64,000 nt of DNA, from positions 1,842 through 65,841 of the IMG/VR virus record IMGVR_UViG_2914081374_000001; one strand, written 5' to 3'. The DNA comes from a virus (Duplodnaviria; Caudoviricetes). The notes beneath the pieces were generated by a model. That model was not told where the DNA came from. It saw nothing but the letters and a program-made list of their open reading frames with translations, and did no database searches. Within the stretch, counting starts at the first letter, position 1. Each line of letters opens with the position of its first letter. Positions 1 to 64,000 of this stretch are shown here, piece by piece. The position numbers and the translations under genes are program-made.

Positions 1-278
1 CTATTAACCCGACAGTATCAGCTTTCTAACTCCGAGATCTGGGAATTGGCGGACGACTTTTGCTTAATTGAAGGATCTTTTGTTCCCTCATTGATTAACT
101 TACTAGCTGCTATCAAGCAGTTCAAGCGTGATTGCGCGGACTTGGCGACTATCCCCTTTTCAACTCAGGAGATGACGACAAGGATAGAAAGTATGGTGAC
201 AAGGCAGCTAATGCAGGAGCTTAGAGAAAGGAACTAACACGAGTGAGATTCAAATTGGTGTGTATCTACGCAAAAAGA

Positions 279-307
279 AAAAGCGGCACTCTAGTAGTGC
301 CGCTTTT
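279..307. terminator. Probable bidirectional intrinsic terminator
   Basis: AAAAGCGGCACT-CTAGT-AGTGCCGCTTTT hairpin between converging ORFs. Confidence 0.7.
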
Positions 308-366
308 ACGTAAAACTCGCGCCTGAGATTCTCTACCCGGCAGATTTTACGTTGAGGAGGTTAACT

Positions 367-705
367 TTATGCTGGCTCTTCTACAGGCACTGGCTCTTCG
401 ATGGGTGCTGGCTCAGGGGCAGGCGTTTCAGTGGGGATCGCGGCAGCAAGAACATTGATCATTTCTCTGAGTTTGTCGTTTGCTTGTTGCGCGGTTGCGG
501 CATCGAGCTCATCAACCTTTAGGAGATCAGAAACCTGCGCTAGCGCTGCATCTTTTTCTGTCTCGCTAGCATTCTTTAAGCGAACTACTTCGGTGATAAC
601 TCTAGCCAATTCAATGATGAGTTGGTCTTGTGTAGCCAATGCGTCTGATGTTTTAGACATGCCGTCAATCTTTATGTTTTTTGAGTGGTTTGATTGGGTA
701 CCCAA
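367..705 (-). CDS. Hypothetical protein (helical, Pro/Glu-rich tail); start may be at 660
   Basis: ORF codirectional with tail genes; GGGAAT motif upstream. Confidence 0.6.
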   Translation of the reverse strand: MGTQSNHSKNIKIDGMSKTSDALATQDQLIIELARVITEVVRLKNASETEKDAALAQVSDLLKVDELDAATAQQANDKLREMINVLAAAIPTETPAPEPAPIEEPVPVEEPA

Positions 706-813
706 AACTATGATTCCCGTTTTAAAGAAGGAAAATGGAAGGAGGAAAAAGGAAAAAGTGAAAGAATACCAATCATCCTTTTTACCTTTTCCCTTAGACT
801 TTTTCCTTCAACA

Positions 814-1515
814 TTAAGTCAGCGAGTAACGGGTAATTGTGGGAGATCCTTGCCCCATCAAGGTGAAGGAGATTTGGCAGATGGCGGTGGATTGTAAATT
901 CTTTTGAAAATTCATGACAACGCATGAACCCTTGAGTCCATCACCCTTGGCGTGTCCGGCGGGTGGTGGATCTTCTTGCCACACGTACACTTCTCGCCCA
1001 GAAACGGCAGTAGCAGCGGCGAACGCTACGCGCCTAAAAGCTTCGTCGCTGCTGAGTAGATTGGCAGTCCAAGGCAATTCCCAGGATTGCCCCGTGATAG
1101 CCCCGTCCTTGTAGCCCAATGCATCTTCAAAGACTAGTACATCTGCTCTATCGCTGTTAATATTGGCGTTCAACTGCGTACCGCCAAATAGTCGTAATTT
1201 AGCGGTGTAAGTGGCTGTAGAGCTGCCACTCAAGGCTGTTTCAATCGGCTCGACGATTAACTCTGTATCGCCCAGTTTGGCATCTTTAGCAAGATAAACT
1301 GTTACCTTGTCTGTGCCATTGTCAAATTCTAGGGGTGTGCCGCCGGCGATCGCGCCTGTGAGTGCAGTAACTGTAATGCTTGTTGTAGCGGCAGTAAGTC
1401 CGCTTGATGCGGTAATACTTGTTACGTCGGTTGGCTCTGTGCGATCGCCAAGGGGAAGCAGCGCTACAAATAGCTTCACCTTATTGCCAGCACCAACTTG
1501 AAAGGTTTTGGACAT
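814..1515 (-). CDS. Major tail tube protein (putative)
   Basis: Beta-rich 233 aa protein ending in tube-like ISFTLMGQGSP; lies in tail-completion cluster. Confidence 0.7.
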   Translation of the reverse strand: MSKTFQVGAGNKVKLFVALLPLGDRTEPTDVTSITASSGLTAATTSITVTALTGAIAGGTPLEFDNGTDKVTVYLAKDAKLGDTELIVEPIETALSGSSTATYTAKLRLFGGTQLNANINSDRADVLVFEDALGYKDGAITGQSWELPWTANLLSSDEAFRRVAFAAATAVSGREVYVWQEDPPPAGHAKGDGLKGSCVVMNFQKNLQSTAICQISFTLMGQGSPTITRYSLT

Positions 1516-1865
1516 TTTTGCTCCGGAGTTTTATCCAGAGCCAGAGTTCCCCTATCTATTTTGTTGACCGGGAGACGGTAGCCAGTAGCGTGAACTACGG
1601 ACACTTCCCTTCGGGTAAGTGTCCGCTTCTGGCGTTCCTAAGAACTTCCAGAACTTCCTTTGAGGTACTAGCTGTCGCACCAGTGGTAATCACTAGTTTC
1701 CCTTTCCGGCTTTTTATACTTGGGAACAGTCCATGAGCGGGTTAAGCTAAAACCGCTGCCAAGATCCCTCCGTATAGTGCCTGCTCGTTTGCGTTGGGAC
1801 TGTAGGCAAGTTTAAAGGTACATAAGGAAGTAATCACAATTGTTAGTGCGACTTGCACCAAAAAG

Positions 1866-2306
1866 TTATATAGCTGCATTCGTCGTCCACTCTTTGAGAA
1901 AAATCTTGCACTGCTCTACGGTTAGGAGCTTGTCAGAGGCAGGCATCATACTCACTCGCTCGATAAAGTACTCACCAGGCAGATTGTCAATTAGCAAATC
2001 TACCGCTTGTCGCAAACTCTTGGTGGTATCCCACTGTTTCAAGTGGATGGACCAGGCATATTCCTTGGTGCGATCGCCACCAATATTTGATTGCACCTCC
2101 GGCACTGGCTGCTTAATTACTACTTCCAGTCCTGTCACTTTGGTTCCCTGTTCTGGATATTGCCACCCCAGTTGTGGATCTGGGAGGATGGCGATCGCTT
2201 CAGTCATGCCGCCGCGAAACTGATAAGTGCCTATTTGACTTTCCAAAATAATTTTTATGCTGGCTCGTAGCACAAGAGGATCAATCATGTCGTTCCTCCT
2301 CTTCAA
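1866..2306 (-). CDS. Putative tail terminator/completion protein
   Basis: Size and position upstream of tail tube gene. Confidence 0.45.
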   Translation of the reverse strand: MKRRNDMIDPLVLRASIKIILESQIGTYQFRGGMTEAIAILPDPQLGWQYPEQGTKVTGLEVVIKQPVPEVQSNIGGDRTKEYAWSIHLKQWDTTKSLRQAVDLLIDNLPGEYFIERVSMMPASDKLLTVEQCKIFLKEWTTNAAI

Positions 2307-2414
2307 GAATCTCCTCGGCGACGTAGGCGATTTTCATGGCTAAAACTAAACTCGCAAGTACGGCGATCAAGAAGCTGGCGATCGTGACAAAAACTAATGC
2401 CAACACGGTGATAA

Positions 2415-2798
2415 TCATAAAATTTGGTTTAACTTCCTCTGCATAATTTCTGCCGCGTTACACTCTTTTAGCCCTAGCTCTGTCCAGGGGCGTGCGGGCA
2501 ATTCCGTACCACTCTTAGTGGTTGCGCCATCGTGTACGATAGCGGCGTGGTCGGATTCCCACTCGTACTGGGCAGAGTTGGCGCTGCGGGATATCACCAG
2601 AAAGTTGATTAAATCCTCCTGATCCACGGCGTCGCGGGGACTGTCCACGATATCGCCGTTACGCCGTATTGTGGTGCGCGGCCACTCCCACACATCGTCG
2701 GCTATAGCATTTTGAAACGCTTCAGCTTGGGCATCGACCGCGATATCAAAAGCCTGGTTGATAGCGCTGTTGAGCCTGGAAAGATTGATATTTGCCAT
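2415..2798 (-). CDS. HK97 gp10-like neck/tail-completion protein
   Basis: C-terminal VHDG...PARPW motif typical of this family. Confidence 0.55.
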   Translation of the reverse strand: MANINLSRLNSAINQAFDIAVDAQAEAFQNAIADDVWEWPRTTIRRNGDIVDSPRDAVDQEDLINFLVISRSANSAQYEWESDHAAIVHDGATTKSGTELPARPWTELGLKECNAAEIMQRKLNQIL

Positions 2799-3004
2799 TT
2801 ACCCCACCAGCGCAAGGCGAATTATTCTGACCGCAAATCTGGGTGTGATGTACAGCCAAAAGATTGGGCTGCACCAATTCTGAATCAGCGCTTCTCCCCA
2901 AACTTTGCAGCATATCTTGAACCAGGCAAGGCTTCTATAGTTAATGGTCATTTCAAAGTTAATGCCTGATATATGTCGAATCGTCGCAAATCCCGTCTTT
3001 AACA

Positions 3005-3409
3005 TTAATTTCTCCTAAAAATACCCTTGATTGGTGTGATGAGGTCGATGCCCACCAGATGTACGTAAGGTGATTGCACTGCTGGCATCAGCTTAAATCT
3101 TCCTGGCTCAGTCATGCCCAGTACTAGCTGAATTTCGGCTTCGCCCTCCATCAAAAACTGCACCCCTGGTGGATAGGTTTGAGGTTCCACCAGATACCCT
3201 TCTAGCAGAATCGCGTAACCATCAGCCCCGGCAAATTGCTGAATTTCTTCGATGTATTTATCGGAATCTTTTGATTCCTTTAGGACGGCGCTGATGGTTT
3301 TGTTCTTGGTATTGGCAATAACATTACCAACCTCATTAATGGTATGTGTCCCGTCGGGAACGTCGAAAGTGATTCGGGCATTTTCAAAGCCGAGAAAAGG
3401 GGATGTCAT
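3005..3409 (-). CDS. Putative head-closure/structural protein
   Basis: Size, beta-rich composition, context. Confidence 0.4.
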   Translation of the reverse strand: MTSPFLGFENARITFDVPDGTHTINEVGNVIANTKNKTISAVLKESKDSDKYIEEIQQFAGADGYAILLEGYLVEPQTYPPGVQFLMEGEAEIQLVLGMTEPGRFKLMPAVQSPYVHLVGIDLITPIKGIFRRN

Positions 3410-3439
3410 GCCCTACCCCCTGGAAAATTTTCCACAGGG

Positions 3440-4048
3440 TTATACTCGGCTGACTACGCAATCTTCTTCAAATCTTCTCAGGAACTCCCAAGCCTGCTTG
3501 TTCCATCGGGCATCTAGCAATGCATTATGCTCCCCCTTGCCCTGTGACGGTAGCCTGGGATTGCCAAGATAGTCGCAGTACTGCTTAATATCGCGGCAAT
3601 ACATCGGAAGTCCTTTAGGTAAGTCCGACATTGTGCCAAAAAGCTGGCAAAAGGCTACCCAGTCGTAGTCGGCATAATACGCCCACACCTCGGGTGTTAT
3701 TGGTGTTTCAAGTGATTTTAATTCATGATACGAATAACTTTCTATATCTCGTTCAACAACGGGATACTTGATAAATTTCAAAACCTCAAAAGCGATATCG
3801 GCACGCGATCGCCAACCCTGTTTTCTGACTTCCTTCCAATTCAAATTAAACAGATTTGGTCTTTTTGGTAGCTTGGGTAATACGTTTTGTTTCACCCAAT
3901 CCGACGCTTTTGACCAGTCGCAATCATAAGAAATTGCGTAGTATTCACGACCATCTTCGCAAACTACGCCAATGCTTATGATGTCGATAGTTTTACCGTT
4001 CTCTATAAATTCTAAATCCATCCAATAGCGCATAAAGGCATACTCCAT
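3440..4048 (-). CDS. 3'-5' exoribonuclease, DEDDh (Rv2179c-like)
   Basis: DLEF...ISIG, YYADYDW and HNALLDARW motifs. Confidence 0.85.
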   Translation of the reverse strand: MEYAFMRYWMDLEFIENGKTIDIISIGVVCEDGREYYAISYDCDWSKASDWVKQNVLPKLPKRPNLFNLNWKEVRKQGWRSRADIAFEVLKFIKYPVVERDIESYSYHELKSLETPITPEVWAYYADYDWVAFCQLFGTMSDLPKGLPMYCRDIKQYCDYLGNPRLPSQGKGEHNALLDARWNKQAWEFLRRFEEDCVVSRV

Positions 4049-4356
4049 TAAAGTATTTGTTCGGGTAAGTCAACGGTTCGGCCCACCAGGGAATGAGTGC
4101 AGTCTTGAAGGAACCGAATTCTGCCATCGGTTACAAAGCTGTGACAAACCATTGCTTGGACATCTGATCGCTCAACCTTGGCTAAAATGCTCGGTCGAAA
4201 AGTCGGCTTATCTAGACTCCCATTGAAAGTCCAGCTCGCTCCAATTTTGTTTTTATACGGACGCGCATGAACCGCGTGTCCCATTTTGCAGCCGGGGCAG
4301 TCAAAGAAAAAGCCGACGATCCGACTGTTTTCATAAATTGGAAGTAATTTGCTCAC
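4048..4356 (-). CDS. DUF6527-like Cys/His protein
   Basis: CPGC..H, WTFNG...PTFRPSI, CHSFVTDGRIRFL.DCTH motifs. Confidence 0.7.
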   Translation of the reverse strand: MSKLLPIYENSRIVGFFFDCPGCKMGHAVHARPYKNKIGASWTFNGSLDKPTFRPSILAKVERSDVQAMVCHSFVTDGRIRFLQDCTHSLVGRTVDLPEQIL

Positions 4357-5030
4357 GCTGAAAAAACAGTAAAACTGCCCTTCTCTAAGGTGTACACTCG
4401 CCCCAATCCGTCCGTGAGCTTGAAGGTGTAGCTCAGTTCCACTTCACCATCGGGAAAACTTTCCGTGTCAGCGGGTTCAATACTGAAAGCTCCTGTCATT
4501 GTTTCAATGCCAGTTTTTGGATCGATGGCGACATCTGTAAGGTGGATATTTGCTTTGACTAGAGTGGGCGCTAGTGGGTTGTCCTTGCGCTTAGCCGTGT
4601 ACAAGGCTGTCAGCCCCTCTAAACGTTGTCCTGTAATAGTAAAAGAGAGAGGGATTAAATCGCCCTTCACTAATCTAGAACCCGCAAAAGATGAGCCAGC
4701 AAGCGTGAGTTTGCCCTTGGGTGGCGGTGTCTGTTCTGCTGCCAGAAAGAATCGCAGAGCAGAAACTATTGTGCTGGCAATGGTTCCGGCGGGCAGCTTC
4801 AGCTTGCGCTTGAGCGTGCCAGACAAGCTGCTTGCGATGTTGGCGGTTAGTGGTGAAAGCGAAGGCGTTGCCATCGCCAGAAGCGAACGCACTCTGCCTA
4901 CTGCTCCGACGCCAGCAGAAGACTTGGTGGTAATCAAGCCATTACCGATATTCTTGACGATTTTGATTTCACCGACATCGGCACTAGTCTCGGTAGCTAA
5001 AGTGCCACTAGGGAGAGTTAGTTGTGCCAT
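4353..5030 (-). CDS. Phage structural protein with C-terminal BppU-N-like Ig fold
   Basis: C-terminal IEPADT...Y..KL...VYTLEKGSFTV pattern. Confidence 0.5.
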   Translation of the reverse strand: MAQLTLPSGTLATETSADVGEIKIVKNIGNGLITTKSSAGVGAVGRVRSLLAMATPSLSPLTANIASSLSGTLKRKLKLPAGTIASTIVSALRFFLAAEQTPPPKGKLTLAGSSFAGSRLVKGDLIPLSFTITGQRLEGLTALYTAKRKDNPLAPTLVKANIHLTDVAIDPKTGIETMTGAFSIEPADTESFPDGEVELSYTFKLTDGLGRVYTLEKGSFTVFSA

Positions 5031-5833
5031 TAGTCAAGTGTGATGGTGAAGGTGTTAGCGGGAATGCTTGGAATCGTGCCAGTGGTAATCGATTGGGGAG
5101 TTCCAAAGGCGTATCTTCCCAAGTAATTTCCACCACTTTGGGCGTCAAAAATTTGCACATTGGTTACAGTTCCCTGGGATGCAGTAGCCTCAGGAAAATT
5201 GATATCAAGCGCATTCGCCTTACTGCCAAGGGTAGCAGCAGGGAATAAGTTGGTATTGTTTGCTACACCCACTCTGGCATAAGCTCCAGCGCTCGGTTCT
5301 GTGCCTGCTACTGCGTCGGTGGGAGTGGATGTGGCGTAGCCGAAGTACAGGATGGGGATGATATTGAAGGGGACGTTGCCAAGTAGTGTGTTAAGCAAAG
5401 CATTCTTCACGTAGTTGCTCAATCCCCCAGTGTTGAATTGAAGTGTGAGAGATGCGGCAGGGATGCGCATGGCGTCGCTCACACCGATACTTATGGGGTT
5501 TGCGAGAGGGAAATACACCAGCATGTTGCCGGAAGTTGGGCTATCCCAAATGCCCACTGCCTGTACCAATCCGTGGTTAGAAGTAGCAGATTCAAATTGG
5601 ATTTCTATGGCGTTAGTTTTAATCTGGTTCGCTGTCACCGGAAAGTTTGTAGTGTTGTTAGTGACGGCTACCCTTTGATAGTTGCCAGAATTTGGCTCAG
5701 CGCCCGGTCCTGTTTCCCCAGGAACGCCGACCATGTAACCGAAGTATAAAATATTTGGTATGGCGTAAGGAACACCACCAAATAATTGATTTAACAACTG
5801 AGCTTCAGCGTAGTCTGAAAGACTTCCAGGCAT
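5030..5833 (-). CDS. Phage tail protein with two tandem homologous domains
   Basis: Internal duplication of LS.Y....LLN.L.G..P...YFGY...EP..G.Y.RV.V.NNT..FP. Confidence 0.75.
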   Translation of the reverse strand: MPGSLSDYAEAQLLNQLFGGVPYAIPNILYFGYMVGVPGETGPGAEPNSGNYQRVAVTNNTTNFPVTANQIKTNAIEIQFESATSNHGLVQAVGIWDSPTSGNMLVYFPLANPISIGVSDAMRIPAASLTLQFNTGGLSNYVKNALLNTLLGNVPFNIIPILYFGYATSTPTDAVAGTEPSAGAYARVGVANNTNLFPAATLGSKANALDINFPEATASQGTVTNVQIFDAQSGGNYLGRYAFGTPQSITTGTIPSIPANTFTITLD

Positions 5834-5900
5834 GATTTTTACAATTGAGGTCTATTTGATGGTTCCCTAGTTGGGAGCAGAGAATAACGCAGCAACAATA

Positions 5901-6149
5901 CTAATTGCCTTCCAAGACCGCCAACCTGCGCTCCATGTCTGTCAGTTTTTTGTCAAGAATAGCTTTATCCTTTGCCGCATCTAGAGCAGAGTATCGGCTT
6001 TTGGTTCTTGTATTTATGCCGTCTTGTATGGAATTTATTTCTTTCCAAACTTGAATTGAATTGATAGATAGTCCGATTAGTAAAACTACGCAAACGCCCG
6101 TAACGTAGTGCAATCCACTCACTTTTTTCTCTAGTTTTTTCGCAATCAT
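5901..6149 (-). CDS. Small membrane protein (single TM plus coiled coil)
   Basis: N-terminal hydrophobic helix. Confidence 0.55.
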   Translation of the reverse strand: MIAKKLEKKVSGLHYVTGVCVVLLIGLSINSIQVWKEINSIQDGINTRTKSRYSALDAAKDKAILDKKLTDMERRLAVLEGN

Positions 6150-6442
6150 TTGTTTCTTTTAGTTCTTTTTTCTATAGCAATCATGCGTGCTTCTAAAGTA
6201 GTAATTCGCTTATTTGTATCTTCATTTTTTTCTTGGTAAGTATCTTTAATGTTAGATATTTTTTCCTCAATTATTGTTGATTTTACCTGCAGTCTAGCTA
6301 TATCTAAAGCCGAATTATTGACTGTATTCCAGGTAGAGATACTCAGGAATCCGATGATTGAAGTAATGACGCCTACAAGCGTTTTAGCAACTGGGCTTAA
6401 TTCCATCGTCGCCTTGACCTGAGGTTCTTCTTGACTATCCAT
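6146..6442 (-). CDS. Small membrane protein (holin/hemolysin-like)
   Basis: One TM helix then coiled coil; 4-nt overlap with next gene. Confidence 0.5.
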   Translation of the reverse strand: MDSQEEPQVKATMELSPVAKTLVGVITSIIGFLSISTWNTVNNSALDIARLQVKSTIIEEKISNIKDTYQEKNEDTNKRITTLEARMIAIEKRTKRNK

Positions 6443-6567
6443 GAAGTGAGAAGTTTATGGGGGCTAAAATAGTTTTCCTACCTTGAAGGAAAACGTCTAA
6501 TGGAAGGAGGAAAAAGTAAGAGTTCGTCAATCGTCCTTTTTCCCTTTTTTCCTTCTCATAGCTGCAC

Positions 6568-7029
6568 TTAGCTTCTTAAAAGCATTCCTCCGCCCGAATT
6601 ATTCGGTGAAGGTGGTAATCCCAAAAAATAGCGTAATTGCTCAATAAAATCATCCCTTTGCGTTAACATTCCTGAAGATCGCCCGGTATCCCATTCCAGT
6701 ACATCAGCTTTCCTCAGTGCGCCATTGGGAGAGCTTCGCTCGGTTATAATTGCCCGTTCAATTGTTTGTAAGCCCTCCAGTAACTGAAGGACTTGCTGCA
6801 CCAGGTACTCAGATTCAGATTCTATCTTGGTAAGCCGCTGCCAAATATCTTCCTTTTGAAAAAGCAGCGGCACGGGGCGATTTTTTTGGTATTCAGTGGG
6901 ACTGAGGGTGGCGTCGAAGCGGTAGAATTCCCCAGAGTAATCCCCGTATTGCGATCGCATGGTATCGGTACGCAGTAAGGCTTGATTTAAGAGGGTGAGG
7001 ATTTGGTATCTTTGCTCTAGCGTAAACAT
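6568..7029 (-). CDS. Putative head-tail adaptor
   Basis: KADVLEW...G-rich LLRS C-terminus; follows head genes. Confidence 0.45.
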   Translation of the reverse strand: MFTLEQRYQILTLLNQALLRTDTMRSQYGDYSGEFYRFDATLSPTEYQKNRPVPLLFQKEDIWQRLTKIESESEYLVQQVLQLLEGLQTIERAIITERSSPNGALRKADVLEWDTGRSSGMLTQRDDFIEQLRYFLGLPPSPNNSGGGMLLRS

Positions 7030-7114
7030 AGGTGCTTGGTTATACTTACATTGTTTGCTGACTGAGGGGTCTTAGTACGACCCTAGCCCGTGCGTATACG
7101 GGCTTTTTTAAATT

Positions 7115-7738
7115 TCAACTAAACCTAAATCCTCCGTAACTCCGTTTTTGATATACCAAGCGACACCGACATCTGCCACCACACTGACAATTTACTCCTG
7201 GTGGAGTGAGGCGGTGGATGGGTGTCCACTCTAGTCGCTGGAGACTGATGCAAGAATCGCAGTGGCGGCTTTGCGGATCGAGAAGTCTTTTGGCAAGAAA
7301 GCCGTATTTGCCCCGACTAGTAAATTCAGCTTCAAAAAATGATGTGCGCGAACTAGCCGCGTACATGGCTGCACGACTTAGTATTTGTTTCTCGGAAAGC
7401 TTGCCGTCCGCCAAGTCCTTACCAAAGCCATCCAAGAATTGGTATTGTTTCTTGAGTTCCGCACCCACTTTGCCGTAGTGTGTAGGTGTAAATTGCTCCA
7501 CCCCGCCTGCGCCCACAGCCGCGTTGCGTAGGTGGGATTCCTTCAGGGATTGCGCTATCCTAGTTTGGAATTCAGCAATGTCGATTTTTCCTTGATTTAG
7601 AAGCCGCGCATGTCCTTTCAGGCGAACTTCCAAGCGATTTACTTCCTCGCCCACTACCTTAAGGACCTCAGAATACTTGACAAATCGCCCGGTTTCAGCA
7701 TTGCGATATCTATGAGTTTGCGGATCGAACTGTAGCAT
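7115..7738 (-). CDS. Minor head morphogenesis protein (Mu gpF/SPP1 gp7-like)
   Basis: HCDSC...PPG..C.C..RCRC C-terminus; downstream of portal. Confidence 0.7.
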   Translation of the reverse strand: MLQFDPQTHRYRNAETGRFVKYSEVLKVVGEEVNRLEVRLKGHARLLNQGKIDIAEFQTRIAQSLKESHLRNAAVGAGGVEQFTPTHYGKVGAELKKQYQFLDGFGKDLADGKLSEKQILSRAAMYAASSRTSFFEAEFTSRGKYGFLAKRLLDPQSRHCDSCISLQRLEWTPIHRLTPPGVNCQCGGRCRCRLVYQKRSYGGFRFS

Positions 7739-7852
7739 TGATAAAGGGTTTGACTGTGGGGTGCGATCGCTTTTTCATCTCCTCGATGTCCTGGCTTTTG
7801 ATCATGGCTAGTTCGAGGAGTTGCTTGAGTGGGAGTGGTTTTCCCTCCATAG

Positions 7853-8227
7853 CTAACCCTCTGGAAAATTTTCCATAGGGGTGGTAGAGCGCTTGAATTG
7901 AATCAATGCTTTGGCTAGAGCATTAATCGCTTGCTCTTCTGCTAGTTGTTCGGGTGTGTCGTTTTCGATACCCAGCGGAGCAAAGTGTAGGTGCAGCAAT
8001 TCGTGGACTAGCGTTTCTTCCATATCTTGAGGGCGCATGGAATCGCACGGATAATCCTCAGGCTTAATCAATTTGATATCCGCGATTTTTTTGCCAATGT
8101 TGTATGTTACGGAGCCGGATAAACTCTCCCCCATTTCTCGTAAAGAAACAATCTTCACATTGACGTCCCAGTCTTGAAGTTTCAGTCTCTGTTGCCATTG
8201 AGTGCAAAACACTTGCCAATCTTCCAT
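7853..8227 (-). CDS. Zincin-like metallopeptidase
   Basis: TLVHELLH (HEXXH) with downstream EE. Confidence 0.7.
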   Translation of the reverse strand: MEDWQVFCTQWQQRLKLQDWDVNVKIVSLREMGESLSGSVTYNIGKKIADIKLIKPEDYPCDSMRPQDMEETLVHELLHLHFAPLGIENDTPEQLAEEQAINALAKALIQFKRSTTPMENFPEG

Positions 8228-8229
8228 CG

Positions 8230-9627
8230 CTATACCTCTTCTATTTGAATTTGGTTTCCAGCCGCTTCAGTTGCCGCTACCTCAGCGTCAACATCGAACT
8301 GCCTTGGCAGTACCTTACCCCTCTGCAGCAACAGCAGTAAAGTGCGCTGGCTGATAAATCCTGTCTGAGCCAAGGATTCCAGCTTTTCCGTCGCTTGCGG
8401 ATCGAGGGGCATTTGTAGTAGCGAATCGTCCATAGCAATACTTCCCCCCGTCGGCTCCCCGGTGTATTGCACCCAAAGTTGGAAGATTTGCTGCGCTGCA
8501 CTTTCCTTGCGGCGTGCCACACCCTTGAGGTTGGCGCTAGTTTTGGTGGAATCCAGTACCACTTCTGTGGCGGTTTTTTGATGCTTGCCACTGGTGAGAA
8601 AGTCTAACGTCATTCTGTCCATCGCTGCTTCCCGATCCTTTATGTCTTCCCTAGAAGCGGCAATAGCTGCTCCACTGGGTTCGGCGAAGAAGAAGTCCCC
8701 ATTTTCTGGGATGTCAATTACGGAATTTGGTCCTATTACCAGAGGCGGGACTTTCTGCAAATCGTCAGCAGTGCGAATCAGTCCCCGACGCACTGGCACT
8801 GGTAGGTTGCATTTCCTCAAAACCTCGTTTAGTTGGCTGCGCTTCTGATAATGTTCGATGTTGATTTTCGCCAGGTTTAAGAAAGGGGGTTTAGCGGAGA
8901 AAAGCTTTCCTTCAGTTACGGAATAACAAACTAGTGGAATCTCGCTGAGGCTCGTTGTGCCACTATCTACGAGGATCAATTGATTTTGCCCACCCGAACC
9001 CTCGACTATTTGATAAACCGCGTATTCACCTGGCTTGAGCACTCGGTAGTAGATTTGTTCTACCTCGCCGAATTCCCCATCCGGCTCCAACCGTCTCTCC
9101 TGAATGGTAACTCGCTGCAGCTTGGGCTTTCCTGAAACGTAGGCGAAGCGCCAGTTGAGGATATCTCTTCGGTCAATTGCTACTAAATATGGATGGCGAT
9201 CGCTTGCTAGCAAATCCGCCTGTGATTGGATGTCGGGATTATCGGGCGGGAATTCAACCAAAATCGCGCACCAACCATCCCGCAACACCATTTGATCGGC
9301 TTCATGAAAGAATGACCAAATGTCGTTACCTTGTTGGTCGATATTGTCCTTGTTGTCTAATATGCTTTGCGCGGCGTCTTGATTCAGTGAAAAAACGCTC
9401 AAAAGTCCTGCGTAGTCTTTAATTGCAGGCTCAAATCTGTTGTCAAAAGTCGTTCTTTTGATGCGATCAGCGTAAGCTTTGGGAGGCTCCTTGGTTTCTT
9501 GCGGGAGATAAGATTTTTCAACTCCCTCCAAGTCATTCCAGCAATCCCAAAGCAGCTTCAACTTGCCGACAGCAGCAGCGGCGGCATGTGAAAGAGATAA
9601 TGGTAGATTTTTCGCTTCTTGGGACAA
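8230..9627 (-). CDS. Portal protein (DUF4055 family)
   Basis: YLPQ..KE...AY..R, ILNWR, PPFL.LA..N..HYQ..S and KTATE motifs. Confidence 0.88.
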   Translation of the reverse strand: MSQEAKNLPLSLSHAAAAAVGKLKLLWDCWNDLEGVEKSYLPQETKEPPKAYADRIKRTTFDNRFEPAIKDYAGLLSVFSLNQDAAQSILDNKDNIDQQGNDIWSFFHEADQMVLRDGWCAILVEFPPDNPDIQSQADLLASDRHPYLVAIDRRDILNWRFAYVSGKPKLQRVTIQERRLEPDGEFGEVEQIYYRVLKPGEYAVYQIVEGSGGQNQLILVDSGTTSLSEIPLVCYSVTEGKLFSAKPPFLNLAKINIEHYQKRSQLNEVLRKCNLPVPVRRGLIRTADDLQKVPPLVIGPNSVIDIPENGDFFFAEPSGAAIAASREDIKDREAAMDRMTLDFLTSGKHQKTATEVVLDSTKTSANLKGVARRKESAAQQIFQLWVQYTGEPTGGSIAMDDSLLQMPLDPQATEKLESLAQTGFISQRTLLLLLQRGKVLPRQFDVDAEVAATEAAGNQIQIEEV

Positions 9628-9667
9628 GGCTAATAGGTGTTACGTGTCCATCCTATTAGCTGTTCCC

Positions 9668-10597
9668 CTAGTTTTCTTCTGGTTCGAGTTCGGGTTCTTT
9701 AACAGGGGAAGCGATCGCTTCTAGGTAAGTTTTTGCTCCAGCGACAAGTTTTGGTTCAATCTCTCCGATATTTGCGCCAGGAAAGAACTTTCGGTAAGCC
9801 AAAAATAATTTCTTTCTTAGAGTTGTCCCAAACTCGCTACTGCCTTCAATGAAAGCAGATGCGGCGTCTGTTAAGGTTGTATCCTCAAGCTTGACTTTGC
9901 TGAAGAAGTTGGTAAGAGTTTGCTGAATCCCTTTTTCTGTCAAATTGGGAGATCCGGCATTTTTGCCAGACTTGACGCTGGCAAGGTCATTAATCGTTAG
10001 TTCTTCAGCCAGAATTTTGGTGGATTGCTTTTTTGCTTTTGCTGTCGTCGGTTTGTCATTGGTGGCGGTAGCGGATTCCTGGGTTGTTACCTGCTCTGCG
10101 TCCTTGAAAGATTTAGCCCATCGTAGAACAATTTGGTCGAAATGAGTTTCTGCGATCATCTCGCTTGCGTCCTCTTGCGGGTAGATGACGGCTCCAATCC
10201 TGCCAAGCATCATTTTCACTTCTTTGATTGGCTTGCTCGTTACTCTCGCTAAAGTCTCAATTTTTAAGAGCTTTGATTCTTGCGTAACGCTTTCTTGTTC
10301 TGGCTTCTCGATAATTGCAACCATGCTTGTATCTCCTAAGTTATTTTCTAATTTAGCAACAGGAGTGCCAGCGCGGTGCATGTAAATTTCGTAACCCAGC
10401 AAATTTTTGATTTTTTGAGCGATCGCTTTGGAATTTGCTGCCAGTAAAGAAGCAGTGGTATCGTCTCGATATTTAATCACCAGTATTGCTCTTCCACCCG
10501 CAATTATGAGGTATGGGGTTGTGCAGCACAAGGCAAAGCCGATTTCCAAATCGTCTTCAAAGATACGTGATAGCAGGATAGCATTATCGATTTTCAT
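9668..10597 (-). CDS. Hypothetical protein
   Basis: 309 aa ORF. Confidence 0.7.
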   Translation of the reverse strand: MKIDNAILLSRIFEDDLEIGFALCCTTPYLIIAGGRAILVIKYRDDTTASLLAANSKAIAQKIKNLLGYEIYMHRAGTPVAKLENNLGDTSMVAIIEKPEQESVTQESKLLKIETLARVTSKPIKEVKMMLGRIGAVIYPQEDASEMIAETHFDQIVLRWAKSFKDAEQVTTQESATATNDKPTTAKAKKQSTKILAEELTINDLASVKSGKNAGSPNLTEKGIQQTLTNFFSKVKLEDTTLTDAASAFIEGSSEFGTTLRKKLFLAYRKFFPGANIGEIEPKLVAGAKTYLEAIASPVKEPELEPEEN

Positions 10598-10713
10598 AAA
10601 GCCAACTCAAGCGGCAATCTATAATGCCTGCAAGGATTAAGAAATTCTGAAGAGGAGTACAACATTACCACACTTATGTTGTAATCGTATAATTTATAAC
10701 TTTTTGCAGGGAA

Positions 10714-11085
10714 ATGCCTAACCTTTACATATTGAAAAACCGCAAAACGATACTGATGGACGACGAAGAAGCTTGGTATAAATGGATATCAAAAGCCACG
10801 GATTCTGGCAAGCGCATTATTGCCTGCAACAGGCTAGACGAAGATTTACTTGTTGTGACAATGTTTATAGGCATTGATGTCCAGGTGCATGAGGGCGGCT
10901 TCCCGCTGCTATTTGAAACAACCATCAATGGCGGTAACTTTGATGGATATCAAAAAAGATTCTCTACTTACGACCAAGCAGAAGCAGAACACGCCAAAAT
11001 CGTGAAGGCTCTTCTCAGGAATCTTAGATCTGTAGAGCTTTTCCCGTGCCGCTTTGAGCAACGAATTAACCAGAACATCAACTGA
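10714..11085 (+). CDS. Hypothetical phage protein
   Basis: V.T.F.GID...PLLFET.I.GG...R..TY..A...H pattern; first gene of a + strand operon. Confidence 0.7.
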   Translation: MPNLYILKNRKTILMDDEEAWYKWISKATDSGKRIIACNRLDEDLLVVTMFIGIDVQVHEGGFPLLFETTINGGNFDGYQKRFSTYDQAEAEHAKIVKALLRNLRSVELFPCRFEQRINQNIN

Positions 11086-11899
11086 CGAGGCACTTATTAA
11101 TATGTGGCTGCACGGGCGTCCGTTAACCACGACAGATGCTTATCGCCGCAGCGTCCAGCACTTTTTGATTTTTACAGGGAAAACGCTTTCTTTGACGGCA
11201 CTAGAAGACTTGCAATCCTACGCCACGCATCTACACAATTCCGGCATAAAGGAGTCTTCCATCCGCACCAAACTTAATTCGATAAAATCCCTTTTCACCT
11301 TCGCGGCGAAACTCAATTACGTCCGCTTCAACGTCGCCGCTGCACTGCGCATCCCCAAAGGTAATTCGTCCCTGGCAGGCAGGATACTCAAGCAGCAAGA
11401 AGTACTGAAACTGGTTAATTGTCCGGGTTTGAGTTTGCGCGATCGCACTCTCCTTAAGCTCATGTACGCTACCGGGATGCGGGTCAGTGAAGCGTGTCGC
11501 CTCAAGTGGAGCGACTTTCACGAGCGGGATTCAGGGGAAGTGCAAGTCACCGTGCTGGGGAAAGGGAGCAAGTTGCGCACAGTGCTAGTGCCAATTGCGG
11601 TGTGGGTGGAGTTGGTGCAGTTGCGGAGTGAGTCCGAGTTCGTTTTTGCCACAACGAACGGTACTGCTATTGATAGAATCATGGCGCATCGGATAATCAA
11701 AGATGCGGCGACTAAGGCGGGTGTGAATTCAAAGGTATCCGCCCATTGGCTAAGGCACTCACACGCCACGCACGCTTTAGCCAAGGGTGCGCCATTGGTG
11801 CTGATACGAGACAGTTTAGGACATAGCTCCATAGCTGTTTCGGATAAATATTTGCACGCAAATCCTACTGATTCAAGTAGCAATTATCTAGGAATTTGA
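11054..11899 (+). CDS. XerC/D-like tyrosine recombinase
   Basis: N-terminal SAM-like domain; TGMRVSE, GKGSK, HWLRHSH, LGHSS and catalytic Y in KYLH. Confidence 0.93.
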   Translation: MSNELTRTSTDEALINMWLHGRPLTTTDAYRRSVQHFLIFTGKTLSLTALEDLQSYATHLHNSGIKESSIRTKLNSIKSLFTFAAKLNYVRFNVAAALRIPKGNSSLAGRILKQQEVLKLVNCPGLSLRDRTLLKLMYATGMRVSEACRLKWSDFHERDSGEVQVTVLGKGSKLRTVLVPIAVWVELVQLRSESEFVFATTNGTAIDRIMAHRIIKDAATKAGVNSKVSAHWLRHSHATHALAKGAPLVLIRDSLGHSSIAVSDKYLHANPTDSSSNYLGI

Positions 11900-11933
11900 T
11901 ATTATGTTTTATTGCTGTTTTTGTGCGTAAAAC

Positions 11934-12506
11934 ATGCCTCATGTCGCCATTGTACAAATCAAGGGATTAACGCCTTATTCTCAGTCTAAGCCACACCAAA
12001 CTGAAAAATTAAATAAAGAGTCTCCTGATGACTTTGAAAAAAGAACTTGGAAAGAAAAGTTACACTATGACGAGCAAGGTATAATATTCATCCCGCCAAT
12101 GGCTTTTAAGAATTGTATTGCTGAGGCTGCCAAGTATTTGGGCAAAAAAATACCAGGAAAAAGGGGAGCTACTTACACAAAGCACTTTGAAGCAGGCGTT
12201 TTAGTTACAGATCCAAGCTTGCTTGGAATACATAAGGATTTGATAGTTGGAGATTGGATTTTTACCCCCTCCGATGGCGTCAAGGGGTCTGGCAAGCGAG
12301 TACACAAATGCTTTCCCATAATTCCACCAGGTTGGCAGGCGAAAGTGGAATTTTTGATACTTGATGATATTATTACTGAAGGTGTTTTCGTCGAACATCT
12401 AGAACAAGCCGGACAACTCATCGGTATCGGTCGGTTTAGACCCCGTAACGGTGGTTATTACGGACGGTTTGTGATAGAGAAGTTTGATTGGAAACAGATG
12501 AGTTAA
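11934..12506 (+). CDS. Stand-alone RAMP/Cas7-like protein
   Basis: Strand VQIKGLTP, IFIPPMAFKNCI (RAMP IPxxxxKG-like), C-terminal Gly-rich loop GIGRFRPRNGGYYGRF. Confidence 0.75.
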   Translation: MPHVAIVQIKGLTPYSQSKPHQTEKLNKESPDDFEKRTWKEKLHYDEQGIIFIPPMAFKNCIAEAAKYLGKKIPGKRGATYTKHFEAGVLVTDPSLLGIHKDLIVGDWIFTPSDGVKGSGKRVHKCFPIIPPGWQAKVEFLILDDIITEGVFVEHLEQAGQLIGIGRFRPRNGGYYGRFVIEKFDWKQMS

Positions 12507-12507
12507 C

Positions 12508-12635
12508 GACTTCGCTCCTGTCTGCTCCACTCAGGTCTATTCCCGTCTACTCGACTCAAGTCAACTCAAGGCAATCAATTATGAGATTTAACAGTTCTTG
12601 AGACTTCTCGTCTCCGCTCTACTCAAATCAAGGCA
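12508..12635 (+). ncRNA. Putative guide-RNA array with 5-nt periodicity ([C/G]TC-NN)n, two units
   Basis: TC recurs every 5 nt 11 times (12516-12567) and 5 times (12608-12629); both units start GACTT and end TCAAGGCA. Confidence 0.7.
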
Positions 12636-12640
12636 TTTTT

Positions 12641-13129
12641 ATGACAAAGCGTCAACCAGAAACTGAAGCTTTAATATCTTACCTCAAAACTTGTGCTGAT
12701 TCCAAAGCAGTTGCCAATTACGAGGCAATATCAAATGCCGTCGGTTTTGACGTTCTCAAGAACAGGTCGCGCTTGTCAAGAGCGATAGAGGCGTTACAAA
12801 AAGACTACGGCTACGTGGCAACTTGCTTACCTCAAGTCGGATACCAATTTCTAAAGGATGGAGCAGTCATTGATACTGTTGCCAAGCAGTTTGAGTCAAA
12901 AATTAGGAACCAAGTTGAGCGAACAGAATCTCAACTACAAGCTATCGACTGGAATCATCTTAATCCAACTGAAGTCAAAAACGCGATCGCCTGTTCAATT
13001 CGAGTGCAGGCACACCGTCAACTCACTTCACCTTTGTTCAAGCTTGCATCATTCGAGGTGGCTTCTCGAAATGACAAATTTCTGGATTCAGCCAAGGCAG
13101 CGGCGGAGCTAATGAAGGCAATCGGTTAA
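12641..13129 (+). CDS. Winged-helix-like accessory protein
   Basis: YEAISNAVG...LSRAIEALQKDYG...VGYQ wHTH-like pattern; begins right after the array. Confidence 0.6.
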   Translation: MTKRQPETEALISYLKTCADSKAVANYEAISNAVGFDVLKNRSRLSRAIEALQKDYGYVATCLPQVGYQFLKDGAVIDTVAKQFESKIRNQVERTESQLQAIDWNHLNPTEVKNAIACSIRVQAHRQLTSPLFKLASFEVASRNDKFLDSAKAAAELMKAIG

Positions 13130-14151
13130 CTAGGCGTCGTGGGTTCATAATGAATGCATCCTTCACAAGGACCACATGGGTTAATTGCGCATCTGATGTA
13201 TGGCGATCGCGCATTGTACTGGCAACTGGTGTCGCCTATCGCTTTTATCCCCTCGTCGCCGTATCCGCTAAAGTCAAACCCGGCAAAATGAGGCACGCGC
13301 CACATCTCCTCCAACACGGGATACTCTATTCTCTCGCTTCTTCGTAGTGTCCTGGTATTCCTGATCGGAGGTAATGGGCGAGTTGTGGCAACTTCAAGGA
13401 AGTGCCGAAGCATTTGTTCGTCTACCCCTAATGCACGAGCGCCTTGTGTAACTGCTGATTCTTCGGGATGCTCAACTCTTGACGACTGCGGCGCAAAGCT
13501 CGTCCAGATCTTTAGTATTCGCCTACTTGTGTTGACATCTATTTGTATCCGTTCACCGAGAGGAGAGAAAACAAAACGATAAGCACCATCACTTCGTGGT
13601 TGAATATCCAGGATTGCGGCTTGCAAGTGTATCCCGTCGAGTTCTATTGCGCTTCCAAGCTGATTTGATATGCGACACATTGGCGGCAACATTGTTTCAA
13701 TTGTTACTCTATGACCGCCTCCCGCAAAAGTAAATAAGGTTACTTCGCTGACTGGAATTTCTACAGAAAGATCACCTTCTGTGATAGTCAAGAATTTCTG
13801 AGAGGGCGATTCGACGATTTCCCAGTATTGACAGCTATTGTTACCGTGATACTCCAAGAATCGAGAGACGACGTGGTTGGCGGCGCTTGAGTAACCCAAA
13901 TTCAAAAGCATTTTCTCGTCGATGGCGTAATGGAACGCCATTGCTCTGCCGTGTATTCGCCAACAGAAGTGCAGACGCCAGCGGTGATCCATGTAATAAG
14001 CATCGACATCGATTCGTGATTCGATACGCTTTGCGATCGCCTCAATAACCGGGAGGATATTAGAAACACAAACCATATGATGCGCTGTCCGGATTCGTAC
14101 TGCCCAGTTTCGAACCACTATCGTTTCAACCAGATCCATTGCGCTCCACAC
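13126..14151 (-). CDS. Hypothetical protein with C-terminal DUF6464-like Cys-rich domain
   Basis: IGDTSCQYNARSPYIRCAINPCGPCEGC. Confidence 0.7.
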   Translation of the reverse strand: MWSAMDLVETIVVRNWAVRIRTAHHMVCVSNILPVIEAIAKRIESRIDVDAYYMDHRWRLHFCWRIHGRAMAFHYAIDEKMLLNLGYSSAANHVVSRFLEYHGNNSCQYWEIVESPSQKFLTITEGDLSVEIPVSEVTLFTFAGGGHRVTIETMLPPMCRISNQLGSAIELDGIHLQAAILDIQPRSDGAYRFVFSPLGERIQIDVNTSRRILKIWTSFAPQSSRVEHPEESAVTQGARALGVDEQMLRHFLEVATTRPLPPIRNTRTLRRSERIEYPVLEEMWRVPHFAGFDFSGYGDEGIKAIGDTSCQYNARSPYIRCAINPCGPCEGCIHYEPTTPS

Positions 14152-14278
14152 CTCTTAAACCTAGTTGAATTATACCTTATCCAAAATTTCGGACAAATCA
14201 GACAAAAAGCCAGAAGCTTTGTATATAGGGAATTCTGGCTTTACCTCCCGCTTGAGATTCGTACTTAATTTCTAAATA

Positions 14279-14764
14279 ATGTCCAGGAGCAAAGACACAG
14301 ACAAAATAAAGCTCGCCGAAGCCAAATTCATCACAGGTGAATCACCAGAAGACATTGCCGTGCAACTTGGTGTCACTCGGCGCACCATCGATAGATGGGC
14401 AATGGATGGCAACTGGCGCAACTTGCGAGAAGCGAATTCGCAGACTAACGTTGTTCCCATCACATCACGGCAACCAAAACCCAAAACCCAGCATCCATTG
14501 CCTGCTTTTCACTCTATTCGCCATGCAAAAATAGACGACTTGGAGATTATCGAATCAGCACTCTCTCAGTTGCACGCATCGCTACCAGAAGCTGAAGACA
14601 AATCCAAAGGCGCTCTTGCGGGCGCGATCGCACGTCTTGTAGAACTTCGTCGCAAGCTACAGCCCGAAACCGTGCGCGAATTGGCGGAACGAGCAATTGA
14701 GTTAGGCGTTGGTCCCGATGAGTTTCTCCAGGAGTTAAGGAATGCGTGGGCAAGAAGAGCATAA
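14279..14764 (+). CDS. terS: Terminase small subunit (HTH)
   Basis: IAVQLGVTRRTIDRW HTH; overlaps terL. Confidence 0.75.
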   Translation: MSRSKDTDKIKLAEAKFITGESPEDIAVQLGVTRRTIDRWAMDGNWRNLREANSQTNVVPITSRQPKPKTQHPLPAFHSIRHAKIDDLEIIESALSQLHASLPEAEDKSKGALAGAIARLVELRRKLQPETVRELAERAIELGVGPDEFLQELRNAWARRA

Positions 14765-16185
14765 GGCAACAGTGGGAAGATGCGCTCTCACTGCTGGAAG
14801 CTGAAAACAGTGACGATCGCCGCATTCTCAGCTTTCATGAATTTGTTGACAAGGTTTACCCTCGCTACAAGTGGTATCGCCATTGTCAAGTTTTAGCTAA
14901 CGTACTACAGCGTGTAGCAGATGGGGACTTAAAACGAGTAATGGTATTTTTACCTCCTCGGCACGGTAAGAGCGTGCTAGTTTCCAAACTTTTCCCCGGC
15001 TACTTACTCTACCGTCACCCACAAAAATGGGTAGGTTTAAATTCTTATGCTGCCGAACTTTCTTACACCTTTTCCCGCGCATCTCGCGACGCTTATAGGG
15101 AAATGGGCGGAAAAATGCGTGATGACGCGGCAGCTGTCAAGAACTGGGAAACTCCGGACGGCGGAGGATGCTGGGCAGCAGGCGTGGGCGGTCCGATCAC
15201 TGGTAAGGGTTTTGGTAGTGCAGGTATAATCGACGACCCACTAAAAAATGCCAAAGAAGCCTTATCCGCTACTATCAAACGCGGACATCAAGACTGGTAC
15301 GGCTCGACTTTCTACACCAGAGGTGAGCCGGACGCCCCAATTATCTTGGTAATGACGCGGTGGGCAGAAGATGATCTTGCAGGTTGGCTACTGCAGCAAG
15401 AACTAGAAGATGAGCCAGAACACTGGCATATTGTCAACTTCGAGGCAATCAAAGAGGATTGTCCGCCGAAATTTCCATCTACTTGCACTGTTGAGCCGGA
15501 TTGGCGAAGCCCTGGAGAAGCACTTTGTCCGGAGCGCTTCGACTTACCTAAACTCAATCGACTGCAAAAACGACTGGGAAGCTACTTCTTTCAAGCGCTT
15601 TACCAACAACACCCATCACCGGCGGAAGGTAATTACTTTAAGCGATCCTGGTGGCAGTTTTACAAAGTTGCCCCCAGCGACTTTGACATAGTTATTCAGT
15701 CCTGGGATTGCGCTTTTAAAGAAACCAATACCTCGGACTACGTGGTAGGGCAAGTCTGGGGTAAGCGCGGTGGACAGTTTTATTTGCTGGATCAAGTGCG
15801 TGCGCGAATGGATATCAACGCTACGCTACAAGCCATTCGCGCCATGTCCGCCAAATACCCCAATTCCACTGCCAAATTAATCGAGGACAAGGCGAACGGC
15901 ACAGCTGTGATTGACTTGCTGAAGCGAGAAATACCGGGGTTAATTCCCATCGAACCAGAAGGGGGTAAGCAAGTTCGAGCCGTGGCGATCGCTCCCTATG
16001 TGGAAGCTGGTAACGTTTTTCTGCCCGAATCAACTAGCTGGGTAGGAGATTATATTCAAGAATTCAGTGTTTTTCCTAACGGCTCTAACGACGATCAGGT
16101 TGACAGCACTAGTCAAAGTATTATCTGGCTGTCAAGTAGAATTAGCTGCTGGTCGATCAGCCATGAAAATTCGTGGGGCACTTAA
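14746..16185 (+). CDS. terL: Terminase large subunit
   Basis: PPRHGKS Walker A, IIDDP Walker B, SWD, IEDKANG, DDQVD nuclease motifs. Confidence 0.95.
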   Translation: MGKKSIRQQWEDALSLLEAENSDDRRILSFHEFVDKVYPRYKWYRHCQVLANVLQRVADGDLKRVMVFLPPRHGKSVLVSKLFPGYLLYRHPQKWVGLNSYAAELSYTFSRASRDAYREMGGKMRDDAAAVKNWETPDGGGCWAAGVGGPITGKGFGSAGIIDDPLKNAKEALSATIKRGHQDWYGSTFYTRGEPDAPIILVMTRWAEDDLAGWLLQQELEDEPEHWHIVNFEAIKEDCPPKFPSTCTVEPDWRSPGEALCPERFDLPKLNRLQKRLGSYFFQALYQQHPSPAEGNYFKRSWWQFYKVAPSDFDIVIQSWDCAFKETNTSDYVVGQVWGKRGGQFYLLDQVRARMDINATLQAIRAMSAKYPNSTAKLIEDKANGTAVIDLLKREIPGLIPIEPEGGKQVRAVAIAPYVEAGNVFLPESTSWVGDYIQEFSVFPNGSNDDQVDSTSQSIIWLSSRISCWSISHENSWGT

Positions 16186-16279
16186 AATTATTAAAAAATA
16201 ATTAAACTCAAGTACCTCTACTGAGTTAAATATTATCTCAGTAAAGTTAATCTGAGATAATATTCCTCAATAACTAATT

Positions 16280-16969
16280 ATGGTTAAAAGTATAGAAAAA
16301 GCTGGGAATGCAGTCTTAGATCCTATTAAAAAGAGGAATGATTTGGCACAAAGAAACGCAAAGCTCGTGCATAAAGTTGTGCATCAAATGAAAAACTCTT
16401 GTCGTGAGTCTCATGAGGATTTGTACCAAATTGGATTTATAGGACTTCTGAAAGCCGCTAATAGATACAATCCCAAAACAGGCAATGCTTTCAGTTCCTT
16501 CGCTATCCCATATATTCGCGGGGAAATTCAACATTATTTACGAGATCAATGGCAAAGCGTAAAAATCCCCAGATCGGCTTTAGAGCTGAGAGCCAAAGTC
16601 AAGAGAATTAAGAAGTCTCTTGACTCTTTGGGGCGAAATATTGATGAATTGCAAATTGCACTAGGACTAGGGATGGAGGAAAGCCAATGGCGGCTTTTGG
16701 ATAATATTAATAGCAACGTAACAACTAGTCTGGATGAACTAGTTTACGAGTTAAAAGCAGAAGAAGTAGAAAAAGCACCAGAAATAGAAGAACATTTAGA
16801 TAAGCTTCCTTTTCAACAAAAAAATGCTATTTTAGAGAGATTTTTAATTGGATTGAGCATTGAAGAAATTGCCAACCGTAACGGCGTAAGTACGCAGTTA
16901 ATTAGAGCGCGTATAAACATAGGGCTAAGTAAAATTCGCAGAGAAATTAAGTCAAACTATTATGAATAA
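16280..16969 (+). CDS. Sigma-70 family sigma factor, SigF/SigB-like
   Basis: EDLYQIGFIGLLKAANRYNP..G..FSSFAIPYIRGEIQHYLRD and region-4 HTH. Confidence 0.9.
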   Translation: MVKSIEKAGNAVLDPIKKRNDLAQRNAKLVHKVVHQMKNSCRESHEDLYQIGFIGLLKAANRYNPKTGNAFSSFAIPYIRGEIQHYLRDQWQSVKIPRSALELRAKVKRIKKSLDSLGRNIDELQIALGLGMEESQWRLLDNINSNVTTSLDELVYELKAEEVEKAPEIEEHLDKLPFQQKNAILERFLIGLSIEEIANRNGVSTQLIRARINIGLSKIRREIKSNYYE

Positions 16970-17684
16970 AGAAATATGTTTGCAATCGTTGGCAACTAAA
17001 ATAAACGCGGCTGTAGGAAGAGCAGCAGGATTTTACGAGCAAGGTATTAGCAATATCAAAAGTGCGCTACTTTGCGATAAAGAAGCAGGAGAACTGTTAA
17101 TTGAAGCGAAAGTCTCCCTACCTCATGGAGAATTTATCTCCTGGATTGAGAGCAATTGCAGTTTCTCGCGATCGCACGCCCACCGATTGATGTCAATTGC
17201 CAAAAATTGGGAGAAGATCCTCCGCAATTGGGAAGCCAAATGTCCCACATGTGAGACATTTAACGAATCCCCTTTACCTTCACTTAGAGCAGCCCTGGCG
17301 CTAGCTGCTGCCGAACCCAAGCTTGAGAAAGAATCTGCAAGCCAACAAGAATACAAGGTTTCAAACCCCAACCACCCTTGTTTCGGTGAAGTCGTGGAAG
17401 TTACTAAAGAGATGCACCAGGGCGATGTCCTAGTCTGCAAGACTCCAAGTGGCGACGAGTTTCCTTTTTTAAAGAAAGAGTTGATAGCCCCTGATGCACC
17501 AATAGAAGAGGTTTTGGACGTTGAAATCATTGAACCTGTAGCCGACAAATCCGATAAATTACGGGAGACTATTGCACACGTAATCGAGTATCTTCCAGAA
17601 CAAGTACTTCAAGCTCTTCTTTCTCAAGCTCTCTTGATTGGAAGAGAATATTTACCAGAAGACATCGATTTCAAGGTGGCATGA
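16962..17684 (+). CDS. DUF3102-like protein
   Basis: AGELLIEAK..LPHGEF..WI...FS...A.RLM.IA motif. Confidence 0.8.
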   Translation: MNKEICLQSLATKINAAVGRAAGFYEQGISNIKSALLCDKEAGELLIEAKVSLPHGEFISWIESNCSFSRSHAHRLMSIAKNWEKILRNWEAKCPTCETFNESPLPSLRAALALAAAEPKLEKESASQQEYKVSNPNHPCFGEVVEVTKEMHQGDVLVCKTPSGDEFPFLKKELIAPDAPIEEVLDVEIIEPVADKSDKLRETIAHVIEYLPEQVLQALLSQALLIGREYLPEDIDFKVA

Positions 17685-17834
17685 TGATTGATTTATTGAT
17701 AGAAACTACTCACGTTTTGTCTCTTGTCAGCATCGGAATAATTTTAGGCATCCTATTAGTTTATGCCTACTATTATTCGTAGCGACACTGTGCGACAATA
17801 CCTGTGTCGTTTGTTGTCGCTTGTTGTCGCCGCT

Positions 17835-18332
17835 ATGGACAAAGCCGCTGCTGCTAAGTTTTTGGGCGTCTCTCAACGCACTATAGAGAGGTATGTCAAA
17901 GACAAGAAAATTGGCGTGGTTTATGTTAACGGTACGCCAACCTATTCAGAAGAGGAATTGACTCGCTTTAAGGATGAATTACAAGCGCCAATTCATCAAC
18001 CAAGTCTTGCGCCGACAATGAACGACATGGACTTGTCGCCGTTTGTCGCCCCTGCCCAAATCGATGAGGGACTTGAGTGCTTGAAGGCGATCGCGCATCA
18101 TTATTATCTAGTTGGATTGCAATCCAAAATGGTATTGAGCCTGAGCGAAGCCGCTCTAATTTCGGGGATAAGTGAAAAGCTTTTAAGAACGCACATCAAA
18201 GCAGGAAGTTTGAAGGCGATAAGATTAGGTAAAGGTTGGAAATTGCGCCAAGTCGATCTACAAGATTTCGTGGATCAGCTATTTAACCAAGTACCCCTAA
18301 TTGGTGCAAAACCGAACCATCCAACACGGTAG
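17835..18332 (+). CDS. Double HTH (excisionase/MerR-like) DNA-binding protein
   Basis: AAKFLGVSQRTIERY and LSEAA...I..GSLKA.RLGKGWK; ATG at 17835 preferred over 17763. Confidence 0.8.
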   Translation: MDKAAAAKFLGVSQRTIERYVKDKKIGVVYVNGTPTYSEEELTRFKDELQAPIHQPSLAPTMNDMDLSPFVAPAQIDEGLECLKAIAHHYYLVGLQSKMVLSLSEAALISGISEKLLRTHIKAGSLKAIRLGKGWKLRQVDLQDFVDQLFNQVPLIGAKPNHPTR

Positions 18333-18870
18333 TATCAAAGTATCTTCTACCTGAGTCCTGGCACAGCCGCATGAACTTGGCGTGGGATTGAGGATATCTC
18401 CCCACCAAGCAGCCAGCAGACCATTTCCCAACAGTTTCGGGTGCGTAACTGGTTGTGTGCTGATTGATACCGAACCAATTTCCTGTGTCAATGCGATCGC
18501 CTGTGCGGAACCCATCCTTGTTAAAATCGCGATGCACCTTGACATCACCGCATTGTACGATCGCATACTGCCCCTTGTGATTGCCAAATGTCCACGCATC
18601 GAGATATTGCCCAAAAGCAATTCGTGCTGCACCGCCGGGATTCATTGGGAATTTGGTGTACCAAATTCCTGGCTCCGTAGTTGCCTGATTACAAAGCAGG
18701 ATCTCACCATCATCGCGGATGACGCAACGCACATCGTTCCAGTAATCTATTTTGTCGTCATTGAGGGCGAAAGTATCGGGATCTACGCCTTCAATGTAGA
18801 CAATGTTGTAGGCGCGAATTCGGAATTTTTCCGACTGTAAATATTCGAGAATTTTTAAGCCTGCGCTCAT
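18283..18870 (-). CDS. Putative endolysin/peptidoglycan-acting enzyme
   Basis: GINQH...WSAGC His/Cys motif resembling cyanobacterial peptidoglycan-binding-protein catalytic domains. Confidence 0.6.
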   Translation of the reverse strand: MSAGLKILEYLQSEKFRIRAYNIVYIEGVDPDTFALNDDKIDYWNDVRCVIRDDGEILLCNQATTEPGIWYTKFPMNPGGAARIAFGQYLDAWTFGNHKGQYAIVQCGDVKVHRDFNKDGFRTGDRIDTGNWFGINQHTTSYAPETVGKWSAGCLVGRYPQSHAKFMRLCQDSGRRYFDTTVLDGSVLHQLGVLG

Positions 18871-19076
18871 TTTATTAACTTAATAAAGTTAATAGTTGAA
18901 TTCCCGTGCTTGACGTTTTTAATTCTTAAGCTAAAATCGAAAAATGCTTGGGTGAGCAATTATAAAAACAAAATTTAAATTCAAAATGTGTTGACTTTTT
19001 GCCTTTATGACGCGCCTCCGCGTCTTTTTTTTTGGGACGGGAACAATGCGTTGCGATACTCTAACTAATAAACGCA

Positions 19077-19694
19077 ATGTTAAAACTTCCCTTTAAAACG
19101 TCTCCCAAAGAATTTGATAAAGTTGCTGTAGGTCATGAATCTATCGGTGAATTAGAATTACCAAAGTATGGTGACTTGAGTCCCAACGAGCGCATTTTTA
19201 TTAAAGAAAATTCTGATAATATTCCCGACATTCGTAACAGCGCCGTGAAGATGGCACGGACTATTGCCACTAAATCTGGCAAGAAAATGCTGGATGTGTA
19301 CAATGCTTTGACTATGGGTGATAGTGAATTCTTGGGAGACTATTTAGAGGAATTTGTTTCATTCCAAGAATTACTAGAAGAGAATTCCAGACAGCGTAAT
19401 TTGCTAATGGCGACGGCAATTATTAAGTTTCGCCTATGCGGTGATTGGGGGCTGGAAAATACCTTTGATGCCACTCAAATCCATCCACAATTGGTGGACG
19501 CCTTAGCTACTTTTGCTCGCAATGAAGAGGCGGGGTGGAAAGATGCAGAGCCGACGACTGAAGATGATTTGGGAAACTCGACAATTCCCCAGGAGAACCA
19601 GACTGGGGAGAGATCTACTGGCGAATTAGGCGCTACTTCCCCCACGAGCAAAGGTTTCGCGCCAGTAGCTTCGGATATCAGCCAACCTGGTTAA
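19077..19694 (+). CDS. Tail assembly chaperone (gpG-like)
   Basis: Upstream of tape measure; slippery G GGA AAC at 19571-19577. Confidence 0.75.
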   Translation: MLKLPFKTSPKEFDKVAVGHESIGELELPKYGDLSPNERIFIKENSDNIPDIRNSAVKMARTIATKSGKKMLDVYNALTMGDSEFLGDYLEEFVSFQELLEENSRQRNLLMATAIIKFRLCGDWGLENTFDATQIHPQLVDALATFARNEEAGWKDAEPTTEDDLGNSTIPQENQTGERSTGELGATSPTSKGFAPVASDISQPG

Positions 19695-20203
19695 TCCTCC
19701 AGGCACTACACTATGGGGCGAAGCTACACCGCGAGGAGCTGCACCTCCAGGAACTAGGCATTGCCACCCTTACCAGCTGCTTTGTGAACGCCAATCGCGA
19801 TCCAAAGAGTGAGGCAGCCAAGCCCTCAGATTTCTTTTACTTCGCCGTTGACAGCGACGATGTCCGCATCTCCAGTACCGCTGCGAATGCGTTCTTTGCT
19901 CTAGCCGATGCAGGCAAGCTGCCGGGATGGGTGGTGGCAGCAGCACCTGTTGATCGACTTGCCAAATCCCGTGACAGCACTCCCGTTAATCCTACTGTGT
20001 GGATTGGTGAGGGGTTAGTACTGATCCAGCCAATGGCTGAGGATGGGATGGTGCAATTCCCGTTGGGATTTGTTGAGGTGAGTGGGGATGTCGCTGTAAA
20101 TGGTGGGGTTGTGAAGGTTCCAGAGGTCGGAAGTGCGTGGCTGCTGGATGGGGAGTTCAGTTTTACCCCTACGGAAAACTTTCCAGGGGGTGGAGCAGGT
20201 TGA
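19574..20203 (+). CDS. Tail assembly chaperone -1 frameshift extension (gpGT-like)
   Basis: -1 frame is open from the slippery site (KLDNSPGEPDWGEIYWRIRRYFP...) and in frame with ORF 19784..20203. Confidence 0.75.
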   Translation, partial: KLDNSPGEPDWGEIYWRIRRYFPHEQRFRASSFGYQPTWLILQALHYGAKLHREELHLQELGIATLTSCFVNANRDPKSEAAKPSDFFYFAVDSDDVRISSTAANAFFALADAGKLPGWVVAAAPVDRLAKSRDSTPVNPTVWIGEGLVLIQPMAEDGMVQFPLGFVEVSGDVAVNGGVVKVPEVGSAWLLDGEFSFTPTENFPGGGAG

Positions 20204-20245
20204 AGTCAGATGCAACGATTTACCAACGATTTCCCAACGGCTTTA

Positions 20246-20863
20246 TCAATGCCAAAACCTCTCGCATTCTACTTCGCGCCGATCAATGCGTGCCTTGAAT
20301 TCCTTGATGGTCTTCTCGGCGTTTTGGTAAGGAATCTCAATGATATTTGCTAGCGTTTGGTGGTAATTAATTGTTCTACTTAAACAGTAGTTGATCTGCT
20401 CGAATTCTTCAGCGGCAACGAAGCCTTTGGCTTCGACCGTCCTAATCGCCGTGCCTAGTCTTTGTTGCAAGCCCTGTGGAAAATTTTCCACAGGGTCATG
20501 AGTGTAGTACATTGTCATCCCGTCTGGTAAAACTTTTGCGGTGCGACAAGTTATGTCATTGCCCAACGTCAACTCTTGCTCTCTGTACTTAAGCAGTGCT
20601 TGGAATTCGTCCTCAGCGCAAACAAACTGTGGACAAATCACTGTACCTCGTTTTGTTACGATACCAACTCGAAACTCTTGCATAAACACTACCTCTCCAC
20701 CCTTAAAGCTTAACTTAGTACCCCTGAATTGAAGATTTTCCGTAGGGTGTAGGCGATCGCATAAATATCCCACAAAACTGCTCAAACCACCCAGCGAGTG
20801 GGTGGTTTTTTTGTTGGGAATTTTGACGCTAAGAGCGATCGCCACTCCCTTCACCCCAAGCAA
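20246..20863 (-). CDS. Hypothetical protein (start probably ATG 20683)
   Basis: GGAGAGG RBS before MQEF; contains a 24-bp palindrome copy. Confidence 0.55.
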   Translation of the reverse strand: MLGVKGVAIALSVKIPNKKTTHSLGGLSSFVGYLCDRLHPTENLQFRGTKLSFKGGEVVFMQEFRVGIVTKRGTVICPQFVCAEDEFQALLKYREQELTLGNDITCRTAKVLPDGMTMYYTHDPVENFPQGLQQRLGTAIRTVEAKGFVAAEEFEQINYCLSRTINYHQTLANIIEIPYQNAEKTIKEFKARIDRREVECERFWH

Positions 20864-20874
20864 GCATTATTCCC

Positions 20875-23800
20875 ATGACATCAGTAGGCTCGGTATCAAT
20901 TGAACTCAAACTAGATCGCTCCGGCTTTGACAAGGAATTTAGGGCGCTCTCTAGTGAGAAGTTCGAGCCTATACCCATCAAACTGGAACTCGATACCAAA
21001 GACTTCGAGAAGCAAATCAAGGGCTTGCAGGGCTTTTTAGAGCCATTAGTTGTTCCCATTGAATTCGATACCAAAGGTCTAGCCAAGCAATTCAAGCAAC
21101 TCAAATTTGACTGTATTCCCATCTGTGTCTGCCCGGATTTAGAATGCTTTGAACGCGAATTAAAAAATCTTGATGTAGAGGTTGAACTTAAGGTTAAATT
21201 CGATTCTCAGCAAGTAAGAAGCGCGGTTGCATCTGTCGCCGAGGAAATTAAAACGCAAATCAACACCACTGTTGAAATTAAGCAAAGTGGTGGTGGTAAC
21301 AGCGATTCAGCAGGAATTGAAAGCGCCTTCGCTAAAAGCTTAGATAACCTTTTCGAGAAACAGCAAAGTGCCAATCGTGGCGACCAGGCGAGTAAGAATT
21401 TCGTTGACTTCACTTTATCCCCCATCAAAGCAGTCAATTCTGCTTTGCAATCGGTTGTTACGGGTGCGTTCGAGAATATTGGGCGAAGCATTACAGGCTC
21501 GTTATCTAAATCGCTATCAGAAGGACTAGACAACCAGATCGGGCAAACCCTCTCTGACTTCGGCAAAGAGACGGGGAAGCTGCTGGGAGTATCGGGGAAG
21601 GAACTAGGGATTAAAGGTGGGGCAAACCAGCAAAAAAATCAACAGCAAAGCGTAGCCCCGAACGCCAATAGCGGTCTTGAGGACTTAAAGCAAAACTTTA
21701 AAACTATTAGCACAACAGCTAAAAACGTTTCGGATGTTTTGCAAACCTTTGGTGTCAACATTGGTGGTGCAGTTAATGCATTCAACAAGGCAGGCAACGC
21801 CGCGCTATCTCTAGCAGGCACTTTCTCGAAGCTGCAAGGCAGTGCGAGTGGCAGCACGGGGACAAATCCAGGAAAACCGAACGCCACAACCCAAGGCTTT
21901 CTCACTGGTGAGATTGCAGATTTAACCCCTCTGCAAGCCAAGGCACAAACCGAGCTTGCCACCAGAAAACTTAGCGCCCAACTCGCTCAACTCAAGCAGC
22001 TACCAAAGACTGAAGAGACGCGATCGCGCATCGCTGCACTTGTACGAGAGATTGCTGACATTGAGAAGAGAATGGTGATCGACATCGCCAATTCCGATCT
22101 TCCTACGGCGATTCATAGAAGCTTGGGGCAACTGAAAGCGGCTAACAGCGCTCTTATCAAACTGAAGAATGAAGCAGCGAGGCTGTCACTTGATGTCAAC
22201 AAATTAACAGCCGAGCCATCAGCAAACGTTAATGCTCCAGATATCAGTCTAGCTAAAAGAAGAAGGCGCCCCAAAGATACCGCGAAAAAAACCAACAGTG
22301 CGGACGATCTGGAATTGCGGCAAGCTGAGAGCAATTTCCGTAAGATATTTACTGAAATCGCCCGCATGTCCGGCGTTCAATTGCAACGCGGACAAATACC
22401 CGGATTGCGTTTTGGGCAAATGCCGAACGGCGTTGCGGGGCTTTACGATCCAAGGCAAAACAACCTCAATTTAAGCCAAGATCTACGCAAGCGATTAGCT
22501 ACTGGCACTTTATCTCGCGAAGACATAGATACCATTGCTCACGAGGCGAGACACGCTTTACAGCTAGCTTTTGGCAGAATCAAGCAGGCAGACTTAACCA
22601 AAGGCATCAAAGCAGGAGTGCCACTCACTGCAGCGAAAGCCAGCTCTAAAGCCTTGGACATCGAAGCTTCGGTGCAAGAATACCGTGAGGCTTTCAAGCA
22701 GAAATTTGGCAAATATCCGCCGCAAAAATTAGTAGCTACAATTCGCAAATTAGAGACAGATGCTTACACCTTCGCAGAGCAAGCATCTAAAGAGATCAGC
22801 GACAATTTAGCATCCATTCTTCAATCACAAACTAGGCGTAGAAGATCCAGAAGAAAGCCTTTATCGACACAATTGCCAAACGAAGATGACATCCCTTTGG
22901 CAAAAATCAGTGCGAATCAAATCAGGCAAGCCATTGTCAACAACTCTGGTGTAGCAAAAGCAATTAGCAATCCCCAGAATCGGCAAGCTGTAACCAACGC
23001 GCTACAACAAATCAAAGTTCCCAACTTCTCTGGGATAATCACTGGTGCTAAAAATGCCGTACAGCAAACTATTTCTAGCATCCAGTCTGGTTTAGCGACG
23101 GCAGTACAAAAAGCCCAGTCTGTTGCCAATCGACAGATTCAAATACCAACAGCTGGTATTCAGAATTTGCAAAGCCAGTTGTCAGCGTCGGTGCGAGGAT
23201 CTGTTTCTGCAACGGCACAACAAGTACAGAAGGCGTTAAATGTCGGTGCCAGGGCTTCAGTGCCAAAGCAAGCGCAATCATCGCAACGAGCCTCCTTAAA
23301 CCCCAATACTTCGCAGCAAGCAGCGGCTTACCAGTCCGGCGTACAAGGCAGCTTCTGGGAGCAACTTTTCAGGAAGCTGGAAGCACGATTTTATCGCTCG
23401 CAAATGATGCAGAGCATTCCTTCCAGTCAAAGGCGATCGCTTGTTTCAGAAGCTTCGGGATTCTTATTTTCCGGTGCGGCACTGGCAGCCCCAGGAGCTA
23501 CATTCGGAGCATTACTCGCACCACTCGCCCCAGCGATCGCACCCCTTGCCGTCACTTTTGGGATGTTACATAATGCGCTACAACCCCTCATCCAAACAAT
23601 AGTTGAAGCACTGCGGAAACTGGAGCCAGCACAGAAGCGGCTAGAGTTCACCGCAGGTAGCAAAGAAGGAGGCAAGAGAGAACTTGCATTCGCCACGGGT
23701 ATAAGCTCTGACCTGAATACGCCGCTGCTCGCTTCGTTGGAAGGCTATTCTAAGCTATCTGCTGCAGCCAAAGGAACGCGATTAGAAGGCGCAAAGACGC

Positions 23801-26800
23801 GGGAACTGTTTGAGGGGATTTCCACAGCTTCTAAAGCACTGCAGCTATCCCAGGAAGATTTAAATCTGGTGATGTTCGCCTTTACTCAAGTACTAAGTAA
23901 AGGTAAACTGACAGCTGAAGAAGTGCGGCTACAGATCGCAGAGCGATTACCTGGTGCGATCAACATTTTCGCTAAAAGTTTGGGTATTTCTGTACAAGAA
24001 TTCAATGCCCTCCTAGAAAGTGGCTCACTGCTTAGCGAAGATGTGTTGCCCAAGGTTGGCAGGGGTTTAAGGGAGCAGTTTGGGCAAGCAGCGAAAGACG
24101 CTAGCGGTAGCTTCTTAAGTGCAGTTACGAGAGTTGACAACGCTATTCTCAAATTGCAAAAAGGGCTAGCCGACGCCTTTGGTTCTTTGTTTGCGGGAGT
24201 CGCCAATACTTTTGGCGGACTCATTGAAATTGCGGCACAAAACATTGACAAGATAATTCAAATCGCCGGCGTCGCATTGATTGGAATCGGCGCTCAATTT
24301 TTTGTAGGATTGACAACCATTCTTAATGGTAGCGGTATAACAGCCAAGCTTACAGCAGCACTGATTCCCTTGTTCGCTAGAGCATTCGCTACCCTTACAC
24401 CATTCGTTGTCGGCATTCTCGCTGACTTTTTAGATGACGTTTTCGGTGCCAAGTTTTCGGTGATGGACAACATGATGAAGGGGACTTTCAACATCGTGTT
24501 GTCCGTCATCTTGGTGATTGATGGGTTAATCAAGAAGATATCCGAGTTGTTCTCTACTTTCTCTAGTGGAGCAGCCGAAACGCAGAAAACTACCTCAGGT
24601 ATTGGCAGTATTGTTACTGCTCTCAAGGGGGTGCTTGGTATTGTCCCTAGTACCGTTGTGGAGTTTACAGCTCTCACCTTAATGCTAATTCAAACCGCCA
24701 CTCTAGCCAAAATGGCTTTGGGACCGGTGATAGGGAATTTGGTAACGAGCATAAAGGCGTTGAGCATTGCCTTCGTTGATTCCGTAAAGAGTGGCAGAGT
24801 GTTTCAATCATCACTCAATACCTTGACAGCGGGACTTGCGAAGAGCCAGTTGGCAGTGTTTGCGATGACTGCGGCGGTGCTACTATTCTTTGCTAAAGCC
24901 GATTTTTCGGATGAATTGGGAAGCAAGTTTGATAAGTTAGGCGATCGCATGAGTGAAAGCCTTGATCGGGTGCGTGATTCTGCGAAAAGCGCGACTGACG
25001 CTATTAGTAAAATTCCGAGCAAAGTTCCAGATTTCAAGTCTAAGGGATTTGATTTATCTCTCGGCACTGGCGAGTATTTTGGATTAGAAAACGGATACAG
25101 GACAGACGACGCCATCAAGACAGCTCGCAACGCTACCAAAAATCCATTCAGTGCGGAAAGTATTATCCGATATGGACCACTATTGGGACCACTTTTATCG
25201 AAACTCGGTAACGACAAAAAAATTAGAACTCTCGCAGAAAATCAGTTTGACAATTCCTTATTAAAAGTCACCAATCAAGGTGAAAACATACAAAGGATAA
25301 TCGACCAATCCCAGTTGCTAACTGGTGGTTTTAGCTCTTCAAATGCGGGTAAAGCTTTTGCTCAAAGTCAGTCAATTGACGAGCAAATCAAGTCTCTTCA
25401 ACTACAAAGACTTGATATAGTTTCCGTTCCGGGTGCTAGTAAAGACCCAAGCAATATTAAAGCGATTCAAGACTTAGAAAAGCAAATCGAGGACTTACAA
25501 CAGCAACGCGAACAAGTCATTAAACCTATTGAATCCCTGCGTGACGAGATACTTAAAAATTCTAAAGACTTAGGTGAAGCGGTAAAAATTGTAGAAGAGG
25601 CAGATTTGCCGGAACCAGCAAAACAGGAACTCAAAGCTAGACTTGCAACTTCAATCGCTTTAATAGATCAAGCTAAGAAAAGATTAGAAGATCTTAAGGC
25701 AATTGATTTATCACCTCTGGGAAACAGTTTCACAAACATTCAGCGTCAAATTGAGAAAAGCACTATAGAATTCGACAAGGGAGTAGAAGAGCGAGAGGTA
25801 TTCAAGTCTAAAGCTATTAGTGCTATTTACGAACAGCAAGTCCAAGGCAAAATCACTCCTCGACAACTAGAAGTAAAGCTCAAAGCGATAGACACAAAAG
25901 ACTTGGAGGTTCAAAGAACAGATCTGACTAATTTGCTGCAGCAGCGCGAATTACAAATGCGTGACTTGTTAGCAGTACCATCACCAACCAAAGACCAAAT
26001 AGAAGTTATTGAAAAAACTCAAAAAGAGATCCGCGACAAGGAACTCAAACTCGCACAAGTCAGAATTCAAATAGCACAAAAAACTACTGAAGGTAAGCGG
26101 CTGGCTGAAGAGCAGACACTCAAAGAATTCACTGAAGCTAATGAAAAGGCGATGTTTGCTCTTCAAAAGAACGAAAATAGCCAGATAATTGGCATCAGAA
26201 GTCAGCAATTGTTGGGGGGGAAAAACTCAGAAGATGCAGATACTGAAATCGCTCGCGTACAAAGCACAACAGCTAAAAAAGAGCTTCAGCAAGCAGTATC
26301 GGAATTAGCGAAATTCAAAGAATTGAGGCAACAAGGGAAAGTAAATGCCGAGACATCTGCCAAACAGGAGCTAGATTTAACCAAGCAAGTTAGCAGTGCG
26401 GCACTAAAAGCAATTGAAGCTGAAATTGCGGCTCGTGAGGCTTTAAAGCAAAAACGCATCCGCGATATTGAAGAGATAGCTACCAAGGAAGAATTCGGCA
26501 TCAGCCAAAAACTTTCCGCAAGCACTAAACAGATCAAAGCACAGCAACTATCAGGTAAAATTGACGACAAAGAAGCCTCTCGTCAGTCCCTTGATGCGGA
26601 TATCAGTGCTACTCAATCCCGCATCGCTGCCAAACAACAGGAATACGATCGCATCAAAAAGCTACGGGCAGAAGGCACTCTCACCACTAAGCAATACGCC
26701 GAACGCGAGCGATCGCTGCTCACTGAAGTTGCTTCCCTTGAAGGACAGTTACTGGATCAACGTCTCTCCAAGCAGCAACAGTACCGAGAGAAGGTGCTGG

Positions 26801-28581
26801 AAGGAATCGAATTTGCTAATAAAAAAGCCGAAGCGGCGATCGCGCAATCTCAAGTTGAACGCAACATCGCTCTTAAGCAGCGCACCAGGGAAGGCGGTGA
26901 TTTGTTCGGAGAAGCGAACCAGCCAACCGTCGCCCGACTCAGCAATGAGATCGACCAAGATACCAACAGAGCAGAAGCTGAATTAATCAAAACCAAGATT
27001 CTTCAGGTAGAGGAAGAAAGAGACAAGCGAATTATCACAACGAAAGAGGCGACAGAGAAGATCCTCGCCCTTAACACAGAATTGGCACAGAAAAACCAGC
27101 AATTAATCGATCTTGAGATTGATGCTGAGGCGAAATTGCGAGACGAACGGATTGCCGCTGTTGAGCAAGTGCGGCATGTGCAGGAAGGTCGCTTCAAACT
27201 TGCGGTAAACTACCTAGAACAGGAAAAAGCCAACCTCGACCTTTACAATCAAAGTCTTGAGCGCACCGCCAAGCTAGAGGAGTCCCGCTACAATCTAAAG
27301 TTAGCGGTATCCGATGCGGGTATCTCTGGCTTGGATATCCGTAAGGGCAATGCAGATCGCGCACTGGAACTCAGTCGCAAACTCAAGGATGAAAACCTCG
27401 ACCCCAAGGTAGGGCAGGAAATCAAAAGCCAACTGAATTCCCTGGGCTTTGGTGATTCAGAGCTACAAATTCTCGAAAAGCGCAGCCAGATTGAGGACGA
27501 GATTGCAGCCAAGAAGCTGGAGGCGCTGAAAACCGAGCAAGCATACCAACGCCAATCACTGCTACTCGACTTGCAGCGACAGAAGATAGCTGCACAGACG
27601 GCTGTATTTGAAGCAGAATCGGGCAGATTGTCAGCTGCTAAAGCAAGACTGGAAGCAGATTCAGCACTGAGAATAGCCAGCATCAAAAAAGATCCGGTGG
27701 CGATTGAGATAGCAAACATCGAAGTGCAGCTTGCTAACCGTGAAGTCGAACTTAGCGATCGCAGGCTACAATCTGCCCAGGAAAACCTCAACATCCAGGA
27801 CGAGCTTACCAGGAATGCCATCATGGCACAGGAAGCAACCCAAAGGGCAGCAATAGATCAGCAATTAGCAGCTGATAGCGCCAGGAAACAATCAGCGGCA
27901 TTAGAGAAAGTGGAAGCAAGCGCCACCAAGATTTCTTCTGAATTAAAAGACAAGAACTCGAACGGTGGTGAGAGTGAAACGAAAAATCCCAGCGATTGGG
28001 TTAATCCCTTTATTCAAAAACCAGGCGAAGGCTTGTTTGAGTATCATAGCCGCATCGCCCAAGACAAAATCGAAGGAAGAATTATTGAAACCAAAAAAAC
28101 AACCAGTAGTATCGACACTACTGGCTACCATTATGATGAAGCTCTCAACAGGCAACAAGGCAATCCCCCAGCATCCGATTTTGAATTTGGAAAAATCAGA
28201 ACCTATGCCAGCCCAATTATCAAAGCAATGCCGGGTGAGAATATCTTTGAGGCGTACATGCGCCATCGGGATGATTTGGCGCTCACAAGCAACAGTAAGG
28301 CATACGAGCCACTGAATAGCAAGCCCAACGATTTATCAGAAGCATTAAAAGAATCACAAATTAAGCCGAGCGTTACGACAACTGGTTACAGTCAATTTGT
28401 CGATGCGCTCAAGGTTGCCAACTCTGGCATTGAGCAGCGGCTGGATGCACTCAATAATGCAATCCTGACTCTCGCAAATACCCCACGCAGCCTCAGTGTC
28501 AGCACGCCCAATCCCGTGGACGATGCTGCTTCAATCCTCAACGATATTTCACGGGCGCAGGTGTTGGGGGCAGGGTTATGA
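20875..28581 (+). CDS. Tape measure protein
   Basis: 2568 aa; N-terminal VGSVSIELKLD, TMP core QVLSKGKLTAEEVRLQIAERLPGA, long coiled coils. Confidence 0.92.
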   Translation: MTSVGSVSIELKLDRSGFDKEFRALSSEKFEPIPIKLELDTKDFEKQIKGLQGFLEPLVVPIEFDTKGLAKQFKQLKFDCIPICVCPDLECFERELKNLDVEVELKVKFDSQQVRSAVASVAEEIKTQINTTVEIKQSGGGNSDSAGIESAFAKSLDNLFEKQQSANRGDQASKNFVDFTLSPIKAVNSALQSVVTGAFENIGRSITGSLSKSLSEGLDNQIGQTLSDFGKETGKLLGVSGKELGIKGGANQQKNQQQSVAPNANSGLEDLKQNFKTISTTAKNVSDVLQTFGVNIGGAVNAFNKAGNAALSLAGTFSKLQGSASGSTGTNPGKPNATTQGFLTGEIADLTPLQAKAQTELATRKLSAQLAQLKQLPKTEETRSRIAALVREIADIEKRMVIDIANSDLPTAIHRSLGQLKAANSALIKLKNEAARLSLDVNKLTAEPSANVNAPDISLAKRRRRPKDTAKKTNSADDLELRQAESNFRKIFTEIARMSGVQLQRGQIPGLRFGQMPNGVAGLYDPRQNNLNLSQDLRKRLATGTLSREDIDTIAHEARHALQLAFGRIKQADLTKGIKAGVPLTAAKASSKALDIEASVQEYREAFKQKFGKYPPQKLVATIRKLETDAYTFAEQASKEISDNLASILQSQTRRRRSRRKPLSTQLPNEDDIPLAKISANQIRQAIVNNSGVAKAISNPQNRQAVTNALQQIKVPNFSGIITGAKNAVQQTISSIQSGLATAVQKAQSVANRQIQIPTAGIQNLQSQLSASVRGSVSATAQQVQKALNVGARASVPKQAQSSQRASLNPNTSQQAAAYQSGVQGSFWEQLFRKLEARFYRSQMMQSIPSSQRRSLVSEASGFLFSGAALAAPGATFGALLAPLAPAIAPLAVTFGMLHNALQPLIQTIVEALRKLEPAQKRLEFTAGSKEGGKRELAFATGISSDLNTPLLASLEGYSKLSAAAKGTRLEGAKTRELFEGISTASKALQLSQEDLNLVMFAFTQVLSKGKLTAEEVRLQIAERLPGAINIFAKSLGISVQEFNALLESGSLLSEDVLPKVGRGLREQFGQAAKDASGSFLSAVTRVDNAILKLQKGLADAFGSLFAGVANTFGGLIEIAAQNIDKIIQIAGVALIGIGAQFFVGLTTILNGSGITAKLTAALIPLFARAFATLTPFVVGILADFLDDVFGAKFSVMDNMMKGTFNIVLSVILVIDGLIKKISELFSTFSSGAAETQKTTSGIGSIVTALKGVLGIVPSTVVEFTALTLMLIQTATLAKMALGPVIGNLVTSIKALSIAFVDSVKSGRVFQSSLNTLTAGLAKSQLAVFAMTAAVLLFFAKADFSDELGSKFDKLGDRMSESLDRVRDSAKSATDAISKIPSKVPDFKSKGFDLSLGTGEYFGLENGYRTDDAIKTARNATKNPFSAESIIRYGPLLGPLLSKLGNDKKIRTLAENQFDNSLLKVTNQGENIQRIIDQSQLLTGGFSSSNAGKAFAQSQSIDEQIKSLQLQRLDIVSVPGASKDPSNIKAIQDLEKQIEDLQQQREQVIKPIESLRDEILKNSKDLGEAVKIVEEADLPEPAKQELKARLATSIALIDQAKKRLEDLKAIDLSPLGNSFTNIQRQIEKSTIEFDKGVEEREVFKSKAISAIYEQQVQGKITPRQLEVKLKAIDTKDLEVQRTDLTNLLQQRELQMRDLLAVPSPTKDQIEVIEKTQKEIRDKELKLAQVRIQIAQKTTEGKRLAEEQTLKEFTEANEKAMFALQKNENSQIIGIRSQQLLGGKNSEDADTEIARVQSTTAKKELQQAVSELAKFKELRQQGKVNAETSAKQELDLTKQVSSAALKAIEAEIAAREALKQKRIRDIEEIATKEEFGISQKLSASTKQIKAQQLSGKIDDKEASRQSLDADISATQSRIAAKQQEYDRIKKLRAEGTLTTKQYAERERSLLTEVASLEGQLLDQRLSKQQQYREKVLEGIEFANKKAEAAIAQSQVERNIALKQRTREGGDLFGEANQPTVARLSNEIDQDTNRAEAELIKTKILQVEEERDKRIITTKEATEKILALNTELAQKNQQLIDLEIDAEAKLRDERIAAVEQVRHVQEGRFKLAVNYLEQEKANLDLYNQSLERTAKLEESRYNLKLAVSDAGISGLDIRKGNADRALELSRKLKDENLDPKVGQEIKSQLNSLGFGDSELQILEKRSQIEDEIAAKKLEALKTEQAYQRQSLLLDLQRQKIAAQTAVFEAESGRLSAAKARLEADSALRIASIKKDPVAIEIANIEVQLANREVELSDRRLQSAQENLNIQDELTRNAIMAQEATQRAAIDQQLAADSARKQSAALEKVEASATKISSELKDKNSNGGESETKNPSDWVNPFIQKPGEGLFEYHSRIAQDKIEGRIIETKKTTSSIDTTGYHYDEALNRQQGNPPASDFEFGKIRTYASPIIKAMPGENIFEAYMRHRDDLALTSNSKAYEPLNSKPNDLSEALKESQIKPSVTTTGYSQFVDALKVANSGIEQRLDALNNAILTLANTPRSLSVSTPNPVDDAASILNDISRAQVLGAGL

Positions 28582-28713
28582 CCCTATGGAAAATTTTCCA
28601 TAGGGGGTGAGGTTGATTAAGATAAATCAAATTGTTTTTAAGTGCGATCGCTGCTGCCTCCCTCCGTATACTTTGCCAAAATTGAGCCAATTCTATTACA
28701 AAGAGGCATAACC

Positions 28714-29289
28714 ATGAATTGGCTTTTCATCATAATCATCGCAGTGTTCGTAGTAGCAATAGTGTTACTGCGTAAACACAAAGAACGCGATCGCCCGTTG
28801 ATTCAGCAAAAAATAACACACGATTTAACCGCCGCACTGCGGGATCTCTTAGTAGCCGGAAGATGGGCTGAAGCGGATCGAGAAACGCTTAGGATTATGC
28901 TCAAGGTAGCAAATCGACAACAAGAGGGTTGGTTAAACGTAGCGTCGATCCGAAACTTTCCCCAAAAAGATTTGCACGCTATCGATCAGCTTTGGACAAG
29001 AGCTTCTGATGGTCGATTTGGATTTAGTGTTCAAAAAGACATCTGGAATAACGTCGGGGGAAGTCTTAACGCCAACGACAAAATTTATGAAGCTTTTGGC
29101 GACAAAGTGGGATGGCGCGTTCACAAAAAGTGGCTACAGGTTGATGATTTGGACTTCGATATCTCATCTCCACCCGGTCATTTACCTGCTGTTGCTGTAA
29201 GATTAGGTGGCTTGTCTTGGGGTGTGGCTGGCTTCTGGTGGGAAAGAAGGGATGCATACGTGTTTCTTCTGTCTGAGAAGGTCTGGTGA
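28714..29289 (+). CDS. GUN4-domain membrane-anchored protein
   Basis: LRDLL.AG.W.EADRET, FP..DL..IDQLW...S.GRFGFSVQK.IW, FGD.VGW, GHLP. Confidence 0.88.
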   Translation: MNWLFIIIIAVFVVAIVLLRKHKERDRPLIQQKITHDLTAALRDLLVAGRWAEADRETLRIMLKVANRQQEGWLNVASIRNFPQKDLHAIDQLWTRASDGRFGFSVQKDIWNNVGGSLNANDKIYEAFGDKVGWRVHKKWLQVDDLDFDISSPPGHLPAVAVRLGGLSWGVAGFWWERRDAYVFLLSEKVW

Positions 29290-29377
29290 TTCTGTGCCTA
29301 AAGCAAACACCCCGCCGGGCGCACGGGGTGCTTATCTTTAAAATTAACCTGAGATTAACGACGAGGTATTGCGCTGT

Positions 29378-29836
29378 CTACTGCTGCCTCATTTCGGCTT
29401 TCAGCTTTTCTAGTTCTAGATCCACTTCTTCCATCTCTACCCTTGCAAACTCTTGCTCTAATCGGGATTGGCGCTCTATTTTTTCTTGTCTTTGCCTTGC
29501 TTCAACACGGTCAAGCTCTTGCTGCGCTCGTTTTTCAAAATCATACAACCCAGGACTTGGAGAGGGTTCCTCCCGACAAATACTGTTTTTTTGTGGAATT
29601 ATGTCTTTCGGCTTGCACCACACTCGAACACATTGTTTTTTGAAATCGTAGACCACATCCGTTACTTTGAATTTATGCCACTCTTCCTCATCTATCGGCA
29701 AGATAAGCGTTTCGTCGATTCGGGGAATCCATTTGCAGTCTTTGAACTCGGCAGACAGTTTCTGAGATGATCCTACGATCCAGTAGACGTAAAGTTTGAA
29801 CTCTTGAGGATTGGGTGTTAAAAAGGGCTTGTCCAT
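29378..29836 (-). CDS. Hypothetical protein with coiled-coil C-terminus
   Basis: 152 aa ORF. Confidence 0.55.
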   Translation of the reverse strand: MDKPFLTPNPQEFKLYVYWIVGSSQKLSAEFKDCKWIPRIDETLILPIDEEEWHKFKVTDVVYDFKKQCVRVWCKPKDIIPQKNSICREEPSPSPGLYDFEKRAQQELDRVEARQRQEKIERQSRLEQEFARVEMEEVDLELEKLKAEMRQQ

Positions 29837-30068
29837 CTTTGAAGCAAAGTGCGCATATCTAACCGCGACTATATTGCTTTATCACAAAGCGAGAACGCAG
29901 CAAGCGTACTGAAAATACTTGAAGATTTGGCGATCGCTTAAAGCTATATCCGTTTGTACATAAAACAAACACCTCACTTATTAGGTGGGGTGTTTGTCTT
30001 TAAAGGTTGTGACCGATAAAAATTAATCCAAGATTAAAAATGAGTATTTTACTAGTCAAATTAAAAAA

Positions 30069-30311
30069 TTAATCATCAAAATTTATCCCAAAATCCACTC
30101 CTAGAACCTCTTCTATTTTGCGAAAAGTTTCTTCAGGCAAGGCATCCCGTATCCGTTCCGCCTCAATATCATGCCAGTAAGCCCGGCTAATTCCGGCTTT
30201 TCCCGCTAAGACCTCAACTGATCGCCCATCAGCTTTTCTAACTTGTCTAATTTTTGCTCCTAACCCTTCAACCGCAACGTCCGTGTAGCGTCTAATTTTC
30301 ACTGTGTTCAC
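30069..30311 (-). CDS. XRE-family HTH repressor
   Basis: LGAKIRQVR...LAGKAGISRAYWHDIE; AGGAGG RBS. Confidence 0.85.
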   Translation of the reverse strand: MNTVKIRRYTDVAVEGLGAKIRQVRKADGRSVEVLAGKAGISRAYWHDIEAERIRDALPEETFRKIEEVLGVDFGINFDD

Positions 30312-30377
30312 CTTGAGACACCTCCTTTAATGTAAATTGTCGCTCTACACTACTCAATATATAATGTCGTGCAACGC

Positions 30378-30406
30378 TTGACAAGTGTCGTGTGACGGTA
30401 TACATT
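30378..30406 (+). promoter_or_regulatory. Sigma70-type promoter with TGTCGTG repeats (possible operators)
   Basis: TTGACA-17 nt-TACATT. Confidence 0.65.
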
Positions 30407-30486
30407 TTAAATATAGAGAAAGCGCCCCGGTCTCGCAAACTAAAGCGCTTCTCTAATCCCAAATAAAAAAAAGGAACTAGTCAATT

Positions 30487-30792
30487 ATGACTCAAACAGC
30501 AATCGATTCTCAACAAATTGCTCAGATCGAGCTTGCCCAATATCTAGAACAACAAGCCCAAGAACTGGCTCCAGAATTCGAGATCGACGGACTTCCAGAC
30601 GAAGACTTCGGTACGCTATACCGCCTTTGGAAGGGCAGAAAGTTGCTCGGAACTTTCTACAAAGCATTGGACGAGAAGTGGATCGCTCAACCCATGAATA
30701 ACGAACTCAAAGCGAGGCTCGATACCGACACTCAAGCAATACTCGCAATCATCGCGCTAAACGGAATGCTTGTAGCTAATTCGGCGGCGTAA
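30487..30792 (+). CDS. Hypothetical protein, paralogous to C-terminus of 58285..59700
   Basis: Shared PE.EID...D.DFG.LYR.W.G..LLGTFY....KWIAQ. Confidence 0.8.
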   Translation: MTQTAIDSQQIAQIELAQYLEQQAQELAPEFEIDGLPDEDFGTLYRLWKGRKLLGTFYKALDEKWIAQPMNNELKARLDTDTQAILAIIALNGMLVANSAA

Positions 30793-30858
30793 TAACAGAT
30801 ATCCCATCACTCAGAGACGCAAGTCATGCGTCTCTTTCTTGCTTTGTCAGGAGTAATT

Positions 30859-31722
30859 ATGAGCAATCTAACAGTATTTCAATTTGAGTCACAAGAAGTT
30901 CGGTTTGTTGGCAGTGCCGATGATCCTTGGTGGGTTGCATCTGACGTGTGTGCGATTTTGGGCATAGTCGTGTCTTTAGCAGTCAACGGTAGAGAACGCA
31001 AAACAAAAGACGGTAGCGTTTACCACGACGGCGGACTTGACGAAGATGAAAAGGGGGTTGCCATTGTCAACACCCCTGGAGGCGATCAAGAAATGTTGGT
31101 CGTAAATGAGCCAGGTTTGTATCGTTTAATATTTAAATCTCGCAAACCCGTAGCGAGACGTTTCCAGCGGTGGGTTTATCACGAGGTTTTACCCGCCATC
31201 CGCAAAACCGGGTCTTTTGCGATCGCCGAACCCCAAAAAGAAATCCAACCCCAAGAACAACCCCAACTCGCATTACCCCCTGCTACTCCCACACCCCAAG
31301 AAATTTCCGATGTCATCGACCTAATGCTAGGCAACACCGACCTGCACCCCAACCTAAAAGCGGGAGTCAAAGGGAATGCGATCGCCAAACTTCACCCTCA
31401 ACTACGAACCGTGATTGAAGAAGCGAAAGCTTTACTGCCTGTTTCAATCGAATCCAACCTAGTCCGCCCAACGGTGCTAGCGAACAAGCTGACGGAATCC
31501 ACTGGAGAAAAGTGGAGTGCCGTGCGAGTCAACAAAGTTCTCATCGAACAGGGTTTTCAGATTAAAAATCCGGATGGTAAGAATCCCGATTATTTACCCA
31601 CGGAAAAAGGTAAAGAACACAGCGAAATAGTCGTAGACACGGCTAAGGGACACGGTAAAACCATCCAATCCCTACAGTGGCATCTAACTGTGTTGGAAGC
31701 GCTGGAGATGAACGATTGCTGA
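30859..31722 (+). CDS. BRO-N domain antirepressor-like protein
   Basis: F.F..QEVR...PWWVASDVC, TPGG.QEM.VVNEPGLYRLIF.SRKP.A..FQ.WV..EVLP.IRKTG. Confidence 0.9.
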   Translation: MSNLTVFQFESQEVRFVGSADDPWWVASDVCAILGIVVSLAVNGRERKTKDGSVYHDGGLDEDEKGVAIVNTPGGDQEMLVVNEPGLYRLIFKSRKPVARRFQRWVYHEVLPAIRKTGSFAIAEPQKEIQPQEQPQLALPPATPTPQEISDVIDLMLGNTDLHPNLKAGVKGNAIAKLHPQLRTVIEEAKALLPVSIESNLVRPTVLANKLTESTGEKWSAVRVNKVLIEQGFQIKNPDGKNPDYLPTEKGKEHSEIVVDTAKGHGKTIQSLQWHLTVLEALEMNDC

Positions 31723-31772
31723 CTGGATGAGGCGTTGCCCCGTACCTTCTATCCAGGCTGGACAATGGCAGG

Positions 31773-32010
31773 CATGACCCCCAGGCAAATCCAAATCCTC
31801 CTACGAGTTGATCGAGAAATCGCACTGCAGCATTTCCTGAACGACCACCTCCTGCCTTTATTGGAAGAACGCGGTTACACCCTCCGCAACCTGCTACAGG
31901 CTTTGGGAGGCTTAGCCTTCGACCAACAAGAAAAAGTGGTGGCACACCACCTCTGGGACGGTGTAGCCCACCTCGATCAAGTAAAACACTTAGAGAATAC
32001 AGCGTTATGA
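31773..32010 (+). CDS. Hypothetical protein (start uncertain)
   Basis: Similar to 32315..32542 (GY.L..LL.A). Confidence 0.5.
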
Positions 32011-32315
32011 CCTACAACGTAAACCCAAAAATTTCCATACCTAGCAATTGGACAAGACCTAAATACCAATTCGGTCAAAGAGTGAAGCAGGGAGAGATTA
32101 TCGGCATGGAGTACTGGCAAGTTGAAGATTGTTGGCGCTACTGGGTATTACCAGACCCCAACAATTTTGAAGAATCACAAAGCTTTCTAGAAGATCTAAT
32201 CAGCCCACTAAGCCCCGAAGAATCACGCGCCCTAATTCATGATGAAATCAAGTCTTACCAATCCAAGATAGCGGCTCTTGTTTCGCAATTGAAGCAAATC
32301 GAGGGAGAAGGGTAA
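32007..32315 (+). CDS. DUF1392-like protein
   Basis: IP.NW..PKYQFGQ...G.IIGM; paralogs at 55754 and 57044. Confidence 0.6.
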   Translation: MTYNVNPKISIPSNWTRPKYQFGQRVKQGEIIGMEYWQVEDCWRYWVLPDPNNFEESQSFLEDLISPLSPEESRALIHDEIKSYQSKIAALVSQLKQIEGEG

Positions 32316-32542
32316 TGGACGATACATACTCCACAGAAATCCGACTCGCGTTGCGTAGCTTCCGCCGCGATTCTCTTGCCCGGTTCATGGGTGAATTCAT
32401 GGTAATACTCGCGCAAGAAGGCTATAACCTTGAGGACTTACTAGAGGCAATAGCAGCATGGTGTTACTCCAAACCCGAACTAAAACAAGTAGTTGGCAGC
32501 CTTGAGAACGCCAGTGCTGAGGCTCACAAAATCTACAAGTAA
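32315..32542 (+). CDS. Hypothetical protein
   Basis: Translationally coupled ORF. Confidence 0.6.
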   Translation: MDDTYSTEIRLALRSFRRDSLARFMGEFMVILAQEGYNLEDLLEAIAAWCYSKPELKQVVGSLENASAEAHKIYK

Positions 32543-32805
32543 CATCTACCCCCTGGAAAATTTTCCATAGGGACTAAAATACCACCCACCACTGGGTGGT
32601 TTTTTAATCTAAGATTAAGCGCTTGAAGAGGGGTGCGCGAGTGTACACTGTACAGGGCGCAGAGTACCATACATTTTGACACCATGTCAACACGCGCTTT
32701 ATGCTCTTAGCAATGTGAAGATTTCGTCGCTTTTGAGGAACCGTGCTTAATATTTTGTATCCTTAATATAGAACAAGCCTGTTGACTAGTCCAAGGAGGG
32801 GTACT

Positions 32806-33405
32806 ATGCTAACTTGTTTTGACGTAGCAAATTACTTTTGCTGGCTAGCCAAAACGTTGTCTGGCTGTTTGACTCATATGCCACTACAAAAGCACGTTTA
32901 CTATGCTCAGGGCTTTTATTTAGGTCTTTACGGTGAACCTCTCTTCCTGGAAGAAATCAAGGCATGGGATTTCGGTCCCGTCATTCCAGTTTTATGGCAA
33001 GAGTACAAAGCTCACGGATCTAATCCTATTCCAGCGCCAAAAAACTTTGATGTCTCTGTTTACAGCGAACGGCAAATAGCACTACTTGATGGAGTTTATT
33101 CGAGATTTGGTCATCTAAACGCCTTTTTACTTTCGCAGATGACTCACTCCGAACCCACATGGAAAAATGCCTACCCTCAAGGTGTAATTACTACTGATGC
33201 CATGAAAGAATTCTTTGAGACATGCTTAAACTCTGACGATTCTTTGAAAAACCGCTTTTTACCATCTAGCGGTAACAGTTTAGATCGGCAACCAAACGTA
33301 GAGTCTGCTGTAGAATCTGATATTAGGAAGTCTAAAGGTTTTCAAGCTTATTTAGCTTCCAAAAAAGAGCGCTCTGAGGTTTACCGTCGTCTTGCTGAAT
33401 CCTGA
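32806..33405 (+). CDS. Panacea (DUF4065/SocA-like) antitoxin
   Basis: LQKHVYYAQG...LF.E.I.AW..GPV, LS.MTH.EPTW. Confidence 0.88.
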   Translation: MLTCFDVANYFCWLAKTLSGCLTHMPLQKHVYYAQGFYLGLYGEPLFLEEIKAWDFGPVIPVLWQEYKAHGSNPIPAPKNFDVSVYSERQIALLDGVYSRFGHLNAFLLSQMTHSEPTWKNAYPQGVITTDAMKEFFETCLNSDDSLKNRFLPSSGNSLDRQPNVESAVESDIRKSKGFQAYLASKKERSEVYRRLAES

Positions 33406-33811
33406 ATTTGTTGACATTGAATTAGCGATCGCTATTCATGACGATCTAATCGAAACGCATGGAGGTAGTTTGGGAGTAAGAGATGAGAGACTGTTAGAGT
33501 CTGCTTTATCTCAACCACAAGCTACCTTTTTTGGTGAATTTTTGCATCCCACAATTGCCGAGCAGGCCGCGGCTTATTTATATCACGTTACTAAAAACCA
33601 CGCTTTCATTGACGGCAACAAACGCGCTGCTCTTGGCATCACGGAAGCTTTTTTACGCATGAACGGATACAACTTGACTTTATCTGACAACGAATTATAC
33701 GAGTTGGTTTTAGCTGTATCTACAGGTAAGCTAGAAAAAACTGATTTAATAAGCGTGATAGCGGATCATCTTGTCGTCCAAATTTTAGGTGCTGAGGCAC
33801 AAGATTGTTAA
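33392..33811 (+). CDS. doc: Doc/Fic-family toxin
   Basis: G.RD..LLESA...P and HAFIDGNKR motif. Confidence 0.9.
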   Translation: MLNPEFVDIELAIAIHDDLIETHGGSLGVRDERLLESALSQPQATFFGEFLHPTIAEQAAAYLYHVTKNHAFIDGNKRAALGITEAFLRMNGYNLTLSDNELYELVLAVSTGKLEKTDLISVIADHLVVQILGAEAQDC

Positions 33812-34016
33812 CAAGCCAGTTTCTATTTCTATTATCAACACCACGAGCGCGAACGTAGGTGTTTTTTTTGCAGCCAAAAAAGTAAACAGGGGTGAATCAT
33901 CACCCCTGATAGGATGCGTTCATCAGGGTGCATCACAAGCCATCAATTTAAGCGATCGCACCTCGCATCGGTACAGTAGAGCGGGAATTGTAGGTGTATC
34001 CAAAACCTCAACTCTC

Positions 34017-34247
34017 ATGACGCCATTTTTACTTGTAGCAGCTATCGTCACCCAATCTCCTACGGTTCCCGTAGAAAAAACCCAGGAACCCCACAGGGGC
34101 GACGACAGAAGGGAGAACTCAACAATCGTTTACACGGACGGTTGCAGAACTAATAGCACAGAACCTTGCTTTTTGCTGCAATCCGGGAACGAAGTATATT
34201 GCCCTTCAAGAAAGAACAATGCGTCAACTAACCCTAAGCATTGCTGA
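34017..34247 (+). CDS. Small secreted-like peptide
   Basis: Hydrophobic N-terminus; GGGAAT about 29 nt upstream. Confidence 0.45.
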   Translation: MTPFLLVAAIVTQSPTVPVEKTQEPHRGDDRRENSTIVYTDGCRTNSTEPCFLLQSGNEVYCPSRKNNASTNPKHC

Positions 34248-34689
34248 ACTCTCTGTCACCTTAAGTCGCTTCACTGCCTACGATCGCAACACACCTGAAA
34301 CCGGGCAAACCGAGTACAGTATCGTTGGCACGCCATTGGATAGCGGTCCCGTGTACGAACCAAAACACATTTGGGTAGCTAGCGCAATGGTGACTTGGGA
34401 AGAGTGGCACGCTTTGGGTGCTATTTTCCAAAAAAGTGACTCGCTACGCCGGAACATCAGCAATTACAGGATTTTAGTAGAAGATAGCGTGCAGAATTTT
34501 GTTGAGCACGGAGCGAGGACGAGAGCGATCGCCACTGGGGGAAGTGAGGCAACATTCCCTGGTGGCGTAGCTTACCCTGCACAATTCTACGCACGGATGT
34601 TTGAACCTAAGTCGCAGTGGCAGCGCAACGGACTGTATCCCTACGTTGCCAGCTTTACACTACGCGAACTGGATAAGGTGGCAGCGTGA
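34219..34689 (+). CDS. Putative distal tail protein
   Basis: First gene of tail-tip operon; ends FTLREL. Confidence 0.5.
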   Translation: MRQLTLSIAELSVTLSRFTAYDRNTPETGQTEYSIVGTPLDSGPVYEPKHIWVASAMVTWEEWHALGAIFQKSDSLRRNISNYRILVEDSVQNFVEHGARTRAIATGGSEATFPGGVAYPAQFYARMFEPKSQWQRNGLYPYVASFTLRELDKVAA

Positions 34690-36812
34690 CAGCCAACCAA
34701 TCAGCCAGGAATGTACGGTTATTTATCGGGGGCAAGGACTTTACGCCCTGCATGATTTCGTTCCAAGGTAGCGATTCACACCTTGATTCTTCTGGGCTGA
34801 TTAGTTTCACAGGCTCAATCCTGCTGGGTAATGCCATCGACTTTGACGAATCGCTGGATGATCGCAAGAATCCCACACGCTTCTGTAGGGGTGTGCAGGT
34901 GACACTGGAAGTTGCTAATAGTACAGGCGTATTGCAGCGTCATCCACGAGGGGCATTGCGGATATTAACACCCAAATACGACATAGAGAAGCAACAGCTA
35001 ACATTAGAAGTAGGCGATTTAATCGCAGTACTGAACTTCAAGGAACCAACAGATCCTGATAAAGCTGACAATAAATCGAGTGAAGGTAAGCCAGCCAGCT
35101 ATATTATTACCAACCTTTTACAAGAAGCTGGCATTACTAATATCAGCGGAAATATTGCTAGCACAATCTACAATTATCCTCTGAATTTATCTGGTTCATA
35201 TCTGCAATCAGTTGGGAAGCTTCTTTATGCAAATAACTCCTACGCTTGGATTGATAGATACGAAAGTTTTCGCATTGAACCGGCAAATATAGCTCCCAGC
35301 ATTGGTAGCATAAGTATGCTAATCGGGCGTGACGAAATCTGGTATAAGCGCCTTGAGGGAGCGGAATCACCGTGCGAAATAATCAAAGCAGTAGGAACAG
35401 AAATGATTGTTCGCCCCACGCCGGAATACATAGAAGACACCACAGAACAATACGGCTTAGCGTCCACCGTCGATTCAACTGCCTCTAATTTCGATATCGT
35501 AATTAAGCGCACCAAAAGAATACAAGAATGGAGCAAAAGCCAGCACATTCAAAAAGTTACCAGTCTGATTAATGCGCCGATGGGCTTAGTAATACCCAAA
35601 GATCTGCAAAGTAAAAACTCTTCAAAATTGAGCTTGATTAGAGCAGAAGAGCAAGTAGAAGAATGGAAATACGAACAAAACGCAGAGTGTAAACTCAAAA
35701 CTAAAGAAACTAAAATTTATCAGCCGAGAGCTACGTACTTTGCTGAATTCCTAAAAGCACGTCCGGACTACATTGCTGATATAAGCGCCTTTAACTTAAC
35801 CAAGCTTATCAAAGAAACTTATGAGTACGACAAAAAGGATCGACTCAAAAAAATTACTGTAGACACTTACGAATTAAGAATAATTATTCTTAATGGCACG
35901 GATGAGGACTGGAAGAAGTGGATATTTCCGCCCGAATATTTAGTGAAATCGGGACTTAAAACTGAAGAGTGGACGGAGCTTAATAAAAATACCTGGAAAT
36001 ATAGCACAAATAGCTATGAGCCATTGGTGCGGGTAAATCCAGACTTGGCGAATGAATCGCCAGACGGAATTTTCACTACTAAATCCAACCTGGTTTACGC
36101 TGCAGGAGAAACAAAAGTTTCTAACTCCGGGCAACTCGTTCCACCCGCACCAGAGCGCTGCCCTCCCGAATACACAATCGAAGAAAACAACATAGAAGAA
36201 AAGGCTATTTTTAGCGATTTATGTGCTAATAACCTCAAGCAACGGGAGCGGACTTATACGGTTGATTTCTTGGCAGGAAGAGTAGAGCCTGCACTCCGCC
36301 CAGGAGAAGTAGTGGTATATGCGATTGGCGGAGGAGCATCGTCTCAAGCTAGCGCTCAACTGCAGGCTCTAGCGCAACGAGAGGGGCGACTACTGCAAGG
36401 GCGCTATAAAGGGCAGGAGTTAGCGATGCCCTTAGTGGATGAGATTTTCAATTACTCCCCCTTAATGACAGTTCGCGCTACGGAACCAGATAACACGATG
36501 CAAGTTTACCTGGCAGATGGCGCAAGCTGGGTTGTCAGCCAAATGAAAGCATTATGGAGCTGCGATGGCATCTGGGTGGGTACTCAAGTTGGTGGCGCAG
36601 TTGTACCACCTTACGTAGAACCCAAAACCTTGTATTTGGGGCAGGGGCAAGGAATTGATTTTTACCCCTACCCCTACCTTTTAGCTACGACTTATCAGCA
36701 GATCGAGCTAGGGCAGGGGCAAGGATTAGAAGCATCTCAATTAACTTGGGAAAATTTTGATTGGGATAGCGTGGATGAAAATACTTGGAATATTCTAGGA
36801 AGCTCTAATTAA
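34686..36812 (+). CDS. Putative tail hub/baseplate protein
   Basis: 708 aa, beta-rich; follows Dit-like gene. Confidence 0.55.
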   Translation: MTANQSARNVRLFIGGKDFTPCMISFQGSDSHLDSSGLISFTGSILLGNAIDFDESLDDRKNPTRFCRGVQVTLEVANSTGVLQRHPRGALRILTPKYDIEKQQLTLEVGDLIAVLNFKEPTDPDKADNKSSEGKPASYIITNLLQEAGITNISGNIASTIYNYPLNLSGSYLQSVGKLLYANNSYAWIDRYESFRIEPANIAPSIGSISMLIGRDEIWYKRLEGAESPCEIIKAVGTEMIVRPTPEYIEDTTEQYGLASTVDSTASNFDIVIKRTKRIQEWSKSQHIQKVTSLINAPMGLVIPKDLQSKNSSKLSLIRAEEQVEEWKYEQNAECKLKTKETKIYQPRATYFAEFLKARPDYIADISAFNLTKLIKETYEYDKKDRLKKITVDTYELRIIILNGTDEDWKKWIFPPEYLVKSGLKTEEWTELNKNTWKYSTNSYEPLVRVNPDLANESPDGIFTTKSNLVYAAGETKVSNSGQLVPPAPERCPPEYTIEENNIEEKAIFSDLCANNLKQRERTYTVDFLAGRVEPALRPGEVVVYAIGGGASSQASAQLQALAQREGRLLQGRYKGQELAMPLVDEIFNYSPLMTVRATEPDNTMQVYLADGASWVVSQMKALWSCDGIWVGTQVGGAVVPPYVEPKTLYLGQGQGIDFYPYPYLLATTYQQIELGQGQGLEASQLTWENFDWDSVDENTWNILGSSN

Positions 36813-37270
36813 TGCCAGCAGGAACCTTTACCAATGAGTGGATTTCACAATCAGCCAGAATTCTGTATCTAGGTGAATCGCCACCAGATCCCAATAGTTT
36901 TTGGCTGTGCTTGGCGAATACCGCATTACTAACTAGAGCAAGCTCAACTACTGACTTTGTCGCTGCCGAGCCTGCCGCAGAGCATGGTTACACTAGAGCG
37001 AATATTGTGTTCACTGCGGGCGCTTACGACACCACCGATCAACGCTACGAAATTCCCATCGCCACAGCGACATTCACAGCAACGGATGCTTCGCTAAATT
37101 TTCAAACAGCATTCCTAATGGCAAGCGCTCAACCTACTCCACAAGATGCATCGGGAGTAGCGATCGCCTATTTTGTCGAATCCGCCCCTGTCACCGTACC
37201 TCCAGGACAAAGTTACACTTATCAGATTCCTTATGCCATGCTCAACACGGGGTACGTCAATGGAATCTGA
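36812..37270 (+). CDS. Phage tail protein
   Basis: E.....GYTR...F.A motif similar to 5030..5833 domains. Confidence 0.6.
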   Translation: MPAGTFTNEWISQSARILYLGESPPDPNSFWLCLANTALLTRASSTTDFVAAEPAAEHGYTRANIVFTAGAYDTTDQRYEIPIATATFTATDASLNFQTAFLMASAQPTPQDASGVAIAYFVESAPVTVPPGQSYTYQIPYAMLNTGYVNGI

Positions 37271-38654
37271 ACTTAGGCTATTGCAACAACAGCAGCAACT
37301 CAATCGCCGCTCAAGAGAGCAAAAAATAATGGAAGAACCATTACAAGGGCAACAAAAAATAACCACCATCTCCGGCTACGATCCTGTAACGGGACTAACG
37401 AAGCTAATCGATCAAAACGGAGCTAGTTTTTATGGATCTTCCATCACAAGTGGCGCTGTAGGCAAGGGAGAAAATATCAGATTAAGGCGTGGTGAAGGGC
37501 TTTTTGCATACGATTCGATGCCTCATGTTTATCCCACCATTCCGCAACAGATTACCAAGTCCGAACCTATTATTGTAGGGCTTCTTTGTGATATACCTAT
37601 CAATCTTCAAATACCCGATCTCGGTAAATATAAATCTTCCAACTGTATACACAAAATATTTTTAAACGGCGGACAAAACCTAGAAGCATCGATAAGTCCA
37701 GTTGGCTTATTTATCGGAACGCTAAAAAACAACAGCACAATACTTGAAAAGCTAGTAATTAACGACATCAGCGATTTTTATCCGAGCGATGGCTATGGAG
37801 AATACTCTCTAGAATGGTTCTCGCTCGACAGCTATTACTCAATGGGGTATGACTCGCAGATTTTAAAATATATCACTAATTTTAAACTTCCTGAATTTTA
37901 CTCAACTACAACTTACGTCACTGATGCTTTTAATATCGCTGCCATAAATTTATCAATTTTGGAGTTTAAGGTAACAGAAAAAGAAAGCAATTTCACCAGT
38001 CTAACCTTTAGAAGTAATTCAGAAATTACCTTCGTTGTCAACTCTTTACCTTATGTAACAGAACAAGTCTTGGTTAACAAGAATGTTTTTTTAATTAAAG
38101 CTTTAAAATACAAGAGCATCAATGGAGAGATTTGCTATGTCTTGATTGGCGGGCGAACAGGTGGTGACAGTCTATCAACAGGAATAATTGTTTGGGATAT
38201 TGGGAAAATAAGTAATCTACAATCAAAAAGCAATATAGCTTGTTATTTTGGTTTTGATTGGGGTTCTAGCGCGTTTCCCAATGCCGAAAAAGGATTTAGA
38301 TTAATAGATGCTTACGGAACATCTGGAGGCATAGTAATTAATGTTGTTTTAATTGGTCAAAATACAAGTAACAGTGCGTTTGAAATATTTATACCAGAAG
38401 CATTTCTAAAAGGTGAAAACGGTATTAAGGTAGAAGCCGAACAACTAATTTTCTCTAATTTAGCGCAACTAAATAACGCCATAACACAAGAGTCGTTTAC
38501 CATAAATGTTGGCTCAATACCTGAACCGCTAGAAACTAGAGAATTTATTGCTCCCTTCAAAATTCCTAAATATCAACCAGAGAACGGCAAAGAGAAAAAA
38601 CTAATCCTTTACAGTTTATTCAGTAAAGAAAAGGGCAGGCAAGTTTTTTCATGA
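37260..38654 (+). CDS. Tail-tip/receptor-binding candidate
   Basis: N-terminus (GYDPVTG...DSMP) resembles 38651..38932; AT-rich C-terminal part. Confidence 0.5.
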   Translation: MESELRLLQQQQQLNRRSREQKIMEEPLQGQQKITTISGYDPVTGLTKLIDQNGASFYGSSITSGAVGKGENIRLRRGEGLFAYDSMPHVYPTIPQQITKSEPIIVGLLCDIPINLQIPDLGKYKSSNCIHKIFLNGGQNLEASISPVGLFIGTLKNNSTILEKLVINDISDFYPSDGYGEYSLEWFSLDSYYSMGYDSQILKYITNFKLPEFYSTTTYVTDAFNIAAINLSILEFKVTEKESNFTSLTFRSNSEITFVVNSLPYVTEQVLVNKNVFLIKALKYKSINGEICYVLIGGRTGGDSLSTGIIVWDIGKISNLQSKSNIACYFGFDWGSSAFPNAEKGFRLIDAYGTSGGIVINVVLIGQNTSNSAFEIFIPEAFLKGENGIKVEAEQLIFSNLAQLNNAITQESFTINVGSIPEPLETREFIAPFKIPKYQPENGKEKKLILYSLFSKEKGRQVFS

Positions 38655-38932
38655 AGGAAATAGAGCTTTTGAGAAACATCTCAATTCAAAATCGGCACAC
38701 TTACCAAGTAAAACAAATTGGTATACAAAAAGCACGCGATCGCATCCTCGAACACAGCACCCGTATCCTTGGGTACGACTCCACAACAGGTAATTACCAA
38801 GTACAAAACGCTAACGGGCAAATATTTTCAGCTCGCGCTATCTCCAATTCCAGCGCTTTATGTAAGGGTGCGAACGTAAGTTTGGTTGCTCCAGTGGGGG
38901 GAATTCCGATCATTGATGCCATGCCCCGATAA
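38651..38932 (+). CDS. Small tail protein
   Basis: LGYDSTTG...IDAMP, paralog of preceding N-terminus. Confidence 0.55.
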   Translation: MKEIELLRNISIQNRHTYQVKQIGIQKARDRILEHSTRILGYDSTTGNYQVQNANGQIFSARAISNSSALCKGANVSLVAPVGGIPIIDAMPR

Positions 38933-38937
38933 AGAAC

Positions 38938-39528
38938 ATGCCAATTTCTATTGGTTACAGAATAGCCAACTTAGCCGCACTTACGGCAATAGCACAAGAA
39001 AATCGCCCTGATGGATACACAAGGCTGGTGCAAAGCGATGCTGATGGACTACCCGCTTGGTACACCTTCATCGCCTCCAGTACTGCCACTGCCGACGGCA
39101 ATTCCGTGGTAACTCCAGATGATGGCATCGGTAGGTGGATTAAAAGCAGTGGTACTGGTGGTGGCGTGGCATTCGGTGGTGGAAATTTATGCACATCCGG
39201 GCAGTGTGCCATTGGGGGCAAGGCATTTCAATTCTATGCCCCACAACAGTCTTTGCAACTGACTGTAGTTCCAGGATTTGATATCTCAATTTCAACTGGC
39301 TCCACTTCAATCCAGTTACACCGCTGGAACCAAGCACCCAACACTAGCTTAATCGGTAGGGAGTTTGTACAAGCCCTGCCCAATACCGGGGGCAAGATAG
39401 CAGTGACAATTGACAGCACTTACCGCTGGATTAGTTTCTTCGCCAAAAACCCAGCTAAGAGTGGGCAATATGACGGTGTATGCTTCACGATGAGTGGAAA
39501 TGTCGTTACTCTCTTGGGTTACTCGTAA
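38938..39528 (+). CDS. Tail fiber-like protein
   Basis: IANLAAL.AI...STATADGNSVV.P..G.GRW head-binding-like domain. Confidence 0.6.
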   Translation: MPISIGYRIANLAALTAIAQENRPDGYTRLVQSDADGLPAWYTFIASSTATADGNSVVTPDDGIGRWIKSSGTGGGVAFGGGNLCTSGQCAIGGKAFQFYAPQQSLQLTVVPGFDISISTGSTSIQLHRWNQAPNTSLIGREFVQALPNTGGKIAVTIDSTYRWISFFAKNPAKSGQYDGVCFTMSGNVVTLLGYS

Positions 39529-40252
39529 TAGAGACGAACTAATCTGCCTAGTATTGGCTTGGGTGTTCAGCAAACTTCCCAATCGATTAAGCTTGTTGAA
39601 AAAACTGGAAGTGGGTGTATTTTTCTTCTGCTGGCGACAAGCATTACAAGCCCAAGCTGAGGGTAATTCCACACTCAATCTTATCCTTAAAGAGCAAGCT
39701 GAGTCTGAGTATCACCACGCGCAAGCCTTCTGCACTCTCACGGGTAGCAAGCTGGAATTATCGGCTGATAAGCTATTCAACCGGGAATCAAAGAATGCAC
39801 AAATTTGGAGTACAGTCAACTGGGATGCATCAGAATCCTTCCAAGCTGATGGATTGAGTCGTAAATATTACAGTGCTAAGGCATTTTTTGGCGGACATCA
39901 AGCCAGGGATTTTAGTTGGGAAAATAAGCTAGCATTCATGACAGTGCTGGAATCATTCCAAGCTTGCTTTTACAGAAAACTACTGCAATTTTTACCTCTT
40001 AAAGTTGGGCGATCGCTACTCGCAATCTGCAATGAAGAAGCCAATCACAGCATTACTCTGCGCATGGCTCTAGCGAAAATGACAGATAGTTCCACCGCCA
40101 CCAAATTGATGCGCAAGTGGAAACAAAGGCTTTACTTAGGACTATTAATTCTACCTTTAGATTTGGTGGGAATTCTCTTATCAGTCGTGATGACTAATAT
40201 CAAAAATGCCGCCAGAACTAGACTCCACAACCAATCCCAATCCAGACAATAA
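39500..40252 (+). CDS. Ferritin-like domain protein
   Basis: E..V...E..H...E...EE..H diiron-type pattern. Confidence 0.65.
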   Translation: MSLLSWVTRNRDELICLVLAWVFSKLPNRLSLLKKLEVGVFFFCWRQALQAQAEGNSTLNLILKEQAESEYHHAQAFCTLTGSKLELSADKLFNRESKNAQIWSTVNWDASESFQADGLSRKYYSAKAFFGGHQARDFSWENKLAFMTVLESFQACFYRKLLQFLPLKVGRSLLAICNEEANHSITLRMALAKMTDSSTATKLMRKWKQRLYLGLLILPLDLVGILLSVVMTNIKNAARTRLHNQSQSRQ

Positions 40253-40949
40253 GCAATTTTCTGACGAAGAAATTGCTAAAATTCTTAGCACAGCTAAAGC
40301 TACTCGCAAAGAGCGCGATGATGTTGCAGCTCGTGCCAAAGAATTAGAAGACTCTAATAAACAACTCCAAGCTCAATTAGAGCAAATCAAAACAATTGAC
40401 CCCGAGCGCTACAAAGAGCTTGAGGACTTAGCTGCCAACCTAGAAGAGCGCAAGCTCGAAGAGCAGCAGAAATTCAACGAACTCAAGGAACGTTGGACTG
40501 GTGAACGCACAACCCTTCAACAGCAAAATCAACAGCTGCAAGAGGAATTAAAGCAGACCCGAATTATCAACGATTTGGAGAAAGCTTTCTACGCTTTAGG
40601 CGGAAAAACCGGTAAGGATGATTTCGGCTGTTCCTACTTCGACTTGATACGCGATCGCGCCATGTCCTTCCTACAACTCGGCGAGGATGGCAAACTGCGA
40701 GTACTAGATCCTCGCGACGGCACCAGGATGCTGGGTGACAAAGGAACTCCCCTCACCGTTGAGGATCTGATGCTCAAGCTGCGATCAAGTGGTCCCACGG
40801 CGGCACTTTTTGACCCTGTGGGCAACGGCGCTGGTGGAGGTATGCAGCCATCTCATCCAGCGGGGCTTGCGGCAACTAGAGAACAGGTGATGGGCATTAC
40901 CAATCGTGCTGAGCGATTAGCGCGGATCAGAGAACTGGGAATTAAGTAA
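40206..40949 (+). CDS. Capsid scaffolding protein
   Basis: Coiled coil with LF...G.GGG C-terminus, directly upstream of capsid. Confidence 0.75.
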   Translation: MPPELDSTTNPNPDNKQFSDEEIAKILSTAKATRKERDDVAARAKELEDSNKQLQAQLEQIKTIDPERYKELEDLAANLEERKLEEQQKFNELKERWTGERTTLQQQNQQLQEELKQTRIINDLEKAFYALGGKTGKDDFGCSYFDLIRDRAMSFLQLGEDGKLRVLDPRDGTRMLGDKGTPLTVEDLMLKLRSSGPTAALFDPVGNGAGGGMQPSHPAGLAATREQVMGITNRAERLARIRELGIK

Positions 40950-41033
40950 GTAGACGTTTGACTTCGGAAGTGAGTTCTGAGGTTGACATCGGCGTGACGC
41001 CACACCACAAGCCACCTCAAAATTCACTTCACC

Positions 41034-41966
41034 ATGTCCATGACCTTACTGGAGGCAAAAAAACTTGCTACTCCAGAAACTGCAACAATAATTGAAGAAT
41101 ACGCCGCAACTAGTGATATTCTCCGCGTAATCCCTTTCGAGAACGTACCAGGAACCGGCAAACACTACAATCGCGAAGACAAACTGCCCGGTATCGGGTT
41201 TCGCGGCATCAACGAGGGCTATCAAGAAAGCGTAGGCGTACTCAATCCCCAGTCTGAGGCACATAAAATTGCCGGCGGAGACTTGGATGTAGACAGAGCC
41301 ATCATTGATATGCAGGGTACCTCCGTCCGGACCGTCCATGAGATGATGAAAGTCAAAGCGCTGTCCTTGTCTTGGACACGCAACTTTATCAAGGGCGATT
41401 CCACAACCAACCCCAGAGTTTTCGACGGGCTACAAGTCCGGCTCACCGGAACCCAATTGATTGCAAATAAAAACATTGGAGGACCGCTTAGTCTTGAGAA
41501 ACTGGACGAGGCGATCGACGCGGTTGACAATCCGAACTACATCATCATGAGCAAAGCCATCCGCCGCAAGCTTTCTCAAGCCGTGCGCAACCAAATCGGT
41601 GGAGACATTGAGTACGAGGTGGATGAACTCGGCAACCAGGTAATGCAGTATAATTCTTTACCTATTTTGATTGCTGATTACGACAACAACGGCGACCAAA
41701 TTTTGGATTATACCGAATCTTCCCCGGACGGCACTTCTTCCACGCAATGCACGAGTATCTACGTGGTTTCCTTTGGCGACATGATGTTGACCGGCATTCA
41801 AGGTGCGGTTGACGGTGTGTACGGTGTTTCTGTTCGTGACTTGGGAGAACTCGAAACCAAGCCCGTATTCCGCACTCGCGTGGACTGGTACAACGCGATC
41901 GCCTGCTATCACGGACGCGCTGCAGCTAGACTACACGGCATCACCGATGCCCCTGCGATCGCTTAA
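41034..41966 (+). CDS. Major capsid protein
   Basis: IPF.NV.G....YNRE..LP...FR.INEGY, GG...VDR, FDGL, SIY.V.FG, ARL.GI. Confidence 0.9.
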   Translation: MSMTLLEAKKLATPETATIIEEYAATSDILRVIPFENVPGTGKHYNREDKLPGIGFRGINEGYQESVGVLNPQSEAHKIAGGDLDVDRAIIDMQGTSVRTVHEMMKVKALSLSWTRNFIKGDSTTNPRVFDGLQVRLTGTQLIANKNIGGPLSLEKLDEAIDAVDNPNYIIMSKAIRRKLSQAVRNQIGGDIEYEVDELGNQVMQYNSLPILIADYDNNGDQILDYTESSPDGTSSTQCTSIYVVSFGDMMLTGIQGAVDGVYGVSVRDLGELETKPVFRTRVDWYNAIACYHGRAAARLHGITDAPAIA

Positions 41967-42037
41967 TCAAGATTCTACCCGCACCCTCTGGAAAATTTTC
42001 CAGGGGGTAAAACCATTTCAATACCAAGATACATCAC

Positions 42038-42445
42038 ATGAGTCGCTCAACTATCGCCAACCGCCGCCATCTACTTTTCGACAAAGGTCTTGAACTTAGG
42101 GATTACAACGCTACTGCGGTAGCTACAACTACATCAGAAACCGCAATCGAATTCGCCGCCGACAAGCAACTCGCTTATAAGGCAGTGATTTTAGCTGGTG
42201 CTTACACTGGCTACGCCGCAGGCTCTGCTGAATGGAAAATCAGCATCGAAGCCGCCACAACCGTCGCTGGCACTTATAAGGAAATTGGCAGTTGCACCGC
42301 CGACGGGACTATTAAGCAATTTGATATTCCTTTGTCCGGCGAGTGGGTGGAAGACTTATTACCAGGCGCTTTGTACATCCGCGCTACCGCCACCGCAATT
42401 GGCGCACCTGACGCACTTACTTATGGGGCATTCCTGGCATGCTAA
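42038..42445 (+). CDS. Putative capsid decoration/cement protein
   Basis: Beta-sandwich-like; directly after capsid. Confidence 0.55.
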   Translation: MSRSTIANRRHLLFDKGLELRDYNATAVATTTSETAIEFAADKQLAYKAVILAGAYTGYAAGSAEWKISIEAATTVAGTYKEIGSCTADGTIKQFDIPLSGEWVEDLLPGALYIRATATAIGAPDALTYGAFLAC

Positions 42446-42633
42446 ACCAAGATCCAGTTCTTTTGTACAGTCCCGATGGGAAAACTCGGCGCATTCCCCT
42501 CGTTGACGCGCCGGGGTGGATCAAGGCGGGATGGAGTACTTCACCCATACCCCTAAAACCCGTCACCACAAAACCCAAGGCAAAAGATGCGCCTGAAACC
42601 GCCGACGCCTCAAAAAAACCAGACCAAATTTAA
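42439..42633 (+). CDS. Small hypothetical protein
   Basis: Coupled to upstream gene; VDA..W...GW. Confidence 0.55.
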   Translation: MLNQDPVLLYSPDGKTRRIPLVDAPGWIKAGWSTSPIPLKPVTTKPKAKDAPETADASKKPDQI

Positions 42634-42638
42634 AGATT

Positions 42639-44987
42639 TTGCACGCAATAAAGCTTTGTACGCGGCTATACTTATATAATTTGAATAGGAGTATAGACGT
42701 GTACGTGGCTATGGGCGGTCAGTGGTCGGTTAAAAATTTAAAAGACGAAACCAAGTTCAAACCCAAGTGGAAACATCAACCCACAGTGGCAATGAGAATC
42801 CCGTTCGTATTTCGAGATGAAGTGTTTGGGTTGGCATTGCTACTGGATAGTGGCGGTGGTGAAAGTGAAGCGAAGTCCACCCATAGCGATCGCGTCATAT
42901 CGGAACCACTCACTCCCGAAACAATTCTCGAAGCGGTACGCAATTGGGAATTGGAAAAAATTCTCAAGCTCCAAGCAGAACTTCCCGCGATAATCGACTG
43001 GAAAAAAGAACAGTCTTCCGACAGGAGGTTAGAACAAGCCTTAGTGTTTCTCGCCAAATGTTGCGATGGGGCAAACAGCACGGACGGGGCAGGATTCAAC
43101 AAATGTGACACTGGCTTTGGTAAATGGCTGGCTGGGCAAAAACAACTCGTCCGAACTCAAGCTCAAGCCGGATTGAAAATGGTCCAAAAATACAAGGGGC
43201 AGCTAGAGCGTGCGGGATTGTCGCTACCAGAGTGGGATGCGATCGCTCATCAATATCCCGTAAATTCCCCACCAGTATTTGTTTTTAGCGAGGAAGAAGA
43301 CAAGGACATTCTTCCAGAACGCAGAGTGGAAATCAAAGGCGATTCTATTGCCGTATATGCTCCCTACGATTCAACTGGTAAATTTCAGCGTGATTGCAAA
43401 AGTATCAAAGGATACAAGTTTGAGGGTAGCGATAAGAGTTGGCGGTTTCCTCTAATTTCAGCTGAAGAGGCGATAAACAAACTGACTAACGAGAACTTTA
43501 TTATCGCGCCAGAAGTAGAAGGTGCGATCGCTCTTGCCCGGCAACAGCGCGAACTCGAACAACAGGCGCTGGAATCTGCTGCTTTAGAGAAAGCCGACGA
43601 AATTGTACGGTTGGTAAAAGCCGCCAATCTAGATGCACCCCTCTCCAACGGTTGGCTACTACGTGATTACCAAAAATCTGGAGTAGAATGGCTCCTAGCA
43701 CACCGCAAAGGTGGTATCTATGGCGGAGGCATTTTAGCCGACGATATGGGGTTGGGCAAAACCCTAACCGCCTTGTACGCGGCTAAATCCATGCAATTCA
43801 CTTACAGCTGTGCGGTGTTTATTGTTGCTCCCGTATCGCTGATGGAAGGGTGGCGACGAGCGGCAGAAATCGCTGAAGTGGTGGTGGAATTATTCAGCAA
43901 TAACTACCAAAAAATCCCCGCGCCGCTGGAAGCGCAAAAATACGTGCTAATTTGCGACGAGGCGCACGGATTTCAAGATATTAACTCCAAACGCTCAGAA
44001 AAAATGCTAGAGCTAGCGCACCATGAGAACTGCTTAACAGCCTGGATGCTCACGGGTACACCAATCAAGAACGGACGCCCAATCAACCTCATGCCATTAC
44101 TCATGGCAGTGCAGCATCCCCTAGTAGCAGATAAATGGGCTTACCAGAAGCGCTATTGCAACGCTCACCATAAATCAATCGGCAAAAAGACGGTGTGGGA
44201 TGCCACGGGAGCGGCTTTCCTAGACGAACTCGCAAAAAAAACAGAGGACGTAATTCTCAGGCGGAAAAAATCGGAGGTACTCTCGGAGTTACCACCGAAG
44301 ACTAGATTATTCAAAGAGGTGGAACTAGACTCCAAAGCCGAGAAAGCTTACTCAAGTGAAATCAAAGCTCTCGTGGAAGACTACCGTCTACGTGCCAAGC
44401 GCGGTGAGGTGGACGAGGACGCTGAGGCATTGGTGACACTCAATATCCTCCGTAAAGTGGGTAGCGTCGCCAAGGTGTCCGCCGCAGTTGCTCAAGCAGA
44501 AGAGCTGCTGGAGCAAGGGCAGCAGGTGGTAATTTTCACTGAGTTCTTGAAGTCTGCTCAAGAAATTCACGCTCAGCTAATGGCTTTGGGCGTCGGGCAT
44601 TGTGAATTGCTAACAGGAGAAACCAGAGCCGAGGAACGTCAAGCCATAGTCGATCACTTTCAGTCGGGCGAAAGTAAAGTGTTCGTCGGAACGATCAAAG
44701 CCGGCGGTGTGGGGCTGACTTTGACTGCTGCTTCCAACGTGATACTTGTAGATCGAGCTTGGACACCAGGAGATGTGGAGCAAGCGGAGGACAGAACGCA
44801 TAGGTTAGGGCAGCAAAACGCGGTCTTTGCAACGTGGCTACAACTAGGTCAAATCGACCATGCGATCGATGACCTAATTCTACAAAAATCCGAGCGCATC
44901 GAATTGATACTTCAAGGCAAGCGCAAGACCCTCAAGGGGATTAATTCGCCCAAGGATCTCGCAAAAGAGCTACTAGCAATCCTCTAA
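42639..44987 (+). CDS. SNF2-family (HARP-like) helicase; start uncertain
   Basis: LADDMGLGKT, DEAH, LTGTP, AGGVGLTLT, WTPG...QAEDR.HRLGQ. Confidence 0.92.
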   Translation: MHAIKLCTRLYLYNLNRSIDVYVAMGGQWSVKNLKDETKFKPKWKHQPTVAMRIPFVFRDEVFGLALLLDSGGGESEAKSTHSDRVISEPLTPETILEAVRNWELEKILKLQAELPAIIDWKKEQSSDRRLEQALVFLAKCCDGANSTDGAGFNKCDTGFGKWLAGQKQLVRTQAQAGLKMVQKYKGQLERAGLSLPEWDAIAHQYPVNSPPVFVFSEEEDKDILPERRVEIKGDSIAVYAPYDSTGKFQRDCKSIKGYKFEGSDKSWRFPLISAEEAINKLTNENFIIAPEVEGAIALARQQRELEQQALESAALEKADEIVRLVKAANLDAPLSNGWLLRDYQKSGVEWLLAHRKGGIYGGGILADDMGLGKTLTALYAAKSMQFTYSCAVFIVAPVSLMEGWRRAAEIAEVVVELFSNNYQKIPAPLEAQKYVLICDEAHGFQDINSKRSEKMLELAHHENCLTAWMLTGTPIKNGRPINLMPLLMAVQHPLVADKWAYQKRYCNAHHKSIGKKTVWDATGAAFLDELAKKTEDVILRRKKSEVLSELPPKTRLFKEVELDSKAEKAYSSEIKALVEDYRLRAKRGEVDEDAEALVTLNILRKVGSVAKVSAAVAQAEELLEQGQQVVIFTEFLKSAQEIHAQLMALGVGHCELLTGETRAEERQAIVDHFQSGESKVFVGTIKAGGVGLTLTAASNVILVDRAWTPGDVEQAEDRTHRLGQQNAVFATWLQLGQIDHAIDDLILQKSERIELILQGKRKTLKGINSPKDLAKELLAIL

Positions 44988-45061
44988 CTTCCCGCAGTGA
45001 CTGCGGGAAGTTTCATCTGACAGATCAGTTCTTTATCCTTGGCGCGGCTAGGACCGCTTGT

Positions 45062-45355
45062 TTAATCATCGAAATCGAGCGCGCAATAAAACTCGTCATC
45101 GTCGTCAAATTCGCCCAGGCTTGCACGAATCGAACTGTCGCAGTTTTCGCACAAACCCTTGATTCCACCATAAAACCCGGCAAAATCAAATCGTTCCACG
45201 CCTGCCCAAAACTGTCCACAGCAGTAGCAAAAGCCTTCTTGTGGTGCGTGTTTAACGCAGTAATAATAGTCGGGTTTGTCCGTCGTATTGTCAGGGAGAA
45301 AACACGCGGTTGTGTTTTCCCCGCTACATCCCGGATGCTGACATTTGTTATTCAT
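45062..45355 (-). CDS. Cys-rich hypothetical protein
   Basis: Several CxxC-like pairs; coupled ORF. Confidence 0.55.
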   Translation of the reverse strand: MNNKCQHPGCSGENTTACFLPDNTTDKPDYYYCVKHAPQEGFCYCCGQFWAGVERFDFAGFYGGIKGLCENCDSSIRASLGEFDDDDEFYCALDFDD

Positions 45356-46644
45356 GGCTTAACCCCGCTCAATTTCCTGACGACTGCCACAGCGTATTTG
45401 TGGTCAAAACCCCTCTGTACGAGCTGCTTGTAGCAGAATTCATACCCCTGGGGAATTTGCTCCGACCAAGGACTAGGGGTTGGCTCTGATATCTGCTGCC
45501 CTTGCTCCCACTCCCTCCAAGCGTTTTCAAATTCCTGCACGGTTCCAAAGTCGTCAGGGTCTGGCGGTTCTTCACTGCTATCCCAGAAAATCGTCAATTG
45601 TCCGTCCGGCTCGGACAAACGAGCCGTATCTCCAAAGTGTGCGGGATTCCAGGAGTCGGTCGTATCTCCCGTATCTTCTTCAATCAAAGCCAACTGGTCA
45701 CCCCTAACCTTGCCTTCCGTGCCGTTGTCCCATGCAATCCGGAACTGGCTCCTATTCAAGATTTCAATTATTTGCCCTCGCCTATTCCTGCCCGCCGACC
45801 ATGAAGGTGCGACGGTATCGCCAATCTTCCAAGCGGATCTTTCCCTTTTCTCCCGCTTGGGCTTTGGATTTTCCAGTTTCCTGTCGAACTCCTTCAACAG
45901 ATCAAACTCGCCCCTCTCTAACCTGAGAAGCTCATCCACTCCACCCACCTTCACCCAGTACTGAAGGCGCGGGCTTTTTGGCTCGTACATCGTACCAGAA
46001 TGCGCGGACTGAATTACCCCCATCTTCCCCTTGTGCTTGCCTTGGGCGACGCGGACTCGCTTGCCGGAATCTAAATTGGCAAGCACTACCCTTTGGTACT
46101 CCGATTCAAATTCGAGAAGCTTGTTCCAGTAGTTGATTTGTTCGGTGCAGCTTTTTACCCAGTACCCCTTAGCCGTTTTTAGTTTCTCCTGAAAATCTGC
46201 TAATTCTTCTGCAAGCTTTTTCTCGCAGTGCTTGGATAAGATAATTTGTTCCTCCACAGGCAGTAAATCACAGCGGATGCACGAATTATGCCAATCGCGA
46301 TTCGTGCCTTTTACGTAGCTATTGATTGGAATCAAGCTATCTTTCTGCCTCCAAAACCCGGACCCTGGAGTCAGGAGATTAAAGTTGACGTATTCAACTT
46401 TTTGAACGATTACTGGCTCATGTAACTCATGGCAGATCATGAGCGATTCTCTTGGAATCAAAAATTCTTTGCCCTCCCACTCGCCAATAAACACTCCATT
46501 GCGGACGCACTTGAATTTATAGCAAAACTGATCTTCTCTACCTTTTATCAAATCGCCCTTGAATAAGTTTTCAATATCTTCTCCCGTAGCGGGTATGGCT
46601 GTGCCACAGAAAACTTTACCAAGATTGGGTGCAATTGCAGTCAT
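45352..46644 (-). CDS. Hypothetical protein with KOW/SH3-like segments
   Basis: RVRVAQGKHKGKMGVI; EPPDPDDF motif. Confidence 0.65.
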   Translation of the reverse strand: MTAIAPNLGKVFCGTAIPATGEDIENLFKGDLIKGREDQFCYKFKCVRNGVFIGEWEGKEFLIPRESLMICHELHEPVIVQKVEYVNFNLLTPGSGFWRQKDSLIPINSYVKGTNRDWHNSCIRCDLLPVEEQIILSKHCEKKLAEELADFQEKLKTAKGYWVKSCTEQINYWNKLLEFESEYQRVVLANLDSGKRVRVAQGKHKGKMGVIQSAHSGTMYEPKSPRLQYWVKVGGVDELLRLERGEFDLLKEFDRKLENPKPKREKRERSAWKIGDTVAPSWSAGRNRRGQIIEILNRSQFRIAWDNGTEGKVRGDQLALIEEDTGDTTDSWNPAHFGDTARLSEPDGQLTIFWDSSEEPPDPDDFGTVQEFENAWREWEQGQQISEPTPSPWSEQIPQGYEFCYKQLVQRGFDHKYAVAVVRKLSGVKP

Positions 46645-47072
46645 AATGCCTCCAAACTATTTTCATGTACGCCTTGCAAACTCTCGCGTCCATCCCACTT
46701 CATCCGATACCAAAAACCGTGTTGTAAAAGCCCAGAATTTTCCCGCCATTCAATACCTCGAACAATCCCAACCTTTTTTTGAGGAACGAATAGCAAGCGC
46801 TGTCCAAACCAGAACCTTGGCTTCAGGCAATGCGTCGCTTCCCAAGTCCAGGGACGGTGTTCGTATTGCTCGATCAGCCACAAAATCGCTTCCTCATACA
46901 GCTTGAATTCTTGTTGCTTACAAATGGCGTGCAGTAAGGGAAGCGAGTGTTTTGGAGAATGCCAGATACAGATTTTTCGGTGTCCATCCGGCGATTCTTC
47001 GTAGGGCGTCCAACTATTAATCATTTCTTCTCCCTTGTCAGACCCTATGGAAAATTTTCCATAGGGAGTCAT
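46641..47072 (-). CDS. Hypothetical protein
   Basis: ATGA-type coupling with neighbour. Confidence 0.55.
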   Translation of the reverse strand: MTPYGKFSIGSDKGEEMINSWTPYEESPDGHRKICIWHSPKHSLPLLHAICKQQEFKLYEEAILWLIEQYEHRPWTWEATHCLKPRFWFGQRLLFVPQKKVGIVRGIEWRENSGLLQHGFWYRMKWDGRESLQGVHENSLEAL

Positions 47073-47564
47073 TTACTCAAATAGACTCAATTGCAAGGCT
47101 TGCGGCGAAGGTCTGCCCTTTGCCACTCGCTTCGTTATCGGTTGAAGCCCACAAGCCTTTATTACTTTAGCCGAGGGAATCCACAGCCCTTGCTTGCCAG
47201 TTGCTGAAACTGGCGGGTAGATCGCCTTAACATCCGACAGAATCCAAGCTACCCTGCCGACTCGCCAATCACCCACCACTAGCTCCAGGGGTGACTGAGA
47301 TTTGATGGAACAGGGGGACATGAAGACGCAATCTACGAGGCTGCAACTCGCCACGATACACCCCGGATGGAATCTCTTCAAATCGATGCTGTAGTCCGCA
47401 TTTAAACACGAGAGAAGCTCTTCTTGTGCGTGAGACAGGGGACGCTTAGCGGCGTGGATAAGCAGAGGCCCACGGTAATTAGTCGCCCAAGAACGAGTCT
47501 CCACGCGCTTACTTCCTTGGGCGATTAGGGAAGCGTAGGGTTCCCACAAGGTGATTGCTCTCAC
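47073..47564 (-). CDS. ASCH domain protein
   Basis: AITLWEPYASLI..G.K.VETRSW.T.YRG.LLIHA, G.QGLW. Confidence 0.9.
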   Translation of the reverse strand: MRAITLWEPYASLIAQGSKRVETRSWATNYRGPLLIHAAKRPLSHAQEELLSCLNADYSIDLKRFHPGCIVASCSLVDCVFMSPCSIKSQSPLELVVGDWRVGRVAWILSDVKAIYPPVSATGKQGLWIPSAKVIKACGLQPITKRVAKGRPSPQALQLSLFE

Positions 47565-47755
47565 GATGCCTTCCTCCTTTTCTTCGTCTCAATCTGAGTC
47601 ATCACCCCGTACCAAGCCTTGCACTTGTCGCAAGCACTGGCATCAAGCCCAGGGATAGTAATTTTGTGTCCATTGGGGCAAGCATCGGTGCGACACAGCA
47701 TGTCCCATTGTGCTGGGGTAAGAGTGATGTGCTGCCAGGTACGGAGGTTAATCAT
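47561..47755 (-). CDS. Small Cys-containing protein
   Basis: Coupled ORF; CPNGH, CDKC. Confidence 0.5.
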   Translation of the reverse strand: MINLRTWQHITLTPAQWDMLCRTDACPNGHKITIPGLDASACDKCKAWYGVMTQIETKKRRKAS

Positions 47756-48819
47756 TTTGCACCTCCCAACAACTCCACTGCCTTCTCAAATCTCACCCAC
47801 TGTTGCACGCCCAGGTGGGCAGCCACTTCTGCACGCAAGCAAACTCCCATCACGCCATCTTCTCGAAGCTCCGAACGTTCGACAAAGCCCTGCCTATATG
47901 CCCACGTATACCACTCACCAAAGTCAGTTGGAGCTTGAATTTTTTCAGGCTTTACACCCATCACTAAAGCCCACCTAAAATAAGCAGTCCATGATTTTTT
48001 AGGCTGAACGCCGTTCTTCATCTCTTCTCGAATAAAGGCGATCGCACCTGCTACATTCGCCCAGTTTTTGCGCAACAACCCAACTTCTAGATTGATTCGC
48101 AGTTCTCGCAATTCACGACAAACTTGGTCTATTTGTTCTTTTGTTGGCTCCAAATTTTCGGTTGTTTCGCTTGTTTCGTTTATTTTGTTTACGGCAACAG
48201 GCGCGACGGCGGGAGAATTTTCCTCATGAGGAATTGACTCTTCTAACGAGGAATCTTGGCTTATTTCCTCAACAGAGAGAGTAGGCGTGGATTGGTTTTC
48301 TTGTGCGGGTAACTCCGTGTTTTGGGCTTGCTCCCATTCTTGGGATTGCTGTGCTACGGCATCCCAATCCGGTTCTTGTTCCAAAAGTTTTTCCTCTCCA
48401 ACAGCAACCTGTTGTTGTGGAGGATCAAGATTTACTGGATCTAAGATTGGATCAATATATATAGTGGTCGTCGGTTCGTGAACGACGGTCGTCGGTTCGT
48501 GAACGACGGTCGTCGGTTCGTCATCCCACGAGCTTTGCGATTGACGCTCCGAGCCGAGGTACTGATATTGCCAAGCTCTTGCGTTTAATCGGTGATGCCG
48601 TCTGTCGATTAAACGCAACTCGTGTAGAAGTTCTAGGGCTTTGCGGATAGCGTGGCGTCCCCATTGCCCTAAAAATGTTTCTACTAACTCGTCAATTGTG
48701 ATAGTGAACCATCCTTCACGCTGGTTCCGAAAGAAATTGAGTAGCTCGGCGGCGCAGCGGGAACCTGTGAGAATTAGGTCTTTGGCGTAGCAGACAATCT
48801 TGTAAACTTTATTCGCCAT
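47752..48819 (-). CDS. Putative replication initiator (N-terminal wHTH)
   Basis: wHTH-like N-terminus followed by internal tandem repeats, as in lambda O-like genes. Confidence 0.6.
   Translation of the reverse strand: MANKVYKIVCYAKDLILTGSRCAAELLNFFRNQREGWFTITIDELVETFLGQWGRHAIRKALELLHELRLIDRRHHRLNARAWQYQYLGSERQSQSSWDDEPTTVVHEPTTVVHEPTTTIYIDPILDPVNLDPPQQQVAVGEEKLLEQEPDWDAVAQQSQEWEQAQNTELPAQENQSTPTLSVEEISQDSSLEESIPHEENSPAVAPVAVNKINETSETTENLEPTKEQIDQVCRELRELRINLEVGLLRKNWANVAGAIAFIREEMKNGVQPKKSWTAYFRWALVMGVKPEKIQAPTDFGEWYTWAYRQGFVERSELREDGVMGVCLRAEVAAHLGVQQWVRFEKAVELLGGAK
48466..48521. repeat. 21-bp tandem repeats (about 2.7 copies), candidate iterons
   Basis: GGTCGTCGGTTCGTGAACGAC x2 plus a partial copy. 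Confidence 0.85.
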
Positions 48820-49462
48820 GATTCGCCCTCCTTGTTTCCCAAAATAAACTGCGCTCAGCTTGGCGGCGTGTCCGCTCGTAATATTCAGGGCTTATCCAGC
48901 GCTCATCATCCAGTTGTTGATAGTCGTCTGGAACTTCATCTGGTGGGGTAGACGCACTCAGTATCCGAGGAGGTGATGGGTGCGCTTGTGGAATACTTCT
49001 CTCCATTTGTTCAAGTCTTTGGAGTAGGGGTGCTAAGCTCCGCTCTACAGCCTCCGTAATGGCAGATTTCAGTGTTTCTTGATTGATTAACTCAAGTTCC
49101 GTCTGACGAGTTTTAGTCGCAAAATAGCTTTGTGCTAAAGCGATTTCATGTTTTCGTGGATCGCCGTTCATTGCTGTGAGGTAGCAAGCGTATCGTGATA
49201 ATTTATAGTCAGATTGTTTGGAACCTCCTCCCTGCGGACGTTCTACCACATTGCCAACGTCGGCAAAATGGTTTTCAACGGTGTAGCCCGAATTTCGACA
49301 GGCAAGTTTTGCTCGTTCAATCGTTTCTTCAAAACGTCGCCACTGGTTATACCCTAGCAATAGCTGTAGTTGTCGAGCAAGCCAGTATTCATTGCCGTCT
49401 TGGTCAACTAACCTGATTTGGTCGAATGGGCTTGAGCCTTCAAATTTTGCTATAGTAGTCAT
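48809..49462 (-). CDS. DinD/BRO-like DNA-binding protein
   Basis: SPFD.IR..D..G.EYW.AR.L...LGY..W..F, DY.LSRYACYL.AMNGDP.K. Confidence 0.85.
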   Translation of the reverse strand: MTTIAKFEGSSPFDQIRLVDQDGNEYWLARQLQLLLGYNQWRRFEETIERAKLACRNSGYTVENHFADVGNVVERPQGGGSKQSDYKLSRYACYLTAMNGDPRKHEIALAQSYFATKTRQTELELINQETLKSAITEAVERSLAPLLQRLEQMERSIPQAHPSPPRILSASTPPDEVPDDYQQLDDERWISPEYYERTRRQAERSLFWETRRANHGE

Positions 49463-49592
49463 AAGTCAAATACCACATAGTTATCTATTGGTCAAAGCGT
49501 CTTCGTTAGTCTGGGGACGCGATTTGTTGGAAATATCTTGATTTCTATCAAGATTAGCGATCGCACCCCCGATGGAGGCGATCGCTTTTTAA

Positions 49593-49811
49593 TCACCCCA
49601 TCAACCGCCTCGCAGCACTCAGTCGATTAGTAATATCAGTAATGCGTGTCTTGACGGTTTCATCCGATGAATCGTCGGCGGCTTGAAGATCCGCCATGTA
49701 TATCAGCAAGCATTCCAATTGAATTCTGCTTTCTTGTAGTCGATGCCAGATTTCGGCATAGTCCCAAGATGGATCGGGGATAGGATAATTTTTGTTTTCA
49801 GGCGTTAGCAT
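49593..49811 (-). CDS. Hypothetical protein
   Basis: Coupled ORF. Confidence 0.55.
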   Translation of the reverse strand: MLTPENKNYPIPDPSWDYAEIWHRLQESRIQLECLLIYMADLQAADDSSDETVKTRITDITNRLSAARRLMG

Positions 49812-50388
49812 TTTTTGTTACCTCGAAATATTGCATTGGTCCGGTGTGGTAAGAGCGCACTTTCCCGACTTCTTCCAACCTGGAAGCTACGCTTTTGATG
49901 TTGCCTGGGTTTTTGCCCAACTTGAGCCTCATCTGCTCAATACTCAGGCATTGGTAGATGCCTAATATTTCCAGAATCTGCTCACTGAAGCACTTCCCTT
50001 CTAATTTAGGAACTTTGCTGTCGTCGCCTGGTAGCGCCCACCAACTAGAGCCTCCGGGTCTGCCGCCAAAGCGAGACACTTTTCCTTCTTGTAATAAAAA
50101 GCACATTTGCTTCAGGCTTTTATCACGGTAGGTTTTGAGGTGGCGACTCACCTCGGCAGTGGTCGCTGGACCACCTGATAGCAAATCGAGGATAGCTTTC
50201 TCATCTTCTGGGCTAAGCAGGGGCGTAGGTTGAAGCTGTGTTGACGAGACAATTGCGAACCCTTTCTGGGCTATGCATTGGGCGCACACTGGCTCTCCCT
50301 GGTAAAAGGTTTTGGGAATCAAAAATTCGCCACAGAATTGACAGTCTTGTGCTTGAGTGCCTGGGTATGCGTAAAGTTGGGTAGTCAT
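49798..50388 (-). CDS. Zn-finger plus winged-helix protein
   Basis: CQFC...CAQC and two wHTH-like segments. Confidence 0.6.
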   Translation of the reverse strand: MTTQLYAYPGTQAQDCQFCGEFLIPKTFYQGEPVCAQCIAQKGFAIVSSTQLQPTPLLSPEDEKAILDLLSGGPATTAEVSRHLKTYRDKSLKQMCFLLQEGKVSRFGGRPGGSSWWALPGDDSKVPKLEGKCFSEQILEILGIYQCLSIEQMRLKLGKNPGNIKSVASRLEEVGKVRSYHTGPMQYFEVTKNANA

Positions 50389-51824
50389 GCTGCTTTGTGA
50401 GTTATTTGTTGCTTTAAACCTTGATAGATGGCTTCTATCTGTGTGCTAGTGAAGTCCGGACCGCACGAGCGCATTACCTCACTTAGTTGCTTGGGTGATA
50501 GCCGCAGTAGCGCGATCGCTACCTCAGTCACCAACGCATCACCAGTGGTTTTGAAGTTGATAGCACTCGCTTGAATTGGTTCGCTCGGAGCGGTACCTTC
50601 GTTTCGCTGTTTGTCGGGAAGAACCTGTTCGCCACTCCCAAGCCCTAGCTCCTGCTGTTTTTTCCGGATCTCCTCCTTAACTGAGGTGGATTTGTCTGTT
50701 GGAATGGAGGGCTGCTCCAAGGGGCGCATTTGATTGAAAGGGATTTGGTCGCGTTTGGATTCAGGACTTCCGTCGATGTGCGTTATAGCGCACATACTTA
50801 AAACAACCATAACAGTAGCCTCCTTCCCAGAATGCTCACCCCCGGTGACTTTTATCCTTTCCAGTTCTTTGGGTATCCATTTCTCCGACTGCGCGGGTTT
50901 GTGTTTTGTTGACGTTGGCTTTGGTTCCTCCTTTTCCTTAACTAGCTTATATGCCGCATCCACGCCTCTGGGCTTGGATAGCAGCTCCTTGAGTTGGCGA
51001 TGGCGATCGCCTCTTACTGTCCCCGGCGCAGCGTCCCTGGAATCATCCATCTCCTTCACCGCCGCTGAGGCGTGTTCGTAAGTCTTGCCGGAGCCTAGCC
51101 CGACTCTTTTGGCGACAATATCGCGCACTGCACCCCCTGGAGAATTTTCCATAGGAGCAGTCGAGCCTTTGAGCATCCGCGCCTTGGCTTCTTCTCGCTC
51201 AATCTCCTCCCAGAGCCACCCCTCGCGGACTTTTTGCTCAATTGTCTTTTCCCTCTGGATATTGCCGGCGAGGAGGAATTTTAGTTCCTCTGCCTCTGAA
51301 GTAAAAACCTTTACTTCGCAGGGAACCTGCTTTATTCCCAATTTTTGGGAGACTTTATACCTGCTATTTCCGCTAACTATACGGTATCTTTCACCGTCAA
51401 AGGTAACAATTAATGGTTCAATCCAATTCGTTTTTTGAATTGATTTTTCTAGTTCGTTTAAGTCCTCACTTTCCCCGTAGATAGAGCTATTTATAGGGTG
51501 AATGTATAGTAATGAACTCGGAACTAGCTGTAATAATTGCCTGTCATCGGTAGACTGCTTGACAGCAACTAGCACACTAGTTTGTCCTAGCCTGCGTGAT
51601 GCTTCCAGGGCGTCGATGCCATCAATTAATACCTTGTCACTGGTAATTATTATTTTGGGTATTATCCCATCCTTGTTGAATTCGGTAATTATTTTTTTTA
51701 CATTACCTTCATCAGCACTTAAATGAAATGGGATGCTGATATTTTTAATATCACAAAAATTTATGTCTAAAGAGGTACTGGAAGTGTTGTTTGTACTACT
51801 TTCAAAACAAATTGTTTGTGTCAT
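50385..51824 (-). CDS. ParB/Srx-domain protein with HTH
   Basis: Two ParB-N-like segments (VLIDG; IHP.N..IYG...PL.V...IVSGNSRY) and HTH VAKRVGLGSGKTYE. Confidence 0.8.
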   Translation of the reverse strand: MTQTICFESSTNNTSSTSLDINFCDIKNISIPFHLSADEGNVKKIITEFNKDGIIPKIIITSDKVLIDGIDALEASRRLGQTSVLVAVKQSTDDRQLLQLVPSSLLYIHPINSSIYGESEDLNELEKSIQKTNWIEPLIVTFDGERYRIVSGNSRYKVSQKLGIKQVPCEVKVFTSEAEELKFLLAGNIQREKTIEQKVREGWLWEEIEREEAKARMLKGSTAPMENSPGGAVRDIVAKRVGLGSGKTYEHASAAVKEMDDSRDAAPGTVRGDRHRQLKELLSKPRGVDAAYKLVKEKEEPKPTSTKHKPAQSEKWIPKELERIKVTGGEHSGKEATVMVVLSMCAITHIDGSPESKRDQIPFNQMRPLEQPSIPTDKSTSVKEEIRKKQQELGLGSGEQVLPDKQRNEGTAPSEPIQASAINFKTTGDALVTEVAIALLRLSPKQLSEVMRSCGPDFTSTQIEAIYQGLKQQITHKAA

Positions 51825-51914
51825 AATTAAGCTCTATTTGTGAATTCTAGAATTCTTTTTCGATACTCGTGCGTCGTTGGTTCGACGCAATTTTTTTTGG
51901 TAGATTCCGTAGCA

Positions 51915-52187
51915 TCATGCCGCCTTTGGAGGGCGTCCCCGTTTGCGAGTATTGCGTTTGGCGGGAGACTCATGAAGGCGCAGAGAACACAGGTGGGGGT
52001 TCACTCTGTAAGTTGGGCGGTTGCTTTGGGGCATTCGGGCATCGATCACCTCGATGCCCAACCGAAAGAAGTTCTTTCTAATCGCGTATCGGATATGCTC
52101 AACGTTTCCGTAGCCGAGTTGCACCATGAATGGCATGGCGTCGGATATGCCTAAAAAAGAATTTGGTAGATCTGGTAGTTCAGGCAT
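51915..52187 (-). CDS. Small DNA-binding (excisionase-like) protein
   Basis: Basic protein; IR...FRLG.EVID.R...PTYRVN. Confidence 0.5.
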   Translation of the reverse strand: MPELPDLPNSFLGISDAMPFMVQLGYGNVEHIRYAIRKNFFRLGIEVIDARMPQSNRPTYRVNPHLCSLRLHESPAKRNTRKRGRPPKAA

Positions 52188-52189
52188 CT

Positions 52190-52435
52190 CTATGCGGTTT
52201 TCTTGGTTTGCAAGTGTTCTTTAGGCGATCGCATAGCCGAAAGCAACTCTTCTGGAGAAATGCCATTCCATTGGTCGTCGAGAATTTGCTGGTTGTAGGA
52301 ACAAATCGCTCTGTGAACGAATTCAGCAAGGCTGATACCCAAACAAGAAGCCAATATGTTCGCACAATTACGCTGTTCGTAGGTTGTGCAAAAAGAAGTT
52401 TGCAAAGGGCGGTTTTTGTTGCGTATGCGACTCAT
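52190..52435 (-). CDS. Small RHH/Cro-like regulator
   Basis: LA..LGISLAEFVHRAI; divergent from repressor. Confidence 0.5.
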   Translation of the reverse strand: MSRIRNKNRPLQTSFCTTYEQRNCANILASCLGISLAEFVHRAICSYNQQILDDQWNGISPEELLSAMRSPKEHLQTKKTA

Positions 52436-52564
52436 TTGTCAAAGGTGTCGATACAGGTTATACAAAGAATATCTTGTAACGAGTACTTTGACAAGTAATA
52501 ACTGACTCGTTCCAGCGACTTTCCGTAGTTGACACGTTCCATGAAACAGACGGTTCATGGAACT

Positions 52565-52930
52565 ATGAGCCGAACTTTATATACTTTAGAAGGTTTACAA
52601 AAATTAGCAGAAATCGTCAATCAAGCGCGAGGACATATGAGTTACCGCGATTTTGGCGACAAAATCGATATTAGCCATACCACTTTGCGGCGAATAGCCC
52701 AGCTAGAAGTGAAAGAACCAGAAATTTCTACGCTAGCCAAACTCGCTCCTCATACTCCTTACAGCCTTGAAGAACTGATTGCTATTTGCCAAAGCTCCAA
52801 TGCCCCCACGCGTGTGCGAACTTACAAAACAGCAGAAGATGTACTACCCGCTGTGGAGGAATTACCGCCCACCGAGGCGGCAAGGCTAGCGCAAATGATT
52901 ATAGCTCGATTGGCAGGGCTAAAAACCTGA
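52565..52930 (+). CDS. XRE-family HTH repressor (CI-like)
   Basis: MSYRDFGDKIDISHTTLRRI...PEISTLAKLA. Confidence 0.8.
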   Translation: MSRTLYTLEGLQKLAEIVNQARGHMSYRDFGDKIDISHTTLRRIAQLEVKEPEISTLAKLAPHTPYSLEELIAICQSSNAPTRVRTYKTAEDVLPAVEELPPTEAARLAQMIIARLAGLKT

Positions 52931-53116
52931 TACTAGAGCTTCTCGTGTCGCCTCTTCTAGTAAATTAGTAATCCGGGTGCAGTCGCAAGGTTTTTCGCTT
53001 CGCTTGCATCTCTCGTGCGCCAGATCTGTTAATCTATCCAGTACCTCGGCGAGTCCGTGTTCTTCGATACAGATATCTAGCTGCTCTTTAAGCGTTTTGG
53101 GTCCTACGATTTCCAC
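52919..53116 (-). CDS. Hypothetical protein
   Basis: Short helical ORF. Confidence 0.45.
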   Translation of the reverse strand: MEIVGPKTLKEQLDICIEEHGLAEVLDRLTDLAHERCKRSEKPCDCTRITNLLEEATREALVSGF

Positions 53117-53328
53117 TATCTGCTGCTTCCTGACGATCTTTTTTTTCTTAAATGCGCACCCTTAAAAGAATAATGCTACAAGCATGTAATTGCTTGTTGT
53201 TTCAATGACTACAGTTGAAACACGACTTGTCTTGACGTTAATTTTTTCAAAAAGTAGTTAAGAAAGTATAAGCCTGAGGATAGGCTTTCAAGTGAAGATC
53301 GGTAAAATTACATCTAAGTTAAGTGTTT

Positions 53329-54012
53329 TTATGGCTCTCCTTTGAGATGCGGACGAAAAGTCAAATTGATGCGCTGCCCAACGGGTTTTTTCGTCTTGGG
53401 AACTTGATGCACCCAGCCCTCTTGGCAACCCGGATGCATGATTAGTAGCGAACCGTGTTCGAGCCAGTAGTGAGTTGCTTCTGGGCGATCGCGTTGTGGA
53501 TTCCCCTGATTCCACATGTGGGAGTTTTCGATATGCAGTTCGGTTTTTCTGGTTCTGTACTCGCTTTTGACTTTTTGGCGGATGGAAAACTTGCGTGTTG
53601 CACCAAGAGTGACGGAGGCGATCGCTGGATTGAGTCCCATTGAAGGTTCTGAATCGGAGTGCCAACCGATTGAGTCCTGTCCATCGCGATACAGGTTCCC
53701 GATGACGATGTGGAATTTATACCCGGTGAGCGATTCAATAAACTCTTTGAGAAACTGAAGCTCCTCGGTCCAGGGCTTGGGCGAAAGATGAACCGAGCCG
53801 GAGTACAGGTAGTCGCAACCCGGATCGCCGTAAATTGTTTCCTTCCTGGGGACGAGTAAAGTTTTGTCCAGCATTTTGATTTGGTTTTGCTGCCAGTCCA
53901 GATTCAAGCAATGCTCTAGCAACGCGTCGGCCCTCTGTTGGGAGAGGAAGTTCGCCATGTAAGTCACGGGCGGCTCGTCACGGCTGGTTTTGAATAGTGT
54001 TAGTTGTCGCAT
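53329..54012 (-). CDS. AlkB-family 2OG-Fe(II) dioxygenase
   Basis: NLYRDGQDSIGWHSD, HQVPK, RINLTFR. Confidence 0.93.
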   Translation of the reverse strand: MRQLTLFKTSRDEPPVTYMANFLSQQRADALLEHCLNLDWQQNQIKMLDKTLLVPRKETIYGDPGCDYLYSGSVHLSPKPWTEELQFLKEFIESLTGYKFHIVIGNLYRDGQDSIGWHSDSEPSMGLNPAIASVTLGATRKFSIRQKVKSEYRTRKTELHIENSHMWNQGNPQRDRPEATHYWLEHGSLLIMHPGCQEGWVHQVPKTKKPVGQRINLTFRPHLKGEP

Positions 54013-54185
54013 ATCACCTGCTCTACTGAATTAATCAGTTGTTTTGCCAGTTCTAGCCAACGTTTTGTCCGTGGATTAGAACTGGTGTGGATGGTATTCG
54101 GATTTACCTCGAATCCCTCGTATTGAGCAAGAATCGTTACCAGTTCTCGCTCTAATTCGTGGCGTTGAATGGCTGAAATTTTCAT
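54000..54185 (-). CDS. Hypothetical protein
   Basis: Overlaps AlkB start. Confidence 0.5.
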   Translation of the reverse strand: MKISAIQRHELERELVTILAQYEGFEVNPNTIHTSSNPRTKRWLELAKQLINSVEQVICDN

Positions 54186-54221
54186 TGCTTATCTGTGATT
54201 TTGTGTGAATTTTTGGGCGTC

Positions 54222-54330
54222 TTGACGCCTCCCCACCGTAAACGGTCGGGGATTCTTTTCGTACTAGGCAAGACCTGGTAGAGGACGCTTACTCGCGCCG
54301 TTCCAAATCCGCAATCTAGCTGGGGTCGCC
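54222..54330 (-). ncRNA. IS200/IS605 right end / TnpB omega-RNA 3' scaffold (5' limit approximate)
   Basis: GAATCCCCGACCGTTTACGGTGGGGAGGCGTCAA hairpin ending TCAA at 54222. Confidence 0.7.
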
Positions 54331-55589
54331 AAAGACCCCCTAGACACTCCGTCAAGAACGAGTCCCAACGTTGTGCTTACTTTACGTAGGCAATTAGCAG
54401 CCCCGTTGCAATCCGCGTTAATGTACCAGTTCAATCCGGTACGGAACAAGCCTCGCTTCACTCTTTTGCCAGATGGTTTGTAGCCTATGGGTTTTTCACC
54501 ATGTTTCGGCAACTCATCTCCATCAACGAATGATGACTTGGACGTGTACGCCTCCTCAGTTTCTACAAACTGGATACCATGCAAATCGCACATTTGTTTG
54601 ATGCGCTCTTTGAGTCTTCCAGTAGGAATTTGTACGAAAGATTGATTTCCTATTTTCCCCATTTCGGTGCGTTGTTTCTGACCTGGATTCCAACCAAAAA
54701 CAACTGTACTAATACCGTTTTCTAAACAATGGTCGATAACTAAGCGAGCAGCTTTATTTACTGCATCACGCATCTGACGATTACGCTTTTCTGTGATTTT
54801 AGCTAATCGGTTATTCCAGAAGTCCGCTTCCTTGCCCTCTTTAATAGTGGCGACTCGTTTGTTGTGCCACTGGTTGATTGACTTAATTTCTAATCCATCA
54901 ACGATGAATGAAGTACCAATATTTGACACGCATGTTAGCCAGTTATCACGTCCGTGGTCAATTCCCAGTGCTTTAGTCTTGTCTAAATTGATGGCTATTA
55001 ACGGTTGTTTTTTGTACGAGTAGACAGCATAAAATTCTCTGTTTCTGGGGATGATGGTTAGTTCGCAGATTTGTTCTGGTTGAATGCCGAACGGGCAAGG
55101 GAGGTAGAGGTATTGAACGCCTTCTAATGCTGTAAGCTCTTGCCCTAGAGGGACACGCACAAACGGACTATCTAGTTCAAAAGTTAAAGCTTGAGCAGGA
55201 TAGGAAACTTGAAACAACCCTCCTTTTTTACGGTATTTGGGTGGTCTTGGTTCCCCATTCATATGCGGCAATTCCCCTTTACGCCACATGAGCAGTAGTT
55301 CTTTAAAACTCTTAAAGCCTTCTGCCACAGATTTCAAGGTTTGTTGCGCAACTTGCGAATATAGTAGCTTGTAGTTTTGCTCATCTTTTAAATCGCCAGC
55401 CAATTGCTCGTAAGAAACGTTTGGTGAAAAGCTTGTAGGATGAGTTAGTTCGTGATTCTTGTGGGTGTAGTAAATAGCTTGATTCCAAAGACTATTTGAG
55501 CGCCGACAAATAAACTCTAAAATATTTGTCTCGAACTCTGGCAGATTAATTCTGATTAATTGAGTTTGAATGATATCTGTCAACAGCAA
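54264..55589 (-). CDS. tnpB: RNA-guided endonuclease TnpB (no tnpA)
   Basis: ALGIDHG..N, EEAYTSK, INAD.NGA.N; N-terminal LWNQAIY, SQVAQQTL. Confidence 0.92.
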   Translation of the reverse strand: MLLTDIIQTQLIRINLPEFETNILEFICRRSNSLWNQAIYYTHKNHELTHPTSFSPNVSYEQLAGDLKDEQNYKLLYSQVAQQTLKSVAEGFKSFKELLLMWRKGELPHMNGEPRPPKYRKKGGLFQVSYPAQALTFELDSPFVRVPLGQELTALEGVQYLYLPCPFGIQPEQICELTIIPRNREFYAVYSYKKQPLIAINLDKTKALGIDHGRDNWLTCVSNIGTSFIVDGLEIKSINQWHNKRVATIKEGKEADFWNNRLAKITEKRNRQMRDAVNKAARLVIDHCLENGISTVVFGWNPGQKQRTEMGKIGNQSFVQIPTGRLKERIKQMCDLHGIQFVETEEAYTSKSSFVDGDELPKHGEKPIGYKPSGKRVKRGLFRTGLNWYINADCNGAANCLRKVSTTLGLVLDGVSRGSLATPARLRIWNGASKRPLPGLA

Positions 55590-55620
55590 TTACCTCTTTT
55601 ATTGTTGATAATGTAACTTT

Positions 55621-55715
55621 CTTTGAGTATCTCCAGATCTGGGGCGACCTTTACGTAATGCCTTGCCCTTCGGCTCGGCTACCCAGTAGGTTTTTGTTTG
55701 CTCAAAGTCTATGTC
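55621..55715 (-). ncRNA. Putative structured RNA, copy 1
   Basis: Homologous to 56879-56974 with compensatory base changes. Confidence 0.55.
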
Positions 55716-55753
55716 TTGGTAATGTTCGGAGTGTTGATAACCGAACTCCGAAC

Positions 55754-56083
55754 TTAAGCGTTGAGAGCTTCTTCCATTGCTGAAATTTGTTGTTTCAGCA
55801 ATGCGATCTCCGCTTTGACTTCCGCTTCCTCCTCGTGTTTGGGTAACAGCTTAATATCTTCCTCCCTCACTGTCTCGGTTTCGGTATCCTGCCAGTCGGC
55901 AAGAACTTCGTACCGCCAGCCTGCGCCATCGGTATAACGGCGTCCCAAGGCTGAGAAGCCGGGGTGGTAAGTCATTCCCACAATCCACCCTTGCTGGGTG
56001 AGTCGCCCAAGGCGGTATTTGGGCGGTGTCCAACCGGGTGGGAGTGGGATGGATAGTTTGGTTTGTGGTAAATTGGTGAGCAT
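55754..56083 (-). CDS. DUF1392-like protein
   Basis: LPQTKLSIPLPPGW.PPKY..G.LTQQGWI.GM; start at MLTNLP. Confidence 0.7.
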   Translation of the reverse strand: MLTNLPQTKLSIPLPPGWTPPKYRLGRLTQQGWIVGMTYHPGFSALGRRYTDGAGWRYEVLADWQDTETETVREEDIKLLPKHEEEAEVKAEIALLKQQISAMEEALNA

Positions 56084-56392
56084 GATGTATTTTTTGTTTG
56101 CCTCCCGCGCTTGTTTGGTAATTCGCACGCGGGAGGTTTTTGATTTGGTTTTTGGGCTATGTCGCAAGAACTTGCCCCAAAGTCGGAGGCTTGGGGTAAG
56201 CTGTGACGCAGATTGCTATTTTATTAGTATCACAATGTGTATACTTGTGGCAACAAGTTCTGACTTAACTTGTTGCCCTTAATAAAAGCCAAACCCGTCA
56301 GGTATCTGACGGGCTTTTTGGGGGTGCGGGAAGCGACTTCATCGCTTGCGCTATTTGTTTATGCAGCAGCCTGAGAGAATGGTTCTCCTCTC

Positions 56393-56646
56393 TCAGGCTG
56401 CTGATTTTTTTGTTACTTCATCTTCTAAGACGGCAATTTTACTTTTGAGATGCTCCAGATCGGCATACATCTGGGTTATGTCGGGTATGCGCTTTGGTTC
56501 TTGCGCAAGATACTCTCGCACCCACGCAAGAACTATTTCAGAAGCGTTTTTGCCCTCAGCATCAACTCTTGCCATGAACTCGTCTTTTGTTTGCTTGTCT
56601 ATTCTGACTACCAATCGGTCATCTTTTGAAAGTTCTTGTTTCGCCA
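56393..56646 (-). CDS. RHH (CopG-like) regulator
   Basis: RLVVRID...KDEF...GKNASEIV...VREYL. Confidence 0.75.
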
Positions 56647-56710
56647 TAGTGTTGCACAAATTGCTCCTAACTTATTCTGTCCGATTTTTTGTTATTTTAG
56701 TGCAACATTG

Positions 56711-56739
56711 TTGACACAAGGTATAACACGGTATAACAT
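56711..56739 (+). promoter_or_regulatory. Sigma70-type promoter overlapped by GGTATAACA direct repeats
   Basis: TTGACA-17 nt-TAACAT. Confidence 0.6.
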
Positions 56740-56780
56740 TGTGTTAACAGGCAAAACAAAGGCGATCGCCACTGCCTAGA

Positions 56781-56853
56781 ACTCAACTCGAAACCCTCAA
56801 GCGCAACCAACTCTGGGAAATTTGCTCCGAATTGGGTCTGCCCAAGCACGCAG
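56781..56853 (+). pseudogene. Truncated duplicate of the 5' end of gene 58285
   Basis: 47-nt identity between 56781-56827 and 58306-58352, then decaying similarity. Confidence 0.75.
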
Positions 56854-56878
56854 ATAACGCAAAGTAAACTTATTTATT

Positions 56879-56974
56879 GACCTTGAGTATCTCCAGAACC
56901 GAGGCGGCATTTACGTAATGCTTTGACGAACGTCGCAGCTACTCAGCAGGTTTTTGTTGCTCAAGGTCTATGTC
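56879..56974 (-). ncRNA. Putative structured RNA, copy 2
   Basis: GACCTTGAG...CTCAAGGTC closing stem; inner stems covary with copy 1. Confidence 0.55.
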
Positions 56975-57043
56975 CGAAGATGGCAGTTTAGGGCTGCTTT
57001 CTTTTCGGGGTGATTTGTGTGGGAAATAGCGCACCACCCCCAG

Positions 57044-57367
57044 TTAAAGTGCGTGTGCTATGTCCTCGATTTGACGTTGTAGCAGATTGATTTCTGCTTG
57101 GAGTTCGGCTTTAGCTTCTTCATCCTCGTAAAGCCGGACACTGGATTCTGAGATAATCTCGGTATCTGTTTCCAGCCAGCTACGAATAACCTCGTACTGC
57201 CAACCGGAATTCCGATATGAGTATCCGAGGGCAGAGTACTCTGGGTAAAACCGCATCCCAATAATCCAACCTTGCTGGGTTAACTGCCCAAATTGGTATT
57301 TCGGCGGCGCCCAGTTGGGTGGGAGTGGGATGGATAGTTTGGTTTGTGGTAAGTTGTGAGTAATCAT
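57044..57367 (-). CDS. DUF1392-like protein
   Basis: Close paralog of 55754..56083. Confidence 0.7.
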   Translation of the reverse strand: MITHNLPQTKLSIPLPPNWAPPKYQFGQLTQQGWIIGMRFYPEYSALGYSYRNSGWQYEVIRSWLETDTEIISESSVRLYEDEEAKAELQAEINLLQRQIEDIAHAL

Positions 57368-57681
57368 CTTGGTTTTTGGTGATTAACCGGAGTGTGTTCG
57401 CTGATAACTCGCACACTCCGGTTTTTGATTTGGAGGGCGATCGCGCAACCTATCGCAGGCGCTTTTACCTATCGCAGGTCACTAGCTGTGCGATCGCTCT
57501 GCAATGAAAATGCGATGACACCTATCGCCATCGCACTTAAAAGCTTAACACCGGACTAGCAAAAAATCAAGAAAATTATCTAGAATAAACTCACACGTAT
57601 TAAAAACGCTTCACCCCCTGTCAAGAGGGGGTGAAGTTTTCATTATTTTAAGCATGTTCTCGACTTGGGAGGACATTGCTT

Positions 57682-57996
57682 CTAGCTGGCTTTTAAGCTG
57701 CTTATTCTCTGTTGCCAGTCCGGTTGTAACTCCCCCACGACTTGCTTTAAATCCTCTACTAGGGACATATCCTTTTTCAGTCTTTCCACATCTTCGAGTA
57801 GCTTTGCGATGTCGATTACGTTGCTGGTGATCACCATTTCCCCCACATAATCCCTCATGTGGTTTTCAATGGCATCCGTAATTGAGATACCATCCTCCTT
57901 TAATTTTGCCTTGTACTTATCGTAGAGATCGGCATCTATCTTGATTCCCAGTTGTGCTGTTCGCCCTTGCACTTCGGGTTTTTTGCTTGCAGGCAT
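57682..57996 (-). CDS. RHH-like regulator
   Basis: QLGIKID..LY..YK.KL..DGISITDAIE.HMRDY. Confidence 0.7.
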   Translation of the reverse strand: MPASKKPEVQGRTAQLGIKIDADLYDKYKAKLKEDGISITDAIENHMRDYVGEMVITSNVIDIAKLLEDVERLKKDMSLVEDLKQVVGELQPDWQQRISSLKAS

Positions 57997-58090
57997 ATTT
58001 TTTTACTTGTTCTATCAACAATATACTCTTTGTCCAGATTGATGTCTGTAAAGCCTATTGTACATAGATTTAAAAATATTGATTTTAATA

Positions 58091-58120
58091 TTGACAAAAA
58101 TCTAGAATAATTGCTAGATT
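58091..58120 (+). promoter_or_regulatory. Sigma70-type promoter
   Basis: TTGACA-18 nt-TAGATT in AT-rich divergent intergenic region. Confidence 0.55.
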
Positions 58121-58284
58121 AGATTCAAGAAACAAAAACAAGTAGCGTAAAGCCTTTGATCGCAGCGCAAGCGTAAGTCGAGATGCTGAGCCTAAACTAC
58201 TACCCAAAAACAAGAAGGCGTCCCCTCCGACCAAGAAGCAAGACACCTTCCGTGAACCCTAACCAATAAATAGGATCTAAACCC

Positions 58285-59700
58285 ATGATGACACAATACG
58301 ACCGCACTCAACTCGAAACCCTCAAGCGCAACCAACTCTGGGAAATTTGCTCTCAGCTAGGACTACCCAAGTACGCAGCTTCTGTAAAGTGCGTGGAGGC
58401 AATCCTCAACAGTCAGCCAACGTTAGTCGCCGAAGTGGTAGCAACAGAAACTGACAGCGAATCAACTTTAGATGCCCCTATGGAAAACTTTCCACAGGGT
58501 CAACACACTTGTGCTAGTTGCCCATTATTCCATCCGTTTAACGACGGCACGGGGCGCGGTTTATGTTGCGGTTCCGACCGAGTGGCAAGAGATCATCACC
58601 AACAAACCCAGGATTGCTTGCATTTGATTGAAGAGCAAACTGAAAAGCAGCAAGCCCGCTTAATAGAAGAGCAAGAATCCGAAAAAAGCGCAAAGTCTGC
58701 CACCGGGGAGTATCCCGGTGGCGAGTTTTGCCCAATTCCCGGCTACGGCTTCTGTATAAGCCAAGGCATCGAATTCAAGACTCGAATCGGCAGCGAAACC
58801 GGAACTACCTACTGGTACGCGGTAGCACCCCACTACTACAATCAGAGCGGACGTGAATACAAAACTGGCGGCTTTGAGAAACTGGAAAACGCTGTTAAAG
58901 CCGCAATTGATTACCTTGGTAAGTGTGGAGTTGATGTTTTTGAGATAAAGCAGCAACTGATAAATTACCTGCGATACGGTACAACTCAAGCAGATCTGGA
59001 AGTTACTCAAAGTCAACCACTCGCTGAACCAAGAATTTCATTTCAGTCGGGTGAACTTTTCTTCACCCCAGTGAGCGGCTCCGCCACCACCTACGAGGTC
59101 AAACACTGGAATTTAGAAATTGGCGAAATTGCCATGAATGCCGATCTGATGTGGGAGGTGACAGGTGTTAACGGCATCTACAGGTCGCCCTACGAAGCCG
59201 CAGCACTACTGCTTGAGCTACCCGAAGGAAAATTTTCCACAGGGCTAAACAAAAAAGCCGACTCCCCCGTAGCAGCCAGCCTAATACCTAAATCCGATGA
59301 TTTATCAAGACCTATAGCAGAAAACAAACCTAATCCATCTTTCAACGGATGGCAAGACACGGAAGTTCCTGAAATTGAGATTGACTCTACCTCAGATCCC
59401 GACTTTGGGGACTTGTACCGGGTGTGGAGTGGCATGAATTTGCTTGGAACGTTTTACCAAGGCGTTAGCGATAAAAAGTGGATCGCGCAGATAGATGGTG
59501 AGGCGGAACGCTACTACTGCGACACAGAGCTTGAAGCGCAGTTGCTAATTATTGCTAAAAACGGCTTACTTGTAGCTGACTCGCCAAACGACGTTGACAG
59601 TGTTGACAGCTTGCTTGATAAACCCGTTGACGAATTAACATCTCAAGAATGGCAGCATTTGAAGCGTTATTACTCAACACTAGAGTTGCAAGCAGCCTAA
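58285..59700 (+). CDS. Multidomain hypothetical early protein
   Basis: SAP/HeH-like N-terminus, CASCPLF Cys cluster, C-terminal domain shared with 30487. Confidence 0.75.
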   Translation: MMTQYDRTQLETLKRNQLWEICSQLGLPKYAASVKCVEAILNSQPTLVAEVVATETDSESTLDAPMENFPQGQHTCASCPLFHPFNDGTGRGLCCGSDRVARDHHQQTQDCLHLIEEQTEKQQARLIEEQESEKSAKSATGEYPGGEFCPIPGYGFCISQGIEFKTRIGSETGTTYWYAVAPHYYNQSGREYKTGGFEKLENAVKAAIDYLGKCGVDVFEIKQQLINYLRYGTTQADLEVTQSQPLAEPRISFQSGELFFTPVSGSATTYEVKHWNLEIGEIAMNADLMWEVTGVNGIYRSPYEAAALLLELPEGKFSTGLNKKADSPVAASLIPKSDDLSRPIAENKPNPSFNGWQDTEVPEIEIDSTSDPDFGDLYRVWSGMNLLGTFYQGVSDKKWIAQIDGEAERYYCDTELEAQLLIIAKNGLLVADSPNDVDSVDSLLDKPVDELTSQEWQHLKRYYSTLELQAA

Positions 59701-59768
59701 TACAAGTCCCCAGACGTACTGGGGACTATTCTTCATTAAAATTATCAAATTATCACGTCATTAAAACC

Positions 59769-60293
59769 ATGTCACACCTTACAGAAATTCTTCTTTTGTC
59801 ATCCAATATCGCTCTAATTGCCCTTGTAATCTACCAGCGTAGGTCAATTAAAAAACTCTATCAATGCCCAACTTTTGGATGTTTAACCCGTCAAGGTATT
59901 GACGCTTACTGGCAGTCAATTAAGCGCAAGGATAATTTGTCTCTCGTCTTTCTCGACATCGATAACATGCATCAATTAAACTCCAATCTTGGCTATCAAG
60001 AAGTGGATAGAAGATTGAACCGAATTTTTTCAATGGTTCGCAAGGACGAGGCTCTAGGACGCTGGTACTCAGGAGACGAACTTGTAATGCTAATCAATAG
60101 ATACGAAGCGATGCAAGCCGCTAATCGCCTTAAAACGGCACTTAATGCCGAAGGAATTAGCGCTACCTTTGGTGTAGTAAAAGCAGAAGGTGAATATCTA
60201 TATGACGTGGTTAAAAAGGCTTCCGCTCTGGTTCAAACTTCTAAAAATAAAGGTATTAGAGGAGTGATTGTAAATGGAGAAAACGAACAATGA
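59769..60293 (+). CDS. Membrane-anchored GGDEF-like domain protein (SGDEL variant)
   Basis: LTRQG, LVFLDIDNM..LN..LG..EVD..L, GRWYSGDEL, SATFGV. Confidence 0.8.
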   Translation: MSHLTEILLLSSNIALIALVIYQRRSIKKLYQCPTFGCLTRQGIDAYWQSIKRKDNLSLVFLDIDNMHQLNSNLGYQEVDRRLNRIFSMVRKDEALGRWYSGDELVMLINRYEAMQAANRLKTALNAEGISATFGVVKAEGEYLYDVVKKASALVQTSKNKGIRGVIVNGENEQ

Positions 60294-61240
60294 CGCCAGA
60301 AATTAGAGAAGAATTAAAGCGAATTCAGTCCCAACTAAAAAAACCTTTTCCTGCCAAATTACACGAAATTAGAGATTTACCAGGAGGCGGACGTAAGTGG
60401 GTTTTCCTGTCCTGGCAGGTAATTCGGGAGCGACTAGATGATGTATGCCCAGAATGGATTATTGATTATTCAGAAATCCAATATCTGAACAATGACGCCA
60501 TATGCCGCGCTGCAATCACAATATTAGGAATCCGTAAAGAAGCGATCGCATCCGTGCCAATCTCAATTCTCAGTAAAGGTGGCAATGAGATGTCTCGCGG
60601 CTCGGCTGCTGATCGACTGGCTGCTGAGTCTCTCAAAAACGCTGCCGAACAGTGGGGAGTGGGGAGATATTTGGACGATCAGCTTTTTACAATCAAGTAC
60701 CTCTGGGAGCGAATGAAGGAACTTGACGATCAAATGGCAGGCGAGGTGAGGCGGCTATCCGAGCAATACAAAATTGACAAAGGATTTATAAAGCCCCCAA
60801 TCAGACAGCAAAAAGAAGAGGGCGGACTGCTGCACGCGCTTGCTGGCATTCCCGCACCTGATTCAAAACGTGAAGCTCACGGGACAAAAGATTTTGTCCC
60901 ACAGGCTTCACCTAAAAATTCAACGCAGGACTTGTACCCACAGAATAACCTCGTAGTAAGGCAGGTGCGCAGCGTTACAGGGCACGATGTCAATTGGATT
61001 TATGCCCAATGCAAGCTTTACGAGTGCGATCGCCCAGGTATGATGCCCTCTGACGTGCTAGAAAAACTTGTTGCCGACATGTGTGCTGATTGGGCGGTGT
61101 CTAGTGGTGCAATACCCCAAAGGGACGGAGCTAACACGTCAATCCAAGGCGCTTTGGAATTTGGCAAAAGAACTGGGCAAAGTATTGCCAGCGTGGCTTT
61201 AAACTGGCTAGAAAGACATAAGGTGGAGGTAAAGGCGTGA
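60290..61240 (+). CDS. Rad52/Rad22-like single-strand annealing protein
   Basis: L..PFP, V..RLD.V...W, AESLKNAA..WGVGRYL. Confidence 0.75.
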   Translation: MTPEIREELKRIQSQLKKPFPAKLHEIRDLPGGGRKWVFLSWQVIRERLDDVCPEWIIDYSEIQYLNNDAICRAAITILGIRKEAIASVPISILSKGGNEMSRGSAADRLAAESLKNAAEQWGVGRYLDDQLFTIKYLWERMKELDDQMAGEVRRLSEQYKIDKGFIKPPIRQQKEEGGLLHALAGIPAPDSKREAHGTKDFVPQASPKNSTQDLYPQNNLVVRQVRSVTGHDVNWIYAQCKLYECDRPGMMPSDVLEKLVADMCADWAVSSGAIPQRDGANTSIQGALEFGKRTGQSIASVALNWLERHKVEVKA

Positions 61241-61899
61241 AGATTTTAATTTACGACTGCGAAATTATCAAATGCATCCCTGATAGAAGCGGATATCTTA
61301 AGCCGGGATTCCAGTACTGCGAAGGGTGGACGGACTTTAAAGGGATGGGTATTAGTGTGATTGGTGCATGGTTAAGTTGGGACAACTCCATCAGAATTTA
61401 TACACAAGCAGTGTTTAGCGAGTTTCAAAAAGCTGTAAATCAAGCACAGCTAATCGTAGGATTTAATTCGCTTTCATTTGACGATAACTTGTGCGCTGCC
61501 AACGGCATCGACATCAAAACCGACTATGACCTGTTAAGTGAGGTTTGGTCGGCATCAGGAATGCCGCGAACTTACACCTACGGAAAAACCAGATCCGGTT
61601 ACAAACTGGAGAATTTAGTACAAGCTAATCTTGGGCGCGGCAAGTCTGGTTCTGGGGAGCTTGCGCCGGAGTTGTGGCAGAAGGGGAACAAGTGGGGAGT
61701 GATTCGTTACTTGACCGACGATATTTTGATTACAAAGCAAATATTCCAACGCCGTGCCAAACTAATTGACCCTACAAACGGTGACGTTTTGTGCTTGAGA
61801 GAGCCAACAGAACCAATTTACGAGGGTGTTGGGTTTTTGGAGATGCCCGACACTATCAAGGTTGATGTGAGTGAGGATGGTGATGATATACCGTTTTGA
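61237..61899 (+). CDS. DnaQ/RNase H-like 3'-5' exonuclease
   Basis: YDCEI, IVGFN...FD, YDLL, Y..DD..IT. Confidence 0.8.
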   Translation: MKILIYDCEIIKCIPDRSGYLKPGFQYCEGWTDFKGMGISVIGAWLSWDNSIRIYTQAVFSEFQKAVNQAQLIVGFNSLSFDDNLCAANGIDIKTDYDLLSEVWSASGMPRTYTYGKTRSGYKLENLVQANLGRGKSGSGELAPELWQKGNKWGVIRYLTDDILITKQIFQRRAKLIDPTNGDVLCLREPTEPIYEGVGFLEMPDTIKVDVSEDGDDIPF

Positions 61900-61982
61900 G
61901 CAGTAAGATTGCTCTTGGGCGCAGGGTGTGGCATTCTCCAGAGCGCCCTGCTAAAATATTTTTATCCCTACGAGGGAGTGAA

Positions 61983-62300
61983 ATGAACAAATTAACATCT
62001 GAAAAACTTAAAAGTGGTGCACTAGCCATAGAGAAATTTCGCGCTCTACAAGAGCGTGAACAAGAGTGGTTGTATGAGTTGTTAAGCGTAGGAAAGTCAG
62101 CATTGCTGGCACTCAAGATATTGGATGCAATTAGTGCTTGCCCCCTCAGTTTTGAGGAGATTGCGGACGAATGCGGGTGCAATTCACAAACCGTAAGTCA
62201 AGTTTTAAATGCTTTAATTGAAGGCGGCACGACGATTCAACTAGATGCAAAATGCGCTTATGCCCCCAGTGGGCGATCGCGTAAACTGGCAAGGCGGTAA
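61983..62300 (+). CDS. wHTH protein (paralog of next gene)
   Basis: LSFEEIA..CG....TV.QVLNAL..GG. Confidence 0.65.
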   Translation: MNKLTSEKLKSGALAIEKFRALQEREQEWLYELLSVGKSALLALKILDAISACPLSFEEIADECGCNSQTVSQVLNALIEGGTTIQLDAKCAYAPSGRSRKLARR

Positions 62301-62303
62301 TTT

Positions 62304-62624
62304 ATGGACAAAGTAACAGCGGACAAACTGACAGAAATTGCCCCATCTCTCGCCGCTTTTTTGGAATTGCACCCAGACGAACAAAAGTGGCTTTATCCCC
62401 TTTTGGGGAGAGCAGAGCAGAGAGCAATTCTCATTCTTGAAGCCATGCAGGGGGCGTACTTAAGCTACGAGGAAATCAGTGCCAAAACTGGTACTCATGC
62501 CAGTACTGTTCGGCAAACATTGTACGCTCTTTCTAGCGGTGGACTGAATCTAAAGTCTAATAAATCTGGAAAATGGCAGTCCCCGAAAGGGGGACGAAGC
62601 CGGAAATTATTGAGAATGGAGTGA
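62304..62624 (+). CDS. wHTH protein
   Basis: LSYEEIS..TG....TVRQTL.AL..GG. Confidence 0.65.
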   Translation: MDKVTADKLTEIAPSLAAFLELHPDEQKWLYPLLGRAEQRAILILEAMQGAYLSYEEISAKTGTHASTVRQTLYALSSGGLNLKSNKSGKWQSPKGGRSRKLLRME

Positions 62625-62827
62625 TGGCTAAAAGGAAACTCATATCCGGCGATCGCGTAGAGTTCGTAGGACACGACGCAAACTGCCTTCCCTGCAAGAA
62701 ACAAGGAACCATTCAGATCTATATTTACCCCCACTTTCACCCATCCGGCTATGTGGAAGTGGTGGACGACGAAGGGAATTTGATTCTGTATGGCAATGCG
62801 GCAGGAATAAAGAAAATCAAACCCTGA
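62624..62827 (+). CDS. Small SH3-like hypothetical protein
   Basis: Coupled start; GDRVEF. Confidence 0.5.
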   Translation: MAKRKLISGDRVEFVGHDANCLPCKKQGTIQIYIYPHFHPSGYVEVVDDEGNLILYGNAAGIKKIKP

Positions 62828-62906
62828 TAGGGATTCAAAAAGCTTGCGCCATTAAGTGCATGGGTATTCGTTTCAATCCCTGAGAGGGATTTTTTTGTGG
62901 CGCTAG
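62814..62906 (-). CRISPR. Degenerate two-repeat CRISPR-like mini-array with 19-nt spacer
   Basis: GTTTCAATCCCTGAGAGGGATT (62870) and AAATCAAACCCTGATAGGGATT (62814), 56-nt period; resembles cyanobacterial repeats ending ATTGAAAC. Confidence 0.65.
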
Positions 62907-62911
62907 AGAAA

Positions 62912-64000
62912 TTATATCAAATTGTTGATCGCTTCAAAAAATACTTTCTCGTGAGTAGCGGCATCGATCCAGCGCTGATAAGTCTGTAGATGAACTACGG
63001 GTGAATGCCCCATCCACACAGCCATTGTGGGGATGGGGATTTTGTATTGTGTGGTTCCCCGAATCGCATAGGCGTGGCGTAGATCGTAAGGGCAAAAGCT
63101 AAGGTTGCGACGATTGAAATAATGGCTTACCCGCTGCCCGTAATCGCGGTAAGTTTTGCCACTGCAGTTTGGTTTTTGGATCTGCCACAATTCCCACTCA
63201 ATTGCCCACTGAGGATGTAGGGGATACGCTACTCTCTCTCCTGTTTTCCCATGCAGAATTCTGCATGAGTGGGGTGACACGGGAGAGACTTCGCAGAAGA
63301 AAGCTTCATGATCTCTCAAGCCATAGCACGCCATTACCCCGTATAGCCACTGCCATGCGGGGTTTTGTAGAATTTCACGCACTTCAACAATCAGCTCGTC
63401 GCTGGGAATTTCTCTTGCCTTGAGCGATGATCGCCCGTACTCACCTTTGTAAGGAGAAAGATCGATTTCGATGCCAGCAAACTGCGCGCACGCCTGCAAT
63501 TTCTCTACAGTTCTCTTCCTGGTGCGAGTGTTCGCTTGTGTGGCAGATGCTGCGGTGTGAAGTGATTCAGGCGTTGCGTCCCCAGATAAAAGTTTGAAAG
63601 CTGATTCGTAATCGTTCTTCCAGGTCAATCTTGTAGCGGCAGTGTCACCTTTTGTAGCGAAATAGTTTTGTTCAAATTTGAGCTTGATTGGTTCCCACTC
63701 TGAGACGCTTGACGATACCGCTTTTTCCTCTACGGTTAGATATCTATTCCAATCAAATCTCCCCGCTGCCAATAATCCTCCTACCACCTTCGCCTCGGCT
63801 TCCGCTTGCTGTAGCCCTGCGGGATTGGCATAAATCCCCAGCGATAAGTGTTGCTGGTGCGGCTTCTGCTTCCCACTCCCCGGCTTCGGTGGAAATGTCG
63901 CTCTAAGTGATAGGCGATCGCCCCGTTTGTCAACCCTCACGCCAATTCTCGCTGCTTTTAGTCTCTCATTAACGGCTTCAAGGGTAATTCGCTGGGGCAT
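62912..64000 (-). CDS. int: Phage integrase (tyrosine recombinase)
   Basis: YGLRDHE, GKTG.R, YDLRHAYA, MGHS..VH..TY. Confidence 0.92.
   Translation of the reverse strand: MPQRITLEAVNERLKAARIGVRVDKRGDRLSLRATFPPKPGSGKQKPHQQHLSLGIYANPAGLQQAEAEAKVVGGLLAAGRFDWNRYLTVEEKAVSSSVSEWEPIKLKFEQNYFATKGDTAATRLTWKNDYESAFKLLSGDATPESLHTAASATQANTRTRKRTVEKLQACAQFAGIEIDLSPYKGEYGRSSLKAREIPSDELIVEVREILQNPAWQWLYGVMACYGLRDHEAFFCEVSPVSPHSCRILHGKTGERVAYPLHPQWAIEWELWQIQKPNCSGKTYRDYGQRVSHYFNRRNLSFCPYDLRHAYAIRGTTQYKIPIPTMAVWMGHSPVVHLQTYQRWIDAATHEKVFFEAINNLI

Follow-up and report, generated by a model that had tools for sequence, protein, structure and literature searches.

A probable VIPR locus with a (C/G)TC repeat scaffold in a cyanobacterial prophage

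Main

We describe a locus on the plus strand of a cyanobacterial prophage, at positions 11934..13129 of a 64,000-nucleotide stretch of viral DNA (the window, by which we mean that stretch at its full length), and conclude, with a probability of roughly 85%, that it belongs to the VIPR systems (Viral Interference Programmable Repeat), with a mechanism that we infer from its described relatives. Our analysis establishes the family and fold of its main protein, the anatomy and strand of its repeats, their conservation near homologous genes, the presence of a partner gene and the proviral setting. VIPR systems were first described in 2026 as RNA-guided DNA-silencing systems (bioRxiv 10.64898/2026.04.26.720920), and those of Escherichia phage SUSP1 and of a Pseudomonas fulva prophage are presented as exemplars of type II in a scheme of seven types, with structures (10.64898/2026.04.26.720927, PDB 36pp). 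Both this kind of system and the existence of non-canonical repeat triplets are already found in preprints of that year; the purine-free scaffold is apparently new, and the locus adds prophages of large cyanobacterial genomes of the filamentous type to the range of VIPR systems.

Results

A minimal Cas7-like protein in a prophage

The first gene of the locus, vipr (11934-12506, plus strand), encodes a 190-residue minimal RAMP protein of Cas7-like type, with an IPPMAFK motif at residues 53-59, a β-hairpin thumb at residues ~105-130 and a G-loop at residues 164-179 (GIGRFRPRNGGYYGRF). This protein is homologous to described Viprs: a family profile (A1, built from 31 homologues, with locus L016 left out of the alignment) finds SUSP1 Vipr (PDB 36pp_D) as its sole PDB match below 0.01, at an E value of 5.2e-10, and the single window sequence already reaches 0.0045 against the same protein without a profile. 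The alignment pairs GIGRFRPR..YGRF in the G-loop of the profile with GVGDWRPR..FGRF in SUSP1 Vipr, the loop of the window's protein having a four-residue insertion, and the similarity of the two proteins is at profile level only and confined to the C-terminal half. A first-pass annotation, made from the letters of the window, had noted a resemblance to VIPR systems, which are indeed in print (10.64898/2026.04.26.720920) and to which the profile match now ties the protein.

The same annotation had proposed a RAMP or Cas7 fold, and the structural model agrees with it: the AF2 prediction (pLDDT 95.6, pTM 0.88) has type VII Cas7, Csm3 and Cmr4 as its best Foldseek matches (E 4e-9 to 1e-6), with TM scores of ~0.55-0.6 at 10-15% sequence identity. 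A minimal single-RRM RAMP with a G-loop and thumb is common to the window and to the SUSP1 and P. fulva systems. Pfam has no family for Vipr and none for the product of the gene behind it, PHROG 4652 (unknown function) matches Vipr, and the gene is present once in the 9,507,908-base genome; a search of a further 150 genomes sampled from the host family did not find it (E ≤ 1e-10).

Cas7 backbone subunits, which share their fold with Vipr, polymerize on RNA with a fixed step. Class 1 CRISPR-Cas systems differ from the locus in what surrounds the protein, as there is no CRISPR array, Cas5, Cas6, large subunit or small subunit nearby: none of the 78 open reading frames of the window matches a Cas model (PADLOC, E ≤ 1e-5), and no CRISPR-like direct repeats were found in window positions 1-32000, in line with the earlier remark that other cas genes and a canonical array are missing. 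The locus is thus a minimal non-CRISPR one, consisting of vipr and an accessory vap gene, and we do not file it as CRISPR-Cas because its Cas7 fold comes with neither an array nor partner cas genes. Around it lie genes for a portal protein (DUF4055), large terminase, tape measure, GP7 capsid protein, Gp80 fibre and integrase, so that it has the mostly viral or proviral location that characterizes VIPR systems; a proviral site without cas genes or a CRISPR array is likewise common to the SUSP1 and P. fulva systems and the window.

A five-nucleotide periodic tract follows vipr

The space between the two genes holds two repeat units on the plus strand. Unit 1 (12510..12572) is made of 12 pentamers of the form (C/G/T)T(C/T)+NN followed by a GGC cap, and parses as ctt-CG ctc-CT gtc-TG ctc-CA ctc-AG gtc-TA ttc-CC gtc-TA ctc-GA ctc-AA gtc-AA ctc-AA ggc, which gives six CTC, four GTC, one CTT and one TTC triplets and an NN string of CG CT TG CA AG TA CC TA GA AA AA AA. 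Unit 2 (12607..12634) has five pentamers and a GGC cap (ctc-GT ctc-CG ctc-TA ctc-AA atc-AA ggc; NN = GT CG TA AA AA), its TC-anchored run covering 12607-12631, or six pentamers if gac-TT at 12602-12606 is included; we read it as a short guide or, alternatively, as a remnant left by wear. Each unit is preceded by GACTT (12508-12512 and 12602-12606, in a different 5-nucleotide register relative to the pentamers) and ends in TCAAGGCA (12566-12573 and 12628-12635). The spacer between them (12573..12606) holds ATGAGATTTAAC...GACTT, which resembles ATGAGTTAACGACTT ahead of unit 1 and is possibly a leader or processing signal. The coordinates and parses of the two units, with their common beginning and end, had been given in the first-pass annotation and hold to the base.

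That annotation had also counted TC every five nucleotides eleven times. The dinucleotide indeed occupies 11 of 12 phased positions across 12516-12567, and the other 15 dinucleotides reach at best 7 of 12 anywhere in the window. A period-5 detector that calls runs of eight pentamers with at least two columns 7/8 identical finds a single tract in the 64 kb, at 12503-12578, and 245 tracts in the 9,507,908-base genome (2.58 per 100 kb). Across the genome, the TC tract at 12516-12567 is the sole one of its strength outside coding sequence. The only other TC sites of at least 8/10, C29:157590 and C86:269308, fall in pentapeptide-repeat-like open reading frames, and we rejected them as guides. A chance origin of the TC periodicity is excluded.

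The vrRNA of a VIPR system is defined by at least four tandem 5-nucleotide units of a constant triplet and a hypervariable NN, adjacent to vipr, and the tract is of this type, with its 12 and 5 pentamers; such units are common to the window and to the SUSP1 and P. fulva systems. The scaffold and extent differ, since the window has (C/G)TC instead of GGY and only one to two units, and its triplets do not match the canonical GGY (YNNGG repeat). We take GGY to mark the canonical subtype and not the family, because related consensus sequences (NNNGG, YNNNG and NNNNG) are admitted in the description of the systems (10.64898/2026.04.26.720920) and non-canonical arrays with GAC/NN, CAC/NN, WGT/NN and TGH/NN are reported near Vipr-like folds (bioRxiv 10.64898/2026.10.21.760802), the main text of the latter having no CTC, GTC or STC. 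The earlier suggestion that the locus may be a distinct variant therefore stands as regards the triplet, which is (C/G)TC and not GGY, and weakens as regards distinctness, given that the triplet varies widely within the family and that non-canonical triplets are published.

The RNA is predicted to be open. Positions 12500-12660 fold no better than shuffled sequences (z 0.42), with no stable structure, and no pseudoknot tail is predicted, the form that the invariant 3′ tail after the repeats takes in the SUSP1 clade. Rfam has no family in 11000-14500 at E ≤ 10, hammerhead ribozymes included.

Homologous loci carry periodic tracts with clade-specific triplets

If the tract belongs with vipr, similar tracts should accompany its homologues, as the first-pass annotation had predicted. 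They do so in 136 of 141 loci (the window counted in and duplicates kept), each within 1,500 nucleotides of the vipr homologue, with a density of 146.5 tracts per 100 kb up to 1.5 kb from the gene compared to 3.0 farther out in the same loci and 2.58 in the host genome, an enrichment of roughly 50-fold over background. The fixed triplet varies with clade, with GGC, GAC, CGC, GTC and CTC among 11 triplet types in all. Read on the strand of the gene, GGC, in the GGY sense of the published systems, labels 65 of the 136 loci and GAC, the second commonest, 29.

The window clusters with three other loci in a CTC clade (support 0.81), one from a Microcoleus sp. metagenome-assembled genome (L002, JBOFTL010000308.1) and two from metagenome contigs (L064 and L130), and the sister loci are of CGA and CGC types. 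The Viprs of these three relatives are 56-61% identical to that of the window, and all three loci have a CTC/NN scaffold and a vap homologue next after vipr. When the four loci are pooled (154 units), the triplet is C in 75% at position 1, T in 98% at position 2 and C in 99% at position 3, corresponding to 0.79, 1.84 and 1.94 bits, compared to 0.13 and 0.07 bits at the two NN positions, which is the constant-triplet and variable-NN pattern anticipated at the outset.

A reading on the opposite strand would turn the repeat into NN-GA(G/C), giving each unit a G (GAG or GAC) and bringing it superficially closer to GGY and the G-rich published consensus. The family speaks for the strand of the gene: GGC always lies on it, GCC, its complement, is the label in none of the 136 loci, terminator hairpins with T-runs stand 3′ of the units on that strand in L002, L130, L004 and L015, and the endings of AA-xyz-AA followed by AAGG, which recur across the family, lie on the plus strand in all triplet types. 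Unit 1 itself has the strand and placement seen for the arrays of homologous loci. We consider a minus-strand RNA barely credible and take the guide to be read from the plus strand, with vipr.

A predicted winged-helix partner downstream

The second gene (12641..13129, plus strand) encodes a vap-like accessory protein of 162 residues, predicted to have an N-terminal winged helix (helices at residues 6-21, 27-34 and 42-56, strands at 60-63 and 67-70) with long helices after it, as the initial call of a wHTH gene had it. Its AF2 model has a pLDDT of 82.4 and weak Foldseek matches (E 0.02-0.2) which, among the matches listed, are mostly winged-helix DNA binders, including Sso10a-2, ScpB, SaeR, the MarR family and linker histone. 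The Vap profile has matches only above E 0.4 among PDB sequences, to the DNA-binding region of MGMT, a domain that Pfam also touches in 2 of 13 aligned Vap homologues; the window's Vap has no Pfam match. Of the 140 other loci, 14 have a vap homologue beside vipr (tblastn, E < 1e-3), among them all three other CTC-type loci. The sequence conservation and the model together point to a conserved, predicted winged-helix partner. The SUSP1 and P. fulva loci likewise consist of the two genes vipr and vap, the latter coding for a DNA-binding protein, as is predicted for the window.

The place of the units between the two genes sets the window apart from the three CTC relatives, the arrays of which flank the vipr-vap pair. 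The tract begins three nucleotides past the vipr stop, unit 2 ends six nucleotides ahead of the vap start with its AAGG eight nucleotides upstream of the start codon, and neither unit has a consensus promoter or terminator beside it on the plus strand (three promoter-like sites compared to 2.3 expected). It is conceivable from this that the tract has a role in cis, on the messenger shared by vipr and vap, instead of or besides serving as a guide in trans, with a coat of Vipr tuning the translation of vap, all the more since the other CTC loci have vap directly behind vipr and their arrays elsewhere. The argument is one of position, however, and in this family arrays often stand right behind vipr with no vap following them (280 downstream tracts), which makes cis action a highly improbable alternative to a guide in trans.

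A proposed mechanism and a search for targets

By analogy to the published work on SUSP1 and P. fulva, a guide in trans would operate as follows. The locus would be transcribed on the plus strand, and Vipr protomers would polymerize on the unstructured repeat tract, one per pentamer, each neighbouring pair burying the constant triplet, here (C/G)TC and not GGY, and leaving the variable NN exposed. In unit 1, the 12 dinucleotides so exposed would then pair with double-stranded DNA matching NNxNNx..., one base being skipped per unit, and the pairing would silence transcription in a rival phage or some other mobile element, with the winged-helix Vap assisting. Polymerization, the pairing rule with its one-nucleotide skip, silencing and the inter-phage role all derive from those two systems, for which the preprints give a step of 5 nucleotides with three buried bases, compared to 6 nucleotides and one flipped base in Cas7 (10.64898/2026.04.26.720920, 10.64898/2026.04.26.720927).

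The first-pass annotation had suggested looking for targets with the NN string, gapped and contiguous, and here the outcome was negative. Searches with the NN string of unit 1 in the genome itself, in two genome samples and in IMG/VR gave no natural target that rises above chance. In the own genome, searched at 0-3 skipped bases, the best match at skip 1 is 20/24, which is no better than 20 at skip 0 or 21 at skip 2, and the 24/24 match at skip 3 falls on the locus itself. No match with at most 3/24 mismatches occurs in 401 genomes of the order or 151 of the family, and the viral contigs of IMG/VR have no exact match to pentamers 1-9 or 3-12. Eleven exact IMG/VR matches to pentamers 1-8 reach only 16-19/24 on extension, which is the level of chance, and were discarded. 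For published VIPR systems, the preprint likewise reports no self-targets (10.64898/2026.04.26.720920).

These results, together with the size of the array, invite the reading that the locus is decaying, its protein genes intact, its array eroded to an orphan unit and a stub without promoter or terminator of their own, and silencing lost. The window has one full unit and a 5-pentamer stub (12 + 5 pentamers), whereas L002 holds three units and L130 six, of 8-19 pentamers, several of them of 13-19, and L064 has one 12-unit run cut off by the contig end. In L002 and L130 a hairpin and T-run follow each unit on the strand of the gene, and in L130 an extended −10 box (TGnTATAGT) precedes each; the window has no such terminator consensus. 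The first and seventh triplets of unit 1, CTT and TTC, could be signs of wear. On the other hand, Vipr retains all 22 residues that are invariant in the family alignment, vap is open, and T and C are perfect over 11 consecutive pentamers of unit 1. A separate promoter is unneeded if the units are co-transcribed with vipr and vap, and small arrays have precedent in single-vrRNA systems (10.64898/2026.04.26.720920) and in a six-unit vrRNA reported to be functional in SUSP1 (10.64898/2026.10.15.759431). We therefore regard decay as unlikely and an intact VIPR system as the better account.

Pocket residues covary with the scaffold triplet

In the SUSP1 structures, D177 and R138 are described as guanine contacts (10.64898/2026.04.26.720927), and they align with R167 and F127 of the window's Vipr. 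As the scaffold here lacks guanine, these G-specific contacts cannot apply as such, and a guanine-free scaffold implies that they cannot fully explain the reading of repeats by Vipr. Judging from the alignment, substituted residues in the pocket most likely account for the reading of this unusual triplet. The combination of E107 and R167, which in this family goes together with a G in the middle of the triplet, is present in 47 of 49 GGC, 12 of 12 CGC and 7 of 9 GTC proteins, compared to 2 of 25 GAC and none of the four CTC proteins. The window has D107 and R167, the latter, which speaks against this account, being the residue of GGC-type proteins, and its three CTC relatives have D or N at 107 and S or T at 167.

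From this we tentatively suggest, as an idea that may well prove wrong, that the VIPR scaffold triplet has been repeatedly re-specified by a few residues of the Vipr pocket, and that the purine-free NTC scaffold of the window's cyanobacterial clade is one natural guide grammar among mutually orthogonal ones, which the protein sequence would predict. If so, orthogonal grammars could keep VIPR phages that reside together from taking over one another's guides. The covariation of residue and triplet, over 141 loci, 11 types and many independent switches, offers a specificity code open to testing, which would help in building VIPR tools that are orthogonal and in explaining how rival phages escape the theft of guides. 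GAC loci have L, M, F, N or Q at 107 and F, S, Y and others at 167, and parsimony gives at least 12 independent switches to GAC on the tree. A further residue, Y127, at the position aligned with SUSP1 R138, is found only with triplets that begin with C.

A Vipr-family protein beside a pentamer-periodic tract

The first-pass annotation had described a stand-alone Cas7-like (RAMP) gene followed by a five-nucleotide-periodic tract and a winged-helix gene, and had likened them to VIPR (Viral Interference Programmable Repeat) systems. Its sequence, coordinates and pentamer parse were exact base by base, and the locus is indeed a VIPR system, of a kind already published. The 190-aa ORF (vipr, 11934–12506, + strand, TAA stop at 12504–12506) has no Pfam family, matches PHROG 4652 (function unknown, E = 9 × 10−15) and belongs to a family of 2256 proteins at E ≤ 1 × 10−3 (out of 2306 candidates). 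When a 31-member profile was searched against all PDB sequences, the sole significant chain was the ‘SUSP1 Vipr protein’ of an Escherichia phage (36pp_D, E = 5.2 × 10−10; runner-up, E = 0.048), which the window protein as a single sequence matches with an E value of 0.0045. Its AlphaFold model is confident (pLDDT 95.6, pTM 0.88) and lies, by Foldseek, among Cas7-type RAMPs (type VII Cas7, Csm3 and Cmr4; E = 4 × 10−9 to 1 × 10−6), in agreement with the RAMP fold claimed at first reading. Together, the profile match and the predicted structure assign the protein to the Vipr-family RAMPs. Also as claimed, the gene stands apart from CRISPR–Cas components, with no Cas model matching any of the 78 window ORFs and no CRISPR-like repeats in positions 1–32000.

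Three bases past the vipr stop, twelve pentamers (unit 1, 12510–12569, + strand) read ctt-CG ctc-CT gtc-TG ctc-CA ctc-AG gtc-TA ttc-CC gtc-TA ctc-GA ctc-AA gtc-AA ctc-AA and close on GGC; after a 34-nt spacer on the same strand, read from the sequence, come five more (unit 2, 12607–12631, +), again closing on GGC, and then the vap-like gene (vap), which starts at 12641 (+). The TC periodicity is far above chance, with a score of 11/12 in unit 1 compared to at most 7/12 for any other dinucleotide in the 64-kb window. A generic period-5 detector called one tract in this window and 2.58 tracts per 100 kb in the 9.5-Mb host genome. Two other genomic spots with TC at 8/10 or more were rejected, both lying within pentapeptide-repeat-like ORFs. 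The predicted RNA fold of the tract has no stable structure (z = 0.42), as expected of a protein-coated single strand.

Similar leaders precede both units, ATGAGTTAAC-GACTT (12495–12512) and ATGAGATTTAAC...GACTT (12580–12606), and the second makes a 6-codon mini-ORF (ATG AGA TTT AAC AGT TCT TGA). Neither leader matches Rfam, an Rfam scan around the vipr–vap locus was blank, and so were promoter and terminator consensus scans beside the two units, which may share a transcript with vipr and vap.

Homologues of the vap gene (162 aa, 12641–13129, +) adjoin vipr in 14 of the 140 other loci (E < 1 × 10−3). In the predicted structure (pLDDT 82), three helices and a beta hairpin precede a stretch of long helices, and the Foldseek matches listed, weak at E = 0.02–0.2, are mostly winged-helix DNA binders, which bears out the earlier winged-helix reading. 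As modelled, the gene fits the DNA-binding vap genes of VIPR, described for types II, VI and VII (10.64898/2026.04.26.720920). Convergent with vap lies a 341-aa ORF (13126–14151, −), with a match to the Cys-rich DUF6464 in its last 40 residues (E = 1.8 × 10−19) and no family match in the remainder.

Related loci, strand and triplet types

We gathered loci with Vipr homologues from species-representative genomes (11), IMG/VR (49) and metagenomes (80), which with the window make 141. The check for five-nucleotide tracts beside homologues that the annotation had suggested came out positive, as a period-5 tract lies within 1500 nt of the gene in 136 of the 141 (window counted, duplicates kept); tract density is 146.5 per 100 kb up to 1.5 kb from the vipr homologue, compared to 3.0 further out in the same loci. 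Taking NN as the most variable adjacent column pair and reading on the strand of the gene, we labelled the triplets of these 136 loci, 117 of which encode non-identical proteins, as GGC (65), GAC (29), CGC (14), GTC (9), AGT (5), CTC (4), GTT (3), ATT (3), CGA (2), CAA (1) and GAT (1). As GGC corresponds to the GGY sense in print and no locus has the complement as its label, the arrays are co-oriented with vipr, which puts the window RNA on the + strand, with (C/G)TC-NN as its reading. A terminator hairpin and T-run behind the units of four loci (L002, L130, L004 and L015) and a TGnTATAGT box ahead of those of L130 agree with this orientation.

Tracts tend to end in AA whatever their triplet, the window included (12555–12573 and 12622–12635). 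Of 197 called runs, 52 close on the pair AA, AA, more than on any other, and at least 113 have AA as the NN before last; a GG(C/T) cap often comes next (...CAAGGTT, ...TCAAGGCA), which suggests, at the sequence level, a common 3′ terminal signal across triplet types.

In Phage DSL-LC04 (OR003939.1), a cultured lake phage, a Vipr homologue (29.9% identity, E = 5 × 10−8; L153:1990–2315, 2312–2929) carries the annotation ‘helix-turn-helix transcriptional regulator’. Immediately upstream of it are GGT/GGC-NN pentamer arrays of the canonical type, which end in AAGGTT and a terminator hairpin, so this isolate carries an unannotated VIPR locus.

A (C/G)TC scaffold in a cyanobacterial clade

In a phylogeny built on 111 non-identical labelled proteins, the window clusters with the three other CTC loci, L064, L002 (from a Microcoleus MAG) and L130 (support 0.81), next to CGA and CGC types; all three also have a vap homologue beside vipr. 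Pooled over 154 units from the four loci, the triplet is C at position 1 in 75% (0.79 bits), T at position 2 in 98% (1.84 bits) and C at position 3 in 99% (1.94 bits), and the NN positions hold 0.13 and 0.07 bits. By these column statistics, the tracts have the constant scaffold and variable guide of a vrRNA, the VIPR guide RNA, as the annotation had anticipated.

Published VIPR systems combine a Vipr RAMP with vrRNAs of 9–16 YNNGG repeats and a 3′ tail, recognize DNA by a 1-nt-skip rule and fall into seven types with vap1–6, mainly in phages and prophages; the same text mentions the alternative repeats NNNGG, YNNNG and NNNNG (10.64898/2026.04.26.720920). Structures have two protomers sequestering GGY (10.64898/2026.04.26.720927), and a guide of six units is reported to function, with solo vrRNAs also described (10.64898/2026.10.15.759431). 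Whereas the canonical repeat is YNNGG/GGY, the window has (C/G)TC. Non-canonical triplets are in print for 21 clusters (GAC/NN, CAC/NN, WGT/NN, TGH/NN), in a main text that lacks CTC and STC and has GTC only in an unrelated 8-nt repeat (10.64898/2026.10.21.760802). In passages of running text from these four preprints and in literature searches, we found no mention of a (C/G)TC scaffold. Of the ‘distinct variant’ proposed earlier, the scaffold stands as the distinguishing trait, purine-free, loosely C/G-first and common to a small cyanobacterial clade; the kind of system is known and other non-canonical triplets precede it.

Arrays in two of the three CTC relatives (L002 and L130) are larger than that of the window, as could be the case if the window VIPR locus were partly decayed, which we consider unlikely.

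Searches with the gapped NN string, proposed earlier as a guide code, found no target above chance: matches were at noise level in the host's own genome at every skip length, zero in 401 genomes of its order and in 151 of its family, and absent or at chance level in IMG/VR. These searches have little power, as they used a single guide and one genome for each species.

Residues that accompany the triplet

Alignment columns 107 and 167 track triplet position 2 (residues 107, 127 and 167 correspond to window codons 12252–12254, 12312–12314 and 12432–12434). The pair E107 and R167 occurs in 47 of 49 GGC, 12 of 12 CGC, 7 of 9 GTC, 2 of 25 GAC and none of 4 CTC proteins, counts that are inflated by relatedness; the arrays of the two GAC exceptions are weak. 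As a lead from sequence covariation, the pair appears to accompany G at position 2 and is gone in 23/25 GAC and 4/4 CTC. Parsimony on the Vipr tree requires a minimum of 12 origins of GAC and 14 losses or regains of the E/R pair, so the link recurs independently. Among the 19 proteins whose triplet begins with C, 10 have Y127, compared to 0 of 92 others. The window residues D107, F127 and R167 match those of the GTC loci L065 and L067, which fits its mixed CTC/GTC units. In the HMM alignment, the SUSP1 guanine contacts D177, W178 and R138 align with R167, F168 and F127 of the window protein, which differs from SUSP1 Vipr by a four-residue insertion in the G-loop. That residues 107, 127 and 167 govern triplet readout is a lead, not proof; family-wide triplet diversity and residue covariation nevertheless make scaffold specificity open to concrete tests.

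Prophage setting

The window is a prophage, with an integrase (11054–11899), a portal with DUF4055, a large terminase, a GP7-like capsid protein and a Gp80 fibre; vipr is single-copy in the host genome, and a search of 150 other genomes sampled from the host's family did not recover it. The octamer GCGATCGC, which we take to be the cyanobacterial HIP1 signature, occurs 5646 times in the host genome (145 expected), an excess that, with the GC content of 41%, is consistent with a cyanobacterial host. Directly behind the terminase lies a sigma-70 family factor (16280–16966, +), and a tape-measure-like ORF of 2568 aa spans 20875–28578 (+). A GUN4-like domain protein (28642–29286, +; Pfam E = 2 × 10−40), a porphyrin-binding-type domain unusual in a cyanobacterial prophage, is also a match to PADLOC model PD-T4-6, in the C-terminal part of that model (E = 1 × 10−39). 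Adjoining SocA/Panacea antitoxin-like and Fic/Doc genes (32782–33808, +) probably form a toxin–antitoxin pair within the prophage. The top TRF match of the window is a perfect 21-nt tandem repeat of 2.7 copies (GGTCGTCGGTTCGTGAACGAC) at 48466–48521.

Follow-up and report, generated by a model that had tools for sequence, protein, structure and literature searches.

A cas-less CRISPR mini-array in a cyanobacterial prophage as a candidate gene for a crRNA-like RNA

RNA anti-CRISPRs (Racrs), described as solitary viral repeat units, are proposed to act as decoys for Cas6 and Cas7, with candidates reported for "almost all" CRISPR types (Camara-Wilpert et al. 2023, PMC10651486). Cracrs (Liu et al., 10.1101/2024.10.29.618823) and phage regulatory mini-arrays (Shmakov et al. 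2023, 10.1101/2023.03.03.530964) are cas-less copies of host mini-arrays carried by phages or prophages; the published cases, as described, share at least nine PAM-proximal bases with the host regulatory RNA and therefore target the same promoter. Cracrs are described for types V-A, I-F, I-E, I-C, and I-B in Pseudomonadota, Bacillota, and Actinomycetota; the main text of that report contains neither the string "cyanobacteri" nor "I-D", although supplementary tables may list DR5 candidates. Viral mini-arrays are reviewed in PMC11656645. Cyanophage N-1 of Nostoc carries a DR5 array without cas genes (Chenard et al. 2016, PMC4916379), and the type I-D Cas6 of Anabaena 7120 cleaves its repeat (10.1101/2020.04.14.041012). 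The available part of the latter report describes no anti-CRISPR mini-array of the present kind, and the accessible portions of the literature on viral crRNA-like RNAs and Racrs yielded no cyanobacterial prophage case.

The locus described here resembles Racrs in that a virus-encoded mimic of the repeat, its Cas6 hairpin intact, follows a promoter, and the host has both the matching Cas6 and the array. Racrs, however, are solitary, whereas here two units flank a guide-like stretch and inhibition is a prediction. Like Cracrs and phage mini-arrays, it is a host mini-array copied into a prophage without cas genes; its two repeat-like units enclose a shortened spacer outside any cas locus, and the host has a cognate type I system. 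It departs from the published Cracrs in its seed, because this is not shared with the host mini-arrays: agreement with the host copy is 4/14, and the search revealed neither nine or more shared PAM-proximal bases nor a significant match in a cas or toxin promoter. Judged by this published criterion, the element falls outside the regulatory Cracrs; the looser definition of a Racr accommodates it. With cyanophage N-1 it shares a DR5-like repeat, a filamentous-cyanobacterial phage as carrier, and the lack of cas genes, and positions 62866-62895 are 90% identical to the N-1 array over 30 nt. The N-1 array comprises a leader, five complete 37-nt repeats that start ~72 nt apart, and four spacers ranging from 29 to 37 nt, as against one truncated and one decayed unit here, with starts 56 nt apart.

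The window, i.e., the whole 64-kb stretch of DNA analyzed, corresponds to C13:123248-187247 of the 9.5-Mb host genome (G000; 134 contigs) and is a prophage in a filamentous cyanobacterium. PHROG matches in the window cover portal, large terminase, major head protein, tape measure, endolysin-like protein, sigma factor, anti-repressors, a Doc toxin with a SocA-type partner, ParB, and an IS605-type TnpB. As the initial annotation stated, the window has no cas operon, only a TnpB-like gene (54267-55589). An intergenic palindrome of the prophage's own is present in 10 copies, all within the prophage.

The gene preceding the element on the minus strand had been named an integrase. Sequence searches with its product in Pfam, PHROG, NCBIfam, and PDB gave no match; the top Foldseek matches of its AlphaFold model, for which 12 homologs were used (pLDDT 85.3), are exclusively tyrosine recombinases, led by XerA (E 4e-6) and followed by lambda Int, Cre, and Tn1549 Int. 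On the strength of this modeled fold, the name holds. R-H-R-Y motifs were spotted by eye. A tRNA-Val(TAC) gene is located at C13:187400-187472, 152 nt upstream of the recombinase gene and outside the window, and a 47-nt direct repeat of its 3' part at C13:116578-116624 marks the far island end. The repeats at both ends therefore delimit an island of ~70.9 kb with tRNA-Val as the att site.

This mapping bears on the proposal that the element is an attP core or a recombination site through which the phage would enter host CRISPR arrays. The element adjoins the integrase gene, and in a distant homolog locus (L041, recombinase 41% identical) a solitary antisense DR5 unit is positioned between the recombinase gene and a tRNA gene. 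The island, however, is bounded by the tRNA-Val repeat, the element is single with no second CRISPR-like copy at the opposite boundary, and arrays are absent from the flanks, which refutes this proposal.

The mini-array occupies an 84-nt gap between two convergent transcription units, the integrase gene on the minus strand and an operon on the plus strand that also encodes two small HTH proteins (Table 1). The last product of that operon, of 67 aa, was considered as an anti-CRISPR protein and rejected, as it has no family match and its atlas matches are viral hypothetical clusters only.

Table 1. Positions of the mini-array, its neighboring genes, and the protospacers within the window
Feature	Position	Strand	Description
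Integrase-like tyrosine recombinase, 362 aa	62912..64000	-	ATG at 64000; open frame, stop just upstream
Extended -10 promoter (motif) TGATATAAT	62911..62919	-	Overlaps integrase stop codon (TAA 62914-62912)
First repeat-like unit (psiR1, element A) CACAAAAAAATCCCTCTCAGGGATTGAAAC	62899-62870	-	A-run, stem, loop, handle
Inter-unit stretch, 34 nt, GAATACCCATGCACTTAATGGCGCAAGCTTTTTG	62869-62836	-	
Variable 14-nt guide "seed" GAATACCCATGCAC	62856..62869	-	Immediately 3' of handle
Conserved 20 nt TTAATGGCGCAAGCTTTTTG	62836..62855	-	Common to cas-locus mini-arrays
Second repeat-like unit (psiR2, element B) AATCCCTATCAGGG (62835-62822), then TTTGATTTTCTTTATT	62806..62835	-	Decayed 3' arm, without handle
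67-aa ORF	62624..62827	+	Last gene of plus-strand operon 58285-62827, convergent on mini-array
Protospacer	10363..10397	-	31/35 to spacer 9 (cas-proximal count) of host DR5 array; first 18 nt exact
Diverged protospacer	62360..62398	-	29/39 to spacer of R4 repeat-family array (contig C83); ungapped scan

The first unit, psiR1, starts 12 nt past the integrase stop codon and is composed of a 7-bp stem, AATCCCT/AGGGATT (62891-62885/62881-62875), a CTC loop, and the intact 8-nt handle ATTGAAAC at 62877-62870, with a folding energy of -7.8 kcal/mol (z -2.6). It aligns to the Rfam CRISPR-DR5 model (RF01318) at model positions 8-37 with 33.4 bits (E 0.014); the score falls short of the gathering score (40) since the repeat lacks 7 nt at its 5' end, and the 7 nt in their place are unrelated to the model. 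In the second unit, psiR2, the canonical stem carries a T-T mismatch, and a weak fold in a shifted register (-5.3 kcal/mol, z -0.44) does not exceed that of shuffled sequences; a search of psiR2 against Rfam returned no match at E up to 10. The claim that both repeats keep the hairpin holds for the first unit, handle included, and is weaker for the second.

The seed plus the following 5 nt (62851-62869) make up the 19-nt spacer of the initial annotation, which is the first 19 nt of the 34-nt gap and a correct delimitation only if the second repeat has its full 37 nt. The conserved 20-nt segment that follows the seed belongs either to the second repeat, as its 5' portion, or to the spacer, as its non-seed portion: it is identical at 16/20 positions to a host locus (L009 10497-10516) and at 14/20 to the counterpart in a related genome (G348), and at 9/15 to the 5' part of the true array repeat of another (G021). 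The start-to-start distance is 56 nt, compared with 70-76 nt in host arrays. With two units, the second of them decayed, the locus falls outside the canonical definition of a CRISPR array (at least three near-identical repeats, regular spacing, and normal-length spacers).

A perfect extended -10 motif precedes the element. The pattern TGNTATAAT has its sole match in the 64-kb window, on either strand, at this site, ending 20 nt before the first stem. Shuffled sequences contain a mean of 1.62 matches per whole window against the 1 observed, so ~5e-4 would be expected per 40-nt stretch. Transcription would start near A62904, and the U-rich tail that follows psiR2 is probably the RNA 3' end. The element thus bounded has the anatomy of a small RNA gene and is predicted to be cuttable by Cas6. 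Cleavage of the kind seen in array repeats would place the 5' end of the product at A62877 and give a length of ~56 nt, in line with the initial annotation, for an end at the second stem or ~70 nt for an end in the U-tail.

Read on the plus strand, the psiR1 hairpin with its 7 pairs and the T7 that follows has the form of an intrinsic terminator and was listed as terminator-like by a terminator scan, which overall performed at chance level (3 found vs 2.8 expected). The psiR2 hairpin on the minus strand, with fewer than three G-C pairs in its shifted stem and a U-rich tail, was not listed. Both hairpins probably also act as terminators for the convergent genes, and it is possible, although we doubt it, that this is their only role: a piece of the host mini-array, gained by recombination, would now have no dealings with Cas proteins, the first hairpin ending the plus-strand operon and the second, with its U-tail, ending the integrase gene. 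Besides the terminator-like first hairpin, such a captured relic would account for the way the element fills the convergent gap, the stop codon of the 67-aa ORF (62825-62827) falling in the psiR2 loop, and for the decayed second unit, the lack of a target, and the lack of other phage copies.

Comparison of integrase loci points in the same direction. Recombinase homologs are present in 266/301 family genomes. Among 29 other recombinase loci scanned (41-65% identical), a DR5-like unit occurs only in L041, and no DR5-like hairpin lies downstream of the recombinase gene in any of the 11 homolog loci that were read (54-65% identical). Three of these 11 (L016, L024, and L025) have a plain palindromic hairpin of the GAAAAATTTTTC type at the equivalent position. 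A terminator alone therefore suffices here, and the mini-array was acquired in this lineage, at a terminator-requiring spot. A convergent Rad52-like module is present nearby in some of the homolog loci.

For termination, however, the 8-nt handle need not be intact, nor is there any need for a perfect extended -10 promoter directed into the element on the minus strand, and the phage's own palindrome, with its ten copies, could have served. DR5-type hairpins outside arrays are found at only two convincing places in the genome, the cas-locus mini-array and the prophage, and are therefore not a general terminator type. The chance-level yield of the scan further weakens the relic explanation.

The DR5 repeat family is very common in filamentous cyanobacteria. 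The present host carries four repeat families in seven arrays with 268 spacers, and its largest array, 118 repeats of GTTGAAATTTCCTAAAATCCCTATTAGGGATTGAAAC on contig C57, belongs to DR5. The host repeat family that the initial annotation had looked to is thus present, beside a cas operon that includes cas6. psiR1 equals the 3' 24 nt of this repeat at 22/24 positions, with only two loop bases different and the handle kept. The pattern ATCCCT-N3-AGGGATTGAAAC (18 specified bases, free loop, up to two changes) occurs at 127 sites in the 9.5-Mb genome, of which 122 are in two arrays (119 on C57 and 3 on C46) and 5 are single, the window copy being the sole unchanged one; the reversed-pattern control gives 0, which excludes chance for psiR1. 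The CRISPR-repeat mimic reported on the minus strand after the integrase is therefore real, its letters being those of the actual sequence. Solitary DR5-like sites on C49 and C72 were rejected as further mini-arrays, as both are devoid of a second hairpin and the C49 site looks coding.

Beside the C57 array, on the minus strand, genes for the large subunit, Cas7, Cas5, Cas3, Cas6, Cas4, Cas1, and Cas2 are followed by the array itself. This cas6 gene occupies C57:110865-111710, and the host has two further Cas6 genes. Cas1 matches the NCBIfam model "type I-D Cas1d" with 448 bits, over the cut-off, and the best model for Cas3 is also I-D, whereas PADLOC assigns the effectors to Cas8b (1123 bits), Cas7b (443), and Cas5b (429). 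Given I-B effectors and I-D Cas1 and Cas3, the system is type I with an ambiguous subtype.

The host carries a mini-array of its own (C57:119056-119139), oriented divergently on the upstream side of the large-subunit gene and laid out as ATCCCTATCAGGGATTGAAAA, 41 nt, AATCCCTATCAGGGATTGCC, and a separate terminator. psiR2 and its 6 upstream bases, together the 20-nt TTTTTGAATCCCTATCAGGG, match the second hairpin of this mini-array at 20/20 (E 2e-4), the sole non-self match in the 9.5-Mb genome. Alignment of the two elements reveals 49/55 identical positions outside the seed, with the phage copy 7 nt shorter. The sole 20/20 match and the conserved scaffold tie the element to the mini-array beyond what array repeats alone would do, and on this sequence evidence we consider it close to certain that the element is a phage-borne homolog of the host cas-locus mini-array. 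A 25-base pattern, CAANNTTTTTGAATCCCTATCAGGG (23 specified, up to two changes), is present in 2/81 related genomes: the host genome contains it twice, in the prophage element and the host mini-array, and G021 contains it in its array repeats and in its own mini-array. The prophage copy differs from the host original in its location outside the cas locus, its 7-nt shorter guide, its other seed, and its lack of a separate terminator hairpin; its handle keeps the array-type GAAAC, whereas that of the host mini-array has GAAAA.

The host mini-array fits the CreA/CreR-like regulatory mini-arrays, including those with toxin-antitoxin cargo (Shmakov et al. 2023). Homologs of the large-subunit gene occur in 20/389 family genomes, and 16 loci were examined, with four partial loci left out. 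Of the 16 loci, 7 have a DR5-like hairpin upstream of the Cas8b-like gene in this divergent arrangement, and G348 has the complete two-hairpin unit, with a guide nearly identical to that of the host save for the first 7 nt. The first 12 nt of the host mini-array guide agree at 11/12, all but position 6, with a site 118 nt upstream; this site belongs to the promoter region of a small ORF that precedes the large-subunit gene. Within the 6-kb region, 11/14 is reached by 8/200 shuffles, a comparison made for the host locus. In G299, a different guide matches at 10/11 a site 149 nt upstream, and in G348 no upstream match exceeds 8/11. Seed and target appear to covary in 2/3 loci examined (G000 and G299). 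The genes beside the host mini-array encode a WYL/WCX-type regulator and a HepT/MntA pair, the same arrangement with cargo genes as described in 10.1101/2023.03.03.530964. From these sequence features, the host mini-arrays look functional.

The guide of the prophage copy has no comparable partner. Spacer matches in host cas promoters and in other phages, as envisaged in the initial annotation, did not emerge from the search: the best match in the host cas promoter region is 9/14, the mode of shuffles, and 50,697 phage records contain no protospacer, the sole similar sequence being the array repeat of cyanophage N-1. The seed is common to none of the 7 host mini-arrays. Scans of the host for the seed were filtered by GTN, which we take to be the type I-D PAM, an assumption not secure for this system; only one DR5 spacer has a match in the genome, too few for deriving the PAM of this system. 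The longest anchored seed match genome-wide spans 12 nt, GTC followed by GAATACCCATGC, on the start codon of a 59-aa HicB-like ORF (C80:72521-72535; Pfam 27.8 bits) and is equalled by 16/300 shuffled guides, hence not significant. With position 6 left free, one match was found against 1.13 expected and 1 in the reversed-guide control.

This PAM-like match would be central to an unlikely reading in which the guide has been re-targeted. With the host scaffold kept and the seed swapped, Cascade carrying the shortened, non-cleaving guide would silence a host or rival gene that favors abortive infection or immunity, such as the HicB-like antitoxin gene, and the RNA would also titrate the host regulator off the cas promoter. 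If true, cyanobacteria would gain their first system of this kind, which would also be the first whose seed bears no relation to the host regulator. Of the two roles offered in the initial annotation, RNA anti-CRISPR or transcriptional silencer, homology to the host mini-array fits the published RNA classes, and the silencer has no significant target.

The full 34-nt stretch gave nothing longer than 14 nt against its own genome by BLAST. Exact-word scans, which would miss diverged targets, found its 21-mers 0 times in IMG/VR and its 21-23-mers 0 and 0 times in two metagenome scans. Across 389 family genomes, a 24-mer with up to three changes was found only in the host itself and at one further chromosomal site (G103:C888). 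These searches bear on the use of the element as a one-spacer mini-array that directs host Cas proteins against a rival phage or plasmid. Viral mini-arrays chiefly target related viruses, according to the review cited above (PMC11656645), and cyanophage N-1, whose array is the only similar entry in the phage collection, carries a transcribed DR5 array (PMC4916379). Superinfection exclusion has been proposed for the N-1 array and shown for archaeal viruses. Against this role, the guide is short: given a complete second repeat it has 19 nt, and at most it has 34 nt, whereas spacers in host arrays reach 33-38 nt or more. IMG/VR and the metagenomes (exact 21-23-mers) and the phage records yielded no protospacer, and the family genomes contain only a homologous copy. 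We judge a weapon against other phages to be quite improbable.

The homologous copy at G103:C888 spans 61 nt with 84% identity. Its guide is conserved, with one change in the first 24 nt and 11/11 seed positions shared with the prophage, and both hairpins are decayed. It sits on the chromosome outside any cas locus, in the gap that separates a hydrolase gene from HepT/MntA, and looks like debris of a related element; a 59-nt fragment resembling the prophage SocA gene adjoins it. Record L068 carries the same stretch, and the two are therefore counted as one occurrence. Candidate matches to the guide in G103 number 51 versus 53 in the control, and no target was found there. The odd handle of this copy, GGGACTTAAAG, occurs nowhere else in G103 and therefore does not co-vary with local repeats, and no repeat family matching it was found in that genome.

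No further phage copies of the element were found in IMG/VR (0) or in two metagenome scans (0), and IMG/VR holds no relatives of the prophage with the Rad52-like protein. Twelve IMG/VR matches to TTTTGAATCCCTNNNAGGG were rejected as viral copies of psiR2: none has a first unit upstream, and they represent chance or coding sequence. The DR5 3' half occurs in 23 IMG/VR contigs, once in 20, twice in two, and five times in one. L065 exhibits an identical geometry, with a repeat, 34 nt, a decayed hairpin, and a terminator; L055 is similar with 42 nt between units. In L056 and L064, a solitary DR5 unit is situated ~550 nt downstream of a Phage_integrase gene, and in L048 a unit is near a Cas1-like gene.

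Host spacers record the phage lineage. Spacer 9 of the DR5 array is the sole one of 268 host spacers with a BLAST E < 1e-4 against the island. In the second match listed in Table 1, the mismatches fall mostly at every third base and the next best of the 268 spacers reaches at most 26; this is the trace of a diverged relative. Both matches together indicate that the host has met this phage lineage, the resident copy differing at several positions.

Taken together, we give roughly even credence to the element being a cas-less prophage mini-array, a ~95-nt gene for a crRNA-like RNA of the Racr/Cracr kind that would be cut by host Cas6 and act on the CRISPR system. Action on CRISPR is the best-supported reading, with the intact handle, the dedicated promoter, the kept scaffold with a swapped seed, the host memory, and the published precedents in its favor. 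Set against it are the absence of a target among the sequences searched, the decayed second unit, the lack of sister phage copies, and the adequacy of terminators alone as an explanation. What the sequences show is homology, a promoter motif, Cas6 and an array in the host, and a spacer match; we infer transcription, cleavage, Cas loading, and inhibition along the following course.

The regulatory mini-array upstream of the large-subunit gene in the host type I cas operon would have been the source that was copied. Transcription would proceed from the extended -10 promoter over the integrase stop codon, to which integrase read-through may add. Host Cas6 would bind the first hairpin and cut at its 3' base, releasing a product composed of the handle AUUGAAAC, the shortened guide, and the 3' hairpin with its U-tail. 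This product may compete with host crRNAs and the host regulatory RNA for Cas6 and Cascade subunits, and the resulting short, non-cleaving complexes would shield phage and lysogen from a CRISPR system that remembers the phage lineage.

RNA anti-CRISPRs and crRNA-like regulators of viruses have been demonstrated in Proteobacteria, and predictions extend them to Firmicutes and Actinobacteria; the present case would add temperate phages of filamentous cyanobacteria and the DR5 family. It is also a clean natural example in which the scaffold is conserved and the seed swapped. Its compact design, with a promoter inside a stop codon and hairpins doubling as convergent terminators, could guide the building of small guide-RNA cassettes. 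Since one genome contains the phage copy, the host original, and a host array that remembers the phage, the arms race between phage and filamentous cyanobacterium is testable in a single strain.

The host genome carries a two-hairpin mini-array of its own, located at the type I cas locus on contig C57. Its seed, comprising the guide bases right after the handle, matches a site 118 nt upstream at 11 of 12 positions, with a single mismatch at position 6. The matched site belongs to the promoter region ahead of a small ORF, after which comes the gene for the large subunit, a Cas8b-like protein. The host cas-locus mini-array likely encodes an autoregulatory crRNA-like RNA. Next to this mini-array are genes for a WYL/WCX regulator and for HepT and MntA, the latter two as a pair.

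The host cas operon is mixed by profile. PADLOC assigned Cas8b, Cas7b, and Cas5b with very high scores, but Cas1 scored above the cut-off of the NCBIfam model "type I-D Cas1d", and Cas3 was matched best by a type I-D model. The array of the C57 operon is built from DR5 repeats, and type I-D is the system linked to these repeats in the literature. An array on contig C14, composed of a second repeat family, contains a spacer (spacer 17) with hits at many sites on the host chromosome, all to a short palindromic element that is repeated there; the hits span 19-30 nt and reach up to 100% identity. Either the spacer is self-matching, or it was acquired from a dispersed repeat.

Positions of features in the prophage window and at the host cas locus (L009)
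Feature	Location	Strand	Description
Host two-hairpin mini-array region	L009 10357-10540 = C57:118956-119139		cas locus, outside the window
Host cas operon	L009, C57:108600-118558		mixed by profile
Palindrome copies (n=10)	window 3413-59250		e.g., 3413-3445, 28579-28611, 41981-42013
Second integrase gene	window 11054-11896	+	conventional; phrog_1, E 4e-45
TnpB-like gene	window 54267-55589	-	inserted in prophage; OrfB_IS605 + Cas12f-like TNB domain
GGDEF (diguanylate cyclase) domain ORF	window 59649-60290	+	Pfam E 2.7e-9
Third DR5-like hairpin, ATCCCTACGAGGGAGTGAAAT	window 61964-61984	+	2 changes vs DR5 motif

Solitary DR5 units also occur on other IMG/VR viral contigs. Loci L043-L047, L049, L051, L053, and L063 each contain one unit with an ACT loop, enclosed by the arms of a long inverted repeat, GGCCCACAACAGCTAA ... 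TTAGCTGTTGTGGGCC. Here, a repeat mimic is packaged in a distinct and conserved manner. At L050, L052, and L054, the unit is flanked on either side by a direct repeat of ~35 nt (CTTTTCTTGCCATGCCTAGCAT.CGTGACAAGA), as if it had been inserted, or duplicated together with its target.

Within the prophage, the second integrase gene lies mid-element, adjoining the portal/terminase region, and partly repeated segments (direct repeats D4-D6, 55623-58390) are found near the TnpB-like gene. The GGDEF-domain ORF belongs to the operon converging on the prophage mini-array. A palindrome, CCNNNGGAAAA[T/C]TTTCCNNNGG, is present in 10 copies in the 9.5-Mb genome, all of them within this prophage and most at gene ends, and may represent a phage-specific terminator or regulator site. 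A hairpin resembling it, GAAAAATTTTTC, is positioned 3' of the integrase gene in related prophages.

The prophage also possesses a third DR5-like hairpin, ATCCCTACGAGGGAGTGAAAT, located 900 nt from the mini-array on the opposite strand. Matches of this quality are expected by chance ~0.003 times in the whole window. The hairpin overlaps the start of a small HTH gene, including its ribosome-binding site and its probable start codon (ATG, 61983); Cas6 binding there, if it occurs, would affect the translation of this gene.
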